Source of the DNA: an uncultured delta proteobacterium
Lineage (GTDB): Bacteria; Desulfobacterota; Binatia; Binatales; Binataceae
Assembly (NCBI GenBank): GCA_963808235.1
Contig: CAWEEQ010000004.1
Coordinates: 2,144,001 to 2,208,000, forward strand
Direction: 5' to 3'
Length of the DNA: 64,000 bases
Shown here: piece by piece, positions 1-64,000 of the stretch
How positions within the stretch are numbered: position 1 is the first letter of the stretch
Layout of the letters: the number at the start of each line of letters is the position of its first letter
Notes under the pieces: generated by a model
What the model saw: only the letters and a program-made list of their open reading frames with translations
What the model was told of the DNA's origin: nothing
Database searches by the model: none
Made by a program: the position numbers and the translations under genes

Positions 1-173
1 CTGATGGCGTGCGGATACCAGGCCAGGCCCCACATGTAGATTTGTGGCTCCCCCGTATAACCGCCGAAGCATGAAGTTGCAAAGCCCCGCGCTATCAACG
101 GGGTTCCGAAAATGCTCACCGAGAGCGCGGCGAAGATCGCAAGCGCGCCGAGAGTAGTCAGGAGTTTCCGCAT
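1..173 (-). CDS. Partial membrane protein, probably a GT-C-type glycosyltransferase (N-terminus only; runs off the window)
   Basis: Read manually: ATG at 173 after GGAGAGG; MRKLLTTLGALAIFAALSVSIFGTPLIARGFATSCFGGYTGEPQIYMWGLAWYPHAI. A TM helix followed by a QxxMWxLAWxPHA-type loop as in GT-C-like membrane proteins. Confidence 0.55.
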   Translation of the reverse strand, partial: MRKLLTTLGALAIFAALSVSIFGTPLIARGFATSCFGGYTGEPQIYMWGLAWYPHAI

Positions 174-302
174 CCTCTCCCGGCACGGGCGTCTCTAGTG
201 ACACGGGCGGGCATTTCCTCCGTGTAGATACCGGGTGCAGGGGTCACCCCTGCCGCCAGCCGCGCAGGCGTGACCAAGATTCCTATGCGAATCGCGCTCC
301 CA

Positions 303-758
303 TCACTGCGCGAGGGGATCCCGCGCAGTCAACGGCACAAACTGATCGAGTTGAAAATCCCCAATCACCACGCTGCCGCCACTCTCCAGCCATGCGTGCG
401 CTTCAAGCCGCCCACCCGCCGGCTTCATGACCCCGATCTTCAGCTCGGCCGGATAACCGTAACGCTTGAGCACGATGCCCGTCGCGAGCGCTCTTACCAG
501 ACAGTTGCCCGCCCCCGGCACGACCCGGCTGAGCGCCGCGACCGCCCACGCAATCCTGCGCGCCGTCGGTAGTGGCACAGGCGTTCCTGCCCGTGATGTG
601 CGCCGCACCGGCCGGCTCATCGCGTCGGCAATCCGGTTCACACGCTCAAACGGCATCGTCCACATCGCGATGCGCATCGCAACGATCGGCGCGATCGTGT
701 TCAGTACGAGCGTCCGATCCGATCGATTAAGAACTATGAACTTGCCAATCCGGCTCAT
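303..758 (-). CDS. Lasso peptide biosynthesis B2-type peptidase (transglutaminase-like core)
   Basis: NCLVRALA (catalytic Cys), LKIGV and LEAHAWLE (His plus acidic residue) motifs; ATG at 758 overlaps the stop of the upstream RRE gene (ATGA). Confidence 0.88.
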   Translation of the reverse strand: MSRIGKFIVLNRSDRTLVLNTIAPIVAMRIAMWTMPFERVNRIADAMSRPVRRTSRAGTPVPLPTARRIAWAVAALSRVVPGAGNCLVRALATGIVLKRYGYPAELKIGVMKPAGGRLEAHAWLESGGSVVIGDFQLDQFVPLTARDPLAQ

Positions 759-1042
759 CCCGTGACCTGGATAAGCCCACGTTCTTGAAGTGCGCCCAGC
801 AACTCGATCAACTCCCCCGAGCATCGCTCCGTTTCAACGTCGTACTGCGCCAGGATCGCGTCGCGAATGTCAACCACTCGCCGCGGCTGCGCGATCAGGT
901 TCCACACCGTCGCGCCGACCTGGTCAAGTCCGAAGTAGGTGCCAGTCTTCAATTCCAGGATCGCTGCTTCGCCGGCGAGATCGCAGGAAATCTGATCCTT
1001 CGATGCGACCACTACGGACTCTTGCGAAATTCGCCTTTTCAC
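755..1042 (-). CDS. PqqD-family RiPP recognition element (lasso B1-type)
   Basis: 95 aa; DLAGEAAILELKTGTYFGLDQVGATVWNLI...YDVE...LQERGLI is the typical PqqD/B1 pattern; translationally coupled to B2. Confidence 0.92.
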   Translation of the reverse strand: MKRRISQESVVVASKDQISCDLAGEAAILELKTGTYFGLDQVGATVWNLIAQPRRVVDIRDAILAQYDVETERCSGELIELLGALQERGLIQVTG

Positions 1043-1143
1043 GTTTTCACGTCTTCACTTTTTCACGAACCGATGGGTCACTGCCGATCACTTGTGACTG
1101 TTTTTGAACAGTTGAACAGTGAAACAGTTAAACGGTGAAACAT
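1036..1143. repeat. Two short arrays of 8-nt tandem repeats in roughly inverted orientation
   Basis: TTTTCACG-like x4 (1036-1067) and TTGAACAG/TGAAACAG-like x5 (1104-1143). Confidence 0.75.
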
Positions 1144-1394
1144 GCCATATCGCTATCATCATCGAAAAAGAGAGCCCGAACTCTACAGAACCGGCGCGCC
1201 ACCGGCAAGGCCAACCGTCAGGCGCGATGCGCTAACATTCAGTCACGTATTCCGCCCTCCTGTTAGTTTCATTTATCTCTTGTCATGCCAAGGCGCGCGA
1301 CCAATGTTCCATGTTTAGTCAGAAGTGCTCGATGTGGATGTTTATAACTAAGCTAGGAATATCTTTGTAAAGTAGAACTTGAAAAAGATTCTGC

Positions 1395-3145
<1,751 letters not shown>

Positions 3146-3166
3146 AAGCGATGTAATCAATCGACC

Positions 3167-3193
3167 GGAGCGGCGGGCTCAACCCGCCGCTCC
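3167..3193 (+). other. Conserved GC-rich intergenic hairpin, copy 1
   Basis: GGAGCGGCGGG-CTCAA-CCCGCCGCTCC, 11-bp perfect stem, no U-tract. Confidence 0.8.
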
Positions 3194-3249
3194 ATGTCAG
3201 TCGGATTCAGGGAAGAGCAGGGAAGCGGAAGAGACCAGGAGTAATAAAA

Positions 3250-3609
3250 ATGCAACATTCAACCAGTGCGAGGCGCGCGCTGACAGCCATCCTGGCCGGA
3301 ACGGTCGTGCTGTTCTGTTCCGCCATCTCGTTCGCGGGCGTGCCGACCCTCGGATCCAATTGTGGTTCTGCCGGCGCGGCCGTCGCGGGTTCAGATTCGG
3401 CTGGCAAGATAACTCTGGGCATCGGCACCACCAACACCTGCACCCTCTCTTTTTCGGTGCCGTACCCCAACGCGCCCGCGTGCATGGCGACCAACGAAAC
3501 CGGTGGAACCGCGGTTGGGATCAGTACTACGCCGGCGGGCGCCGTGCTGAGCGGGCCTTATCCTTTCGCCGCCGGCAACGTGATCAGTTACATCTGTCAG
3601 GACTACTGA
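3250..3609 (+). CDS. Small secreted 4-Cys beta protein, collagen partner 1
   Basis: AGGAG RBS; signal peptide ending SFA; PTLGxx[30 protein letters not shown] and terminal ISYICQDY motifs shared with three paralogs. Confidence 0.88.
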
Positions 3610-3646
3610 CATTAAGGATTCGATAAGTTTGGTTCGGGGGTCCACA

Positions 3647-5328
<1,682 letters not shown>

Positions 5329-5402
5329 GGCCGATTCACGATGCGAACTGTGAGCGCGCGCAATACGAACATCAGCAAGAAGATCAGCAAGGACATCGGG
5401 AT

Positions 5403-5429
5403 GAGCGGCGGGCTATCCGCCCGCCGCTC
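5403..5429 (+). other. Conserved GC-rich intergenic hairpin, copy 2
   Basis: GAGCGGCGGGC-TATCC-GCCCGCCGCTC, 11-bp stem. Confidence 0.8.
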
Positions 5430-5458
5430 CGTATCCACAAAGCGGGGGCTCTAGATTT

Positions 5459-5809
5459 ATGCAACGACTTCAGGCAGGATCGAGGGTTGCCATCTTGGCG
5501 GCAATCCTGATGATTCTATCTTCAACCTTCGCCCTCGCCGGCACCCCAACCCTCGGCCCCGAATGCGGCTCCGGCGCAGTCATCACCGGCTCCGACGCCG
5601 GCGGTAAGGCAACTCTCGGCAAGGCGACCCAAAACACCTGCACCATCAATTTTTCGGTCCCGTTCACCAACGCTCCCGCCTGCATGACCACCAACGAGAC
5701 CCAGGGCAGACCCGTCGGAGTCAGCACCACCCAGTCATCCGCAACCCTGAGCGGCCCCTACCCCTTCAGCCCCGGCGACACGATCTCGTACATCTGCGCA
5801 GGTTACTGA
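5459..5809 (+). CDS. Small secreted 4-Cys beta protein, collagen partner 2
   Basis: Signal peptide; GTPTLGPECG, GSDAGGKATLG, TCTINFSVPFTNAPACM and ISYICAGY motifs. Confidence 0.88.
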   Translation: MQRLQAGSRVAILAAILMILSSTFALAGTPTLGPECGSGAVITGSDAGGKATLGKATQNTCTINFSVPFTNAPACMTTNETQGRPVGVSTTQSSATLSGPYPFSPGDTISYICAGY

Positions 5810-5813
5810 TCTG

Positions 5814-6182
5814 CTAATGCCGCAGTTTCTTCCCACTCTCTCTTGGTAATTTTTGCTGATTCCCCTCCGCCGCAACCAAATCTTCCAGCTTGCGGCGGTG
5901 GTACAGGACCCGCTGAGCGTAGAGTTTTAGATGCTCACGCAGCGTTTCAAGAGACTTATGAGTCTTCTTCCTGATAATCTCGATATCAGGCTCGTCTTCG
6001 TCAAACAATTGCCTGTCCCTGAGGCCCTCAAAACCAGCAAGAATTGTTCCCTTCCCCTTGTCGCAGAGCGGTTTGCACAACTCAGTGCAGGTCGTGACGC
6101 GAGCGCACATCGCTTCGCGGAATTGCAATCGTAGGTCCAGATAGGCAGCGTTGAGGTCCGGGAGGTCAGTCTCGAATTTCAT
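5814..6182 (-). CDS. Hypothetical soluble helical protein (orphan)
   Basis: 122-aa ORF with protein-like composition (Leu/Glu/Lys-rich, CxxxxxCxxxCxxxC); lower GC than neighbours; no family recognised. Confidence 0.5.
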   Translation of the reverse strand: MKFETDLPDLNAAYLDLRLQFREAMCARVTTCTELCKPLCDKGKGTILAGFEGLRDRQLFDEDEPDIEIIRKKTHKSLETLREHLKLYAQRVLYHRRKLEDLVAAEGNQQKLPRESGKKLRH

Positions 6183-6289
6183 CGTTCTGGGAAAGAACTC
6201 GAGCCGCGCAGGCTCAACTGCGCGATCGCGATCGGCTGTTCGCGGCCTGGCTCGGCGCCGCCGCGGTAGTTATCAAGGCGCGCCTCGAT

Positions 6290-8110
6290 GTGCTCGAGTT
6301 TGCGCAGCCGATGTTTCGTCCGCAGCCGGAGCTGGTGCGATGGCTTCCGCTCGCCGCCTGGCAGGACATCGCGATGCTCGCGCTGCTCAGCTGGACCTCG
6401 TGGATCGTAATCCCGATGCTGACCCGCGCGCGCGTTCGCCGCGCTGCGTATGTCGTCGCGTGGGCGGTCGCGCTGTTCGCGGCGGCCTATGCGGCGCTCA
6501 ACGCGGAGCTGTACAGCTTCTTTCAGGGCTCGCTCACCTACCAGCTCCTCGTCCTGTCCAATCACCTCGACTATATCCGCGACAGCCTGGTCTACTTCGC
6601 GCAGACCGGAGAACACGTTCACGGGATTATGCTCGCGCCGATCGCGGCGCTTGCGATCGCGATCGCGATCTACTGGGCCGCGCCCGATTGGCTGCGGCGC
6701 GCGGCGCGCGGGTTCCATTCGCGGGCGGGACTCGTGTGCCTCGTGCTCTACCTGATGGCGGGTGTGGTCTGGGGCGCGGAGTCGCGCGCGTATCAGAGCG
6801 CGTTTCTAAATCCGGAGTGGGCGTTTGTGAAGTCGCTCTTCTATCACAACGAAGGAGCATTCCTGGCCGGAAACTTCCCGCGCGATTACCTGGACGACTT
6901 CATGCCGGCACCGGTGGCACGGGCGTCCATCCCCGTGATCGATCCGGCGGCACCCCGTCCGCGAAACGTAGTGATGCTGATCGGAGAATCGCTCGGGGCG
7001 CGCTACCTCGGACTCTACGGCGCGCCGTACGACAACACTCCCGAGATGCAGAAACTTGCGGAACACGGCGCGGTCTTCGAGAGAACCTACGTGTCGTGCC
7101 CGTACAGCGACAATGCGATGGCGGCGCTGTTCACCTCCGTCTACCCGGCTCACTACTGGCAGGCGGTGCTGACCCGCGCGCCGGAGCTCTCGATTCCCGG
7201 AATCGGCACGGTGCTGCAAAGCAAGGGTTACCGGGTGGCGATGATCCACTCGGGAAATCTCGCCTTCAAGGAGCAATACTACCTGCGCAGCCACGGCTTC
7301 CCCGAGGTCCACGACAAGAGCGACTTGCCGGGATTCGCGCCGGGGCACGCGCCGCTGATCTGGAAATACGATCTTATTTCGCGCGACTCGAAGCTGATGC
7401 CGGCCGCGATGACCTGGATCGGGACCGATCGCACCAAGCCGTTCTTCCTGGTGCTGTGGACCGACGACACCCATGCGCCGTACACGCCGCCGGCGCCGAA
7501 GTCATATGGGGTTAGCGACGAGGACCTCAACCGCTACATCGGCGCGGCGGCGGAAACCGACTCGATGGTCGGAGTGCTCGAGCGCGAACTCGCGCAGCGC
7601 GGGCTGCTCGACGACACCCTGGTGGTGGTCACCGGAGACCATGGCGAACAATTCGGGCAGCATGGGCATCCGGGGCATGGATTTTCTCTGTACGACGAAG
7701 AAGTCAGGGTGCCGCTCGTCATCGCGAATCCGCGGCTCTTCCCCAAGGGCGAAAAAATCGATCGGATCGCCCGGCAGATCGACATCGCACCAACGATCGT
7801 TGCGACGCTCGGCTTCGATGCGCCCGTAGAGTGGCAGGGGCAGAACCTATTCAGCGCGGGGCCCGAGCGGCGCGCGTATCTATTTGCCGACTATCACTTT
7901 GGAGTGGTCGAGGGTAATTACAAATACATTTACGATGCGAATTCCGCGCACTCGGAGATCTACGATCTGAGCCGCGATCCTCTCGAGCTGCACAATCTAA
8001 GTGGCGATCCCGAAGTGTCGAAGTCGGCGAAAGAGGCCTACATGAGGCTGGCGGCATGGTCTGCGTTCCAGAACAAATACCTGGACAAGTTCGACCTGCA
8101 TCACCATTGA
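6290..8110 (+). CDS. Membrane-anchored sulfatase-fold protein (LtaS/LTA synthase-like); start uncertain
   Basis: N-terminal TM helices; NVVMLIGESL, DTHAPY, DDTLVVVTGDHGE, LYDEEVRVPL, QIDIAPTI and YDLSRDPLELHNL motifs; no CxPxR formylglycine motif. Confidence 0.88.
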   Translation: MLEFAQPMFRPQPELVRWLPLAAWQDIAMLALLSWTSWIVIPMLTRARVRRAAYVVAWAVALFAAAYAALNAELYSFFQGSLTYQLLVLSNHLDYIRDSLVYFAQTGEHVHGIMLAPIAALAIAIAIYWAAPDWLRRAARGFHSRAGLVCLVLYLMAGVVWGAESRAYQSAFLNPEWAFVKSLFYHNEGAFLAGNFPRDYLDDFMPAPVARASIPVIDPAAPRPRNVVMLIGESLGARYLGLYGAPYDNTPEMQKLAEHGAVFERTYVSCPYSDNAMAALFTSVYPAHYWQAVLTRAPELSIPGIGTVLQSKGYRVAMIHSGNLAFKEQYYLRSHGFPEVHDKSDLPGFAPGHAPLIWKYDLISRDSKLMPAAMTWIGTDRTKPFFLVLWTDDTHAPYTPPAPKSYGVSDEDLNRYIGAAAETDSMVGVLERELAQRGLLDDTLVVVTGDHGEQFGQHGHPGHGFSLYDEEVRVPLVIANPRLFPKGEKIDRIARQIDIAPTIVATLGFDAPVEWQGQNLFSAGPERRAYLFADYHFGVVEGNYKYIYDANSAHSEIYDLSRDPLELHNLSGDPEVSKSAKEAYMRLAAWSAFQNKYLDKFDLHHH

Positions 8111-8120
8111 GGAGTTTGCA

Positions 8121-8609
8121 ATGAGGCGAAGCGTAATCCTTGTCTGCGACATCATCGCAGCCGTCGTGGTGTTCGAGTGGACGCGGCTGGGCCCATGGAA
8201 CCGGCTGCTGGGCTTCACCTATTACCACAGCCGTGGCGACGTCTGGCTGCCCACCCCGCCGGCCGCGGCCGACTATTTTCGCGCGATGGTATCGACCGGC
8301 ACATTGTTCTTCGTGATTTTCTTTTTGTTCATCTCACTGGTTTTGTACGCCGTCGGATCGCGAGGCGAAATTGTCCACCGGGTTTTTTATGGTGACGCGC
8401 GAAAGCTATCGGTAAAGTATTTCGCCTTTTTGCTTATTTCGTTTCTCTCGCCACTTTTCTACAACCGCATGTGGCGATACCACCTCACGCGTTCCGGGCG
8501 CATCGAGGGCGGACTCGCGATAACGATCGCGGTGTTCATAGTGGTGCTGATAGTCGGCGAGTTGCTGGCACACCTCGCGCCCCGGCGGCAGCAGGTCTCC
8601 AGCCGCTAG
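8121..8609 (+). CDS. Hypothetical integral membrane protein (about 4 TM)
   Basis: GAGGAG RBS just after the sulfatase stop; four hydrophobic segments. Confidence 0.7.
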   Translation: MRRSVILVCDIIAAVVVFEWTRLGPWNRLLGFTYYHSRGDVWLPTPPAAADYFRAMVSTGTLFFVIFFLFISLVLYAVGSRGEIVHRVFYGDARKLSVKYFAFLLISFLSPLFYNRMWRYHLTRSGRIEGGLAITIAVFIVVLIVGELLAHLAPRRQQVSSR

Positions 8610-8798
8610 TTCAAAAATCAGAAAACCCGTTCGGAACATTCGGGCTCATCGGCGCCTTTCGAGTTGGGCAGCCGCGGCACATCTTCGATCGAAATTAGAA
8701 CCATCGGAATTCGAAGCTCGACGGCCCATAACATCCGAAAATGGGCAAAAGTCTACAACTCGGCGTATAAACACGTGAATATGGCCCAAAAAACGGTG

Positions 8799-11256
<2,458 letters not shown>

Positions 11257-11261
11257 GGTTA

Positions 11262-11291
11262 GGAGCGGCGGGCGGCTCCGCCCGCCGCTCC
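11262..11291 (+). other. Conserved GC-rich intergenic hairpin, copy 3
   Basis: GGAGCGGCGGGC-GGCTCC-GCCCGCCGCTCC, 12-bp stem. Confidence 0.8.
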
Positions 11292-11371
11292 GTGTCCACC
11301 GACAAGGACTTAGGCATCAGCCAGGCGTAATCAGTAGTTTCGAGGAACGAGGGGTAGCAGGAGCAATAAAC

Positions 11372-11728
11372 ATGAGACGATATTCATCAGGTACGAGGGG
11401 TTCGCTGACCGCCATACTGGCCGGAACGGTCGTGCTGTTCTGGTCGGCCTTCGCTTTCGCAGGCGTTCCAACCCTCGGATCCGATTGTGGCACCGGCGCG
11501 TCGATCGCGGGCTCCGACTCCGCGGGCAAGGTGACGTTGGGCGCAGGTCCGAGCACCTGCACACTCACGTTTTCGGTGCCGTACACTAATGCGCCCGCAT
11601 GTACGACAACCGACGAAACCAGCGGTCGGGGAGTCGGGCTCACTACCTCGTCTTCCGGGATCTTGCTAAACGGACCTTATCCCTTCAATGCCGGCGACGT
11701 GCTCGCTTACATTTGCGCGGAGTACTGA
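11372..11728 (+). CDS. Small secreted 4-Cys beta protein, collagen partner 3
   Basis: AGGAG RBS; close paralog of partner 1 ([35 protein letters not shown]). Confidence 0.88.
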   Translation: MRRYSSGTRGSLTAILAGTVVLFWSAFAFAGVPTLGSDCGTGASIAGSDSAGKVTLGAGPSTCTLTFSVPYTNAPACTTTDETSGRGVGLTTSSSGILLNGPYPFNAGDVLAYICAEY

Positions 11729-11762
11729 TCCCATGGGCGTTTTCCCGCGAGGAGCATCAATT

Positions 11763-12134
11763 ATGCGACATCGATCTTCGATGGCGACCGGCAAACTGAC
11801 CCTGCTGATGATGACGGCGGCGGCCGTGCTGATGCTGTCCGCCACCTCATTTGCGGGCACGCCGACGCTGGGCGCCGGCTGCGGCAGCGGCGCGACCGTC
11901 GCTGGCTCTGACACCGGTGGAAAGGTGACGCTCGGCACCGGCAACACGTACTGCATACTGACGTTTTCGGGGACGTATACTAATGCGCCGGCGTGCGTGG
12001 CGACCAACGAAACCAACGGCGGAGCGCATGCGATCGCGGTGGGGGTGAAGACCTCGACGACGCAACTGATGATAGATGCGGCGGCGCCATGGGCAGATGG
12101 CGACACGATCGCGTACGTCTGCTCGACCTACTGA
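11763..12134 (+). CDS. Small secreted 4-Cys beta protein, collagen partner 4
   Basis: GAGGAG RBS before ATG 11763; GTPTLGAGCG, GSDTGGKVTLG, YCILTFSGTYTNAPACV and IAYVCSTY motifs. Confidence 0.87.
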   Translation: MRHRSSMATGKLTLLMMTAAAVLMLSATSFAGTPTLGAGCGSGATVAGSDTGGKVTLGTGNTYCILTFSGTYTNAPACVATNETNGGAHAIAVGVKTSTTQLMIDAAAPWADGDTIAYVCSTY

Positions 12135-15100
12135 CGCGCAGGACTACCGAGCCGATCGCCCTGATGCCTTCGGCGGCCGCCGGCGTAGGCGGCCGCAATC
12201 GCGAGCAGCAGAGCGATCAGCGTCCCGATCGAAAGCAACACCGCGAAATGCCTCACGCTGGTTTGTCGCAGCTCAACCGTGACGGCATGCTGGCCGGCGG
12301 GAACGGTGAATGAGATCAAACCGGACCGGGCCGCCGGCGTGACCTCAGTCTCGTGCCCATCTATCAGTACCGTCCAGCCGGGATAGTAGTTGGTTGAATC
12401 CGTGACAGTCGCAGGCGCGGACGCGGTAACCGAATACTCGTGGCGGGTCGAAGTCCGCGACACGGCGCGCGCCGATATCGACGGCGGCGGCGTCACCAAT
12501 CCGTCGGCGGTATAGCCGATCAGCGTCCGCATCCATCGCGGCTGGTATTCGCCGCGGCTGGTGGTCTCGTAGCCGGTCTTCGCGATCAAGGTGGGCGAGA
12601 AGTATTCCTCGTCGAAAGTCTGGTAGCCCTTGGGCTGGGTGTGGTGCAGATTGGCCAGCACCAGAATCGCGATCAGCGCGATGGCCGGCTTGGTGCCGAC
12701 ACGCTCGAAGACATAAAGCGTCAGCAGTGGCATAAAGAGCGCCGGCACAAGAAGCGTACGCCATGGAAACTGCAGGTACTGCAGCGTGGTGACGTGTTGC
12801 CATATAAAGGAGGTCCAGTCGGTGGCGAGCAATGCGCCGGCAAGAGCGGCGCCGGCGAAAACGATCGCATCGAGGCGGCGGGTGCGGTTGAGCGCGCGGA
12901 CTCCGATCAGGACTCCCGCAATCGCAAGCGCGATATGAGGCAGGCCGAGCGAGAACGAAATTCCGTCGTTAGGACCGGCCACCGAGTAGCCGAAGCCCCA
13001 GTGTCCCCAAAACAATTGCCACCACGAGATAATGTGAATGCGCCAATCGAAATAACCGCTGCGCAGGAGTTCGGTCTTTACGAAATCCTTTTCGAAGATG
13101 GCGGGGAGCCAGAAAAATGCGCTGAGGCCAACCCCGCCGGCGAGCGCTGCAAAACCGGACGCGGCGGTGCGAAAAGGGCTCCTCGAGATGGCGGCACGGA
13201 CCACGACGATCGCCGCGAAAATCGGGAACATCAGCAGCGCAACCCCATTGTGCGCGAGCGGTACCAATGCGATCGCAGCCGCGCCGAGCACGACGCTCAG
13301 TATCGTCGGACGCTCCAACACCGCGATCAGTCCAAGCAACGCGAGTGGCGCGACGCAGAGCGCGCTCACTTCGGCCATCCGCACCGACACATACATATCG
13401 AGCGCCTGGTACGGCGCGAACAGCCATGCCGCCGCCGCGCCAATCGAGGCGACCTGCGAAAATGATAATTTTCTTCCGATCAGATAGACGGAGATCGCGC
13501 CGATCGCGAAGAGCATGATGAGGCCGAACTGGAGCGAATCCGCCAGCCCCATCCCACATTTGAAGAACGGCAATGCCGCCGCATAGACCATCGGCGGTGC
13601 GAACTCGAACATCGGCTGCCCGTGTCCGCTGCTGAAATCAGGGGCCCAGAGCGGCGGGAATTGATGGTCGGCGATTACGCGCGCGAACTCGGTCAGACGG
13701 GCGGGATAGGCCAGCGAGTCGTGACCATCGACGAGCACGCCCCGGAAAAGCGATCGCGTGAAGAGAAGGATCAGCAGTCCGAGCGCGATTGCCGTCTTCG
13801 CGCGGTCGGTGGAGAGCCGCTCGCCCAGCAGCGCGAGCTGCTCCCCGAGCCAGCCCTCTCCGCGCTCCCAGTACACGCCGAGCGCAGGCTGTCGCGCGAC
13901 GAGAACGAACATCAGGATTCCGACGAGAAACAGAAATGGCTTCAGCGGACCCGGCTGGTAGCTGACCTCGACCTCATGATGGCCCGCGGTGAGCGGGATT
14001 GCGCCGAAGTCAGGAAGAACCCGGATGAGACGTTCGCGCTTACCGTCGACGGTTGCGACCAGGCTCGGGAAGTAAGTGATCTTGATGAAGGCGTAGCAGG
14101 GACGTTGAACGTCGACGCTCATGTGATAAGTCTCGTCGACTTTCGATTCCGAGAGGATTGTGCCGCGCGGCTTCATAAAATTGAGGTTCGGGTCGGGCAG
14201 CGCCTGCCATCGGCCGATAGCAGGGACGCCGGGGAAGGTTCCCGAATTGACCGCGATGACCTCGCCCGCACGAAGCATCCAGCTCGGCAGCCATCTGGAA
14301 ATTGGCTCGTACCATAGCGAGGGAGGCGCTTCGTAACTGGCGCCGATATCGACCAGGCCGAAGTAACCTTCCGGCGAGACTTCGTAGACCGCGAAGCGGC
14401 CATGCACCGAGCGCTTGCGAAAATACGACGGCACTCTCTGCGTGGCTGGAGCGAGTACCGCGCGAATCGCAAAGAAATCCTCATTGGCGGGATTGTTCTC
14501 GTCGCGGAGCACCATGTAGTCCGAAGTCATCGAAATGGTGTGGTAGAGGTTGGTCGCTTCGTCGAGGCGGTAGCGGGTCAGAAAAGAGTAGACCCGCGCG
14601 TCGCCGATTTTGAAGCTTTCGCCCCAATCCAGCGCCTGTCCGGCTGAGACGCGGCCGGGACGTTGCGCGAGGATTGCCCGGATGTCCGCGATCGCCGCTT
14701 CCAGGTCGCCACGCTCGCGCTCGAACGCGGCGTTGGTTGCCTCGCCCGAGAGCTTGTTGATCTTGAGAAACTCGGCGCGGTCCATCGTGAGGAACAGAAT
14801 TGCTGCGCCGAGCGCCGCGCCCGCCGCGAGCGTGACGAATCGCGGCGCGCGCATCGCCGCATCGAGCACTCGCTCGAGTCCCCACGCCGCCAGTATCATC
14901 GCGAACAGCTCGAAGGCGCCCTGTAGCCGATGCAGGTGGAACAGGCTCGGCACTCCGACCAGCACCAGCAGGTGCCCCCACGTCTCGCGTCCAAAGAACA
15001 GCGCGAGCCATACCGCGGTCAGCGCGAGCAAGCGTCTTGCGAGCACGTCCTTGAGATTAAACACCGCGACCAAAGTCCCGAGCGCCACCATCAGTGACAG

Positions 15101-16033
15101 CACCGGGAAGCGATCGAAATCGAGCAGGCGTCCGGAAAAAAGCTCGCCCAGAATTATTGGCGCGCCGTACGAATCGAACTTGTAGCCGGGATCCCACCTG
15201 CTGTGGTTGACTTCGCCGCCCGCGAGCACCATCGGCACCACGAACCACAGCAGCAGGAGCATCGCCATCCCCGCGATCGACGCCGCGCGCGCGATGCGTT
15301 GCGAGCGGCCCTCGCGCGGGCTTACCAGCGCCCAGACTGCCGTCGATACGAACGCGATGTAGCCGAAAAATATGTGCGAGAGTGCGGTTAGCGCCAGACC
15401 GAGCGCGGCGCTTGCCCGCCGCTTGCCGGAGTCGATCGCATAGGCGACCAGGCCGAGCGCCGGAATCATCACCTCGATCGCAAACAGTTCCGTGTAGAGG
15501 CCTGAGCCGCGCCACACATAGGAGCCGTAGCTAAGTCCGTAGCGTCCGAAGTCCCCGCCCTCGTTCGGCGCCAGGACCAGGATCGAGGCGAGGCCCGCGG
15601 CAAGTGGGTTGAGCCCTAAAAGGCGCGCGCCCAGATAAACGCTCAGGGGGAGTAACACCAACAACACGTAATAGAAGGCGGCGAAACTCGAGGCCGGCGC
15701 GGCGAACGGGCGCGAAACCGCGATCACTCCGCCGGCGACCAGGTGTGGCAGTGGCTGATAAATCCGCCATAGCGGAAACCCCAGTGACCACTGCGAGACC
15801 CACGGATCCATGAACGGCTCGCCATCCACAATGCTGTCGGCAAGCCGCTGCGAGGCACCGATGTGAAACGGCAGATCGTTTACCGGCACGCGCTCGATTC
15901 GCGTCTCGGGGAAAAGCATCACCGCGTTGAAAAGAAGCGCCAGCGCCAGCATCACCAGGCCGGCGATCTCGGGATACGGCCGGCGCGATGTCTCCATAGC
16001 CGCGAGCGCCGGTTCAGATGTGGGACTCGTCAT
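12128..16033 (-). CDS. Large polytopic membrane protein with two tandem PTPS-related/YfhO-like GT-C glycosyltransferase modules
   Basis: Both halves show TM-D-xx-H/Y...W...GxPxxxxxxP loops, many TM helices and a YfhO-like Y(F/Y)PxxxxxVDG...GxHxVxV C-terminal segment. Confidence 0.8.
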   Translation of the reverse strand: MTSPTSEPALAAMETSRRPYPEIAGLVMLALALLFNAVMLFPETRIERVPVNDLPFHIGASQRLADSIVDGEPFMDPWVSQWSLGFPLWRIYQPLPHLVAGGVIAVSRPFAAPASSFAAFYYVLLVLLPLSVYLGARLLGLNPLAAGLASILVLAPNEGGDFGRYGLSYGSYVWRGSGLYTELFAIEVMIPALGLVAYAIDSGKRRASAALGLALTALSHIFFGYIAFVSTAVWALVSPREGRSQRIARAASIAGMAMLLLLWFVVPMVLAGGEVNHSRWDPGYKFDSYGAPIILGELFSGRLLDFDRFPVLSLMVALGTLVAVFNLKDVLARRLLALTAVWLALFFGRETWGHLLVLVGVPSLFHLHRLQGAFELFAMILAAWGLERVLDAAMRAPRFVTLAAGAALGAAILFLTMDRAEFLKINKLSGEATNAAFERERGDLEAAIADIRAILAQRPGRVSAGQALDWGESFKIGDARVYSFLTRYRLDEATNLYHTISMTSDYMVLRDENNPANEDFFAIRAVLAPATQRVPSYFRKRSVHGRFAVYEVSPEGYFGLVDIGASYEAPPSLWYEPISRWLPSWMLRAGEVIAVNSGTFPGVPAIGRWQALPDPNLNFMKPRGTILSESKVDETYHMSVDVQRPCYAFIKITYFPSLVATVDGKRERLIRVLPDFGAIPLTAGHHEVEVSYQPGPLKPFLFLVGILMFVLVARQPALGVYWERGEGWLGEQLALLGERLSTDRAKTAIALGLLILLFTRSLFRGVLVDGHDSLAYPARLTEFARVIADHQFPPLWAPDFSSGHGQPMFEFAPPMVYAAALPFFKCGMGLADSLQFGLIMLFAIGAISVYLIGRKLSFSQVASIGAAAAWLFAPYQALDMYVSVRMAEVSALCVAPLALLGLIAVLERPTILSVVLGAAAIALVPLAHNGVALLMFPIFAAIVVVRAAISRSPFRTAASGFAALAGGVGLSAFFWLPAIFEKDFVKTELLRSGYFDWRIHIISWWQLFWGHWGFGYSVAGPNDGISFSLGLPHIALAIAGVLIGVRALNRTRRLDAIVFAGAALAGALLATDWTSFIWQHVTTLQYLQFPWRTLLVPALFMPLLTLYVFERVGTKPAIALIAILVLANLHHTQPKGYQTFDEEYFSPTLIAKTGYETTSRGEYQPRWMRTLIGYTADGLVTPPPSISARAVSRTSTRHEYSVTASAPATVTDSTNYYPGWTVLIDGHETEVTPAARSGLISFTVPAGQHAVTVELRQTSVRHFAVLLSIGTLIALLLAIAAAYAGGRRRHQGDRLGSPARQ

Positions 16034-16108
16034 GATTCGTGGAAGATTACTCTACCGAAAAATCAGATCAGATTCGCATAGGGGACTTGTCACTTTATCC
16101 AGATGCGC

Positions 16109-16139
16109 CAACGCCGGCCCCGCGATGGGGCCGGCGTTG
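16109..16139 (-). terminator. 13-bp hairpin after the Kelch-domain gene (terminator or mRNA stabiliser)
   Basis: CAACGCCGGCCCC-GCGAT-GGGGCCGGCGTTG, about 30 nt past the stop; no clear U-tract. Confidence 0.55.
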
Positions 16140-16166
16140 CCGGTTAGGTTCGGTTGTGTTGCGCTG

Positions 16167-19100
16167 CTAGGGCAGATCTGCCGACGCAGGACCGTTGACC
16201 GGCAGCACACTGGCATTGCTGCCGGGGCCGACGGTCCAGGTCGGGTTCGGGCTGGCGCTGGGATCGAACAACTCCGAGTAGTCGCTCGGCGCAGCCGCAT
16301 CGCATGCCGACGAATTGCTCGACCCGACTACGAACGAGGTCAAGTGTCCGTTGGCGCACTCGCCGCCCATGACGATGAAGTCGCCACTGTTGGAACCCAC
16401 TCCGACGAAGCCCGCGCCCATACCGCCGCGGTTCTGGTTCATCGACGTAGTGGCGCTGATCGTGCCCTCCGTTCCGCTGCTCGGGTCAAAGATGTCGACC
16501 AGGGCAGTCGTGGTCTGCTTGAGGCTCGAGACTATCGTGCACGTGCAGCCAGCTGCATTCGTAGGGCTGCATGTCGCTCCGAACGTCCCGGCTTCGATAT
16601 CGATGCCGCCGACTATCATTGCTTTGCCCGACAGTGGTCCCGAAGGCCAAAGGACCGTGCCATGACCGGCGCGCCTGAAGCGCATCGTATTGGCTGAGGC
16701 GGTTCCACCCGTCCCGGTGAACAAGCTCCCCGTCGGGTCGGCGTAGGTAAACGAGGTGGTGGGCGTAATGCCGGTTACGATGAAGCCGCCGTTGAATCCC
16801 GCCTTGCTTGCGCCGGCAATTGTAACGCCGCCGCCGACGACCAAGCCGACCGGATTCGCTGCGCTGGTAACTGTTACGGTGTTACCGCTCTCAGATAGAG
16901 ACGTAATCGCACTTGGGGCGTCCGAAACCGTCGTCCAGGTGCCCGTGCCCGGATTGTACAGCTCTGCGGTGCTTTGCGTCGTCGCGACCACGTTGCCGGT
17001 CGGATTGCAAACGATCGACGCCCCATAGACGCCGCCGGTGGCCAGCACCTGTCCGGCCAGGGGACCGCTCACCGACGCGGGATCAAGCGCCGTCAACTGG
17101 AACAACTCACGATTAGCGGTCATGCTGCCGGTCGCCGTGAACATCTGCGTCGAGGGGTCGAAGATGAACGCCTGGGTTGAGGCCGCCGCCAGGAAGGTGA
17201 AGTTGTCACCGCCGGCAACCAGCACTTTGCCTCCGTCGTTGGGGATCAGCGCTGCCTCATGGTCTTCGAGACCGCACTCGACGGTGTTCGCCGCCGCGGT
17301 TCCAAATGCGGTTCCAGCCCCCAATCCGGACGTTGCGTCGGTGTAAGTAAACGTGTTGCCGCTGATGCCGGTCACAATGAAGGTCCCGTTGTATCCGGTC
17401 GGAGTTACCTGCGAAATTGTAACGTTGTCACCCATGATCAGGTTAGGCGTAGGCGACGAGGTAGTGATCGTTACAGTTGTGCTGCTTTCAGACGCAGCCG
17501 TAATCGGTGTGGTAACTCCTCCCGTGCAGATCGAAGGAATTGCGGTGGCGCATACCGTTCCCGCCGGGCATCCCGGAACCGAGTTGGTGGCGGCGAAGCT
17601 GTCGCCCGTCGGGTCATAGATCTCCGCCGAGTTGAGCGCGACCTGCCCCGGGGGCGACCCTGCCGGCGGATTGGTCGCGGTCGAGAGGAACGAGGAACCC
17701 GAAGCGCCACCCAGGATCAGTACCTTGCCGTCCAGTGAGGTCCCCGACCCGGTTATCAAGGTCGCGGTCGGGAAGTTGCGCGCAACGGTCATCAAGCCGC
17801 TGCTGCCCGTGCCGGCTATGGCAAACGTCTTGGTGGCCGGGTTGTACAACTCTGCTGTTTGCAGCGCGTCGCACTGGAAACCGGTAGTCGTGCCATAGGT
17901 CTGCGAGTAGCAGTGCGAACCGCCAATCACCAGTACCTTGCCGTTGGGCAGCACCACATCGACGGAGCTTTCGCGATCGTGATTGAGCTGTCCGGTGGTC
18001 TCGGTCATCAGATTGGTGGTGCCGTCGAAGAACTGCGCGCCATTAGTCGAATTGCCGAAGCTCGCCAGCGAGACCAATCCGCCGAGCAGATTGGCGGCGT
18101 CTCCGCCGGAGATCAGTACGTCACCCGCCTGCGGTCCCGGCGTGCCGGTCGAGGTTGGGGTTGGAGAAGTAGTCGAGGTTGAAGTCGAAGTCGCGGTCGC
18201 AGTGGCGGTGGCGGTCCGTGTCGCCGTCGCGGTGGCAGTGGCAGTCGCGGTCGCGGTGGCCGTAGTGGTTGCGGTGGCGGTGTTAGTAGCCGTCGCAGTC
18301 GGCGTCGCGCTGCCAGTCGAGGTCGCGGTCGCCGTATTAGTCGCAGTCGCGGTGGCCGTCGCGGTCCGTGTCGCGGTCGCGGTGTTAGTCGCGGTCGCGG
18401 TGTTAGTGGCCGTCGCGTCGGCGTCGCGCTGCCAGTCGAGGTCGAAGTCGCGGTCGCCGTATTGGTCGCAGTCGCGGTCGCGGTCCGCGTCGCGGTTGCA
18501 GTGTTGGTAGCCGTTGCAGTTGCGGTCGGGCTGCCACTCGAAGTCGAGGTCGAAGTCGCAGTCGCGGTGTTGGTGGCCGTCGCGGTCGCAGTATTGGTCG
18601 CCGTCGCAGTCTGCGTCGCGGTGGCGGTCGGCGTTGCGCTGCCGGTTGAGGTCGAGGTCGCGGTCGCCGTGTTGGTGGCGGTCGCGGTTGCAGTATTGGT
18701 CGCCGTCGCAGTCTGCGTCGCGGTGGCGGTCGGCGTTGCGCTGCCGGTTGAGGTCGAGGTCGCAGTCGCCGTGTTGGTCGCCGTTGCAGTTGCAGTATTG
18801 GTTGCAGTCGCGGTCTGCGTCGCGGTTCGAGTTGCAGTATTGGTTGCGGTCGCAGTCGACGTTGGAGTTGCAGTCGCCGTATTGGTTGCCGTGGCGGTGT
18901 TGGTCGCCGTGGCGGTGTTGGTCGCGGTGGCAGTTGCAGTCGAGGTCGCGGTCGAGGTTGCAGTCGGAGTCGCAGTCGGGGTCGGGCTGCTCTGAGTCAC
19001 TCCGGTTCCGACCAGCATGATGAACTTTTTTTTCGGAGTCGCATCGGAGGTGATCACCAGGCCCTTCGCGTCTTTGACCTTGCCGGTGGTGGTCGGATCG

Positions 19101-19437
19101 AACCCGACGTGGATTGTGCACGCGTCGCCGGGCGTGAGGGTGCCGACGCAGTCGTTGATTCGACGAAGGGCGGCTTGGCAACCACGCTCGAGATCGTAAT
19201 CGTCTTGCTGGTGGACTTATTGGTGACGTCGACATCCTGGGTTGGACTGTCGGTGCCGACGAAGACACTTCCGAACTGGAGCTTGTTGACGCCGCCGTAG
19301 CTGAGCTTGGCGCTGGCATCGAATAGCTCGGAAGCATCGCTGGATTGCGCCAGTGCCGGTCGCGCGAGCGCGGCGAGCACAAACATCATTGAGAAACTGA
19401 TCGCGACGACTGATCGCGTGAACGACTTGCAACGCAT
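16167..19437 (-). CDS. Large secreted surface protein: signal peptide, ASH/choice-of-anchor-D Ig domain, long Thr-Ala linker, Kelch/galactose-oxidase-like beta-propeller (frameshifts at about 19160 and 18417)
   Basis: AGGAGGA RBS; ATG 19437 MRCKSF...PALAQ; LQFGSVFVGTDS...NDCVGTLTPGDACTIHVGFDP...LVGTG across frames; repeated GKVLVxGG and AELYNP Kelch motifs; three ORF fragments join into one gene. Confidence 0.82.
18150..18990 (-). repeat. Thr-Ala low-complexity coding repeat with a 102-nt (34-aa) higher-order unit
   Basis: TSTSTGSATPTATATQTATATNTATATATNTATA repeated; near-identical DNA blocks start at 18609 and 18711. Confidence 0.9.
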
Positions 19438-19938
19438 CGAACTCCTCCTAAGCCACGAACATCAAACTCTGCCCTGCGCTTGCGATTCGTGCGTTGAATC
19501 GCGTCTGATCGCCCCACCCGTTCTCGATCTACTTAAAGTAGGATCGTCACCGCACGCCCCATCGCATCGCAAGGCCGGATTCAGAACGAGCGAAGTTAGT
19601 CTGTGAGGTGCAAGATTGTCAAACGAAGCTGCTCATTTATGACGACTAAAGAGTGCAATATCGGGCTTCTGGAGGCCTAAATCAGCCCCTTCGAAGTCAG
19701 GAGTTACCAAAATATGCGTCGAGAAAATGTTATTTCACAAAAACTGACGCTATTTTTCCAAATCGTGATGAACGTTTTTCATGCAATGCGATTAGAGTGG
19801 CGCTCCACAGTACGGCATGGATTGTGGTCCAGAGGTGCTCGACAACCGCGTGCGACTTGGACTCGGGCGCACAGCAGACGATGCGCAGAAGGGATATTTC
19901 GGTGTCACGCGGCACGAGTCCGCGGGCGTCGTGAGAAA

Positions 19939-19995
19939 GGAGGTTTGAAAGTCTCCGCTGAAGCCCGAGCCGATTTCAGGGCGGACGCATTTTTT
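19939..19995 (+). promoter_or_regulatory. Possible attenuator in the 5' leader of the 20079 gene
   Basis: Imperfect stem TCCGC/CTGAA...TTCAG/GCGGA followed by T6 (19990-19995); overlapping alternative hairpin GGAGGTTTGAAAGTCTCC. Confidence 0.35.
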
Positions 19996-20078
19996 GAAGC
20001 AGTCGGTTTGGGGAATCGATTCGACCGAGAATTTTGGGGATCAAGGTTTCTAACTCAGTAAATGTTTCGGGAGGATGT

Positions 20079-21819
20079 ATGAAAAGGATACTGCTCAGTT
20101 TAATGTTAGTGGGAGGCCTCATGATGGCAGCCCCCAATGCGCACGCTGTGCTTGCGGCAAGCTGCGGTTTGCTGGCCGGGAATAGCTACGCGATAAGCCT
20201 CAACGGCGCGGAGTACCAGGATGGCACGGCTAATATACCGAATCCGACCCCGGTAGCAGGCACCGGTGTCATCCAGGTTTCGGGTGGCTGCGCTATCAGC
20301 GGCGAGTTGATCTACGACGACAACGACTCACTCACTGGACCGGCGAGCTGTTCGCCGGGCGGACATGGATTGTCGTGGGTTCCTCAAGGTGGGGCCACTA
20401 CCACACAGCCGTTCGCTTTCCCGGAGACCGGATCGGTTCCGTGTTTCAATGGCACCACCGCCCAGTTGAGCGGCACCGTGGCCACCAATTCGGCGAACCA
20501 GGGGACGATGTCTATCACCGATTCCGTCAGCGGACTAACCTTCAACTTCTCGATAGTGCTCGGACCCAAGGCTGGTACGCCGTCTGCAACCACGAGCTTC
20601 GGCGGAAACCAGGTACCGGGAGACGTGGCAGAAACAAACGGGCCGCCACCGACTCCGGCGATTATCGAGATCATTGGCCAGAAGCAGGGAACCGCCTCAA
20701 CCACGGGCATTCAGAACACCACCTACGGCGCATCTCCGTGGAAGGGTGAGAGCTTTGCGGCGGGAACCGGAATCAGCACTGCTGATTCGACCACCGGCCC
20801 GGGCAGCATGTCGGCAACCACCAATGCACTCCTCACCAATGCTGACACTACGGCGGCTGGAACCGCCACTTTCGACGCCAACAACGGTTGGCTGTGGGTG
20901 TTCTCGGCGGCTCTGCCGGGACTCAACTGCCATTTCGACCTTGGAAGGGACAACACCGGTTCGGGACCCTTCGCGGACGGAACGATCAACATATCGGCGG
21001 TTATTCACGAGCCGTTCACTGGTGCATGCGGGTATGCCAACGTCGCTGGAGCGTTCGCGGTTAGCGCGGCGATCTACGGCACAAGCAATACCAGCAATTT
21101 CAATATGTTTACGGGCACCAGCTCGGCGCTCACGACTCCGGGTTTGTACAGCGTACCGAATGGCGCAAGCTCTGGTCCGTCCAATCCGACGACGGCCGGC
21201 ACAATTTCCGCTCCAGTGGGCGCTATACATGTAGCGGCAGCCGGCAACTTCCCGCTGACTTACACCAATACTTCACCCGAGGACTGCATAGTCGTAGCCC
21301 ATCTGATCCCTGCTACCGGCAGCAACTTCGCTTCAGTTTGCGGTCTCGGCCAGGCGCCAGCCGCGACGAACGATCAGCCGCTACTGGAAGTGCCGGTATG
21401 GTGTCCGGCCGATGCGGATAGTTCACAGTGCACAGGCCTTCATACCCCAGCCACATGCTGCAGCGGGGCAGGCACTGGAAATTGCGGTGATACGTTCTGC
21501 ACCGCCCCCGCGACCCCGTTCGCGTGCTGCACTGGGTTGACCACGGGAACCTGTCCGGGTAGCCCTCCGGCAGCGCTGGGCGGCTCCTGCACCACAGCAC
21601 CTGGACAATTTACTTATCTCGACGCGTCCAACGCGGTTGGTACGGTTCCGGCCTACGATGTGAATCCTGGTTATCAGGACAGCCCTGCGGCTATGATCTA
21701 TCTGACCTGCGGCGCAGCGCCCTCGAAGACCGGAAACAAGATCGCGATTACGCTCGCCGAACTGCCCCAAGCTCGGCACGATCGCGTTGCCTAAGAACAT
21801 CCTCGTGGACACTCCGTAG
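20079..21819 (+). CDS. Secreted Gly/Thr/Cys-rich beta protein, unknown function (ORF stops at 21794; a likely indel near 21752 would extend it to 21819)
   Basis: GGAGGA RBS, ATG 20079, signal peptide MKRILLSLMLVGGLMMAAPNAHA; alternative frame SPNCPKLGTIALPKNILVDTP* ends just before a terminator. Confidence 0.82.
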
Positions 21820-21843
21820 TCTTCACGCGGTAACTCAGTAACC

Positions 21844-21873
21844 AGACGGCGGGCTCGCAAGAGCCCGCCGTTT
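21844..21873 (+). terminator. Rho-independent terminator-like hairpin with GCAA tetraloop
   Basis: AGACGGCGGGCTC-GCAA-GAGCCCGCCGTTT. Confidence 0.7.
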
Positions 21874-21906
21874 GCAATTCCAGCGGCGCGCAGCCGAACA
21901 GTGGTT

Positions 21907-22320
21907 ATGAAAAGCTACGTCCGGAAAGAGACGATACGGTTGTACGGCGGTCCGGTGCTCGCGGCGCTCTCGCTTGCCATGCTCGGGATGACGGGATGCG
22001 CGAATCTCCGGCAGCCGGCGCCGGAGGTTGTGCAGGCTACGGTGCTTCCGTCGGTGCTGGTGGTCACGATCTATCATCCCGATACGCGAGTCATGTACGT
22101 GTGGGGCGGAGATCCGCGTCCGACCGCGAAGCTGGCGATGACTTGCCTTCAGATCCAACTGAGCGCAGACCCGAGCGTCGCTCCCACCAGGCAGGTTTGC
22201 CCGGGTACCACGCCCGGCCCGGATTTCAGCAAGATGGCGAGCGAACTCCTTAAGGTGCCGGTTCCCAATGTTCCTGCCAACCCTCCCGGCAGTCCGGCCA
22301 GCGCTCCCGTTAAAAAATAG
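21907..22320 (+). CDS. Putative lipoprotein
   Basis: Basic N-terminus, hydrophobic stretch, lipobox-like MTGC, Pro-rich C-terminus. Confidence 0.6.
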   Translation: MKSYVRKETIRLYGGPVLAALSLAMLGMTGCANLRQPAPEVVQATVLPSVLVVTIYHPDTRVMYVWGGDPRPTAKLAMTCLQIQLSADPSVAPTRQVCPGTTPGPDFSKMASELLKVPVPNVPANPPGSPASAPVKK

Positions 22321-22385
22321 GTAGCGGGATCAGCGAACAGACTTCAGAGCGGCGATGGTGGAACCTTGAACCGCGCGAGGCTGCG

Positions 22386-23922
22386 ATGCTCGCGGGAATC
22401 ATCGTTGCGACGGTCGCGATCTACATGCCGAGCCTGCGCAACGGCTGGGTGTGGGACGATTGGATCGAATTTGTAGATAACCGGCTGATTCATAGTTGGT
22501 CGTTCGTCTGGAAGTCGTTCATCTACGATAGCTGGTGGTTCCAGAGTCCGCGGCATCTTCCGCAAAGCGCCTACTATCGGCCGCTCGAGAACGCATGGTT
22601 CGCGGCGAATGCGGCGATATTCGGGGCGCATCCCGCGGGATGGCATCTGGCGAAAATCGCATTGCACATAGTCGCGGTGGTTCTCAGCTTCCGGGTCGCG
22701 CAATTGCTCAGCGGCCGGGTCGCGGTAGGGTTGCTGAGCCGCGGCGATTTTTGCGGTCATGCCGGCCAACGTCGAAGCGGTGGTGTGGGCGAGTGCGATT
22801 CCAGAGCCTCTGTCGACAGTGTTCGAGTTGGGCGCGCTGCTCTTCCTGATCGGTCGAAAGCCCGGCTGGTCGCGGGGATTGTTCATCTCGGCAATCTTGT
22901 ATGGGTTCGCGACATTGACCCATGAGAGCGCGATCCTGTTTCCGCTGATCGTCGCCGCATACGTATTTCTGTTCCAAGGCGGTAAAGAGACGACAGCGCG
23001 CATCGTCGCGGCGTTGCGCGTCTGTGCGCCGTTCGCGATCGTCACGATCGCTTACATGTGCGCGCGGCTGAATGCGCTCGGGCTCAAGACCCTGTTCGGC
23101 GTTCATTACAACATCACAGACATGATGATCCGTGCCGGCTATGTAGGCAGACCTCATCACAGTCTCGCTGAGATCCTGATGACTCTGCCAGCGGTGATGA
23201 TCACTTATCTTGCCGTGCTGGCGCTTCCGGCGATGGCCGATGCGACTCATGCGATCGAGTGGATCACGCATCCGGAACCGCTCGTATTCATCTCCGCGGG
23301 CGGATTCGCGCTCCTTTCGGCTGCGGCGTTCGTGCTGGCGTGGCGCAGTTCCAATCGGCGCATCTATTTGTTTTGCGCGGCCTGGGGCATTTTCACGATG
23401 GCGCCTGCGCTCAATCTCAACGGTCTATGGTGGCCGGCCGAAGACCGCTTTCTCTACGCACCGTCATTCGGATGGAGTCTCGCGGTCGCGCTTGCCGTCG
23501 TAGAGATCGCCGCCAGCGGTGCGCGAGCACGCAAGTTCGTCGGCGCGGCGACGGCATTGCTGTTGGCGGCATACGCGCTATCGACAATTCAGACCGAGCA
23601 CTATTGGCACGACGACGTAACGTTCTTCCATCGATGCGCGCAAATTGCGCCGCACGATCCTAACATTCACATCTGGCTGGCCGCCGCGATGAAGAAGGCG
23701 GGCGACCCCGACGGAGCTGTGCAAGAGCTCGAGCGTGGGGCGAGTCTGAATCCGGACAACGCACTTATCCACCTCAAGCTGGCGGAGCAGTGTGTGATGA
23801 TGGGAAGAGACCTGGAGTCTCAGCGGGAGTTCAAGAAGTTCCATGAACTTTCCGCGGCAATGATCGAAGCGCGGCACGCCGCATCGAGTTCGAGCGCATC
23901 GCAACCCGCCGCTGCACCTTAA
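22386..23922 (+). CDS. TMTC-like (DUF1736-type) GT-C glycosyltransferase with C-terminal TPR; frameshift near 22740
   Basis: YMPSLRNGWVWDD, YYRPL and GWHL motifs, then FAVMPANVEAVVW, LTHESA, EDRFLYAPS, WHDDVTFF and TPR-like helices, as in TMTC protein O-mannosyltransferases. Confidence 0.82.
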
Positions 23923-23977
23923 GCACGCGATTGATTAGCGGCTGCGCGCGAACTATGTTCATCGCAACTGAAACAAT

Positions 23978-24448
23978 ATGGGTGACGAAGCAGTGACGAC
24001 ATTGGAGACAGGCACCTCGCGAAGGTTGCTCGGGCTGGTGGCGATCGCGGCGCTGGCGTTCTGCGTCGGGCTCGCATCGGCGCAAGTCGCGGTGGCGCGG
24101 GCGCAGAGCGATGGCACCTCCGCAGATGCGTCCGCCGCGCCGTCGGCGGATCAACAGGATCAGAACGCGGCGACCGATCAGCAGGAGACTCAGACAGCAC
24201 CCGACCCTGCCCAGGCGGAGCATGATGCCGCCGAGGCGGCAGACGAGGCGCTAGACAACGCGAACGAAGCCCGCGAGAATCTCGACGAGAACGCGACGCC
24301 GGAACAGATCACCGCGGCCGATCAGGCAGTCGCGCAGGCGCAAGCCGCCAAGGATGCCGCGGACGAGGCAGCGGACAAAGCAGAAGACGCCGCCAACGAG
24401 GACACGGACGCCGACCAGACCGCGGACCAGGCATCACAAGATCAGTGA
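23978..24448 (+). CDS. Secreted acidic Ala/Asp/Gln-rich low-complexity protein
   Basis: Signal peptide followed by a very acidic, helix-prone sequence. Confidence 0.7.
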   Translation: MGDEAVTTLETGTSRRLLGLVAIAALAFCVGLASAQVAVARAQSDGTSADASAAPSADQQDQNAATDQQETQTAPDPAQAEHDAAEAADEALDNANEARENLDENATPEQITAADQAVAQAQAAKDAADEAADKAEDAANEDTDADQTADQASQDQ

Positions 24449-24891
24449 GCTGATTTTTCTCCTTTCCACGATACGTCACATTTCACGTTCACGCGCGCGT
24501 CATCAGATTCGGCTACCGTTTTCACATTTTAGTTCCTCATCTCGCGGTAATCGCTCCGTTTCGGCAGAGGACGCATCCCCAGATCCGAAAATATCCTGGC
24601 AAGCATCGGGAAACGTAAACTTTTGACGCCTGTAGTTTCGGGCTGAAAAAACAGAAATCGTAGGCAACGTGTGGCTTTTATACGCATTGCTTCGAAAACC
24701 GCAGGCGTGAAACCGAGCGTCGAGGCGAGTTTCTGATCCGGTCAAACGTTACCATTAGTGGATTTGATCGGCGTATCACTGGATCATTGTCTCTCAATGA
24801 GCTATTTCTTCGCTTTATTAGGCTCTGAGTGGCGCAATTCGACTGTGGATGCGGTGGGTGCTGTAGATGCTAGCAATGCTCTAGAGTGCAT

Positions 24892-24910
24892 AGGTCACTT
24901 AACGTGACCT
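24892..24910. promoter_or_regulatory. Inverted repeat upstream of the EPS operon, candidate operator
   Basis: AGGTCAC-TTAAC-GTGACCT perfect 7-bp arms, about 46 nt before the GT4 ATG. Confidence 0.4.
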
Positions 24911-24956
24911 GGATCGTCGAGGGGTCAGGATTTACCAAGGTCGTCGATTTTTGAAG

Positions 24957-26147
24957 ATGGGAAGCGAAAATCTCAGCGAGACGAGGCAACATGCCGGGCG
25001 GCGTCGCGCAGTGCTGCATCTGTTGACCGGCAAAGTATTTGGCGGCGCGGAGGAGCATGCACTGTCAATCCTGACCGGGATGAGCGCGTACGGATTCGAG
25101 CCGTATCTGGCGGCGCCGAGCGAGCTTATCGAATCGATGGAGCCGGCGCTTACTGACGCTGGCGTCAAGTGCATGAGGCTGCAGTTTTCGTCGCGACTCG
25201 ATGTGCTGTCGGGTGCGCGACTGCTGCGCTTCATCCGGCGCGAAAATATCGCGCTGGTGCATTGTCATCTGTTCACTGCGAGTTTGCACGGGGCTGGAGT
25301 CGCGCGGATGGCGGGCGTCGACGGGGTGATCGAGACCTGTCACGGTCCCGAGGTCTGGCGGATGGGGAAAGGACTGCGCGGCAGCTTCTGGGTGGATCGG
25401 CAGGTCGGACGGCTGGTGGATAAGTATGTCGCGGTGTCGCACGCGGCGGCGCGCCATCTGATCGAAACGAAGGGAGTGCCGAAGAGCAAAATCCGGGTCA
25501 TCCACAACGGGCGCGATCTGGATCGTTTCGCTCCAGCGGACACGCAGCGGGGCATCGCGACTCGCGCGGCGCTCGAGCTGGACGATGAACCGACGATCCT
25601 GACGCTGGCGCGGCTGGAAGATCAGAAGGGTCATCGGCATCTGATCGATGCGCTCGCGATGCTGGCTGCGCGCCGGCCAAACCTGGTCACGCTGCTCGCG
25701 GGCTCGGGTCCGCTCGAGCATCTATTGCGCGCGCAGTGCGCGGCGCTGGGAATTGCCGATCGCGTACGCTTTCTCGGCTATCGGCGCGACGTGGCGGAGT
25801 TGCTCGAAGCGGCTGACCTGGTCGTGTTGCCATCGCTATACGAAGGTCTTCCGCTGGTCGCTATCGAGGCGCTGGCGGCGGGACGCGCGATGATCGCGAC
25901 GGAAGTCGACGGCACACCCGAAGTTGTGATCCATGAAAAAACCGGGCTGCTGGTGCCGCCCGCGAATCCTGTGGCGCTGGCGGCGGCTATAGAGCGATTG
26001 CTCGACGATCCGGCGTTGGCGTCGCGGCTGGCATCGCAGGGACGCAAATTCGTGCAACAAAACTTCGCACTGCAACGACAAATCGAACAGACGGTGGCGC
26101 TCTACGCAGAGCTGACCGGTCTGGGGAGGAAAGGCGAAGCTGCCTAG
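24957..26147 (+). CDS. Glycosyltransferase family 4
   Basis: GGAEEH, VIHNG, ARLEDQKGH, FLGYRRDV and PSLYEGLPLVAIEA motifs. Confidence 0.95.
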   Translation: MGSENLSETRQHAGRRRAVLHLLTGKVFGGAEEHALSILTGMSAYGFEPYLAAPSELIESMEPALTDAGVKCMRLQFSSRLDVLSGARLLRFIRRENIALVHCHLFTASLHGAGVARMAGVDGVIETCHGPEVWRMGKGLRGSFWVDRQVGRLVDKYVAVSHAAARHLIETKGVPKSKIRVIHNGRDLDRFAPADTQRGIATRAALELDDEPTILTLARLEDQKGHRHLIDALAMLAARRPNLVTLLAGSGPLEHLLRAQCAALGIADRVRFLGYRRDVAELLEAADLVVLPSLYEGLPLVAIEALAAGRAMIATEVDGTPEVVIHEKTGLLVPPANPVALAAAIERLLDDPALASRLASQGRKFVQQNFALQRQIEQTVALYAELTGLGRKGEAA

Positions 26148-26169
26148 GGGGCGCGCGTCGGGGGTCTGA

Positions 26170-27300
26170 ATGCTCGCGGGGATTTTTTACATTGCAGCAG
26201 CACTGCTGCTGTACGCGTACGTGCTTTACCCGCTGGTGCTGATCGCACTGGCGGCGGGCATGGGCGACAGCGATAATCGCGCCAATTCATCGAGCGGCGG
26301 CGCAGATGTGCCGTCGTTGTCGGTGATCGTAGCGGCGTACAACGAAGAGAGCTGTATCGCGGAAAAGATCGAGAATTTCCTCGCATGCCGCTACGCGGGC
26401 ATCGCGGAGATGATCGTGGTGTCGGACGGGTCGAGCGATCGGACCGCGGAAATCGCAAAATCGATGGAGAGTGAGCGGGTGCGCGTGATTGCGAATCGCT
26501 CGCGCGCGGGCAAGGGAGTCGCGGTGAATGCGGGCGCGGCGGCCTCACGCGGAGAAGTGCTGGTCTTCACCGATGCGAACACTTTGTTCGCGGCCGATGC
26601 GCTGGAAAACGTGGCGCGGCCGCTGCGCGACAAATCGATCGGATTGGTGACCGGAGTATCGCGCTACCTGGATGGGGCAATCGGGTCGGCATACCAGCGC
26701 TACGAGCAGATGCTGAAGGCGATGGAGTCGCGGCTGGGCGTGGTGGCAGGGGCTGACGGCGCACTGTACGCGATGCGAAAGAACCTGTTCAAGGAAATGG
26801 ATCCAGCGCTGATCAATGATTTCATGCATCCAATTCTGGCGTCGCTGCAAAACACGAACTCAGTGATGTCGCGCGACGCGGTCTGCTTCGAAGAATTCAC
26901 GGCGGCGAGCGAATTCGCGCGGCAGGTGCGGATGGTCTCGCAGGCGGCGGCGGTTTATTTCCGGTTTCTTCCGGAGCTCATCCGCAAGGGCCGCTGGCGC
27001 TCGATCCTGGTGCTGACCTCGCACAAGATGCTGCGCTGGCTGACGGCGCCGATTCTGGCGATCGCAATAGTGACGACGCTGGCGCTGGCGGATCGGGGCG
27101 GAATCTACCGAATCGCGCTCACCGGAGAGATTTTGTTCGCAATCGTCGCAGGCTTGGGGCTCTTCGCGCGGCGGCGCGGACTGGAAGGAAAATTGACCTT
27201 CGCGTACCAGTTCGTCGCGCTGAATTGCGCGCAGGCGGTCGGGCTGTGGCGATGTTTTTTCGGGGAAATTCCCGCGGTCTGGGAACCAAGAAATCTTTAG
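26170..27300 (+). CDS. Glycosyltransferase family 2 (membrane-associated)
   Basis: SVIVAAYNEE, SDGSSD, FTDAN, GALYAMR and SHKMLRW motifs. Confidence 0.93.
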   Translation: MLAGIFYIAAALLLYAYVLYPLVLIALAAGMGDSDNRANSSSGGADVPSLSVIVAAYNEESCIAEKIENFLACRYAGIAEMIVVSDGSSDRTAEIAKSMESERVRVIANRSRAGKGVAVNAGAAASRGEVLVFTDANTLFAADALENVARPLRDKSIGLVTGVSRYLDGAIGSAYQRYEQMLKAMESRLGVVAGADGALYAMRKNLFKEMDPALINDFMHPILASLQNTNSVMSRDAVCFEEFTAASEFARQVRMVSQAAAVYFRFLPELIRKGRWRSILVLTSHKMLRWLTAPILAIAIVTTLALADRGGIYRIALTGEILFAIVAGLGLFARRRGLEGKLTFAYQFVALNCAQAVGLWRCFFGEIPAVWEPRNL

Positions 27301-27317
27301 GAGGGTGGGGGGAACGG

Positions 27318-28376
27318 TTGAGCGTTGTAGTTTGCAGTGAAGATCGGCGCGCCGATTGGGACGAACTGATTGCGCAGTGCGCTGACGCAACCTCGGGCCA
27401 TCTCTGGAATTGGCGCGAGGTGGTCGGCTCGGCGTATGGGTTCGATTCCTTCTACCTGCTCGCTCAGGACGGACGCGACCGTCCGATCGCCGCGGCGCCG
27501 TTTGTTTTCATGCGCAGCTTTCTTTACGGCAACGAACTCGCGTCGATGCCCTACATCGATTACGGCGGGGTCTGTCATGCTGACGGGCTTGATTCCGCGC
27601 AGCGCGAGGCGGCGAACGCCGAGCTGATCGCCTATGCGCGGACGCTCTCGGGAAAGCTCGGTGCGAAGCGGCTGCATATCCGCAGTTTGCGCAAACTTGA
27701 GCCGCCATTTGAAATCAGCACAGAGAAAGTGACGCAGCATCTGGCGCTCGCATCGACCGTCGAGGAGCAGATGCGTCGGCTGCCTTCGGAGCGGCGCAAT
27801 CGGCTGAGGCGCATCGAAAAGCTGGGACTCAACGTTGACTTGAGTGACCCCGCCGATCCGGTCGCGCAGGCTCAACTGTGCGCGATCTATTCGGAGAATA
27901 TGCGCGACCTCGGATCGCCGACGCATAGCAGGCGCTTCTTCGCCCAACTCGTGCACCATCTGCGCGATCGGCTTTCGCTGATTCGCGTGCGCAGCAAGGG
28001 GCGCGTCGTCGCGGCCGGCCTGGCAATGAATTTCCGCGGCTCGATGATGCTTCCGTGGACGGGCGCCACCGCGGAGTCGCGTCCGGTATACGGCACCAAC
28101 GCTCTATACTGGGCCGGGATACAACTCGGCATCGAATCGGGATGCCACACTTTCGATTTCGGGCGATCGACGTTCGGCTCGGGCATCTTTGAATTCAAGC
28201 GCCAATGGGGCCCGACTCCGGTGCAGCCGTATTGGAGCACGCTGTATCTCTCGCCGCGGGCCGCGGCGCCGCGCGGGCGCAAGAGCCTGCAGGCGATCAG
28301 CCGTCTCTGGCGTTATCTGCCGCTCAGCGTCGCCAGCGCGGTGGGACCGGGGCTTAGACGGGGGATCTCAAATTGA
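27318..28376 (+). CDS. FemAB-related GNAT protein (type associated with XrtA/PEP-CTERM EPS loci)
   Basis: SMPYIDYGG, NMRDLGSP and FDFGRS...GIFEFKRQWG motifs; TTG start after a G-rich RBS. Confidence 0.88.
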   Translation: MSVVVCSEDRRADWDELIAQCADATSGHLWNWREVVGSAYGFDSFYLLAQDGRDRPIAAAPFVFMRSFLYGNELASMPYIDYGGVCHADGLDSAQREAANAELIAYARTLSGKLGAKRLHIRSLRKLEPPFEISTEKVTQHLALASTVEEQMRRLPSERRNRLRRIEKLGLNVDLSDPADPVAQAQLCAIYSENMRDLGSPTHSRRFFAQLVHHLRDRLSLIRVRSKGRVVAAGLAMNFRGSMMLPWTGATAESRPVYGTNALYWAGIQLGIESGCHTFDFGRSTFGSGIFEFKRQWGPTPVQPYWSTLYLSPRAAAPRGRKSLQAISRLWRYLPLSVASAVGPGLRRGISN

Positions 28377-29197
28377 GTTCAGTTGCGGCAACGCGATTTG
28401 GTATCGAGAAAGCTGCGGGCGAGCCCTCGCGCATCCGCCGCAATGCGTATCGCTTGATCGGCGAGATTCACATCCCAGGACGGATTCGGCTGGGCCACGT
28501 GTTCCGCGAGATCGACGCGCTGGGCCTGCCGGAAAGCGGCGTGCGGATGCTCGATGCGGGCACCGGGCGCGGCGATATCGCGCTGCACTGCGCCCGGCTC
28601 CATCCGGATTGGCAGGTTCATGGAATCGATCTGCTCGATGAGCGCGTGGAGCGCTGTCTCACGGCGGCGGGAAACTTGAAGCTGGGCAACGTTACGTTCA
28701 GCCGCGACAACCTGCTCAACCTGGCGGAGAAGTCGAAATACGATCTGATCACCAACACCGACGTGCTCGAACACATCGAGGACGATCGCGGTGCGATGGC
28801 GAATCTCGCGGGGGCGTTGGCGCCCGGCGGATATCTGCTGTTGACCTTTCCCTCGGTGCCGCAGCGCCGCCATCTGCGCATGGTCACATGGCGCGAGCGC
28901 CGGATCGGATTCAAGCCCGAGGACATCGGGCATGTGCGTCCGGGCTACTCGCCGGAGATGATTAACGGGTTGGCGCGCGAGGTCGGGCTCGAGCCGGTCA
29001 AGACGGTCTGGACGTACGGGCCGTTCGGCAATTTCGCGCACGACATTTTTTTCGTGCTCGGAGACAGCAAGCCGAATCCGATCGTATTCGCCGCCGCCCT
29101 GCCCTTTCTGCTCGCGCTGAGTTTTCTCGAGCTTCACACTCCGACCCGGCATGGTTCCGGGCTGCTCGCGATCGTGAGGAAGCCGGCAATCCGATGA
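28373..29197 (+). CDS. Class I SAM-dependent methyltransferase
   Basis: LDAGTGRG, DVLEHIEDD, LAPGGYL and GHVRPGY motifs. Confidence 0.9.
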   Translation: MSSVAATRFGIEKAAGEPSRIRRNAYRLIGEIHIPGRIRLGHVFREIDALGLPESGVRMLDAGTGRGDIALHCARLHPDWQVHGIDLLDERVERCLTAAGNLKLGNVTFSRDNLLNLAEKSKYDLITNTDVLEHIEDDRGAMANLAGALAPGGYLLLTFPSVPQRRHLRMVTWRERRIGFKPEDIGHVRPGYSPEMINGLAREVGLEPVKTVWTYGPFGNFAHDIFFVLGDSKPNPIVFAAALPFLLALSFLELHTPTRHGSGLLAIVRKPAIR

Positions 29198-30327
29198 AAG
29201 CAAATATTTTCGTGCTAATGGATGCGCTCGGCTGGGAATGGATCAAAGATCATCCGTTCCTGAAGGAGGTTGCGCCCTTCCGGCGTCCTCTCGATTCCGT
29301 ACTTGGATTCAGCACCGCCGCGATTCCATCGATACTCACCGGGCGATTTCCGCAAGAGCACGGACGTCTCTCGTTGTTCCATCGCGCCAACGGACACTCG
29401 CCATTCTCGAAGCTGAGCCTCATCTGCGCGATGCCTGCGCGGATGGTCGAGAATCGTTACGCGCGCTTCGCGGTGAAAACGATCGCCCGGCGGATTAATC
29501 ATCTGAGCGGATATTTCCAGCTTTACGGCGTGCCGCTGAGCTACCTGCCGAAGCTCGACGTGTGCGAGAAGCGCAACATCTATGCACCCGGCGGAATTCC
29601 CGGTTCCACGTCCATTTTCGACCTGCTCGAGCGCAGCGGCACCTCCTACAAGGCCTACTGCTATCACGACGGAACGGATCAGCAACTGCTGGCAACTATC
29701 GAAGCGGACTTACGCGCGGGAGAGGCGAAATTCTATTTTCTGTACCTGGCGGAGCTTGACCATTTTCTTCACCTGCACGCCGATGATCGCGCCGGCGTCG
29801 CTGAAGTACTGAACAAATATTCGGCCGCGCTCGCGCGCTTGCACCAGATCGCACTGAAGACTTATGGCGCCGCGGATATTCACGTGTTCGGCGATCACGG
29901 AATGGCGCCGACTGTGGCGACGTTAAATATCCAGGCCATGCTGGCGGCGCTTCCGATTAGCGCGCCCGCCGATTACATGTGCCTGCTGGATTCCACGATG
30001 GCGCGTTTTTGGTTCTTCTCCGACCGCGCCCGAACTCTGGTGACGGCAGCTCTGAAAGAGGTCGATGGTGGAAGATGGCTCGAATCCGCCGACCTCAAGG
30101 AGCTTCGCGCGTGGTTTCCAGATGGGAAGTACGGCGAACAGATTTTTCTGACTGAGCCCGGAACGGTAATCGCACCGAGTCACATGGGCGTGCAGGCTCC
30201 GGCCGGGATGCACGGTTTTCACCCAACGGCGCCGCATTCGCGGTCGGCATTCGTGTCGAGCGTCGATCACGGCGACAGCATCAATCAGATCACAGACATA
30301 TTCGGCGTTATGAAGGCGCAAATATGA
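29194..30327 (+). CDS. Alkaline phosphatase superfamily protein (type I phosphodiesterase/nucleotide pyrophosphatase-like)
   Basis: MDALG, FSTAAIPSILTG, ELDHFLH, GDHGM and GMHGF metal-ligand motifs; no signal peptide. Confidence 0.88.
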   Translation: MKANIFVLMDALGWEWIKDHPFLKEVAPFRRPLDSVLGFSTAAIPSILTGRFPQEHGRLSLFHRANGHSPFSKLSLICAMPARMVENRYARFAVKTIARRINHLSGYFQLYGVPLSYLPKLDVCEKRNIYAPGGIPGSTSIFDLLERSGTSYKAYCYHDGTDQQLLATIEADLRAGEAKFYFLYLAELDHFLHLHADDRAGVAEVLNKYSAALARLHQIALKTYGAADIHVFGDHGMAPTVATLNIQAMLAALPISAPADYMCLLDSTMARFWFFSDRARTLVTAALKEVDGGRWLESADLKELRAWFPDGKYGEQIFLTEPGTVIAPSHMGVQAPAGMHGFHPTAPHSRSAFVSSVDHGDSINQITDIFGVMKAQI

Positions 30328-30342
30328 AGCGGGGGCGCGGCT

Positions 30343-31251
30343 ATGATACACGCAGAAATTAGTCACGCGACATTGATTCACCTCACGTCGTTAGTGATGG
30401 CGATCGGCGCCGTATGCGAGGAAGGCTACGTGCGGCTGCGGAAAAACTTCAGCCACTGGCGCGTGCCGAGTGGCATCGTCGAGGATCTCGTCGATCATCG
30501 AAGCACGGTCAGCTTCCGGCGCGGCGCGATGGTATTTCTCGAAGGATCGCCGGGCGACTTATTCGGATGCGTGCTGGCCGGTTACGTGAAGGTGTATTGC
30601 AACGCGGCCAATGGCACTCGAGTGCTCGCGCGGCTGGCGGGTCCGGGTGACATAGTCGGTTACGCGGATTGCGAAGACGGCAGGGGGCGGCGGTCGAAGA
30701 TATTTGAGACGCAGGCGCTGACTAAGTGCTCGATTGCGCTTTTCACCCGAGAGCGGGCGGTACGGCTCCTGCGCACGCTTGACCCCGATCAGGCTATAGA
30801 GCTCTACCAATCGTTAAACTCGTTCTGGTCGTTGACGCTCCATTGGTGGACGAGTTTTCTTGGCTTGTCGTTCCAACAGCGCCTGGAAGTCGTGCTAGGT
30901 GATCTAGGCCGACGGGTAGGTGTCCATGACAATCGTGGCACGGTCATAATTCCTGAGCTGTCACAAGCCGATTTGGCAGAGATGATCGCGAGCTCGCGAC
31001 CGCTGGTCAGCCGGCTTTTGAATGAAATGGAGGGCCGTGGTCTGGTTCAGCGGCGCGGGAAACAGTATGTTCTATTGAACGGCTGGGACTCCAGGGAACA
31101 TGGTTTCGCGCGGATGCAGAGTCCGCTAGGTGAGGAGCCGCGCTCGGCGGAGCCGGCTGGGCAGCAGCACTATGGCCGGCTTGCGGTCGTCGGCGAGCGG
31201 CCGGGGGATACGAGGGGAAGGACGACGCTAAGTGGTGTGGCGGGAAAGTAG
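30343..31251 (+). CDS. Crp/Fnr family transcriptional regulator
   Basis: cNMP-binding fold (VFLEG, GYVKVY, GPGDIVG) and HTH LSQADLAEMIASSRPLVSRLLNE. Confidence 0.9.
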   Translation: MIHAEISHATLIHLTSLVMAIGAVCEEGYVRLRKNFSHWRVPSGIVEDLVDHRSTVSFRRGAMVFLEGSPGDLFGCVLAGYVKVYCNAANGTRVLARLAGPGDIVGYADCEDGRGRRSKIFETQALTKCSIALFTRERAVRLLRTLDPDQAIELYQSLNSFWSLTLHWWTSFLGLSFQQRLEVVLGDLGRRVGVHDNRGTVIIPELSQADLAEMIASSRPLVSRLLNEMEGRGLVQRRGKQYVLLNGWDSREHGFARMQSPLGEEPRSAEPAGQQHYGRLAVVGERPGDTRGRTTLSGVAGK

Positions 31252-31255
31252 TTTG

Positions 31256-31909
31256 ATGAGAATTAGTGCGATCGAGTTCGCCGCCGATATTGCGAGCGGG
31301 GATGCGGCGTTGTTCGGAATAATTCTGCTCGCGGTCGCGATTTCAATGTCGACGGCTGCGTGCAGCCTGTTCAATTCCACTCCGGTGCGGCAGACAGTCG
31401 TGCCCCGCGCGACTGGAAAGAACGCCGATCCTTACATTATCGGCCGCGACGATGAGCTCGAGATCATCGTCTGGACCCAGCCGCAGCTCAGCGGCAAGGT
31501 TATCGTCGCGTCGGACGGAACTATCTCGATGCCGCTGATTGGGCGGGTCCCCGCCGCCGGTCTTACGCCGGACCTGCTCAAAGTGGACCTCGAGAAGCGC
31601 TACGCGCGCTACGTTCATGGGGCGAATGCTACGGTGCGAGTGAGCGATCCGGCAAGCCACGTGTTCTACGTGCTGGGCGAGGTGAACAAGCCGGGGGTGT
31701 ACAAGCTGCATTCCGGCGAAGTACTTTCGCAGGCGCTGGCAGAGGCTGGTGGTTTGGGTCAATACGCGGATTCGGGGAAGATCCGGATTCTACGCCATAG
31801 AGAAACTGAGACCGTTGTTCTGACGGTCAACTACAACGTGGTAAGGTCCGGCGGCGATCAATCCGCGGACATACCAGTCGAGCCTGGAGACACGGTCTCT
31901 GTGCCATAG
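31256..31909 (+). CDS. wza: Polysaccharide export protein (Wza/OPX family, short form)
   Basis: Lipobox-like TAAC; YIIGRDDELEI, DGTISMPLIG, VLGEVNKPG and ALAEAGG (PES and SLBB motifs). Confidence 0.92.
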   Translation: MRISAIEFAADIASGDAALFGIILLAVAISMSTAACSLFNSTPVRQTVVPRATGKNADPYIIGRDDELEIIVWTQPQLSGKVIVASDGTISMPLIGRVPAAGLTPDLLKVDLEKRYARYVHGANATVRVSDPASHVFYVLGEVNKPGVYKLHSGEVLSQALAEAGGLGQYADSGKIRILRHRETETVVLTVNYNVVRSGGDQSADIPVEPGDTVSVP

Positions 31910-31921
31910 GTTAAGCAGGGT

Positions 31922-33157
31922 ATGCGGCAAAGCATTCGACTTACTATCCCACGCATCGTTGCAGTCCTGGTCCTGGCTATGCCTGCCGTGGCACGCGCTG
32001 ATGCAAGCCTGTTCCGCCTCTATCCCGAAGCGCAGCTGAGCGGATTTTATTCCGACAATATCCCGCTTAGAACGAACAACGGAGAGGGGGACTTCGCGGG
32101 ACTACTGGTGGCCGGCTTTTACCTGGACTATACGTCGGCGGCCAGATACGCGTCGTTGCACTGGGACACCTATGCCCAGTTGTTCGCCCATCAGAGCAAA
32201 TTCGATCGCGCCGGCGAAGGTCAATTTGTAAGAGGGACGGACTACGAGAATTTGTCGCCGACAACGAAGCTACGGTTCGATGATTTCTACTATCGCGACG
32301 CGCAGACCCCGGTTGTGATCACGACCAGCGACCAGGCTCCGCAACTCAACCCGATGCTGGCGATTGCGTTGCTTGCCGGCGATACCTCGTCAGCTAACCA
32401 CTTCAGTGCGGATTTGTACCACGACTGGGGACGCAACTGGTACAGCGAGCTGAGCGTTCATCAGACTACTTACTGGTTCGACTCGCAGAACGGCAGGCAG
32501 ACTAGCACCACTTATAGCCAACTGGTCAGCGCCTTCCTGGAATATCGGTTTAGCGAAAAATTTTCCGCCGGGCCGGGTTATCGCTTCTACGACTTCAGAT
32601 TTACCGAACCCGGAGAACCTGGCGCAGAGGCGCATTGGCCGTTCCTGCGAATTCAATGGTTACCGACGAAACAGATTCTGTTTCAGGGTAACGTCGGCCC
32701 CGTCTATTCCTACACGTTTGGGACGGACCGCCAGACGGTGAATGTGGCCGGAATCGGGTTGTTAGAATATCGGTTTCATCGCGGCCGGTTCAGCGTCTAT
32801 GGCGGCCAGGAACCTGAAGTGACTCCCGGACTCGGTGGTGCAGGCATCCTGAGACTTGTCACTGGCCATATTTCCTATGAAGTCACGCGTCGTATGACTG
32901 CTGGCTTCGGGGCCGCCTTCTACGACTCGAGTAGCAACAGGGTCGACGGTCAACTCATAACCTGGGGACCTTCATTGATCGATCGACTCAACAATTGGCT
33001 TACCGTTTCCACTCGTTTTGTGCAGGTTCGCCGCAACCTGAGCGGTCCTTCCCAGTTCCTGCCCGAAGATAACATGCAGGGAACGGAGGCAGTCGCCAAT
33101 TACATTGTGGTGGGGATGAGTGTTTCGTTCGAAGCGTTCCGTTGGAGTTGGCAATGA
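31922..33157 (+). CDS. EPS-associated outer-membrane beta-barrel protein
   Basis: Signal peptide, YSDNI N-terminal motif, alternating aromatic beta-strands; lies between wza and wzc. Confidence 0.75.
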   Translation: MRQSIRLTIPRIVAVLVLAMPAVARADASLFRLYPEAQLSGFYSDNIPLRTNNGEGDFAGLLVAGFYLDYTSAARYASLHWDTYAQLFAHQSKFDRAGEGQFVRGTDYENLSPTTKLRFDDFYYRDAQTPVVITTSDQAPQLNPMLAIALLAGDTSSANHFSADLYHDWGRNWYSELSVHQTTYWFDSQNGRQTSTTYSQLVSAFLEYRFSEKFSAGPGYRFYDFRFTEPGEPGAEAHWPFLRIQWLPTKQILFQGNVGPVYSYTFGTDRQTVNVAGIGLLEYRFHRGRFSVYGGQEPEVTPGLGGAGILRLVTGHISYEVTRRMTAGFGAAFYDSSSNRVDGQLITWGPSLIDRLNNWLTVSTRFVQVRRNLSGPSQFLPEDNMQGTEAVANYIVVGMSVSFEAFRWSWQ

Positions 33158-35499
33158 GTAATCAGACCTTCATTAGCGTCGGGCCTTACTGGGACATCAT
33201 CTACCGGCATCGGAGGGCCTTCTTTTCAACCCTCATAACGGGATTGGCGCTGACCGTTTTGGCGCTGTTTGTGATTCCCAAGCAATACACTTCATCGGCG
33301 CTGCTGGAAGTCTGGGACGCCGATGTTCAGCCCGCTTTGATTGGCGCGGAAACCGAAAAGAGCCCGCAGAATACTCACATTGAATCGAAGCTGGAGGCGC
33401 TCAGCCAACAGACCATCGCTCGCGCACGTCTTCAGGAATTGATCTCGAAGCACCGACTGTATCTTCGCGACGGCAAGCCTCAGCCCGGCGCGGCGGGAGA
33501 AATGGCCGGCGCGATATCGATTAGCATCCCCGAGTCAGTGTTGCAGTCAAAGGTGCCGAGTCGCTGGCAGAAATTGCTTCCTCCGGACGCGATCGAGATT
33601 TCGTTTCAATACGGCGATCCGGCCAAGGCGCAAGCGACGACGAACGATCTGGCGAATATTATGATCGAGGTGTATCGCCAGGAACTCGGTCAGCACAATG
33701 CGGAGACCGTCAATCTGATTTCGAGCCAACTGGACGAGACCCGGGCCAAGCTCGCCGAAAGCCAGCGCCAAATCAAAGTCCTGAAGGAGAAATATCGCGG
33801 GAGCTTGCCACAAGACCTCGATGACAACGTCAGGACCTTGCAGGCGCTTCAATTGCAGGTCGGACGATCCGCCCAGATCGCCAGCAAGGGCGAGGAAGCG
33901 GATGGAAGTTCGTCGACTCCGGCAAAAGCAAATACGCCCGACGCGGCGTTGGCGGCGTTGAAGACAAAGCTGGTTGCGCTTAACGCGCAGTATAGCGACG
34001 AGTATCCAGCGGTGATCGAGACCAAGTCGCAGATCGCCATCCTGGAGAAGGAAGTCGAGAACGAAGTCGCAAGCGAGGCCGCGAAATCCAGACCGAGCTC
34101 TGTCGCGCCTGCCCCCAACTCGGCCACCGGCTTGATCCAGCAGCAAATCGCCGACTATCAGCGCAAGATCGCCGAAACCCCGGCGCATGAGGAAGCTATC
34201 GCGGTCGTGAACCGCGACTTCGAAATCCTGTCGAACCGATATCACGAGCTCAGCAATCGTTTGTTTGAAGCTCGCGCCGACCAGGAAGTGTCTGAGCGCG
34301 GTCAGGGCGAGCGTTTGAAGGTGCTGCGGTCCGCGTCACATCCCACGAATCCATCTTATCCGGTTCCTCTTGTCGTGATTGGCGGTGGCATCGCAGCGAC
34401 GCTGTTCATGGCGCTGGCAATCCCGTTCGGGCTGTTCTACACGGATACTTCATTCAAAGACTCCGATGACATCAAAGCCGAGTTTACCGATGTCAACGCG
34501 ATTTCCATCTCGCGCGTGCCGGAGGTCGAACGCCGTTACCTGAACGGCGGGACGAAATCTGGGGAGGCTCCGCTCGCGCTGCCGGAAAATGGAGCCGCGG
34601 GCGACTCTCACTCAAACGGAGCCGAACGCTCCGCCAACGGCGCTCAAACCAACTCCGATGGCGTATCGGCTGACCAAAATGGCGCTAATGGAGATATGGG
34701 CCCTTACACGGGCCGCGAGGCAAGGTTTGCCCAGCGCTTTCCGGCGCCGCCCCTGGTGGCGGCTGGATCAGAGATCATCACCACCGCAGCTGACGAGTTC
34801 CAGCTGCTGGCCTTCAAGCTGAGAGGATGGGCGGCCCAGCACGAAAACGCGAAGGTATTCGTCGTTGCGAGCGCCGTCGGAGGCGAGGGAAAGAGTTTTA
34901 TCGCGTTGAACCTGGCGGCCGCGCTGGCCGTATCAGGGAGCGGCGCTCTGTTGATCGACGCCGATATTCGCGCGCCCTTTCAGCATTATGCTTTTCCGGT
35001 GCCGAAAGTGGACGGGCTGCTCGGATATCTGCAGGGAACCACGGAATTCGCTGCCACCGTCCTGGCTACGCCCGTGCCTGGTCTCAGCCTGCTGCCCTCG
35101 GGAGGAACGAGCAACCGCGCGCCGGAATACCTCGCTTCCTCCAAAATGGACCAGTTGATGGATACCTTGAAGAACAGCGGTGCCTATCAGTACATCATAA
35201 TCGATACGCCGCCTGCATTGCTGGTTCCGGATGCCCAGATTCTGTCCCGGGCGGGCGACGGCACAATTCTCGTAACCGCCGCCGACAGCACCTCACGCGC
35301 CGCGACCACCAAAACGTTTCTTATGTTCGATCCCGAGAGTTTGTTCGGCGTGGTGCTCAACCGGTTCAAGCCTTCCTATTCCACGGTGCGCAGCGAGCGC
35401 TATGGCCGCTACGGACGGTACGGCCGATATGGGCGCTACGGGAAATACTCGAAATACTCGAAGTACTCGAAGTACGCGAACAATGAATCGAGCGAATGA
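33154..35499 (+). CDS. wzc: Polysaccharide co-polymerase / BY-kinase (Wzc)
   Basis: Wzz-like periplasmic coiled coil (YSDEYPAV); Walker A GEGKS, LIDAD and IIIDTPP motifs; C-terminal Tyr cluster; ATG overlaps the previous stop. Confidence 0.93.
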   Translation: MSNQTFISVGPYWDIIYRHRRAFFSTLITGLALTVLALFVIPKQYTSSALLEVWDADVQPALIGAETEKSPQNTHIESKLEALSQQTIARARLQELISKHRLYLRDGKPQPGAAGEMAGAISISIPESVLQSKVPSRWQKLLPPDAIEISFQYGDPAKAQATTNDLANIMIEVYRQELGQHNAETVNLISSQLDETRAKLAESQRQIKVLKEKYRGSLPQDLDDNVRTLQALQLQVGRSAQIASKGEEADGSSSTPAKANTPDAALAALKTKLVALNAQYSDEYPAVIETKSQIAILEKEVENEVASEAAKSRPSSVAPAPNSATGLIQQQIADYQRKIAETPAHEEAIAVVNRDFEILSNRYHELSNRLFEARADQEVSERGQGERLKVLRSASHPTNPSYPVPLVVIGGGIAATLFMALAIPFGLFYTDTSFKDSDDIKAEFTDVNAISISRVPEVERRYLNGGTKSGEAPLALPENGAAGDSHSNGAERSANGAQTNSDGVSADQNGANGDMGPYTGREARFAQRFPAPPLVAAGSEIITTAADEFQLLAFKLRGWAAQHENAKVFVVASAVGGEGKSFIALNLAAALAVSGSGALLIDADIRAPFQHYAFPVPKVDGLLGYLQGTTEFAATVLATPVPGLSLLPSGGTSNRAPEYLASSKMDQLMDTLKNSGAYQYIIIDTPPALLVPDAQILSRAGDGTILVTAADSTSRAATTKTFLMFDPESLFGVVLNRFKPSYSTVRSERYGRYGRYGRYGRYGKYSKYSKYSKYANNESSE
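35398..35478 (+). repeat. 9-nt tandem repeat encoding the Wzc tyrosine cluster (RYG)5(KYS)3KYA
   Basis: Direct translation of nine tripeptide units. Confidence 0.9.
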
Positions 35500-36749
35500 C
35501 TGACGGCGCGTTCAGCTTAAGCCCGCCAGGATCGTTCGCCTTAAGCGTCGATTCAGCTTTTCAAGACGAGGTGCGCGGCGAACTGGAGCGCCTGCTCGCG
35601 CGCGTTCGCAACTGCGCCGCCGCTCCATGCGTCGCCGGCGTGCTCCTGACCGGGAGTTTCGCTCGCGGTGAGGGAACCGTAATTCCTCATCCTCAAACCA
35701 AAAGCCGATGGTTGAGCGACGTCGAGTGCCTGGTGGTGGTTCGCGGCGGCATCGTTTCGAACCGGGAACTTGATCGGTCGATGCGGCAAGTCGAGATGGA
35801 CACCAACTCCGACGCTGTCAACGCCGCGCGTGGAATCAAGGTTGAATTGCGCGCCATTCTGAGCCAGGGGATGACTCGCCTGCGGCCCGGGATCTCTACC
35901 CGTGAGTTGTGCGAGCATGCAAAACTGCTTTGGGGTGATCCGGCCGAGATTCCTTTTCCGGGCATGTCGGCGAGCGGAGAAGCTATATCCAAATCTGACG
36001 CATTTCGCTTGCTGAACAATCGGATCATCGAACAAATTGCAGTACGCAGTGAGTATACGGACCGTGCCAACGATAGTACTACGACTGCATACTCACTGGC
36101 CAAATTCTGGATCGATCTGGGGACCTCACTGTCGGTTTTTCTGGGATGCTACCAGCCGGGATATCGAAGCAGGCAAAAGCCGGTCGAAGATGCGCTCTGC
36201 GCGCACCAGGATATTTTGGGAACCGAAATGAGCGGCCGGCTCCTCTCCCATTTCCGCAACGCGATGGCTCAAAAGCTCTGCCAAACTGGATTCCCGTCCG
36301 GAGATCTCGATCCCGAGTTCAACGAGGCGGTTGAGATTGCCCGCGCGATCTGGAACTGGGAAAGCGACCAGCTTCTGGGCACCAGCACGGCTGCGGGCGA
36401 TTGGCGCGGGATCTTCGCACGGCTGAGCGGAATCGAGACCGCCGCACACCGTTTTCGTGACTGGGCGCGAGTATTGCGCAGGCCGTCCGGATTGCGTCAG
36501 CTGGGAGCGCGCGCGATGCTTGCCGCGGCGCGGGCCGGTTCGCTCGCCACGCTCATATACGGAACCGGATGCGTGATCGATTTCTTCTGGGAAGAGATCG
36601 GATCGGATAGAGGCCGGGGGAGCGAGATGATGGCCGAGCTTTGCCGGGCTCTCGGTGTTGAAGCGCAGGACCCATCGGAACGCAGGCGGCTGCTGACGCG
36701 CGCGACGCTCGGGGCCTGGGAGAATCATTTGAGGTTCGCCGCCGCATGA
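35496..36749 (+). CDS. Nucleotidyltransferase-fold (Pol-beta-like) protein
   Basis: VLLTGSFARGEG...SDVECLVV resembles the GS...DxD motif, with Glu at the second acidic position; LLNNR helical domain. Confidence 0.65.
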   Translation: MTDGAFSLSPPGSFALSVDSAFQDEVRGELERLLARVRNCAAAPCVAGVLLTGSFARGEGTVIPHPQTKSRWLSDVECLVVVRGGIVSNRELDRSMRQVEMDTNSDAVNAARGIKVELRAILSQGMTRLRPGISTRELCEHAKLLWGDPAEIPFPGMSASGEAISKSDAFRLLNNRIIEQIAVRSEYTDRANDSTTTAYSLAKFWIDLGTSLSVFLGCYQPGYRSRQKPVEDALCAHQDILGTEMSGRLLSHFRNAMAQKLCQTGFPSGDLDPEFNEAVEIARAIWNWESDQLLGTSTAAGDWRGIFARLSGIETAAHRFRDWARVLRRPSGLRQLGARAMLAAARAGSLATLIYGTGCVIDFFWEEIGSDRGRGSEMMAELCRALGVEAQDPSERRRLLTRATLGAWENHLRFAAA

Positions 36750-36768
36750 AGAGGACGGGCTTAGCGCG

Positions 36769-38046
36769 GTGATTCTTTATTTCCTATTTCTGTTCCTCGT
36801 TCCGTTCCAGGAGCATCCGATTCTGGGCGCGCCGCTCTTCGTGGTCGGACAATTTCCGTTCACGCCGATTAAATTGGTGGGAATTCCCCTGATCGTCGCC
36901 GTGCTGCTGCTTTCGCGGCCGCCTGACGCGGCGCCGCGTCCAGGCGTCGTGATTCTGTTGCTGTTTACCGCATTCGCGCTGTTTCAAGTGGTCGGGACGA
37001 CCCTGTCTTCCTTAAACTTTCCGGCGACTGATGCATCGACCCTGTTTTCCTTTGCGATCCTGATGTTCGCGACGAATATCCTGATCACCACTAAACACAG
37101 ATTGCAAATGACTATTCGCACGATTGTGCTGGTCGAAACTTACGCCAGCACCTGGCTGTACAAGCAGTATTACATTTATCACTGGCCGCGCCCGATTGGC
37201 CCGTCGAACGACCCCAACTATGAGGCACTCTCCCTGGTCATCGCGGTACCGCTCGCAATCTGGTTGGCGCGCCAGGAAGTTCGCCCTTTGTGGAAATGGA
37301 TCGGCCGGGTTTGCAGCCCGATTCTTATTTTTGCAGTGTTCGTCTCGCAGTCGCGAGGGGCGTTGCTAGCGCTGGTTGTGATGACCGTGCTGGCGTGGAT
37401 GAATTCCCGGCACAAATTCCGATTGGCGGTTGGATTCGCCGCCGCTGCAACCCTCTTGTTAGCGATTTCTCCTAACCAAATGATTCAGCGAATCCAGGAT
37501 ATTCAATTTCAGGGAACGGCGAAGTCTGGCGCTGGAGAGTCGACGCGAGTTCGCGTCGAGCTGGCGCGATCCGGAATCCACATGATGGAGTCGCATCCGG
37601 TTTTTGGTGTAGGGCTTGGGCAATTCAAGTCGTTTGAATTTCACTACAACTCCATACTGGAAGAGCTTGAGCCAGACCCTAAAGTCGCGCACAACACTTA
37701 CGTGCAGCTCGGTGCGGAGGGAGGAATACCCACGCTGGCGCTATATCTGGCAATTCTGGCGGTGACCCTGGCGATCTGCAGGAGTGCGCAGAAGTCGCCG
37801 GGCGTGCCCGAGGATATCGCGGCGCTCGCATTGTCATTTCAGATCGGGCTGATTGGCATCATGGTGGCAGAGTTCTTTCTCACCGCCCAATACATCAAGG
37901 GAGTCTGGGTATTCATCTCTCTTGCGCCAAATTTGTATGCAATTTCCATGTACCTTGCTGCCAATACGAAGAGCACCGCACCGGCTTCCGCGGCAGCGAG
38001 GGCGCAACCCGCGATAATTGTGACGCCACGCCGGCTTGCGGGATGA
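36769..38046 (+). CDS. O-antigen ligase / Wzy_C family protein (polymerase or O-glycosylation ligase)
   Basis: Multi-TM; DPNY, SQSRGALL, HPVFGVGLGQF and AHNTYVQLGAEGG motifs. Confidence 0.9.
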   Translation: MILYFLFLFLVPFQEHPILGAPLFVVGQFPFTPIKLVGIPLIVAVLLLSRPPDAAPRPGVVILLLFTAFALFQVVGTTLSSLNFPATDASTLFSFAILMFATNILITTKHRLQMTIRTIVLVETYASTWLYKQYYIYHWPRPIGPSNDPNYEALSLVIAVPLAIWLARQEVRPLWKWIGRVCSPILIFAVFVSQSRGALLALVVMTVLAWMNSRHKFRLAVGFAAAATLLLAISPNQMIQRIQDIQFQGTAKSGAGESTRVRVELARSGIHMMESHPVFGVGLGQFKSFEFHYNSILEELEPDPKVAHNTYVQLGAEGGIPTLALYLAILAVTLAICRSAQKSPGVPEDIAALALSFQIGLIGIMVAEFFLTAQYIKGVWVFISLAPNLYAISMYLAANTKSTAPASAAARAQPAIIVTPRRLAG

Positions 38047-38074
38047 CAACCTCAGTTCGGCTCGAGATGGTCCG

Positions 38075-38737
38075 ATGAAGTCACGGGGTCTCCTGAGTCG
38101 CGTCCTTTATCATTCGCCTTTCTTCGCGCTGGTTGCGGCGCGGTATCCGTATTTTTTCACGCCGGCGCAGCTCGCTTATTTGTGCGATTGTCTCGATCGG
38201 ACCCTTGATCTTCCCGGGTGCATCGTAGAGGTCGGATGCGCCCGCGGATTCACGACGATCTTTCTCAATCGCCATCTACGGGCTCGGGGCATCCAGAAGC
38301 CATACTATGCCCTCGACACATTCGGCGGATTCACCGGCCGCGACGTCAGCCACGAGGTCGAAGCTCGCGGCAAGAGCCCACGCTTGGGCACCCACTTTAC
38401 AGTCAACGATCAGCGGTGGTTCGACCGTTCCATGCAACTCGCCGGATGCAGCAATGTCCGTTCGATCAAATGCGATGCGGTCGAATTCGACTACTCTTCA
38501 CTCGGCCCGATTGCATTAGCTTTGTGCGACGTGGATCTGTACCTGCCAAGCAAGTCGGCTTTGAAGGGAACCTATGACCACTTGCTGCCCGGTGGCATTA
38601 TCGTCTGCGACGATTGCGTACCTTCTGGATGCTATGATGGAGCTCTGCTGGCGTATCAGGAGATGGTGGCTGAAAACGGCTGCGCGCAAAGTATCGTTCA
38701 CGATAAGCTGGGAGTCATCGCGAAATCTCCGTCCTGA
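38075..38737 (+). CDS. TylF/MycF-like SAM-dependent O-methyltransferase
   Basis: PGCIVEVGCARG, DTFGGF, DVDLY and GGIIVCDD motifs; alternative TTG start at 38036. Confidence 0.85.
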   Translation: MKSRGLLSRVLYHSPFFALVAARYPYFFTPAQLAYLCDCLDRTLDLPGCIVEVGCARGFTTIFLNRHLRARGIQKPYYALDTFGGFTGRDVSHEVEARGKSPRLGTHFTVNDQRWFDRSMQLAGCSNVRSIKCDAVEFDYSSLGPIALALCDVDLYLPSKSALKGTYDHLLPGGIIVCDDCVPSGCYDGALLAYQEMVAENGCAQSIVHDKLGVIAKSPS

Positions 38738-38755
38738 ATCACGCCTGCGCACCGG

Positions 38756-39928
38756 ATGAAGATCCTGCTCGTTTCAGAGATGATTCCGTGGCTGCCGAGT
38801 CATGACGGTTTCCGGCTGATACCCGCAAACCTCATTCGTAATCTCTCCGATCATGTCGAAATTCACCTGATCGCGGTGTCAGATCGCGGAGCAGGCGACG
38901 AGCGATCGGAGTGGCCGCGCGCGTATTGCCGATCGGTCTCGATTTTTCGTTCCGATCATGGAATTAGCGCCCGAATGCGCTCGATAAAGGGTGCGGTTGA
39001 TCCTTCGCTGGCGCGGCTGGTCGCAGACACGGTGGCAAAAGTGCGCCCGGACGTCCTCCATCTCGAAGGCGGAGGATTAGCACCTCTGCTTCGCTCGGCG
39101 TCGCGCGGTTTGCCCGCGATTCTCTCCGTTCACGACTCGAAGGCGTTGCGCTACCTGGAATTCGCCGGCTTTGCCGCGGCGCCGCGAAAGCGGATTCGTC
39201 TGAAGCTTCTCTCAGTTCTCGCTCGTCGCCAGGAGCGCCGATGGTTTGGCTATGCGGACCGCGTCGTAGTCACCTCCCCATTCGACGCACAGGCGCTGTC
39301 GGCCGCGGTGAAAGCAGATCAAATCGCAGTGATACCCAACGGCGTCGACCTTGAGTATTTCGACTACCGGCCGGCACCGGAGGCTGGACGAATCGTTTTC
39401 ACCGGCAATATGAGCTGGCCGCCCAATGAAGATGCGGCCGAACATTTTGTTCGGGACGTCATGCCGGCAATCCAGAACCGGATTCCCGGCGCGTCATTCT
39501 GGATCGTAGGCGCCGAGCCATCGGCACGAGTCCGAAGCCTCGCGACCATTCCAGGAATTCACGTCACTGGGACCGTCGCCGACATTCGGCCCTGGTTTTG
39601 GAGTGCGGCCGCCTATGTCAGTCCGCTGAGATTTGGACTCGGCGTAAAGAACAAAATTCTCGAGGCGATGGCTCTGGGAGCGCCCATCGTTGCAACGTCG
39701 CAGAGCCTTACCGGAACGCCATTGATTGACGGACGTCACGCGATGATTGCCGATGACGATACAAAATTCGCTGAGTCGGTTATCAGGCTTCTGGACGAGC
39801 CCGAGCTCGGGAACTCGCTGTCGCGCGAGGCGCGTCGCCTGGTCGAGGCGGAGTATTCCTGGCACTCGATCGCGTCGGCATTTGAAGAACTGTATGGCGA
39901 GATCTTGAAGCGACGCGATGCCGCATAG
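38756..39928 (+). CDS. Glycosyltransferase family 4
   Basis: IPNGVD, FTGNMSWPPNEDA and GVKNKILEAMA motifs. Confidence 0.93.
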   Translation: MKILLVSEMIPWLPSHDGFRLIPANLIRNLSDHVEIHLIAVSDRGAGDERSEWPRAYCRSVSIFRSDHGISARMRSIKGAVDPSLARLVADTVAKVRPDVLHLEGGGLAPLLRSASRGLPAILSVHDSKALRYLEFAGFAAAPRKRIRLKLLSVLARRQERRWFGYADRVVVTSPFDAQALSAAVKADQIAVIPNGVDLEYFDYRPAPEAGRIVFTGNMSWPPNEDAAEHFVRDVMPAIQNRIPGASFWIVGAEPSARVRSLATIPGIHVTGTVADIRPWFWSAAAYVSPLRFGLGVKNKILEAMALGAPIVATSQSLTGTPLIDGRHAMIADDDTKFAESVIRLLDEPELGNSLSREARRLVEAEYSWHSIASAFEELYGEILKRRDAA

Positions 39929-39937
39929 CGGGGGAGT

Positions 39938-41068
39938 CTATCCGGCCGGGCGACTGGCCTCGCCACCGTCAGCCGCAGGCGGCGGATGCTCACTGATGAT
40001 CTGCGATGGTACCGAATCCCTCGCCAGAGCTTTCCCCCGTCGGCGCCGCGGCATCAAGCCGCGCTGGATTACTTTCAATGCCACGGCTCGTGGCAGCAGT
40101 GCGGCGAGCGGAAACCAGAGCGTGTGAAAAAGCCTGCTTCGAAGGTTGTATCCGGGATTTCGCCAGGTGGATCTGATTCCCATGCAGATCAGGCGCGTGG
40201 CGCGATCGTCGATTACTGGGTGATGGGTCGGGTCGACACGCAATGAGGCCAATCGGTACTTCAGATGCGCCGGCTCACGCGCGGCCCACTCGCGCGGGAT
40301 TGTGAACCCTGCGCTCCCGGCGAACTCGGACAGCGCCCATTCGCGTTGCAGATCGATGACTATCTTGACGCGCAACTTTCGCGAATCCAGTCCCTCGCCC
40401 AGCATCCCATGATTGGACTCGTGAATCCGGTAACAACCGAGAGTTTTTCTGAGCGAAATTACATCGCCCAAAAACGGCGCAATGATTTCCAGCGAGGTGT
40501 CGGCCGCCTGATGCCACTGTGATTCGGGCAACGGCAGAAGGCGGTCGAGAACCGTTCGCGCGAACGCGTTCCCGCTGGTTGGAACTCCGATGTAGCCGCC
40601 CGCATCGAGGATCGACGCCCGCAGGTCCCCCTGGGCCATCTGCGCCGGCGAATATGGAACGATTCCTCCAAGCGCACCTCCATCCGCGTCGATATGGGCA
40701 AGAACGAATTGCGCCTTCGCCACGCCCGGACGCCACGCTCGCACGACCTCTTCGACCGCATTGGGCAGCAGCAAATCGTCCGCGTCGAGAAACATCACGA
40801 TAGTTCCGTGACTTGCGAGAAATCCCGCGTTGAATGCGGATGCGTGGCCGCCGTTTGGCTTGAAGATCGCGCATACACGGCTGCCGTAACTTGAAACTAC
40901 CTCGCGGGAATTGTCGGTCGAACCATCATCGACGACTACTACTTCGAGCGGCGCATAAGTCTGCGCGAGGGCGCTGTCCACCGCCGCACGCAGGAAGCGA
41001 GCATAGTTGAAATTGTCAATTATGACAGATACGAGCGGTCCGGAATCGCGCCGAATTTCCGAAGTCAT
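39938..41068 (-). CDS. Glycosyltransferase family 2
   Basis: VSVIIDNFNY, VDDGSTD and FLDADD motifs; paralog of 57806-58822. Confidence 0.93.
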   Translation of the reverse strand: MTSEIRRDSGPLVSVIIDNFNYARFLRAAVDSALAQTYAPLEVVVVDDGSTDNSREVVSSYGSRVCAIFKPNGGHASAFNAGFLASHGTIVMFLDADDLLLPNAVEEVVRAWRPGVAKAQFVLAHIDADGGALGGIVPYSPAQMAQGDLRASILDAGGYIGVPTSGNAFARTVLDRLLPLPESQWHQAADTSLEIIAPFLGDVISLRKTLGCYRIHESNHGMLGEGLDSRKLRVKIVIDLQREWALSEFAGSAGFTIPREWAAREPAHLKYRLASLRVDPTHHPVIDDRATRLICMGIRSTWRNPGYNLRSRLFHTLWFPLAALLPRAVALKVIQRGLMPRRRRGKALARDSVPSQIISEHPPPAADGGEASRPAG

Positions 41069-41992
41069 TTATCGGGTCAACGTTGAGTCAGTTACCGCCT
41101 TCTTCTGAGTCTTCTGGCGCAGCGCGCCGGGCTTCCAAGATGAGAGATCTCTTCCCGTCAACCGTTCTAACTCTTTCGTCTCGGGAAGCATCATGTGCCG
41201 AATCTCGTCGGCGGAGGATTCGCTGAGCGGTTGATAGTCCTCCGCGAATAGCGGGCGCATCCGTTGTCCAACGCGCGACTCTTTAGTGCGACGTATCAGC
41301 GCCGATCCGCCGAGATGAGCGAGCCATTGAATTGAACCTATCGCAAGTCCGGAAATGGGGTTATCTCGCGCCCGGGACCATACCGACAATACCTTGACAT
41401 CGTTTACCGGCGATTTTTCCAGACCCACTCTCGGGACTCCGACGAAGTCGCAGACCTTGTTCAGGTAGACTTGAGGATCGGACATCAACTCTTCGTAAAA
41501 TAACACCAGCACGCGATCGCTGCCGAATGCGTCCTGCCACCTGCGCAGCTGGGTTGCGTAGCCGCAGAGATCCGATCCCCAATGCACCAGAGACAGCCAA
41601 TATCTGTCGAAATCAACAGATCGTTGTAGCAGGCGCCCCCTGCACATAAACCGATACTGCGAATACAAGCGCGTCGCCGGATCGCGAAGGGTGCAAATTA
41701 TCTTGCAGTTCGGAATGTCACGCTGAATCTTTTCTCGAGCTACGGCATTTGCAAAGTAAGACGGCGCAACCTCGCCGCAATGGAACTCTGGCGGGGCATC
41801 CTTGAAAAAATCAGCGTACCACTTCAGGCCGAGATGGTACCGCAACTCGAAAAATTGCGTCTCCTTCTCGGCGGGCAGGCATACGTGATCGCGCAGCGCC
41901 TCGTGCAGCCAGGTCGTTCCAGTGCGGGGCGGTCCGACGTGTATAAAGTCTGGAAGGCGTAGAGGCTTTCCGTTGCCAGCTTCGATATCCAT
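41069..41992 (-). CDS. PAPS-dependent sulfotransferase 1
   Basis: 5'-PSB loop GPPRTGTTWL, KETQFF and 3'-PB LRDPATRLYSQY motifs; ATG 41992 preferred over GTG 42058. Confidence 0.9.
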   Translation of the reverse strand: MDIEAGNGKPLRLPDFIHVGPPRTGTTWLHEALRDHVCLPAEKETQFFELRYHLGLKWYADFFKDAPPEFHCGEVAPSYFANAVAREKIQRDIPNCKIICTLRDPATRLYSQYRFMCRGRLLQRSVDFDRYWLSLVHWGSDLCGYATQLRRWQDAFGSDRVLVLFYEELMSDPQVYLNKVCDFVGVPRVGLEKSPVNDVKVLSVWSRARDNPISGLAIGSIQWLAHLGGSALIRRTKESRVGQRMRPLFAEDYQPLSESSADEIRHMMLPETKELERLTGRDLSSWKPGALRQKTQKKAVTDSTLTR

Positions 41993-42017
41993 AAGCGTTT
42001 GTGCAGTCCGTACCGTG

Positions 42018-42953
42018 TTATCCAGAGAGTGACCGAACCTCCCCACGACGGTCGTCAATTATCCGTCCGGCCGAGGACTTCCAGCTCGAAAGGTCTCTGC
42101 CAGTAATTCGTTCAAGCTCCTCGGTTTCAGGGAGCATCATAGCGCGGATCTCCTCAGCCGATTCCCGACTGAGGGGCGGGAAGTCCTCGACGAAGGGCCG
42201 CCGCATGATTTTCCATAGCGCAGTACGCTGGCCGAGTTTTATCAATGGACCCGCGCCATGGCGAGATACCCAATCGACAGCCTCGACGGTGCGACGGGCA
42301 ATCGCGCTGGCGCGGGCGGCCGCGGGGGCCGAATATACCTTCGCAGCTCCGACTCTGGACTGATCCAGCGCAATGCGCCGCGCTCCGATAAAGTCGCAGA
42401 CCCGGTCCAGATAGCCTTGCGGATCCGAACTCAGATCTTCGTAGAACAGCACCAGTACGCGCGGATTTTCCAAACGTCGCTTGCCAGCGCTTGAGGTGAG
42501 TGGCGTAGCTGCACAGATCCGCGCCGCAGTGGATCTGGAAGCGCCAATAGCCGTCGAAGTCATCGATTCACAGGGCGGCGCTCCGATCGAAGCAGCCTAT
42601 AGAGGGAGTAGAGCCGGGCCGCCGGGTCGCGAAAAGTGACAATTATTTTGCAGTCAGGAATGTGGCATTTGATTCTTTCCCGCGCGATCGCATTGGAGAA
42701 ATAGGTGGGACCCATCTCTCCCGCCGGGAACATCGGCCGGATAGTCGCCGAACAGATTGCAGTACCACTCGACTCCGCGGTCGTAGCGGGCATCGAAGAA
42801 TCGGGTTTCCTTTTCACTCGGCAATCCGATGTGGCCCATCAATACCTCGTGCAACCAGGTCGTAGCCGTTCGAGGTGGGCCGACATGGATGAAACTGGGC
42901 AGTCGCGATCCTTTTCCGTTTCGCATTTCCCCTGAAGTCATAGTGTATGGCAC
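42018..42953 (-). pseudogene. PAPS-dependent sulfotransferase 2, frameshifted (probably a sequencing artefact)
   Basis: Fragments in different frames: GPPRTATTWL/KETRFF; GEMGPTYF...RDPAARLYS; VLVLFYEDL...TGRDLSSWK; colinear with sulfotransferase 1. Confidence 0.82.
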
Positions 42954-42954
42954 A

Positions 42955-44998
42955 TCAATCTATCTTGTAAACGTGAGCCTGAAATGGCGCGTAGGTATCT
43001 TTGAATCGAGAGCCGCCTTGGTCGGGACGCGATTGAACGATTCTCGCCGTCCACTGAGACCGTGTGAGCGGGCCGCCGCAATGTAAAACTAGCATCGACA
43101 CTGTCACCGCTGTGATTGTACGAAATAAGGTAGCGGCTTCCGTCCTTGAGATCCTTCTCCTTGGTAATCACGGTACCGGTCGCCGAATTGGCGGAGAGCA
43201 CGGGGCTGTCGGGCGCGAGCAGCATCGGCTCAAGCGCACTAATTCCCTCGGTCACGTTGACCAACTCATCGTAGCGTTGCTGGCGAAGGACCGGATCGCG
43301 TTTAGGGCCCCAGTCGAGTCCGCGCAGTCCGTATGACCAGTAAAAGACTCCGCGCGCGCCTTCGGTGATCGCCATCCAGCTCATGTCGTGGAGCTCTTGC
43401 TCGGTGGGAAAGTGCGACAGCGAATTCAGCCAGAAAAACTGGATCACCGTCCACACCGGCCGCGCGCCATGAACCGCGCCGACGACCTTTCGAGTCAGAT
43501 CGCCGACATAGCTCTCGGGATAGCGGCTGCCGAGAACATAAGGATCGACTCCGAGTACGTCGACGGTGTCGCGCCAGAACTGGTATTCGTTTGGGATAAT
43601 TTTCTACCGCAAAGGTGATGCTGCCGGGGTCGTATTTGTTTGATCAGGCCGTATTGATGGAACGTCCGCGGCTGCCGCTCGCTGGCGCACTCGTCGCAGG
43701 TGTAATAGCCGACGACGCGCGAATCGTCGGCCAGTCCTTTGGCGTACTGAGCGATCACATCGTCCGCGCTGACGCCCCCGCTTCGGCCCATCGCGGATAT
43801 GCGCGCATCTCCGGAAAAAACGCGCTCACGGTCGCCAGGTAGAAGATGCCGAACGGCTCCATCGCCTCGGTGTAAGGATAGGATAACATCGGCGCGGCCG
43901 TTGGCGAGAAAATAATTAATCATCAGATTGATCGGCGCCTTGGATATCGCCGTCAATCGCGGAGTGATAGAAATCGGGTCTCAGCCCAAAGCCAGTCGTA
44001 TCGTACAGTCCGATCACAAATCGCGGCCGGCCGCCCATGTGAATGATATTGTCCGAATCGATCCACGCCTTCATCGTGGCGCGGGTCGCGCTGCTGACCT
44101 TGACGATCGTGTAGGACGATGGCGTGAAGATTCGCTTGTCGCCGGCCCCTTCCAGAGATCCCTGCAGCCGATATCGTCCGGGCGGCAAGGCTGCCCATGT
44201 CGACGGTCGCGACGCGTCGAGCCATCGGCCGGCGGCGACAGCCGATTGGTCGTAAGCACTTTTCCGCCCGAATCCATCACTTCGAGCACGACGTGAAGCT
44301 GCGCGATGGTTGTATCGGCAGGCGGATTAACATCGATTGCGACTCGTGCCACCTGGCTCTGCGTCGCTGAACATCATTCCGCGATAATTCGGATACAGCA
44401 GATAGGTTTCCAGCGGCGCGGGAATCTCGCGGCCCAGAAAGAATTTTCTGAACCATGACGTTCCAGCGACCGGCCCTACAGTCTCCGCGCGGAAGGAACC
44501 GACGCTGCCGTCGGCGAACGACGGCGTGCGCTTTCACCGACGGTGGTCCAGTCGGTCGTGCCAGCAAGAACCGCCTTGGTCATCGCCCATTTCTTCGCGG
44601 AGGCTTCGAGCAGACGGATTCGGGTGCCGCCGCGCCGCTTTGGCCGGAGTGGTCGTCTGAGTTTTGATTTCAGCCGAGATCGTGTAGAGACCCGGTGGGC
44701 ATTTGAACGCGTTCTCCGCAAAAGGGAACGGCGTGGCGCACGGCTGGTTCAGCTTCAGGCTGGCGATATCGCCACTGCCTTCGAGGTGAAGCAAGCAGGG
44801 TCGACACCGTCCAACCCTGAAGCCCGGCGCGCAAGTCGCCGTTGATCAGAAGATTCGGCCCCAAGGTGTACCCCGTTTCCGGCGCATCGAGGCCTCCCGT
44901 AGCGATGTCATCACCATATCCAGAGCCAGTTGGCGTGATCATCGAGAAGCCTGACGACAGATCAATGCAATAGCCACTCGACTAGTCAGTCTGTGCAT
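42955..44998 (-). pseudogene. Secreted CBM + glycoside-hydrolase-like protein, paralog of 60714-63275, with multiple frameshifts
   Basis: Fragments GGLDAPETGYTLGPNLLINGD, MKAWIDSDN...FVIGLYDTT, APINLMINY, GYYTCDE and WTVIQFF...LHDMSWMAITEGARGVFYWSYG match the intact paralog in order. Confidence 0.8.
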
Positions 44999-45042
44999 AG
45001 CTTGACAGTGCCGAGGTAATACTTTCGAGATCCCATCGTTGA

Positions 45043-45875
45043 TCAGGAAGTGGTAGTGGTTGCGATGAGGAAGAATCGCGCCTCGACCAGCGGCGAGCTG
45101 TTCCGAGAATGGACTAAAGCTATTGAGTTCCGGACTACCCATCCAGAGATGATACCCAAGCCCTTTAAGCGAATCGGTTATGGATTTCACTGATCCGTCG
45201 AATTTTTCAAGTCCGCACCCGACATGCATTTCGAAGAAGCAATCCGGCCGATAACGCGAGAGCGTATCGGCCGCTCCGCGCATAACTTTCGATTCGAATC
45301 CCTCGACGTCCACAAAGAGAACGTCGGGGGGCCCATATCGCCGCGTAAGCTCATCGACGCTGACACTGGGCACGGCGATTTTTCCCCAGGCGCCGCTGCC
45401 GTCGTCAACCTGTCCGTTCGCGCGGCAATTGAATTCAACTGGGTCCGAGGTATCGGACACGGCGGCGTTGATCACATCGAGGTTGCGCGCGTCGTTCAGT
45501 CGGCAATTTCGGATTGCGGCTTCATAGTTGTGCCGGCTCGCCTCGACCGCGACCACCTTTCCGGTCGCGCCGACAAATTTTGCTAGGATCATCGCGATGA
45601 GACATTGAAACGCGCCGCAATCGAACACGGTGGCGCCCGGACGTAGACGATGTTGCGCCAGGAACGACATCTCCGAGCGGAATTTCGGTCGAGTCGCGAT
45701 CGTACCAGCTCTTTGCGGTCGGATCCGAGATCCACAAGTCGAACTGATGGCCCGCTCTCGACCGGCGCACCTGGTAAGGTCGAAAACGGCGAAGTGCCCA
45801 ACGATAGCCCGCCACCCGGATTCGGTTCGCGACGGCCGGTGGAAGCAGCGATTTGGCTGCGCTCCTGATACTCAT
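45043..45875 (-). CDS. FkbM family methyltransferase (frameshifts near 45675 and 45090)
   Basis: PGATVFDCGA, GKVVAVEAS, NAAVSD and VDVEGFESKVMRGA motifs; N-terminus MSIRSAAKSLLP in another frame. Confidence 0.82.
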
Positions 45876-46048
45876 ACCGGTTGAGCCACTGTCATATTCG
45901 CTGGAAGCTTTGCAAACATCGTGCGGCCATCGCAGCGACTGTCCTAAGAGATCGAGTCGATCAGTATCGGTTCTGATGACAAGGTCAGAGCTTGATCACG
46001 TATAGGACAGAAGCAAGACTGCCGTAGCGCTGACCTGACGCGCCAGGA

Positions 46049-47485
46049 TCAGGCCGTTGTCCCCCTTGATACCCGCCGTCCGACGGCTGCCTTCTTGAGT
46101 ATGGCAGTAACGCGCAAACGGTGGCGGGAGGCCACTCTGTAAAGATCTCGTACACGCCCGCGGATAAGATATACATAGAGGTAGCCGGTGATCTGCAGCA
46201 GCTCCATCTTGCGACGTGATAGATGGTCCAGCTCGACGGCATTACCAATCGTCTTGTTGTAGTCTTCCCAGTCGGTGGAGAGCTTCCTGTATCCGCCCTC
46301 TCCTTTGACCGCCATCTCCCAGATCTCTGTTCCAGGATACGGCACCATGATGCCGAAGGCGGCACTCTTCGCGTTGAGCTCCCCGGCAAACTTGATCGAA
46401 TGCCACGCGGTCCTTACCGTCTCGCCGGGATGCCCGATTATGAAAAACGCCAGGAAGTTAAGTCCCGCTTGATGGAACGCGTCGGCTGCGGCTTTGATCT
46501 TTGCTTTAGTGACGCCTTTATTCATTGCGGCCATGATCTTGTCGTCGCCGCTCTCGACCCCCAGTCCCACCTCGACGCACCCGGCCTGCTTCATGAGTTT
46601 GACGAGTTCGAGGTTGATCGTGTTCGCGTGCACCATCGCAGACCATCGGAGTTTCAATCCGCGGGCAATCACCTCGTTGCAGATATCGGCGACGTGCTTC
46701 CGATTAACCGTGAAGGTCTCATCGTGGAAGGGAAACGTCTCGACGCCATACACCTCTGCATTGCGCTGAATCTCATCTGCGACATGTTTCCCAGTGCGAA
46801 GACGGACCGACTGTCCATATGGACGGCTGCAGAAGTTGCAGGAAAACGGACACCCGCGCGATGACATCACCGGGAGCAGTTTGGCGTATTTCCGAAATCC
46901 TTCCTGATCGTAGAGATGCCAGCCGGCGAAACCGAGTTCGTTCAGGGTCGGGGGAATTGATCCGCGCCCGGCCTCGACGATCTCGCCGTTCGGACGACGG
47001 TACCAGACTCCCGGAATGGTTGGCTGCCTTTCGCCGGCGAGAACGGCGGTGACCAGATCGGCGAACGCAACTTCCCCTTCACCGACTACCAGGTAGTCAA
47101 ATCCGGGAAATTCCTCGATAGTTCGCTTTGGCAGAAAGGATGCGTGAAACCCACCGAGCACCATCACAGTATCGGGCAACTGTTCTCGAACCCTTTGCGC
47201 GATGCGATGCGATGTTCCCACCATATGCGTGAATGCGCTGAACCCAACGATCCTGGGCTTGGCCGCGACGATGCGCTGGACGGTCTGATCCACGCTAAGG
47301 CGCTCCAGCTTGCCGTCAATAAGCAGCGGCCGGATCCCTGAGTGCTGCTCGAGCCAGCCACCGACGTACGCGATGCCAATCGCGGGGAAGTTGGGTCGGT
47401 CATAGACTTCCTCGCGAATGACCGCTGCAGGCGGAAAAACCAACACGACTTCAAAGGTTTTTTCGGAATCTGGCAAACCTGACAT
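46049..47485 (-). CDS. B12-binding domain radical SAM protein (class B methylase-like)
   Basis: N-terminal cobalamin-binding domain (GGFHAS, GEGE); SSRGCPFSCNFC; GVESG, FIIGHPGET and PYPGT motifs. Confidence 0.93.
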   Translation of the reverse strand: MSGLPDSEKTFEVVLVFPPAAVIREEVYDRPNFPAIGIAYVGGWLEQHSGIRPLLIDGKLERLSVDQTVQRIVAAKPRIVGFSAFTHMVGTSHRIAQRVREQLPDTVMVLGGFHASFLPKRTIEEFPGFDYLVVGEGEVAFADLVTAVLAGERQPTIPGVWYRRPNGEIVEAGRGSIPPTLNELGFAGWHLYDQEGFRKYAKLLPVMSSRGCPFSCNFCSRPYGQSVRLRTGKHVADEIQRNAEVYGVETFPFHDETFTVNRKHVADICNEVIARGLKLRWSAMVHANTINLELVKLMKQAGCVEVGLGVESGDDKIMAAMNKGVTKAKIKAAADAFHQAGLNFLAFFIIGHPGETVRTAWHSIKFAGELNAKSAAFGIMVPYPGTEIWEMAVKGEGGYRKLSTDWEDYNKTIGNAVELDHLSRRKMELLQITGYLYVYLIRGRVRDLYRVASRHRLRVTAILKKAAVGRRVSRGTTA

Positions 47486-47626
47486 CAGAATTACTCCCCT
47501 CGATTTCAGCCGGAAATCTGCACTTCCGACCCCCGCCTGAGTCCCCCCTCATAATGCCCAGATTCTGCCGCAACCGCAACCGAAACAGCGAAATTGACCG
47601 CGTAATTCCTGACGTCTACAGCACGT

Positions 47627-47866
47627 TTACTGCGCCTGCGCAGTAATCACTTCAACGATTTTTTCAACGCTCACCATACGTTCGGTCTGATCCGGTGAGA
47701 ATTGGCGGCCGAACTCCTGTTCGAGACTGACCACTATGTTCACTTGGGCCAGCGAATCCCATTCCGGATGTAACTGCGGCGATGATTGCTCGGTAATCGA
47801 TGCAAACGGCAGCGTCGTCATCTCGGCCACAATTCCGCGAACCCGGTCCAGCACCGAATCAGGCAT
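47627..47866 (-). CDS. Acyl carrier protein
   Basis: 79 aa, acidic; WDSLAQV phosphopantetheine site; overlaps the fkbH stop. Confidence 0.9.
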   Translation of the reverse strand: MPDSVLDRVRGIVAEMTTLPFASITEQSSPQLHPEWDSLAQVNIVVSLEQEFGRQFSPDQTERMVSVEKIVEVITAQAQ

Positions 47867-49745
47867 GAGAAATCGCTCCTTCAGTCACGCATTCGATCCA
47901 GGTCGGCGATTCCATCTTCAGACTCAGATCGTATTCGTAGAGCAGGCCGGCGTTCTCCTCGCGAACGAGCCGGAAATGACGGTTGGGATAGAAGTCTCTG
48001 GCCGGAGCGTTGCGAGCGGTCGGTACGAACCAGCCTTGCAGCCGGCGCGCGCCGCGCTTGGCGCAATCCGCCGCTACGTGGGATAGAAAGGCGGTCTCGA
48101 TCGTACGTCCCATCGCGCGACAACTCAGCATGAAACTGTCGATCTCACATGCCTGACCGGCTTGGGAACAGATCGCGATTCCGACCAATCCGTAGTCGCC
48201 CAGGCGATCAGACGCCGCTAGCGTGTATACCCTCCAGCCCTCGCGCGAGACCAACTCGGCGATCGTTTGTTCGCTGTATCGCTTGGTCGTGAGGTTGAAC
48301 TGATTCGTCTTCTGAGTAAGTTGAGCGACCCGGCCCAAAGTCTCCGCACGCATCGTTCCAATAGTTACCCGGATGTTAAGAGACCGATAGTAGTCTTCCA
48401 AACTCAAAGCACTGGTCTTGAGTGCGATGCGCTGTTGCTCGGCCTGGTAGTGAGATGTGCGCACCTTGTCTTCCGCGGAAATCGCAAGCCGTTCAAATAC
48501 CGGTGCCTCGCGCAAGGCGGTCGCGTAGCCCGCTGGGTCCGAGGGCAGATCGATTACGTACACTTCGGGCGCAAGCGCGCGGACCTCACCGCGTTCTTTG
48601 GGGTCGTCGTCCACAAACGCGAGTGCGGCGGAGTCGATGTTCAGTTCGACCGCAATCTCACGCAAATTTTGCGCCTTGTTGTTCCAATTGATCCGGGTCG
48701 CGGCAAAATGATGCGGCCGCAGGAGCATCGCCGGATGCCCGCTCAGCATCTCGAGCGCCTCCTGCGGGTTATTCTTGCTGCAGACCGCAAGAATTACCCC
48801 ACGCTTATGCAAATCGAGCACGGTGCGCTGGAATTCCAGGAATGCATTGCCCGGATAGTCGTCGCCGAGTTTTATTCCGCTCGGCCCGTCTTCACCGATA
48901 ATTCCGCCCCACACAGTGTTGTCGAGATCCAGGACCAGCGCCTTGCATATTCGCCCCGCGAGCGGCAGCAGAATACGCATGTACTCCGCGGCGAGAAACG
49001 GCAGCGCATCGGCGCGTAGCGGCAAATGGATGCTCAGCCATTTGGCTTCGTCGTACCATCGCAGACTCCCAAATCTGACCATCGCGGCATCGTAGTCGAA
49101 TACATAGACGCCTGCGTTCTCGGAGCAAATTCGCACTATTTCGCGGTTGATCGTTCGCACCGCGTCCACCTGTCCGACATTCTTCTGGGAGTCAATCACT
49201 CCAGCGCTCGGAAATGGCGGCGCGGCGAAGGTATTCAGCACCACATGGGCCTGACTATGCGACCGGACTGCCTCGATAAACCCCTGCAGTTCGGAGCGCG
49301 TCCGGTCGATAAGACTATCGAAGTCGGAGGAGCCCATCTCGACAGAATTGCTCCACAGCTCCGGCAATACATCGCGCGTCTCGGTCGCGAGCCAGACGAG
49401 GTCGGGCTCGAAGCGATAAAGGGCGCCCGCCGGATCGCGCACCTCTTGCGCGTAAGTGTTGAAACCTCCAACCTGCACGACCAAGTCGAGGCCGTGAGAG
49501 ACCGCTTCGGCGCGAACGAGCGGAACCAGCGGCTCGATCGTGTACGAGCGCAAGATTGCGACTCGCAAGCACGGAAGATCCAAGTCGGTTTTGATGCGTT
49601 CAAATTGCTTGAGGACGAACTGTGCGTTCGAAAGCGTTCTCGAGGAACGATAGAGATCGGACATCAGCCGATGAGCCACAGCATAATTGCGGGACTCGAT
49701 CGCCTCGAGAATCCGCTCGCGATCGGTAGTGACGCTATTGCTCAT
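47859..49745 (-). CDS. fkbH: FkbH-like HAD-IIIC glyceryl-ACP synthase with N-terminal extension
   Basis: LDLDNTVWGG, CSKNN, FVDDDPKE, TQKTNQFNLT, DRLGDYGLVG and FMLSCR motifs. Confidence 0.92.
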   Translation of the reverse strand: MSNSVTTDRERILEAIESRNYAVAHRLMSDLYRSSRTLSNAQFVLKQFERIKTDLDLPCLRVAILRSYTIEPLVPLVRAEAVSHGLDLVVQVGGFNTYAQEVRDPAGALYRFEPDLVWLATETRDVLPELWSNSVEMGSSDFDSLIDRTRSELQGFIEAVRSHSQAHVVLNTFAAPPFPSAGVIDSQKNVGQVDAVRTINREIVRICSENAGVYVFDYDAAMVRFGSLRWYDEAKWLSIHLPLRADALPFLAAEYMRILLPLAGRICKALVLDLDNTVWGGIIGEDGPSGIKLGDDYPGNAFLEFQRTVLDLHKRGVILAVCSKNNPQEALEMLSGHPAMLLRPHHFAATRINWNNKAQNLREIAVELNIDSAALAFVDDDPKERGEVRALAPEVYVIDLPSDPAGYATALREAPVFERLAISAEDKVRTSHYQAEQQRIALKTSALSLEDYYRSLNIRVTIGTMRAETLGRVAQLTQKTNQFNLTTKRYSEQTIAELVSREGWRVYTLAASDRLGDYGLVGIAICSQAGQACEIDSFMLSCRAMGRTIETAFLSHVAADCAKRGARRLQGWFVPTARNAPARDFYPNRHFRLVREENAGLLYEYDLSLKMESPTWIECVTEGAISHA

Positions 49746-49829
49746 TGGAAGTTGCTCAACAAGCCGTCACCGCACCTGGGAAAAACAACTCACAGTGAGC
49801 CTGTCGGGTAAGCGGTAAACTCAACCGGA

Positions 49830-50357
49830 TCAGCCTTTGTCCCACTCGCCGTGTGCTTTTCCAACCACTCTCGCCGGCGATCCGACAACTACTACTCCGG
49901 CGGGAACGCTCCGAAATACCACAGAACCGGCGCCAACTATCGCGCCGGCGCCGATGCTGACCCCCGGCGCGATGATTGCGCCCGTACAGACATACGAGCG
50001 GGCCCCAAGAGTTACCGGCTTCAGCAAATCGCTTCTCACGTTGTGGCATTCGATGATTACACGCGGCGCAACGCAAACGCGATCTTCGAGCGTAATCATC
50101 TCGGGAAAAACCGGATCGATGAGGCAATCGCGGCCAATAAAATGTCCGCTGCCACGGAATTTCACCCCCATCAGACGATACGCGAGCAGCCGCATCCTGG
50201 CCGGCAACACGCTGACGAAATACGGGACCGTCATGAGAACCAGCCGATGCGCGAGCGAAGACTTCCGAACCGCGCTATATTCCTTCAATCCCATACCGGG
50301 CCGCCACGCATCGTCGCCGGAAGCTCTGCTGTTGGTTTGGTTCATCAAAAAGAACAA
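49830..50357 (-). CDS. Hexapeptide-repeat (LbH) acyltransferase
   Basis: IGRDCLID and IAPGVSIGAGAIVGAGSVV...VVGSPARVV motifs; true start may be downstream. Confidence 0.85.
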   Translation of the reverse strand: MFFLMNQTNSRASGDDAWRPGMGLKEYSAVRKSSLAHRLVLMTVPYFVSVLPARMRLLAYRLMGVKFRGSGHFIGRDCLIDPVFPEMITLEDRVCVAPRVIIECHNVRSDLLKPVTLGARSYVCTGAIIAPGVSIGAGAIVGAGSVVFRSVPAGVVVVGSPARVVGKAHGEWDKG

Positions 50358-50455
50358 CGCGCGTGGTCATCCTGCCAGAGTGATCGCGCGACTCTCAAGA
50401 GCCTTGCCTCCTACGCCCTTGCCGCCGAAGGAATCGCCGGTGTACGTTGCGCCTG

Positions 50456-51265
50456 ATGAGCAGTCCATCGAATCTTGAAACTCCCGCAATCCGGCTTTAT
50501 CTCGATCTCTTGAAACGCTCGTTGACTAATACGCTGTTCGAAACGGAACCCGACGCCGATCAGGACAACGAACTGCGCTTCGTGCACGGCTTCATCCATC
50601 ACTACATCAACGGTTCCGCGGTTTCGATGCTGCCGCTGAAAAGATTCGACCATCTGCAATCCTGCGTCGAAGACGTTCTCGCACATCACATTGCCGGCGA
50701 TCTCATCGAAGCGGGAGTTTGGCGCGGCGGCGCGACCATCTTCATGCGTGCGGCGCTCAAGGCTTACGGCGCAACCGACAGGACCGTATGGGTGGCCGAT
50801 TCCTTCGAAGGGCTGCCGGAGCCCGATGCCGAAAAGTTTCCCCTCGAAGCGAAGGCGCATCAGGGGCCGGTTATGACCAAGACCTACAAGCATCTCGCGG
50901 CAAGTGTCGAGGAGGTTCAGCGAAACTTCCGCGCCTACGGGATGCTCGACGATCAGGTTCGGTTCCTCAAAGGTTGGTTCAAGGACACGCTTCCGAATGC
51001 CCCGATCGAAGCACTCTCGATCATGCGACTGGACGGCGACTTCTACGAATCGACCAGAGACGGACTGGTAAATCTCTATGACAAATTGTCGATCGGCGGA
51101 TACGCGATCATCGACGACTACGGCGAGACTTCGTGGACCTATTGCCGGAAAGCAGTCGATGAATTTCGCCAGGAACGTGGGATCGAGGAGCCGCTGGTCC
51201 GAGTCGACTCGAAGTGCCATTTCTGGCGCAAACTGCGCCACGCACCGAAGCCGCTGCCTGCGTAG
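50456..51265 (+). CDS. TylF/MycF/NovP family O-methyltransferase
   Basis: YLDLLKRSL, GDLIEAGVWRGG, DSFEGLP, KGWFKDTLP, RLDGDFYEST and IIDDY motifs. Confidence 0.93.
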   Translation: MSSPSNLETPAIRLYLDLLKRSLTNTLFETEPDADQDNELRFVHGFIHHYINGSAVSMLPLKRFDHLQSCVEDVLAHHIAGDLIEAGVWRGGATIFMRAALKAYGATDRTVWVADSFEGLPEPDAEKFPLEAKAHQGPVMTKTYKHLAASVEEVQRNFRAYGMLDDQVRFLKGWFKDTLPNAPIEALSIMRLDGDFYESTRDGLVNLYDKLSIGGYAIIDDYGETSWTYCRKAVDEFRQERGIEEPLVRVDSKCHFWRKLRHAPKPLPA

Positions 51266-51397
51266 GGTTTCTTCCCAGAGATCTGCCGTCCCCAGCGTGG
51301 GATCGAAGCTCCCAATGAAGAAAGCTCTCCGCGAGAATCGCAACTCTGTACGACGCGGCGATTCACGTAGGCACACGTCGGGCATTGCGTGCGCAGT

Positions 51398-51427
51398 TTG
51401 ACAACGAGGTCGTAACACAGGTAAATT
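51398..51427 (+). promoter_or_regulatory. Putative sigma70 promoter for the priming transferase
   Basis: TTGACA-N18-TAAATT. Confidence 0.45.
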
Positions 51428-51519
51428 CTGTCGAGCTTAGGCGAAGTAGATGTGTAATTGACGCTCTAAGGCTCAATTAGGATGCCGCTGCCCGATAGGA
51501 TGCAGGCGGTGGGGGTGAG

Positions 51520-52953
51520 TTGAATCCGAAAAATACCAGGGAAGTGGCGGAGCGAATTGCCGATGCTATCTGCATTTTCTTCGGCTATTTGATCGCCACA
51601 GAGATCCCGTTCGCTCTGCGCCTGGACAGGATTCAGATAATCCCGCACGGCAGGGCTTCCGCCGCGCAATCTGAGTATTCTGCCCTTTTAATTCTAGCGA
51701 TTTTGTCGTGGCTGACCCTGACTGCATACACAGAAACCTATCGGCCGCACCGCACAGAACGCCTGAATTTCCTGGTCCGTCGCCTGATACAGACGTTGCT
51801 GATCTGGTCTCTGGTGACGGTCGCGGCGATCTTTGCACTGAAATTTGAATATCTGAGCCGGCAATTTATCGCCTATTTCATGGGCGCGTCGATGGTTTTC
51901 ATCTTCATCCGGCAACTAGGAACCACGCTTTTGCTGCGCAACTTGCGCCGCTCAGCGCATAAGTGGCGGACCGCGGTGGTGATTGGCGACGAGGCGACTT
52001 GCGAGCACTTCGCGGGACTTCTGACCGCCACCGATACTATGGGCTATGAGCGGGTAGTCGTTCAGCCGACCAAGCGGGTCCTCAATTCGAACGGCAATGG
52101 GGCGGAACCAGGATACGACTTCGATGCGGCTTCGCTCGCGGAATTTGATGACATCTACCTAATCGGTGCAAACGACGGGGCGGAGTCTCCGGCGGGCGCA
52201 GACGGTGTCCTCACCCTCCTCAAGCGGGGCAAATCCGTGCACATCATACCGAGCCTCCTGGATACCCGGCTGTTTCGCCAGTCGCTCGGCGACGTCGCCG
52301 GCATTCCGGTACTCTCGGTGAGCAAGGGTGAGCTGACACCCTCTCAAGCGGCTCTGAAGCGCACCGTCGATTTCATCCTGTCGACGCTACTGTTGATCGT
52401 TCTATCGCCGGTGATCGGTGTGATCGCGCTCGCAATCAAATTTACCTCGGCGGGACCCGCGCTGTTCCGTCAGAAGCGGCTGGGTCTCAAGGGGGAACCG
52501 TTTACTCTCTATAAGTTCCGCACCATGCATGCTAACGCCGAGCAGATCCTGAAGGACTCGCCGGCGCTTTATGACAAATACCTGAAAAACAACTTCAAGC
52601 TTCCCAAGGGCGAAGATCCGCGCCTCGCTCCGCTCGGGAGATTACTGCGTGCCACCAGCCTCGATGAGCTGCCGCAACTATTCAACGTGTTGATCGGTGA
52701 GATGAGCCTGGTCGGGCCGCGCCCGATCGTGCCCCATGAGGCGGTTCAATACGGCGATCTAGCGATGCTGTTCATGTCCGCCAAACCAGGGCTGACCGGC
52801 CATTGGCAGGTCAGCGGCCGCAGCGAGATCGTGGAGTACCAAAAGCGGGTCGAATTGGACCTCGAATACATCCGGGACCAATCGCTGGGCAAAGACATCG
52901 AGATATTGCTGCGGACTGTTCCGGCAGTGCTGCGGCGCAAGGGCGCCAACTAG
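51520..52953 (+). CDS. Priming undecaprenyl-phosphate glycosylphosphotransferase (WcaJ/WbaP/ExoY family)
   Basis: N-terminal TMs; [33 protein letters not shown] and [14 protein letters not shown] motifs. Confidence 0.95.
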
Positions 52954-53038
52954 GCGGACTGTCTTCGTCGCGGCGTCAACTCTTTTTCTCAGCTCATTGC
53001 TATGGTACGAGTTCTTTATACGGAGGATTAGAGCAATC

Positions 53039-53458
53039 GTGGTCAAACTATCACTCCGTCAATGCTGCCTGCTCGCGTGTTTTGCGATTGTTGCCGGATT
53101 CTTCTTCCCGGCGCCTTCTTCTCTGTCCGCCGCCCGTGCGCCAGGCCACCCGGTCGGCCTCAACGTCAGCCTGCGGGACACGGGCAAGACAGTCGCGCTC
53201 CCAGTCGGCGAGCAACTAGTGGTCACGCTTCCGATCACACGCAATTACGCGGACGATACCTGGTACGTGTCGAGCAATTCCGGCGGCGCGCTGAAACTGA
53301 TAGCGGGGCCTGACGAGAAGCACGGGCGAAACTGGACACCTTGGAAGCCCAGCTCGCAGGTGTTCTACTTCCGACGTGAAGCCCCAGGGCGTGTAAATTT
53401 GGTGCTGGAAAGGAAGTACTGGTCGCGGCCGATGATCCTCGACGTAGTCGATCGGTAA
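53039..53458 (+). CDS. Small secreted protein, divergent chagasin/I42-like Ig fold
   Basis: GGAGGA RBS, signal peptide; DTGKTVALPVGEQLVVTLP...W...FYF...PG pattern; lacks the NPTTGY loop. Confidence 0.55.
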   Translation: MVKLSLRQCCLLACFAIVAGFFFPAPSSLSAARAPGHPVGLNVSLRDTGKTVALPVGEQLVVTLPITRNYADDTWYVSSNSGGALKLIAGPDEKHGRNWTPWKPSSQVFYFRREAPGRVNLVLERKYWSRPMILDVVDR

Positions 53459-53566
53459 GCACTCGATGGCGGCAGTTGCAGTTTGACCACTGGCCTCATC
53501 CTTGATCCTGCTTTGATCCTTGATACTGCTTGATGCGGCCCCTATAAGAGGGAGAGATACCGGACT

Positions 53567-54994
53567 GTGCTCTTCAATTCACTCGGGTTTCTGGTATTTT
53601 TACCCCTCGTCCTTTGTGTCTATTCGCTGCTGAACCATCGCTGGCAGAATTATTTTCTGCTGGCGGCAAGCCTGTTCTTCTACGCCTGCTGGGATTGGCG
53701 ATTCGTATTCCTTCTTCTCTTAACCGTGGTGGTGGACTTTTACGTCGCGCGCTCGCTCGAATCGATGCAACAGCGCGGCGCAGCGCCCGCGCGGCGCAAG
53801 CTGGTGCTTGCCGTTAGCATGGCGACAAACCTCGTCGTGCTGGGATTTTTCAAGTACTACGACTTCTTTTCGACCAGCCTGCAGACCCTGTTGAGTAGCC
53901 TGGGGCTTGGCGTTGGCATTCACACCCTGAACATCATTCTGCCAGTGGGGATTTCCTTCTATACGTTTCAGTCGATGAGCTACACCATCGACGTGTATAG
54001 GGGCGAACTGCCTGCGACGAAAAGTTTTCTCGATTTCACATTGTTCGTTTGCTTCTTTCCCCATCTGGTAGCCGGACCGATAATGCGCGCGGTCGACATG
54101 CTGCCGCAGGTAATTCAGCCGCGAAAGGTCAGCCGTCAGCAAATCCATGACGGCCTTTATCTGATGCTTTGGGGCTACTGGAAGAAGGTTTTCGTTGCCG
54201 ACAACATGGCCCCGGTGGTCAATCATATCTTCTCCCTTCCACGAGCAACCGGGTTCCAGACGCTTTTGGGTGTGTATGCGTTTGCGGTTCAAATCTACTG
54301 CGACTTTTCGGGATACACGGATATTGCGCGCGGGGTCGCCAAGCTGATGGGATTTGAGTTGATTCTCAACTTCAACCTTCCCTACTTCTCCAGGAGTCCA
54401 CGAGAATTTTGGACCCGCTGGCATATCAGCCTGTCGAATTGGCTGCGCAACTATCTTTATATCCCACTGGGCGGCAACCGTAATGGCGTGTCCAAGACCC
54501 AGCGAAACCTGATGATCACGATGGTGCTGGGAGGGCTATGGCATGGCGCTGCGTGGAATTTTGTGTTCTGGGGTTTTTACCATGGGCTTCTATTGGTGAT
54601 TCACAGGATGCTCGAGCCGCTACTGGCTTTTGTCAAAGCGGCCTCACGCGCTGGGAATTTTATTCTGATATCTCTCGAGATCTTTCTGATGTTTCAACTC
54701 ACCTGTTACGGATGGTTGCTTTTCCGCGCCGAGTCGTTCGCTCAGATCCGGGATATGAGCGCGGCCCTGATGCATCCTATGGACAGTGTCGATCTGGCGT
54801 TGGCGTGGAAGGTGGCCTTCTTCCTCGTCCCTCTACTGGCTATCGAGTTTATCCAGTATATGTCCGGCAAGTGGAATCTCCTTGACTTTTCGTGGATGCC
54901 GATGGAGCTGAAGTCGGCCGCGTTGGCCGTCGTCGCATACTGTGTGCTGTTCCACGCGGCCCAGCCCCAGGCATTCATTTACTTCCAGTTTTGA
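53567..54994 (+). CDS. MBOAT O-acyltransferase (AlgI/PatA/DltB-like) with C-terminal FIYFQF motif
   Basis: MLFNS, LPVGISFYTFQ, FPHLVAGPI, DFSGYTDIA, FWTRWHISLS, LYIPLGG and GLWHGA motifs. Confidence 0.95.
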   Translation: MLFNSLGFLVFLPLVLCVYSLLNHRWQNYFLLAASLFFYACWDWRFVFLLLLTVVVDFYVARSLESMQQRGAAPARRKLVLAVSMATNLVVLGFFKYYDFFSTSLQTLLSSLGLGVGIHTLNIILPVGISFYTFQSMSYTIDVYRGELPATKSFLDFTLFVCFFPHLVAGPIMRAVDMLPQVIQPRKVSRQQIHDGLYLMLWGYWKKVFVADNMAPVVNHIFSLPRATGFQTLLGVYAFAVQIYCDFSGYTDIARGVAKLMGFELILNFNLPYFSRSPREFWTRWHISLSNWLRNYLYIPLGGNRNGVSKTQRNLMITMVLGGLWHGAAWNFVFWGFYHGLLLVIHRMLEPLLAFVKAASRAGNFILISLEIFLMFQLTCYGWLLFRAESFAQIRDMSAALMHPMDSVDLALAWKVAFFLVPLLAIEFIQYMSGKWNLLDFSWMPMELKSAALAVVAYCVLFHAAQPQAFIYFQF

Positions 54995-55005
54995 GCTGAC
55001 TAATC

Positions 55006-56139
55006 GTGTCCTCTGGATCGATGCACAAGACAATCTACATTCACCTCGCGTTGAGCGCGCTGGTAGCTCTCCTGGTGCTTGAGTTATGCACGCGCTTTGA
55101 CGATCTCATGTCCTTCGGAGCACCCATCTGGCAGGCCTATAGCGCGAACAATCTGTTTGAGTATGACTCACTGGGTAAGCGCGGCAAGCCTTATTCCAGC
55201 TACAAGAAGTGGCGGCTCAACAGCCTTGGGTTTCGCGCTCCTGAGGTGCAGCAGAACCGCTTCCGCATCGTATGTCTCGGCGAGTCTGAGACGTTTGGTT
55301 TGTACGAGCAGCCCGGTAATGAATACCCAGCGCAGCTCGAGCGAGATCTGAACCACTGGGCGGCACGCCGGGTCTTCCAGGTGGTCAATGCCGCCATTCC
55401 CGGACAGACGCTCGTTTCCACCGCGCATCGGGTGCCAGAGATGGTGGCCAGGACGAAGCCGCAAATCGCTGTGATCTATCCGTCTCCCTCCTACTACATA
55501 TGGCTACAAGGCCTGCGCTCCGGCGGGGAGCTTGGCGTTGTGCCAAGGAAGCAAAGGTTTCAATTGCGGCTTGCTGACAATCTCTGGAACCTCACTAAAG
55601 ACGTGCTTGCGATGCTTCCACGGCGACTTCGAATTGCATCATATGAATTTCTGATCAAACGACAAGTGTCGGCGCTGGGTACCCCAGTTATGGAACAGGT
55701 GCCAGACCAGAACATCGAGCGGTACAAGCAGGATCTGTTGGCCCTGATCGATGCGTTGCGAGCAAGCGGCGTCGAGCCCGTATTAGTGACTCACGCTACT
55801 TATTTCGGCACCAATTGTAGGGCGCCGGATCGCCTGACCCTGGCGGAGTGGCGCAAGCTGTATCCGATGCTCAAGGAGAACGGATTCCTCGACATGGAAG
55901 AACGAATGAATGCAGCGATGCGCAGCCTTGCCGCCGCCGATCATGTCCTCTTAGTGGATATGGCAAGTGAGATGCCGCCTGGCCCAAAGTATTTTGCCGA
56001 CATGGTCCATTTCACGGATGAAGGCGCGACGGTGATGGCTGCAAAGCTCGCTCAGGGTCTTGAACCTGCCATCGAGAGCCGCGGCTTCCAATTGACCGGT
56101 CCGAGCAGGATCGACGAGCCGGCAAAGTCCGGCGCCTAG
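55006..56139 (+). CDS. Membrane-anchored SGNH/GDSL family protein (MBOAT partner)
   Basis: N-terminal TM; NSLGFR, CLGESETFG (GxS block I), VVNAAIPG and DMVHFTDEG (DxxH) motifs. Confidence 0.85.
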   Translation: MSSGSMHKTIYIHLALSALVALLVLELCTRFDDLMSFGAPIWQAYSANNLFEYDSLGKRGKPYSSYKKWRLNSLGFRAPEVQQNRFRIVCLGESETFGLYEQPGNEYPAQLERDLNHWAARRVFQVVNAAIPGQTLVSTAHRVPEMVARTKPQIAVIYPSPSYYIWLQGLRSGGELGVVPRKQRFQLRLADNLWNLTKDVLAMLPRRLRIASYEFLIKRQVSALGTPVMEQVPDQNIERYKQDLLALIDALRASGVEPVLVTHATYFGTNCRAPDRLTLAEWRKLYPMLKENGFLDMEERMNAAMRSLAAADHVLLVDMASEMPPGPKYFADMVHFTDEGATVMAAKLAQGLEPAIESRGFQLTGPSRIDEPAKSGA

Positions 56140-56146
56140 CGGTCAT

Positions 56147-57019
56147 TCAGGCTTTCGGGCGGAATGCTCTTTTGGCGCGGCTCAGGACTCGCCGAGTCAG
56201 CGTCCGCTCCCCTGAGGCGGGCCAGCATTGCGGTCCTGCGGTCCACATGTAGACCCATTCGGATTCGGAGCCCGGCGGGACTTCTTCGCATGCAGCCAGC
56301 GCCGGATTGGCGGCGATCGCGTCTGGCGACGCGAACAGAACCATATTCTGGCGATACCACCAGGCCAGACGCCTTTCGTCGCGAAGTTTCGGTCGGAACG
56401 GATCGAGCATCCTATGTCCGCACTCCTCGAAGGCTTTTCGCCAATAGGAAAGCGGCTGGCAATTGATGTGTCCTCCGCCCCCCTGACCCGGCGGCGCCGC
56501 CGAAAAGAGGACTTGCGGCGCCGCGGAAGCAAGCTGCCGTACCAAGTGCCGCGAATTGCGCGCGGGTAGATGTTCGGCGACCTCGAGGCAGATGGCTAAA
56601 TCGAATCGACCCGGCGGAATCTCGAACTCGCCGCTCAATTCGGTGGGACGAAAGCAATCGGCCGGAAACAGCAGCGTCGATGGCTTGATATAGTCGCCAT
56701 CCATTCCAACTATTTTCTCTATCCCCTGCGCTCTGAATTCGCTTAGCCATGCACCGCGGCCGCATCCGACGTCCAGGACACTCGACGGATGAGTCAACGC
56801 CACCAACATCGGCACCACGATCCGAGCGGAATCGAGCGCGCGATCGCCCTCGTACATGTCTTCTGCGTAATAGTTTGCCAAGTCCTTGCGCATCGCGTAG
56901 GTCCGAATTCTCTGTATCAGTTCTGTCGCAGAGCGAGCAACTCGATAGCTATTTTCCGGCAGCGCGAGCACCGCATCTGAACTCTGAACCACAGTTCCGA
57001 CATCATCGTTGGCAAACAA
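56147..57019 (-). CDS. Class I SAM-dependent methyltransferase
   Basis: SVLDVGCGRGAWL, LEVAEHL, FSAAPPGQGG.GHINCQ and WWYRQN motifs; start uncertain. Confidence 0.88.
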   Translation of the reverse strand: MFANDDVGTVVQSSDAVLALPENSYRVARSATELIQRIRTYAMRKDLANYYAEDMYEGDRALDSARIVVPMLVALTHPSSVLDVGCGRGAWLSEFRAQGIEKIVGMDGDYIKPSTLLFPADCFRPTELSGEFEIPPGRFDLAICLEVAEHLPARNSRHLVRQLASAAPQVLFSAAPPGQGGGGHINCQPLSYWRKAFEECGHRMLDPFRPKLRDERRLAWWYRQNMVLFASPDAIAANPALAACEEVPPGSESEWVYMWTAGPQCWPASGERTLTRRVLSRAKRAFRPKA

Positions 57020-57046
57020 TGTCGCCCTCGGATACGATCGCGCGAT

Positions 57047-57757
57047 ATGAGTCTGTCATATCTGCGGCTTCCTGGCCCCTCGGTCATCGAGGCCATTCTT
57101 AAGCGGCGGCGCCTCAGAGCGGGATTGCGAGGAATCTATCGAAAATTCCGCGACTACACGATGGTTCACGAAGCCAAGTACGTCAATAACCTGGAACTCT
57201 GTTACGAGTTCAGAAAGATTTCCGGCTGCGTCGTGGAGTGCGGCGTCTGGCGTGGCGGCATGAGTGCTGGAATGGCCCAGGTGCTCGGTGCCGACCGGCA
57301 GTATTTTCTGTTCGACAGCTTTGAGGGATTGCCGCCCGCGCGCGAAGATCTGGACGGTGCTTCGGCGGTTGCCTGGCAGAGCGACCCCAAGGCGCCGTTT
57401 CACCACAACAATTGCACTGCCTCGGAAGCGGAAGCGGCGGCGGCGATGAAGCTTTCCGGCATGCCTTCATTCTCGCTCATCAAGGGTTGGTTCAATGAAA
57501 CGCTCCCGCGTTTCGTTCTTCCATGTGACATAGCGGTGCTGCGACTCGATGGCGATTGGTACGATTCTACGCGCGTCTGCCTCGAGAATCTGTATCCGCA
57601 CATCGCACCCGGCGGAATTGTAATTATCGACGACTACTACACTTGGGATGGATGCACGCGAGCGGTCAATGAATTCCTTGCCGGTGTCGCGCCGCCGAAG
57701 GCAGTTCCAAAGCTTCGCCAGTTTCGCGACAGCGTTGCATACTTCATCAAGGGATGA
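57047..57757 (+). CDS. TylF/MycF family O-methyltransferase
   Basis: GCVVECGVWRGG, FDSFEGLP, KGWFNETLP, LRLDGDWYDST and IIDDY motifs. Confidence 0.92.
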   Translation: MSLSYLRLPGPSVIEAILKRRRLRAGLRGIYRKFRDYTMVHEAKYVNNLELCYEFRKISGCVVECGVWRGGMSAGMAQVLGADRQYFLFDSFEGLPPAREDLDGASAVAWQSDPKAPFHHNNCTASEAEAAAAMKLSGMPSFSLIKGWFNETLPRFVLPCDIAVLRLDGDWYDSTRVCLENLYPHIAPGGIVIIDDYYTWDGCTRAVNEFLAGVAPPKAVPKLRQFRDSVAYFIKG

Positions 57758-57805
57758 AGGTGTTCTTTCAAGTTCCAAGCCTGACCCTGAAATAAATGCG
57801 GGCAG

Positions 57806-58822
57806 CTAGCGGGATGGCGCCGAGAGGTAGGCGGCCACCTTCCTGGGCGAGATTGCCATCAGCGTCAGCCACACGGCGTTGGCTAGCCGGTTTCGCATCG
57901 AAAGATTTGGCTCACGCGCCAGCGCCTTGATTCCCTTGACCAGTAGTCCAAACCGGCTGTCGGCTGCGATCGGATGAGTGGCAGGGTCCAGGCGGAGTGA
58001 ACTCATTTTCATTTTTGTCATTCGAAGCGTTGATCCGACGACTTGCGGGTCCAGGTCGATTCCTTTCCGTTTCGCAGTTTTGCACAGAGTTTCGGGTAAG
58101 TAGGAAGTCCCGGTCAGCCGGCGGTGGAGCCGGTCGAGATAGCGCCCGCCAAGATTAGACTCGTTCGCTTCATGCGTCCGGTACAGACCGAGCGATTTTG
58201 GAAGCGAGACAACATCGCCGAAGAATGGCGTCAAGGTAACTAGCGGTTTCTCCGCGACCGCAGTCCAGTCATGTTCGTCCAGCGGCATCAACCTCTCGAG
58301 CGCTGCGCGATTGAAAGCATTCGCACTGGAAGGAGCACTTGGATATCCCCCGCAACGCCGGATTAGGCTGCGTAGATCCCCATTTGGCAGAAAGCCTTCA
58401 AATTCGGGGACGCGCATCCCAAGCGGGACTCGATCCGCGTCGACTATCTCCAACTGAAACTGGACCTTTGCGATGCCGGGCCGCCACGCCTGCGCCACCT
58501 CAGCCACTGCGGAGGGAAGCAGCTCATCGTCCGCGTCCAGGAATATCACCAACTCGCCCCGGCTCGCGGCGAAGCCGGCGTTAAGCGCTGACCCATGCCC
58601 GCCATTGCGCTTGAATACGAATGAAATCTGGCCGCCATAAGACTCGATCACGTCGCGCGATTGATCAGTTGAGCCGTCGTCTACCGCAATCACTTCGACG
58701 TTTGGATATGTCTGTGCGAGCGCGCTATCGACCGCATTGCGCAGGAATCGTTCGTAGTTGTAGTTGATGACTACGATGCTGACCAGCGGCCGTACCGATT
58801 GCGCGGATGGCGCCGTACTCAT
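57806..58822 (-). CDS. Glycosyltransferase family 2
   Basis: VSIVVINYNY, VDDGSTD and FLDADD motifs; paralog of 39938-41068. Confidence 0.93.
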   Translation of the reverse strand: MSTAPSAQSVRPLVSIVVINYNYERFLRNAVDSALAQTYPNVEVIAVDDGSTDQSRDVIESYGGQISFVFKRNGGHGSALNAGFAASRGELVIFLDADDELLPSAVAEVAQAWRPGIAKVQFQLEIVDADRVPLGMRVPEFEGFLPNGDLRSLIRRCGGYPSAPSSANAFNRAALERLMPLDEHDWTAVAEKPLVTLTPFFGDVVSLPKSLGLYRTHEANESNLGGRYLDRLHRRLTGTSYLPETLCKTAKRKGIDLDPQVVGSTLRMTKMKMSSLRLDPATHPIAADSRFGLLVKGIKALAREPNLSMRNRLANAVWLTLMAISPRKVAAYLSAPSR

Positions 58823-58823
58823 C

Positions 58824-60158
58824 TCAGCCGTCTACTCCGTTTGCTTGCAACAGCAGGTAGCCAATGATCGGCAGCACAACCGAAATCGACAGGACACCAG
58901 CGGCCGCGGCACCGGTGGGCCCGTGCCATATCGTGAAGGGATAGATCACGATGGCAAGCACCACCGCGCGAGTGGCCGCCGCGATGACGTATAATTTCGG
59001 TTTTCCGAGCCCGCCGAGAAAGCTTCGGCCGACCACCAGGAAGCCCTGCAGGAGGCCGTAAATGCACAGGACCTTGAGCGGGTTGACCGCATGAACCCAA
59101 GCTGGTCCGAATATCCGGAGGACCGTCTTTGCGCCAAAAGCGAAAATAAACGCAACATACCCGAGGCCGACTGCGGCCACTAACGCCATCACCGACCACA
59201 ACAGGCGTGCTCTCGCCCGGCGATCGTCGCGCAATCGCGCCACCATCGGAAACATCACCAAGGCAGTCGACATCGTGAATTCCGCGACCGGCATCTCGCC
59301 GGCGCGAAAGGCCATTTGGTAGTTGCCGAGCGCTCCGGGGCCGAGCAGATGGCCCACCGCCAGATTGTCGAGTTGCTTCGCGATGAATTCACACAGGGTG
59401 CCGACGCCAGACCATATTCCAAAGGTGAGCATGGTTCTCGCGCGGGCCATGCTAAATCCCAGCCGCGGCCAATGCGGAAACAGCCAATACGTCAAAATGT
59501 CTCGCACCGCCGCACCAACGAGTTGCGAGAACACCAGACCGCGCCAGTCGCGCCAGTACAGCACCGCTACAAGGCCGAATATCAAGCTCGCCCCAACCTC
59601 CGAAACGTTCAGGACGGTCACCAAGTGAAAATCGAGACGCCGATAGAGAGATACGAGGCGTGGACTCGGAATCGATTGCAAGATTGGAAGCGGAACGATC
59701 GCCCAGAAGACGGTGTAAGCGTCGCCCAAATGGAAAAAAGCGCCCAGCGGACGCGCGAACACAACCAATATCAATCCGATGATCAGACTGCGCACAAGAT
59801 AGGTGGTGAATAGAGTGTCAAGATACGGATCGATTTGATCCTGCTGCTGGACAAGCGATTGCCCCATGCGGGGTTCTGTCGCCGCATTCAGCGCCGCGCA
59901 GATCAACATCGCACTGGCGGTCACGCCGAAGTCAAAGGGCTTTAGCAACCGCACGAAGACAACGTACCGCACAGCGATACCAAGTGAGGTCAGACCGCGC
60001 GCCGAGGCAGTCCAGGAAAGACCGGTGAAGAATTTCCTGAGTAGCGCTTCCCGGAGTTGCCTGGAGGTCTCCGCACTGCGGCTGGCGCCCGCGGCGTCCA
60101 TCTCCGGCGCACATGCGTCTGGCGATGGCGCCGCCTCGTTTCCCCGTTTGCGGGTCAT
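58824..60158 (-). CDS. wzx: Polysaccharide flippase (Wzx, PST family)
   Basis: About 12 TMs; RLLKPFDFG, DNLAVGHLLGPGALGNYQMA and VMFPMVA motifs. Confidence 0.88.
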   Translation of the reverse strand: MTRKRGNEAAPSPDACAPEMDAAGASRSAETSRQLREALLRKFFTGLSWTASARGLTSLGIAVRYVVFVRLLKPFDFGVTASAMLICAALNAATEPRMGQSLVQQQDQIDPYLDTLFTTYLVRSLIIGLILVVFARPLGAFFHLGDAYTVFWAIVPLPILQSIPSPRLVSLYRRLDFHLVTVLNVSEVGASLIFGLVAVLYWRDWRGLVFSQLVGAAVRDILTYWLFPHWPRLGFSMARARTMLTFGIWSGVGTLCEFIAKQLDNLAVGHLLGPGALGNYQMAFRAGEMPVAEFTMSTALVMFPMVARLRDDRRARARLLWSVMALVAAVGLGYVAFIFAFGAKTVLRIFGPAWVHAVNPLKVLCIYGLLQGFLVVGRSFLGGLGKPKLYVIAAATRAVVLAIVIYPFTIWHGPTGAAAAGVLSISVVLPIIGYLLLQANGVDG

Positions 60159-60713
60159 TGTGACAATTATCTCTCCGCTATCCTTATGGTTCTGCGGCCG
60201 CGAAGGAGAGGCGTCCCCTCGCTATCCCTGCACTTTCCGCCGCGCATGGCAAAACTACGATTTGCTACTATGCCACGTAGCTGACGTACGGGCATAGCTG
60301 TCGGGTGATCCATGCGGACAAGCCGCATCGCGACGATTCGGCGAACGATTCCGCTCTGCGCGCCTCAGCGTCGGCGCACACCTGTCCCAGCCTCAACGAG
60401 GCCCTACCTGTCCTGAAGTGCGACGAAGAGTCAGCCGCGCCATGGATGCGGGACATGGCTCCTCGAATTTCAGGGCAGGATGGCACCTTCTCGGATCGCC
60501 AATTCCATGTCGCATTGTCAATTTCATGTCGCATCCTGTTTCAACTTTCAAGCGGTGTCGGAGACAGTATGGACCTCTTAGCTTGTCCGTGAAGCGAGAG
60601 TGTGTCACTGGCGCGACGTGCGTGTGTTGTTACGCGATCGAGTGTTCCACCTTGAAGCATCAGTGAGTGTCGACAGATGACAGCCCTCCATCGGCAGAGA
60701 AGTTGCTCAGTGA

Positions 60714-63275
60714 GTGATTGCGAAATGCGCATCGACTCAACCAAGGGCAACTATCGTGTCGCATCGATATTGTACGTCATTAGGTACATGTTCTGTTCTG
60801 CTACTAACACTTTGCGCGCTGTCACTGGGATGTGTAGCTAGTGCCAATGCGCAGGCAGTAGTTGACGGGGGCTTGACCGCGCCGGAAGTGGGTTGGACGT
60901 TGAGTTCCAATCTGTTGGCGAACGGCGACTTCTCACAAGGAACTAGCGGCTGGATAATACCCAGTTCCTGCTTCGGCCTTGATTCGACCACGCTGGCTCC
61001 GAATGGAGCGGTCAGTCTCGAGCTTACTCCACCGTCAACCTGCGGCCCCTACCCGCCGGTGGCAAAGAATTCAGTTACGGTGGCGGGCGGACAGATCTAT
61101 ACGCTCAGCGGCCAGATCAAAACCGAAGGCCTGACCAACGGCAATGCGGGCGACGGCGCGGTTTTCGCGCTGATGCAGTCCGGGCGCACCCCGGCCGTAA
61201 ACGGCACCACCGACTGGTCCACCATCACCATGCCGCATCTGGTCGTCCCCGCGGGCGAGACCTCATCGGTGCGCCTGTGGGCCTACGGCTATCCAATGAG
61301 CGGGAACGCATGGTTCGCAAATTTGTCGCTGCAGCAGGAGATACCGCCGGGACTGCGGATGTTTCTGCTCTACCCGAACTACCGCGGTCTGATGTTTTCA
61401 GATCAGAGCCAGGTCGCGAGCCTGGACCTGACCGTCACCCCGCCGGCGGGAACCTCGCTTGAGAGCCTTCGGGTTGAAATCGACGCGGTCGACGCCGGCG
61501 GCGATACCGTAGCCAGCCAGACCTTCACTCCCGCGTCGGCCGAGTTTACCGGCACCCTCGACATGGGAGCATTGCCGCCGGGGACCTATCAGCTGGCGGG
61601 GAAGCTCGAGGATGGCAGCGGCAATGTGCTCATCGCGCAGAGCCCCTACGCGATCGTCAAGCTCGACGCGGCGGCGCGCTCGGGCATGAAGGCGTGGATC
61701 GACCCGGCCAACATGGCCCATTTCATCGATGGCAATCCGCACTTCGTGCTCGGAATCTACGACACCACCAACTATTCGGACAGCGCCGCTTACTACCAGG
61801 CGGAGCTGGCCGCGATCGCCCAGGCGCCGATCAACATGATTATCAACTACTACATCACCAATGCGCCGACCCAGGCGATCACCGCCTACACCACGGCGAT
61901 GCGCCCATTCGGGATGACCTTTCTCCCCGACGTGGGCAGCTACTATACCAACAACAAGAATTTTCCGACCGGAGTCGCCAAGGAGTTCGGCACCGATGAT
62001 CAGGATCAGCTGATTACCGACTATGCCTCCACCTTGTCGTCCGACCCCGGAGTGGTGGGCTATTACGCTCAGGACGAGCCCGCGCTGGCGGTGCAGCCGG
62101 AAACCTTCCACCAATATTCTCTGATCAAGACCGCCGATCCCTCCGGCTTCAACCTGGCGGTGATCGACCATCCCAACGACCTCCCGTTCTGGAAGGACTC
62201 GGTGGATATCCTGGGCGTCGATCCGTATCCGATCTCGCGCCCCAGCGGAAACGATCTTGGCCTGGTTGCGGACTGGACTCGCGCGGCCTACCAGGCGGGT
62301 CACGGCGCGCGCCCGGTGTGGACCGTCATCCAGTTCTTCCAGATGTATTCGACCTCGCCATGGCCCACCCAGCAGCAACTGCACGACATGAGCTGGATTG
62401 CGATCGTCGAGGGTGCCACTGGCCTCTTCTACTGGTCCTATGGCGAGCGCGCGCTGCAGTGGGTGAAAGATCCGGTCGAGAAGGCAGCGCTGTACCAGGA
62501 GTTGATCAACGTAACCACCGAGATCAAATCGCTCGAGCCGGTGTTGGTGAGCCCCGACGCCACTGTGATCAGCGCGAACTCCGAAACCGGCACCGTGTTC
62601 ACCAAGACCAAGGTCGGCGCCGACGGAACCCGCTATCTGTTCGCGTACAACCACAGCGCCTCTCCGGTCACCGCCCAGTTCACCCTCGCGCAGCCGGCGG
62701 CCAGCGTTATCGACTACGACACCGGTATCAGCAGTGCGACCGATACCAGCACGACTCTCTCCTCGACATTCCAGCCCTACCAGGCGCACATCCTGCTCAT
62801 CAGCAGTTCCGCTCCGCCGCCGACGCCCACTCCGTCGCCCGTTCGGACGCCCCTGCCAACCTCAACCGCCACTGCGACTGCGACAGCCACTGCGACTCCA
62901 ACAGCAACGGCGACTCCGACTTCGACCGCAACGGCGACGGCCTCTGCGACGCCCACTCTCGGCGTATTATCAGTCGCGCCCAGAAATTTGAAGTTCGGAC
63001 TCCACAGCGTTGGGGGCACGAGTGCAGCCAAGACGTTGAAAGTGACCAACGACAGCGGGTCATCGGTGAATATTACTGGAAGGTCAGTTAGCGGTGACTT
63101 TGCACAGACCAATACCTGTGGGGCCAGCCTCGCGGCGCACAATACATGCGTCGTCAGCATCACGTTCAAGCCGGCTGCCAACGGCAAGCGCATCGGCGGC
63201 TTGACGCTCACGGACAACGCCAGCAACAGTCCGCAGATGGTTGTTTTGAGCGGGAGAGCAGATAGTCGGCGCTAG
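60714..63275 (+). CDS. Secreted multidomain glycoside-hydrolase-like protein: CBM4/9-like, Ig, TIM barrel, Thr-Ala linker, C-terminal ASH/choice-of-anchor-D
   Basis: Signal peptide ending ANA-Q; NLLANGDF; GYYAQDEP, DILGVDPYP and GATGLFYWSY; TATATPT linker; LKFG...GDFAQTNTCG.SLAA...C...F.P...G.LTLTDNASNSPQ.V.LSG; start uncertain. Confidence 0.8.
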   Translation: MIAKCASTQPRATIVSHRYCTSLGTCSVLLLTLCALSLGCVASANAQAVVDGGLTAPEVGWTLSSNLLANGDFSQGTSGWIIPSSCFGLDSTTLAPNGAVSLELTPPSTCGPYPPVAKNSVTVAGGQIYTLSGQIKTEGLTNGNAGDGAVFALMQSGRTPAVNGTTDWSTITMPHLVVPAGETSSVRLWAYGYPMSGNAWFANLSLQQEIPPGLRMFLLYPNYRGLMFSDQSQVASLDLTVTPPAGTSLESLRVEIDAVDAGGDTVASQTFTPASAEFTGTLDMGALPPGTYQLAGKLEDGSGNVLIAQSPYAIVKLDAAARSGMKAWIDPANMAHFIDGNPHFVLGIYDTTNYSDSAAYYQAELAAIAQAPINMIINYYITNAPTQAITAYTTAMRPFGMTFLPDVGSYYTNNKNFPTGVAKEFGTDDQDQLITDYASTLSSDPGVVGYYAQDEPALAVQPETFHQYSLIKTADPSGFNLAVIDHPNDLPFWKDSVDILGVDPYPISRPSGNDLGLVADWTRAAYQAGHGARPVWTVIQFFQMYSTSPWPTQQQLHDMSWIAIVEGATGLFYWSYGERALQWVKDPVEKAALYQELINVTTEIKSLEPVLVSPDATVISANSETGTVFTKTKVGADGTRYLFAYNHSASPVTAQFTLAQPAASVIDYDTGISSATDTSTTLSSTFQPYQAHILLISSSAPPPTPTPSPVRTPLPTSTATATATATATPTATATPTSTATATASATPTLGVLSVAPRNLKFGLHSVGGTSAAKTLKVTNDSGSSVNITGRSVSGDFAQTNTCGASLAAHNTCVVSITFKPAANGKRIGGLTLTDNASNSPQMVVLSGRADSRR

Positions 63276-63288
63276 CTGCCCTCGATGA

Positions 63289-64000
63289 TCAAGCGACCAG
63301 GGCGGATGTCGCGATGTTAGCCCGGTTTGCGAGAGATCTGCGAATCGGATACGCAGGGAAACCGGCCCCGGCGACGATTGCCAGGATCGGTATTGCAGGA
63401 ACCCTAAGCCTGGCACCTCCCTCCGGTCCGGAAGCAGATACTAACAACATCAGTCCGACACCAAGAAGCCATACCAGTTGCCAATCTCTATGTCTTAGCG
63501 CCCAAGTCAGAGCCAATGCGCATCCTATCCAGATAAGAGCCAGCACAATTTCCTGGAGCAGGACTACCATGATCACCGGCGCCGAAGACTTCTCGAACCG
63601 ACCCACTTTTTCCGAAACCGTAACGTCTTCACTGCCAGATGCATATGCTCCTGCCCCGGACAGCCATAACTTGATGTCGCCGAGGCCGGGCGCCCATGCC
63701 AGTAACACGAGGTCCCGGATAGTCATTCGAACAAAGGCGATCGGATGCTGCAGCAACACCGTCCTTGCGATGTTTTGCGCCCGCTCAAGCGCCTCTGGTG
63801 ACTGCATCCGCACCGGCCCGCTGGAAAGCATCGAAGCCCTGGGCGGAAATGCGGCCTGAGCGCGAAGTTCCCGCCGTTCTTCCTCGATAGTTGTGTGGTT
63901 GACGAGCGCAAGAACGCCAGCAGCTCGGTAGTAAAGCAGGTCCTTGATGCTGATCGAGGAAAAGGTGCTAACGCCCGCCACTGCGCGATTCCGCGCCGTC
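63289..64000 (-). CDS. Partial polytopic membrane protein, probable ArnT/GT-C-like glycosyltransferase (C-terminal part)
   Basis: xRNxxxxG loop, HPIAFV, TM helices and an ARLRVPAIPIL motif typical of GT-C C-termini; frame open to the window edge. Confidence 0.65.
   Translation of the reverse strand, partial: TARNRAVAGVSTFSSISIKDLLYYRAAGVLALVNHTTIEEERRELRAQAAFPPRASMLSSGPVRMQSPEALERAQNIARTVLLQHPIAFVRMTIRDLVLLAWAPGLGDIKLWLSGAGAYASGSEDVTVSEKVGRFEKSSAPVIMVVLLQEIVLALIWIGCALALTWALRHRDWQLVWLLGVGLMLLVSASGPEGGARLRVPAIPILAIVAGAGFPAYPIRRSLANRANIATSALVA

Follow-up and report, generated by a model that had tools for sequence, protein, structure and literature searches.

Gene content of the EPS locus

The window analysed here is a stretch of 64,000 nucleotides from a Binatia-type soil bacterium. 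The genes under study sit within an EPS locus of the Wzx/Wzy type that occupies ~35 kb of this window, from ~24.9 to 60.2 kb (Table 1). Every gene named in an earlier, sequence-only reading of the stretch was confirmed in place by matches to Pfam or NCBIfam families. That reading had also held that PKS/NRPS genes and FkbK/FkbI-type dehydrogenases are missing from the window. Pfam scans bore this out: none of the 49 window ORFs contained a PKS, NRPS, acyl-CoA dehydrogenase or 3-hydroxyacyl-CoA dehydrogenase domain. Similarly, no KS, KAS III, NeuB or DegT gene was found in the window.

Table 1. Positions of the EPS locus and of the features discussed, numbered from the first nucleotide of the window
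Feature	Position	Strand	Matches and remarks
Wzx/Wzy-type EPS locus	24951..60158	.	GT4, GT2, FemAB-like GNAT, methyltransferases, Wza, Wzc, Wzy, three TylF methyltransferases, sulfotransferases, Wzx
Homologue of a ~685-aa protein	42958..45022	-	no family; signal/TM N-terminus; tblastn pieces in frames -2, -3, -2, -3
FkbM-family methyltransferase	44939..45917	-	TIGR01444, 96 bits (cut-off 37.7); split over two frames in the assembly
B12-binding radical SAM enzyme (class B type), 478 aa	46049..47485	-	PF02310 and PF04055; CPFSCNFC (CX3CX2C) from residue 212
Discrete ACP, 79 aa	47627..47866	-	NCBIfam ACP models, 36 bits, E 4.5e-9, below cut-off
FkbH-like protein, 628 aa	47859..49745	-	TIGR01686, 289 bits (cut-off 146.65); PF21211 FkbH_N
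LbH (hexapeptide) acyltransferase, WcaF-like, 175 aa	49830..50357	-	Hexapep match
TylF-type O-methyltransferase	50447..51265	+	PF05711, 286 bits; divergent from LbH
Priming polyprenyl-phosphate glycosylphosphotransferase	51520..52953	+	TIGR03025, 363 bits, above cut-off
153-aa ORF	52997..53458	+	no Pfam/NCBIfam-type family match
MBOAT with fused C-terminal FIYFQF acyl-shuttle motif, 475 aa	53567..54994	+	PF03062, 82 bits
Membrane-anchored SGNH protein, MBOAT partner, 377 aa	55006..56139	+	PF13472; GESET at 92, DMVHF at 332

The genes on the minus strand are closely spaced. LbH lies 84 nt upstream of the FkbH-like gene, the ACP gene overlaps the FkbH stop codon by 8 nt and is translationally coupled to it, and the radical SAM gene begins 141 nt after the ACP gene, all on the same strand. 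Three plus-strand genes, encoding the TylF O-methyltransferase, the priming transferase and the 153-aa ORF, separate LbH from the MBOAT gene. An orthologue of the TylF gene also adjoins LbH in locus L002 (578 bits). A 335-aa minus-strand ORF at 50411–51418 was rejected as a gene, being a shadow of TylF. Homologues of the 153-aa ORF adjoin the priming transferase in the congeneric loci L162–L165 and in L050, including those that are devoid of MBOAT. The SGNH gene starts 11 nt past the MBOAT gene, whose product ends in the six residues FIYFQF.

Two minus-strand genes are broken in this assembly. The main ORF of FkbM spans 44939–45670 and its N-terminal part lies in a different frame at 45621–45917. 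Using an intact congeneric FkbM as a tblastn query, the change of frame was placed at ~45621–45673, and 99%-alike contigs assembled from short reads of three runs showed one gap apiece at this break, which is probably an assembly error. The ~685-aa protein, for which no Pfam family was found, is intact in congeners and spread over at least three frames here. Its region differs from near-identical short-read contigs by single-base lengths at 12 listed places.

The FkbH-like protein, its carrier and a candidate transferase

The FkbH-like protein has three domains: FkbH_N at the N-terminus, a HAD-IIIC phosphatase in the middle and a GNAT-like domain at the C-terminus. Its DLDNT motif (residues 273–277) and C542, within the sequence LSCR, were unchanged across 20 relatives. 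In Foldseek searches, a structural model (pLDDT 80.7) matched 3slr over the N-terminal and HAD portions, and GNAT folds over the C-terminal portion. Residues 61–628 (90% of the length) are 35% identical to an FkbH-like protein of a Methylosinus plasmid cassette, which contains KAS III, FkbH, an ACP, an E2-like protein, a hydrolase and a PKS. From its sequence, the window's protein is predicted to be a glyceryl-ACP synthase. The literature that we found mentions members of its glycan-locus clade at the level of annotation only and holds no biochemical result on any of them. The ACP had no Pfam match at 1e-3; its W36-D37-S38 sequence was unchanged across 24 relatives.

The two genes form a pair that is widespread in glycan loci. 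Of the 62 FkbH loci with full flanks, 61 have an ACP gene no more than 3.5 kb from FkbH, and the clade to which the window's FkbH belongs is set among glycan genes throughout 80 loci, the neighbors of the pair including sulfotransferases, glycosyltransferases and NeuB/DegT genes. The proposal of the sequence-only reading that an FkbH/ACP loading pair of the polyketide type was recruited to a polysaccharide locus devoid of PKS, FkbK and FkbI is thus supported, and describes a common arrangement. This enzyme-carrier pair probably adds a glycerate-type group to the sugar coat. Alternatively, the pair could lie in the EPS locus by chance and serve another product, such as a lipid or small natural product. 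Indeed, FkbH-like proteins of the same architecture work in polyketide- and tetronate-type clusters and in fused PKS forms. However, the absence of KS, PKS, NRPS and KAS III from the window and the consistent placement of this clade among glycan genes across the 80 loci make chance placement extremely improbable.

LbH is the candidate for the acceptor side of this chemistry. Its top-scoring NCBIfam family is WcaF, although the 53 bits obtained fall short of the cut-off (192), and it resembles acetyl-CoA-dependent sugar O-acetyltransferases, namely WcaF and the maltose/galactoside acetyltransferases.

In this genus, FkbH has orthologues in G000 and in five of 36 genomes, and LbH orthologues were found in exactly these six FkbH-bearing genomes, adjacent to FkbH in each. 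This co-distribution is that of the whole syntenic locus; LbH could be an ordinary acetyltransferase travelling with it. Of the 62 full-flank loci, 37 have a GNAT-like gene after the ACP and nine an LbH gene beside FkbH, while 16 have neither and none has both (Fisher p = 1e-4, related genomes not being independent). In the FkbH tree, the window falls in a clade with 97% support in which six of nine rows, from several phyla, have an LbH neighbor. Similarly, LbH lies immediately upstream of FkbH on the same strand in seven loci from several phyla, the LbH neighbors from other phyla being only 26–44% identical to the window's LbH, mainly in the repeat region. Based on these sequence comparisons, we propose LbH as the transferase for the acyl-ACP.

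It is also conceivable, albeit rather unlikely, that FkbH and ACP supply a glyceroyl-type acyl-ACP for the polysaccharide and that the group is transferred by the FemAB/CelD-like GNAT encoded at 27225–28376, or by an unrecognized enzyme, LbH then being an ordinary acetyl-CoA-dependent O-acetyltransferase. The top matches of LbH are acetyl-CoA enzymes, and the 16 loci lacking both an LbH and a GNAT-like gene nearby are consistent with a different transferase. Nineteen FkbH loci encode an Acetyltransf_6 protein, as does the window with the GNAT just named, but the profile of the recurring Acetyltransf_6 cluster matches no window ORF. The mutual exclusion of LbH and GNAT-like genes, together with the tight adjacency of LbH to FkbH in seven loci of several phyla, further argues for LbH.

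The MBOAT-SGNH pair and the radical SAM enzyme

In the MBOAT, H286, H326 and the tail F470-I-Y-F-x-F475 were unchanged across 22 relatives. The passages of PMC12148441 on fused-tail FXYXXF MBOATs (PatA type) describe these as using acetyl-CoA. By analogy, the window's MBOAT would be an O-acetyltransferase of the PatA/AlgI type with an acyl-CoA donor.

The sequence-only reading had instead joined this pair to FkbH and ACP in a relay. Specifically, a glyceroyl-ACP, perhaps after C- or O-methylation by FkbM or the radical SAM enzyme, would dock on the MBOAT as DltC does on DltB, and the acyl group would pass to the tyrosine of FIYFQF, then to the SGNH protein and finally to the exported polymer. 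The two gene pairs are 3.8 kb apart in the same locus. Moreover, an acidobacterial locus, L054, carries MBOAT (558 bits, among the three closest relatives seen), SGNH, FkbH, ACP and GNAT-like genes on one strand. On S. meliloti pSymB, a same-strand run encodes a VOC protein, an MBOAT ending in FLYQGF, a 409-aa membrane protein, an ACP and an FkbH-like protein (TIGR01686, 284 bits). Thus, fused-tail MBOATs do occur in nature beside an FkbH/ACP loader, and the Sinorhizobium meliloti operon suggests that an ACP-MBOAT relay may exist elsewhere.

For the window, however, the relay is improbable. Five syntenic congeneric loci keep LbH, FkbH and ACP without MBOAT or SGNH. Four of these five genomes have no PF03062 match anywhere in the assembly, the exception being G025, in which all matches are on other contigs. 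Conversely, FkbH or ACP genes were found beside MBOAT relatives (39–59% identity) in none of 80 loci, 40 of which had full 10-kb flanks. SGNH orthologues follow MBOAT in L082, L083 and L054 (244–269 bits). In L082 and L083, which hold the two closest pairs, MBOAT and SGNH are isolated, neither a carrier-protein gene nor a loader gene being in the vicinity. An MBOAT gene lies within 10 kb in three of 80 other FkbH loci, a rate that matches the two of 57 in unrelated EPS loci. As for the precedents, the MBOATs of S. meliloti and the window share just 28% identity and the partner protein of the former has no similarity to the window's SGNH protein, and L054 too has the usual GNAT-like gene after the ACP.

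The radical SAM gene is likewise missing from the five syntenic congeneric loci. The enzyme reached the cut-off of no NCBIfam equivalog, the best being BchE (189 versus 481 bits). Its relatives occur in polysaccharide loci, where they adjoin priming transferases or Wza/Wzc; no conserved partner was found for them, nor any description of this family in the literature. FkbH or ACP genes were near the relatives in none of 57 loci, 31 of which hold relatives of at least 48% identity. Judged by these comparisons, the gene appears to be an insertion in this genome that encodes an independent polysaccharide-tailoring enzyme.

We considered whether the enzyme might act on ACP-bound glycerate, for example by C-methylation. 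The gene follows the ACP at 141 nt on the same strand, the corresponding position in L162–L165 and L002 is held by a class I methyltransferase gene on the opposite strand, and a Thermodesulfovibrio locus, L005, combines FkbH, ACP and a GT2 with a related radical SAM gene (147 bits). The occupants of this position could represent a swap of tailoring enzymes for one substrate, the methyltransferase in the congeners and the radical SAM enzyme here; if the one replaced the other, the C3/C4 acyl group made by this strain would differ. Nevertheless, the 57 loci of the relatives are all polysaccharide loci free of carrier proteins and such a gene is present in just two of 81 FkbH loci, making an ACP-bound substrate very improbable.

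Overall, the sequence-only reading stands as to the recruitment of FkbH and ACP to a polysaccharide locus. Its link to MBOAT-SGNH, given the loci described above and the acetyl-CoA-type fused tail, and the tailoring of ACP-bound glycerate by the radical SAM enzyme or FkbM were not supported.

Proposed pathway and comparison with known systems

On balance, we lean slightly towards reading the region as a mosaic of independent decoration modules in one EPS locus: a conserved LbH-FkbH-ACP core, a putatively O-acetylating MBOAT-SGNH pair and the radical SAM enzyme. From the observed gene content, motifs, fold, synteny and co-occurrence, we infer a pathway as follows, including its glycerate substrate, its transferase and acceptor, and the donor used by the MBOAT. 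The FkbH-like enzyme would take a glycerate unit from 1,3-bisphosphoglycerate, its HAD domain stripping the phosphate, and the glyceryl group would pass from Cys542 of the GNAT-like domain to Ser38 of the ACP. The cytoplasmic, WcaF-like LbH would then transfer the glyceroyl group to a sugar, at a hydroxyl or perhaps an amino position, before export, the acceptor being a nucleotide-sugar or an undecaprenyl-linked intermediate. Neighboring methyltransferases, such as FkbM, might O-methylate the glyceroyl group. MBOAT-SGNH would be an O-acetylation system in its own right, of the PatA/AlgI type and acquired horizontally, moving acetate from acetyl-CoA to the tyrosine of FIYFQF, on to the serine of SGNH and thence to the exported polymer. 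The B12 radical SAM enzyme would tailor the glycan and not the ACP-bound acyl group.

Glyceryl-ACP synthases of the FkbH type function in polyketide and tetronate pathways, as exemplified by FkbH/FkbJ (FK520), OzmB and Tmn16/ChlD1. Like these, the window's protein has an FkbH domain that exceeds the curated cut-off, together with the HAD DxDxT motif and the conserved cysteine in the GNAT-like domain, and a small discrete ACP is encoded next to it. In contrast to those pathways, the window has no FkbK/FkbI/FkbG set, KS or PKS and the neighbors are glycan genes; the acyl group presumably goes to a sugar via an LbH or GNAT-like transferase rather than to a ketosynthase. With class B (cobalamin-dependent) radical SAM methylases, the window's enzyme shares the B12-binding and radical SAM domains and the CX3CX2C motif, but it falls below every equivalog cut-off and its orthologues constitute a polysaccharide-locus family.

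As in the Dlt relay (DltA, DltC, DltB, DltX and DltD), the neighborhood encodes an MBOAT, an SGNH-type protein and a small carrier protein. In the account of DltB in PMC12148441, however, this protein lacks two extra helices and the fused FXYXXF tail, which DltX provides, and works with DltX and DltC; the window's MBOAT bears its own tail and belongs to a lineage with no conserved carrier-protein linkage. Its fused FIYFQF tail and conserved histidines, and the membrane-anchored SGNH partner encoded 11 nt downstream, liken it at the level of genes to the envelope-polymer O-acetylation systems PatA/PatB, AlgI/AlgJ-AlgX and WssH.

Glyceroyl groups have a precedent on pseudaminic acid. The relevant passages of PMC5378307 and PMC3068675 describe N-glyceroyl and 2,3-di-O-methylglyceroyl groups on this sugar, and those of PMC7099621 a C. 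jejuni strain without the methylated form in which the fkbH-domain gene cj1302 is a pseudogene. As presented in these passages, the systems of Tannerella forsythia (Pse5Am7Gra) and C. jejuni 11168 (cj1295, cj1302) resemble the window in that a surface glycan bears, or in the window probably bears, a glycerate-type acyl group, that the glycan locus includes an fkbH-domain gene with methyltransferases nearby, and that the genetic basis of the glyceroyl group is putative (PMC5378307, PMC3068675, PMC7099621). The groups described there are amides on glycoprotein nonulosonic acids, whereas the window, with neither NeuB nor DegT, has an LbH of the O-acetyltransferase type.

Gene content of the locus

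Open reading frame (ORF) listing and family scans located in the window every gene named in the sequence-only reading (see table). The LbH–FkbH–ACP and MBOAT–SGNH groups are separated by only 3.8 kb. They are surrounded by a Wzx/Wzy-type exopolysaccharide (EPS) locus of approximately 35 kb (24.9–60.2 kb of the window), which encodes Wza, Wzc, Wzy and Wzx together with several glycosyltransferases, sulfotransferases and no fewer than six methyltransferases. Scanning 44800–56300 for promoters and terminators yielded counts no higher than those of shuffled controls and was uninformative on operon structure. A 335-aa minus-strand ORF at 50411–51418 was rejected as a gene, being the shadow of the TylF gene.

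Positions of the genes discussed, counted within the window
Feature	Position	Strand	Remarks
LbH (left-handed beta-helix hexapeptide acyltransferase)	49830-50357	minus	family scan
FkbH-like protein	47859-49745	minus	TIGR01686, 289.3 bits (cut-off 146.65)
ACP	47627-47866	minus	79 aa; overlaps FkbH stop codon
B12-binding radical SAM enzyme	46049-47485	minus	CX3CX2C from residue 212
FkbM-family methyltransferase	44939-45670	minus	TIGR01444 match
MBOAT	53567-54994	plus	final six residues FIYFQF
SGNH protein	55006-56139	plus	starts 11 nt past MBOAT
TylF O-methyltransferase	50447-51265		between LbH/FkbH group and MBOAT group
Priming glycosyltransferase	51520-52953		between LbH/FkbH group and MBOAT group
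153-aa ORF			third gene between LbH/FkbH group and MBOAT group

The FkbM match scored 96 bits (cut-off 37.7), with its reading frame split in two in the window. Both FkbM and a 685-aa gene aligned in several frames with intact congeneric proteins. This was first read as pseudogene decay, a reading withdrawn after near-identical contigs showed single-base length differences. Specifically, Logan contigs assembled from soil metagenomes (four runs, belonging to three studies) matched the window at 95–99% or more and differed from it by 22 single-base length differences in all, 12 of them listed between 42564 and 45017. Such differences were dense over 42500–45900. The one at 43029 was common to all four runs, and the contigs across the FkbM frame change carried one 1-base gap, in three runs. 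Over the radical SAM gene, the contigs contained no length differences (e.g., 528 identical bases). Applied alone, the 12 listed differences did not restore a single open frame. Because near-identical short-read contigs differ from the window by single bases in this region, the broken frames are probably assembly errors or strain differences rather than firm pseudogenes.

Several other features were recorded. A 181-aa ORF at 42018–42563, with only a partial sulfotransferase match, adjoins a full sulfotransferase gene (41069–42058) and is either a fragment or a duplication remnant. Upstream of the EPS locus are three long collagen triple-helix repeat proteins (1466–3145, 3629–5164 and 8875–11256; Pfam Collagen, 130–210 bits), near which lies a sulfatase (6290–8110). 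Two very large minus-strand ORFs encode proteins of 1301 aa, which matches YfhO weakly (12128–16033), and of 1071 aa, which contains Kelch repeats (16167–19382).

The FkbH-like protein and its genomic neighbours

The FkbH-like protein passed the curated FkbH cut-off and that of the HAD-IIIC family (TIGR01681; 62.8 vs 35.75 bits). In an alignment with 20 relatives of 48–85% identity, the HAD DxDxT residues D273, D275 and T277 were invariant, as was S541-C542-R543. Both DxDxT and the cysteine of the C-terminal domain have roles in glyceryl-ACP synthases. The AlphaFold model (pLDDT 80.7) falls into three parts, two of which, at the N-terminal side, match 3slr, the structure solved for the N-terminal part of Bacteroides fragilis BF1531 (Foldseek E 1e-27, 366 columns); the C-terminal part has a GNAT fold, for which there is also a sequence match. 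Residues 61–628 share 35% identity with an FkbH-like protein encoded on a Methylosinus trichosporium plasmid, in a cassette whose order is KAS III, FkbH-like protein, ACP, E2-like protein, monooxygenase, hydrolase and type I PKS. We take this cassette to be a tetronate-type arrangement, in which FkbH-type enzymes make glyceryl-ACP. Loading of glyceryl groups by FkbH and ACP is established in polyketide and tetronate pathways. Based on homology, we infer that the window enzyme would make glyceryl-ACP from 1,3-bisphosphoglycerate. Our search of the literature outside subscription journals found no biochemical study of a glycan-locus FkbH–ACP pair.

The same-genus comparison covered 60 relatives and the window's own genome, with 36 congeneric genomes. 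Besides the window's genome, five of the 36 contained FkbH orthologues (55–85% identity). LbH orthologues were restricted to the same FkbH-bearing genomes and were always adjacent to FkbH. The closest of the listed loci, L002 from a Candidatus Binatus sp., encodes an FkbH 85% identical to that of the window; it and four other congeneric loci (L162–L165) are syntenic with the window. Their shared order begins with Wzy, GT4, GT2, a sulfotransferase and a protein of approximately 685 aa of no assigned family. It continues with FkbM (missing in L002), an opposite-strand class I methyltransferase, ACP, FkbH, LbH and methyltransferases, and ends with the priming transferase, the 153-aa ORF, methyltransferases and GT2. 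None of the five syntenic loci contained the MBOAT, the SGNH gene or the radical SAM gene, tblastn returning nothing at E <0.1. A PF03062 search detected no MBOAT anywhere in four of the five congeneric genomes (completeness 96, 85, 87 and 64%); the fifth contains MBOATs, but on other contigs than its FkbH locus. Because the syntenic loci and four of five genomes lack an MBOAT, the FkbH–ACP–LbH core would work without one in the congeners. By the same comparison, the MBOAT–SGNH pair and the radical SAM enzyme gene are genome-specific additions of the window genome.

Further afield, at least 7,829 proteins matched the FkbH query. A pattern scan of species-representative genomes provided at least 577 confirmed FkbH relatives, of which the best 80 loci were analyzed by ORF calling, searches with the window proteins and clustering of neighbours. 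Frequencies were based on 62 loci, consisting of the window and the 61 of the best 80 whose flanks reached 3 kb or more on the upstream side and 3.5 kb or more on the downstream side. An ACP gene lay within 3.5 kb of FkbH in 61 of the 62. A GNAT-like gene, the alternative soluble acyltransferase neighbour of FkbH, directly followed ACP in 37, and LbH was beside FkbH in 9; no locus had both and 16 had neither. Less frequent neighbours in this set were a VOC/glyoxalase-type gene (23 loci), a MaoC-dehydratase/SDR fusion (11), an MBOAT in the examined flanks (4: the window, L017, L054 and L056) and a related radical SAM gene (2: the window and L005). The wider surroundings comprised glycan genes, including those for sulfotransferases, PAPS synthesis, glycosyltransferases, polysaccharide deacetylases, NeuB, DegT aminotransferases and Wzc.

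The mutual exclusivity of LbH and GNAT-like genes gave a Fisher p of 1e-4, a value obtained with related genomes that are not independent; because of this kinship, the FkbH tree was also examined. A FastTree phylogeny built from 74 FkbH sequences grouped L002 and L050 with the window in a clade of 97% support, in which 6 of 9 rows, from Binatota, Acidobacteriota and Armatimonadota, had an LbH neighbour. The tree required at least four changes of the LbH label. In seven loci, LbH was directly upstream of FkbH on the same strand, overlapping it or within 76 nt. LbHs from outside Binatia were only 26–44% identical to that of the window, which contains hexapeptide repeats and scored 53 bits to the WcaF family, below the cut-off of 192. 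This distribution fits LbH and GNAT-like enzymes being alternative users of an acyl-ACP.

The commonest third gene after ACP formed a cluster with no Pfam or NCBIfam match. By hhalign, it aligned to a cluster having a weak Acetyltransf_9 match (probability 61.6%, E 7.8e-5); the GNAT-like label rests on this alignment, protein-atlas feature neighbours and the position after ACP. The corresponding protein of approximately 376 aa, seen in 32 loci, belongs to an uncharacterized, remotely GNAT-like family. The commonest order in Acidobacteria was sulfotransferase, VOC protein, FkbH-like protein, ACP and this protein (L004–L081, e.g., L022:12213–13343), and sulfotransferase and CelD-like GNAT genes adjoin this run. 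In the proteobacterial loci L074, L078, L079 (e.g., L078:11969–13219), L226 and L228, ACP was followed by the MaoC-dehydratase/SDR fusion. Such a fusion would fit a step that turns glyceryl-ACP into a lactyl-type unit, an idea based on polyketide starter-unit chemistry.

The MBOAT–SGNH pair and the radical SAM enzyme

Residues F470, I471, Y472, F473, F475, H286 and H326 of the MBOAT were invariant in 22 sequences. The SGNH protein has a PF13472 match, an N-terminal hydrophobic helix and, by eye, the motifs GESET at 92 and DMVHF at 332 as Ser and His blocks. In a reverse test of 80 kept loci with MBOAT relatives (39–59% identity; 40 with full 10-kb flanks), FkbH or ACP was found in none. The two closest MBOATs of these loci, in L082 and L083 (59 and 57%), have an orthologous SGNH partner; these pairs do not belong to a polysaccharide locus, and neither a carrier protein nor a loader was found in the surrounding 7 kb or so. 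An FkbH-domain gene was present in the genomes of all five close MBOAT relatives and was adjacent to the MBOAT in the acidobacterial locus L054 alone. An MBOAT occurred within 10 kb in 3 of 80 FkbH loci (the window omitted), a rate matched by the unrelated EPS loci of the radical SAM relatives (2 of 57). Thus, given the 0 of 80, the carrier-free L082 and L083 and the congeners lacking the MBOAT, a conserved linkage of the MBOAT with a carrier protein and its loader was not borne out.

The radical SAM enzyme matched PF02310 (71 bits) and PF04055 (76 bits) and, with C212, C216 and C219, fits class B. Its matches to named equivalogs (BchE, HpnJ, PhpK and others) were all below the cut-offs. FkbH or ACP was found at none of 57 loci of its relatives, 31 of which were at 48% identity or higher. 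Neighbours there included priming transferases (6 loci), Wzc (7), Wza (4) and glycosyltransferases, with no conserved partner. Together with its absence from the congeners, this argues against the suggestion that the enzyme belongs to the FkbH–ACP system. The family is approximately 50% identical across Phycisphaerae, Rhodospirillales and Binataceae (L166, L169–L199) and occurs in polysaccharide loci, often right after a priming transferase or Wza/Wzc. A search for cobalamin radical SAM enzymes in exopolysaccharide found nothing relevant in the literature outside subscription journals.

Points in favour of the relay of the sequence-only reading are the 3.8-kb spacing of the two groups in the window and the gene order of two other loci. 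In L054, an MBOAT (558 bits to that of the window), SGNH, FkbH, ACP and a GNAT-like gene lie on one strand; the locus holds the usual GNAT-like candidate transferase besides its MBOAT–SGNH pair. In L224, from Sinorhizobium meliloti pSymB (CP140948.1, 1053419–1072579) and found by searching annotated plasmids, five same-strand genes at locus coordinates 4348–10236 encode a VOC protein, an MBOAT, a 409-aa membrane protein, ACP and a 628-aa protein of the FkbH-like type (TIGR01686, 284 bits), with capsule genes nearby. The MBOAT (522 aa) ends in FLYQGF and is just 28% identical to that of the window. The 409-aa protein, annotated as a TonB-dependent receptor, has no family match, has GGS and DPGH motifs by eye only, and showed no similarity to the window-type SGNH family (hhalign probability 0.1). 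The FkbH query matched 40 Sinorhizobium records, from one of which the gene order was read. The run resembles a Dlt-like relay in which FkbH acts as loader, and this arrangement makes the concept of an FkbH-fed MBOAT relay plausible in nature. We found no paper on the run in the literature outside subscription journals. The operon offers a genetically tractable system for this idea.

Proposed acyl delivery and comparison with known systems

The comparisons point to a cytoplasmic LbH–FkbH–ACP module, to which the MBOAT–SGNH pair and the radical SAM enzyme would be independent, recently added modules. Of the original interpretation, recruitment of a polyketide-type loader to polysaccharide decoration is upheld by the occurrence of FkbH–ACP in glycan loci; a single relay with MBOAT–SGNH is not. 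The value of the window itself is modest, as that relay resolves into three ordinary-looking modules; just two items among them are poorly understood, namely the LbH–FkbH–ACP core and the radical SAM family, an orphan. Stronger leads are the putative family-wide FkbH–ACP system of glycan acylation with its interchangeable transferases, the orphan B12 radical SAM family of polysaccharide loci and, in S. meliloti, the pSymB operon.

We tentatively suggest that FkbH–ACP could be the loading half of a widespread, uncharacterized carrier-protein route that places glycerate-derived C3 acyl groups on surface glycans using interchangeable delivery enzymes, the window being an LbH-type member. The acyl groups would be glyceroyl, or lactyl or pyruvoyl where the MaoC–SDR fusion follows. 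Delivery might be by the GNAT-like enzyme in most Acidobacteria and by LbH in Binatia and, sporadically, in other phyla. A few lineages, S. meliloti with its pSymB operon among them, might instead use an MBOAT with a membrane partner, as a true Dlt-like relay. The window member would additionally have acquired a polysaccharide-specific B12 radical SAM enzyme. If correct, WcaF-type sugar acyltransferases would have in acyl-ACP a donor of a new type, and the use of acyl-ACP would extend to LbH or GNAT sugar acyltransferases. Hundreds of species carry the pair in their glycan loci, and acyl decorations govern the charge, hydration, and phage and immune recognition of surface polysaccharides.

Pseudaminic acid is known to carry glyceroyl and di-O-methylglyceroyl N-acyl groups (PMC5378307, PMC3068675), and a 2017 article called the genetic basis of these groups a major challenge (PMC5378307). 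If the pair loads glycerate for a sugar acyltransferase, the genetic basis of glycerate-type glycan groups would be named. In Campylobacter jejuni, the di-O-methylglyceroyl decoration requires Cj1295 (PMC3068675), and in a strain described as lacking the decoration, the fkbH-domain gene cj1302 is a pseudogene (PMC7099621). A Maritalea myrionectae plasmid (L228) carries pseB and genes for a fused 819-aa FkbH-like protein, an SDR, a DUF4910 protein and a NeuB-family synthase. This run echoes the pairing of the aminopeptidase-like Cj1295 with cj1302.

The window differs from the methoxymalonyl/hydroxymalonyl-ACP pathway (FkbG-H-I-J-K), whose 3-hydroxyacyl-CoA (FkbK) and acyl-CoA (FkbI) dehydrogenases were not found in it. 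Indeed, as the sequence-only reading had stated, Pfam scans of 49 window ORFs detected no PKS, NRPS or FkbK/FkbI-type dehydrogenase. The MBOAT–SGNH pair of the window also differs from the Dlt relay. DltB, which uses D-alanine from the carrier DltC, is described as lacking two extra helices and the motif, which the microprotein DltX supplies, and the same source describes the carrier protein as absent from other MBOAT/SGNH pathways (PMC12148441). The Dlt relay combines an MBOAT without a fused tail with DltX (PMC12148441), whereas the window MBOAT itself ends in FIYFQF. Moreover, the Dlt MBOAT is linked to a carrier and loader, whereas the window MBOAT lineage shows no conserved linkage of this kind. 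On both counts, the assignment of the window MBOAT to the Dlt-like type is not supported. With PatA/AlgI-type pairs, the window pair shares the fused FXYXXF, the MBOAT histidine and the adjacent membrane-anchored SGNH protein. Because its tail is fused as in PatA as opposed to DltB (PMC12148441), the window MBOAT is placed, by class, with the acetyl-CoA users, acetyl-CoA being its putative donor.
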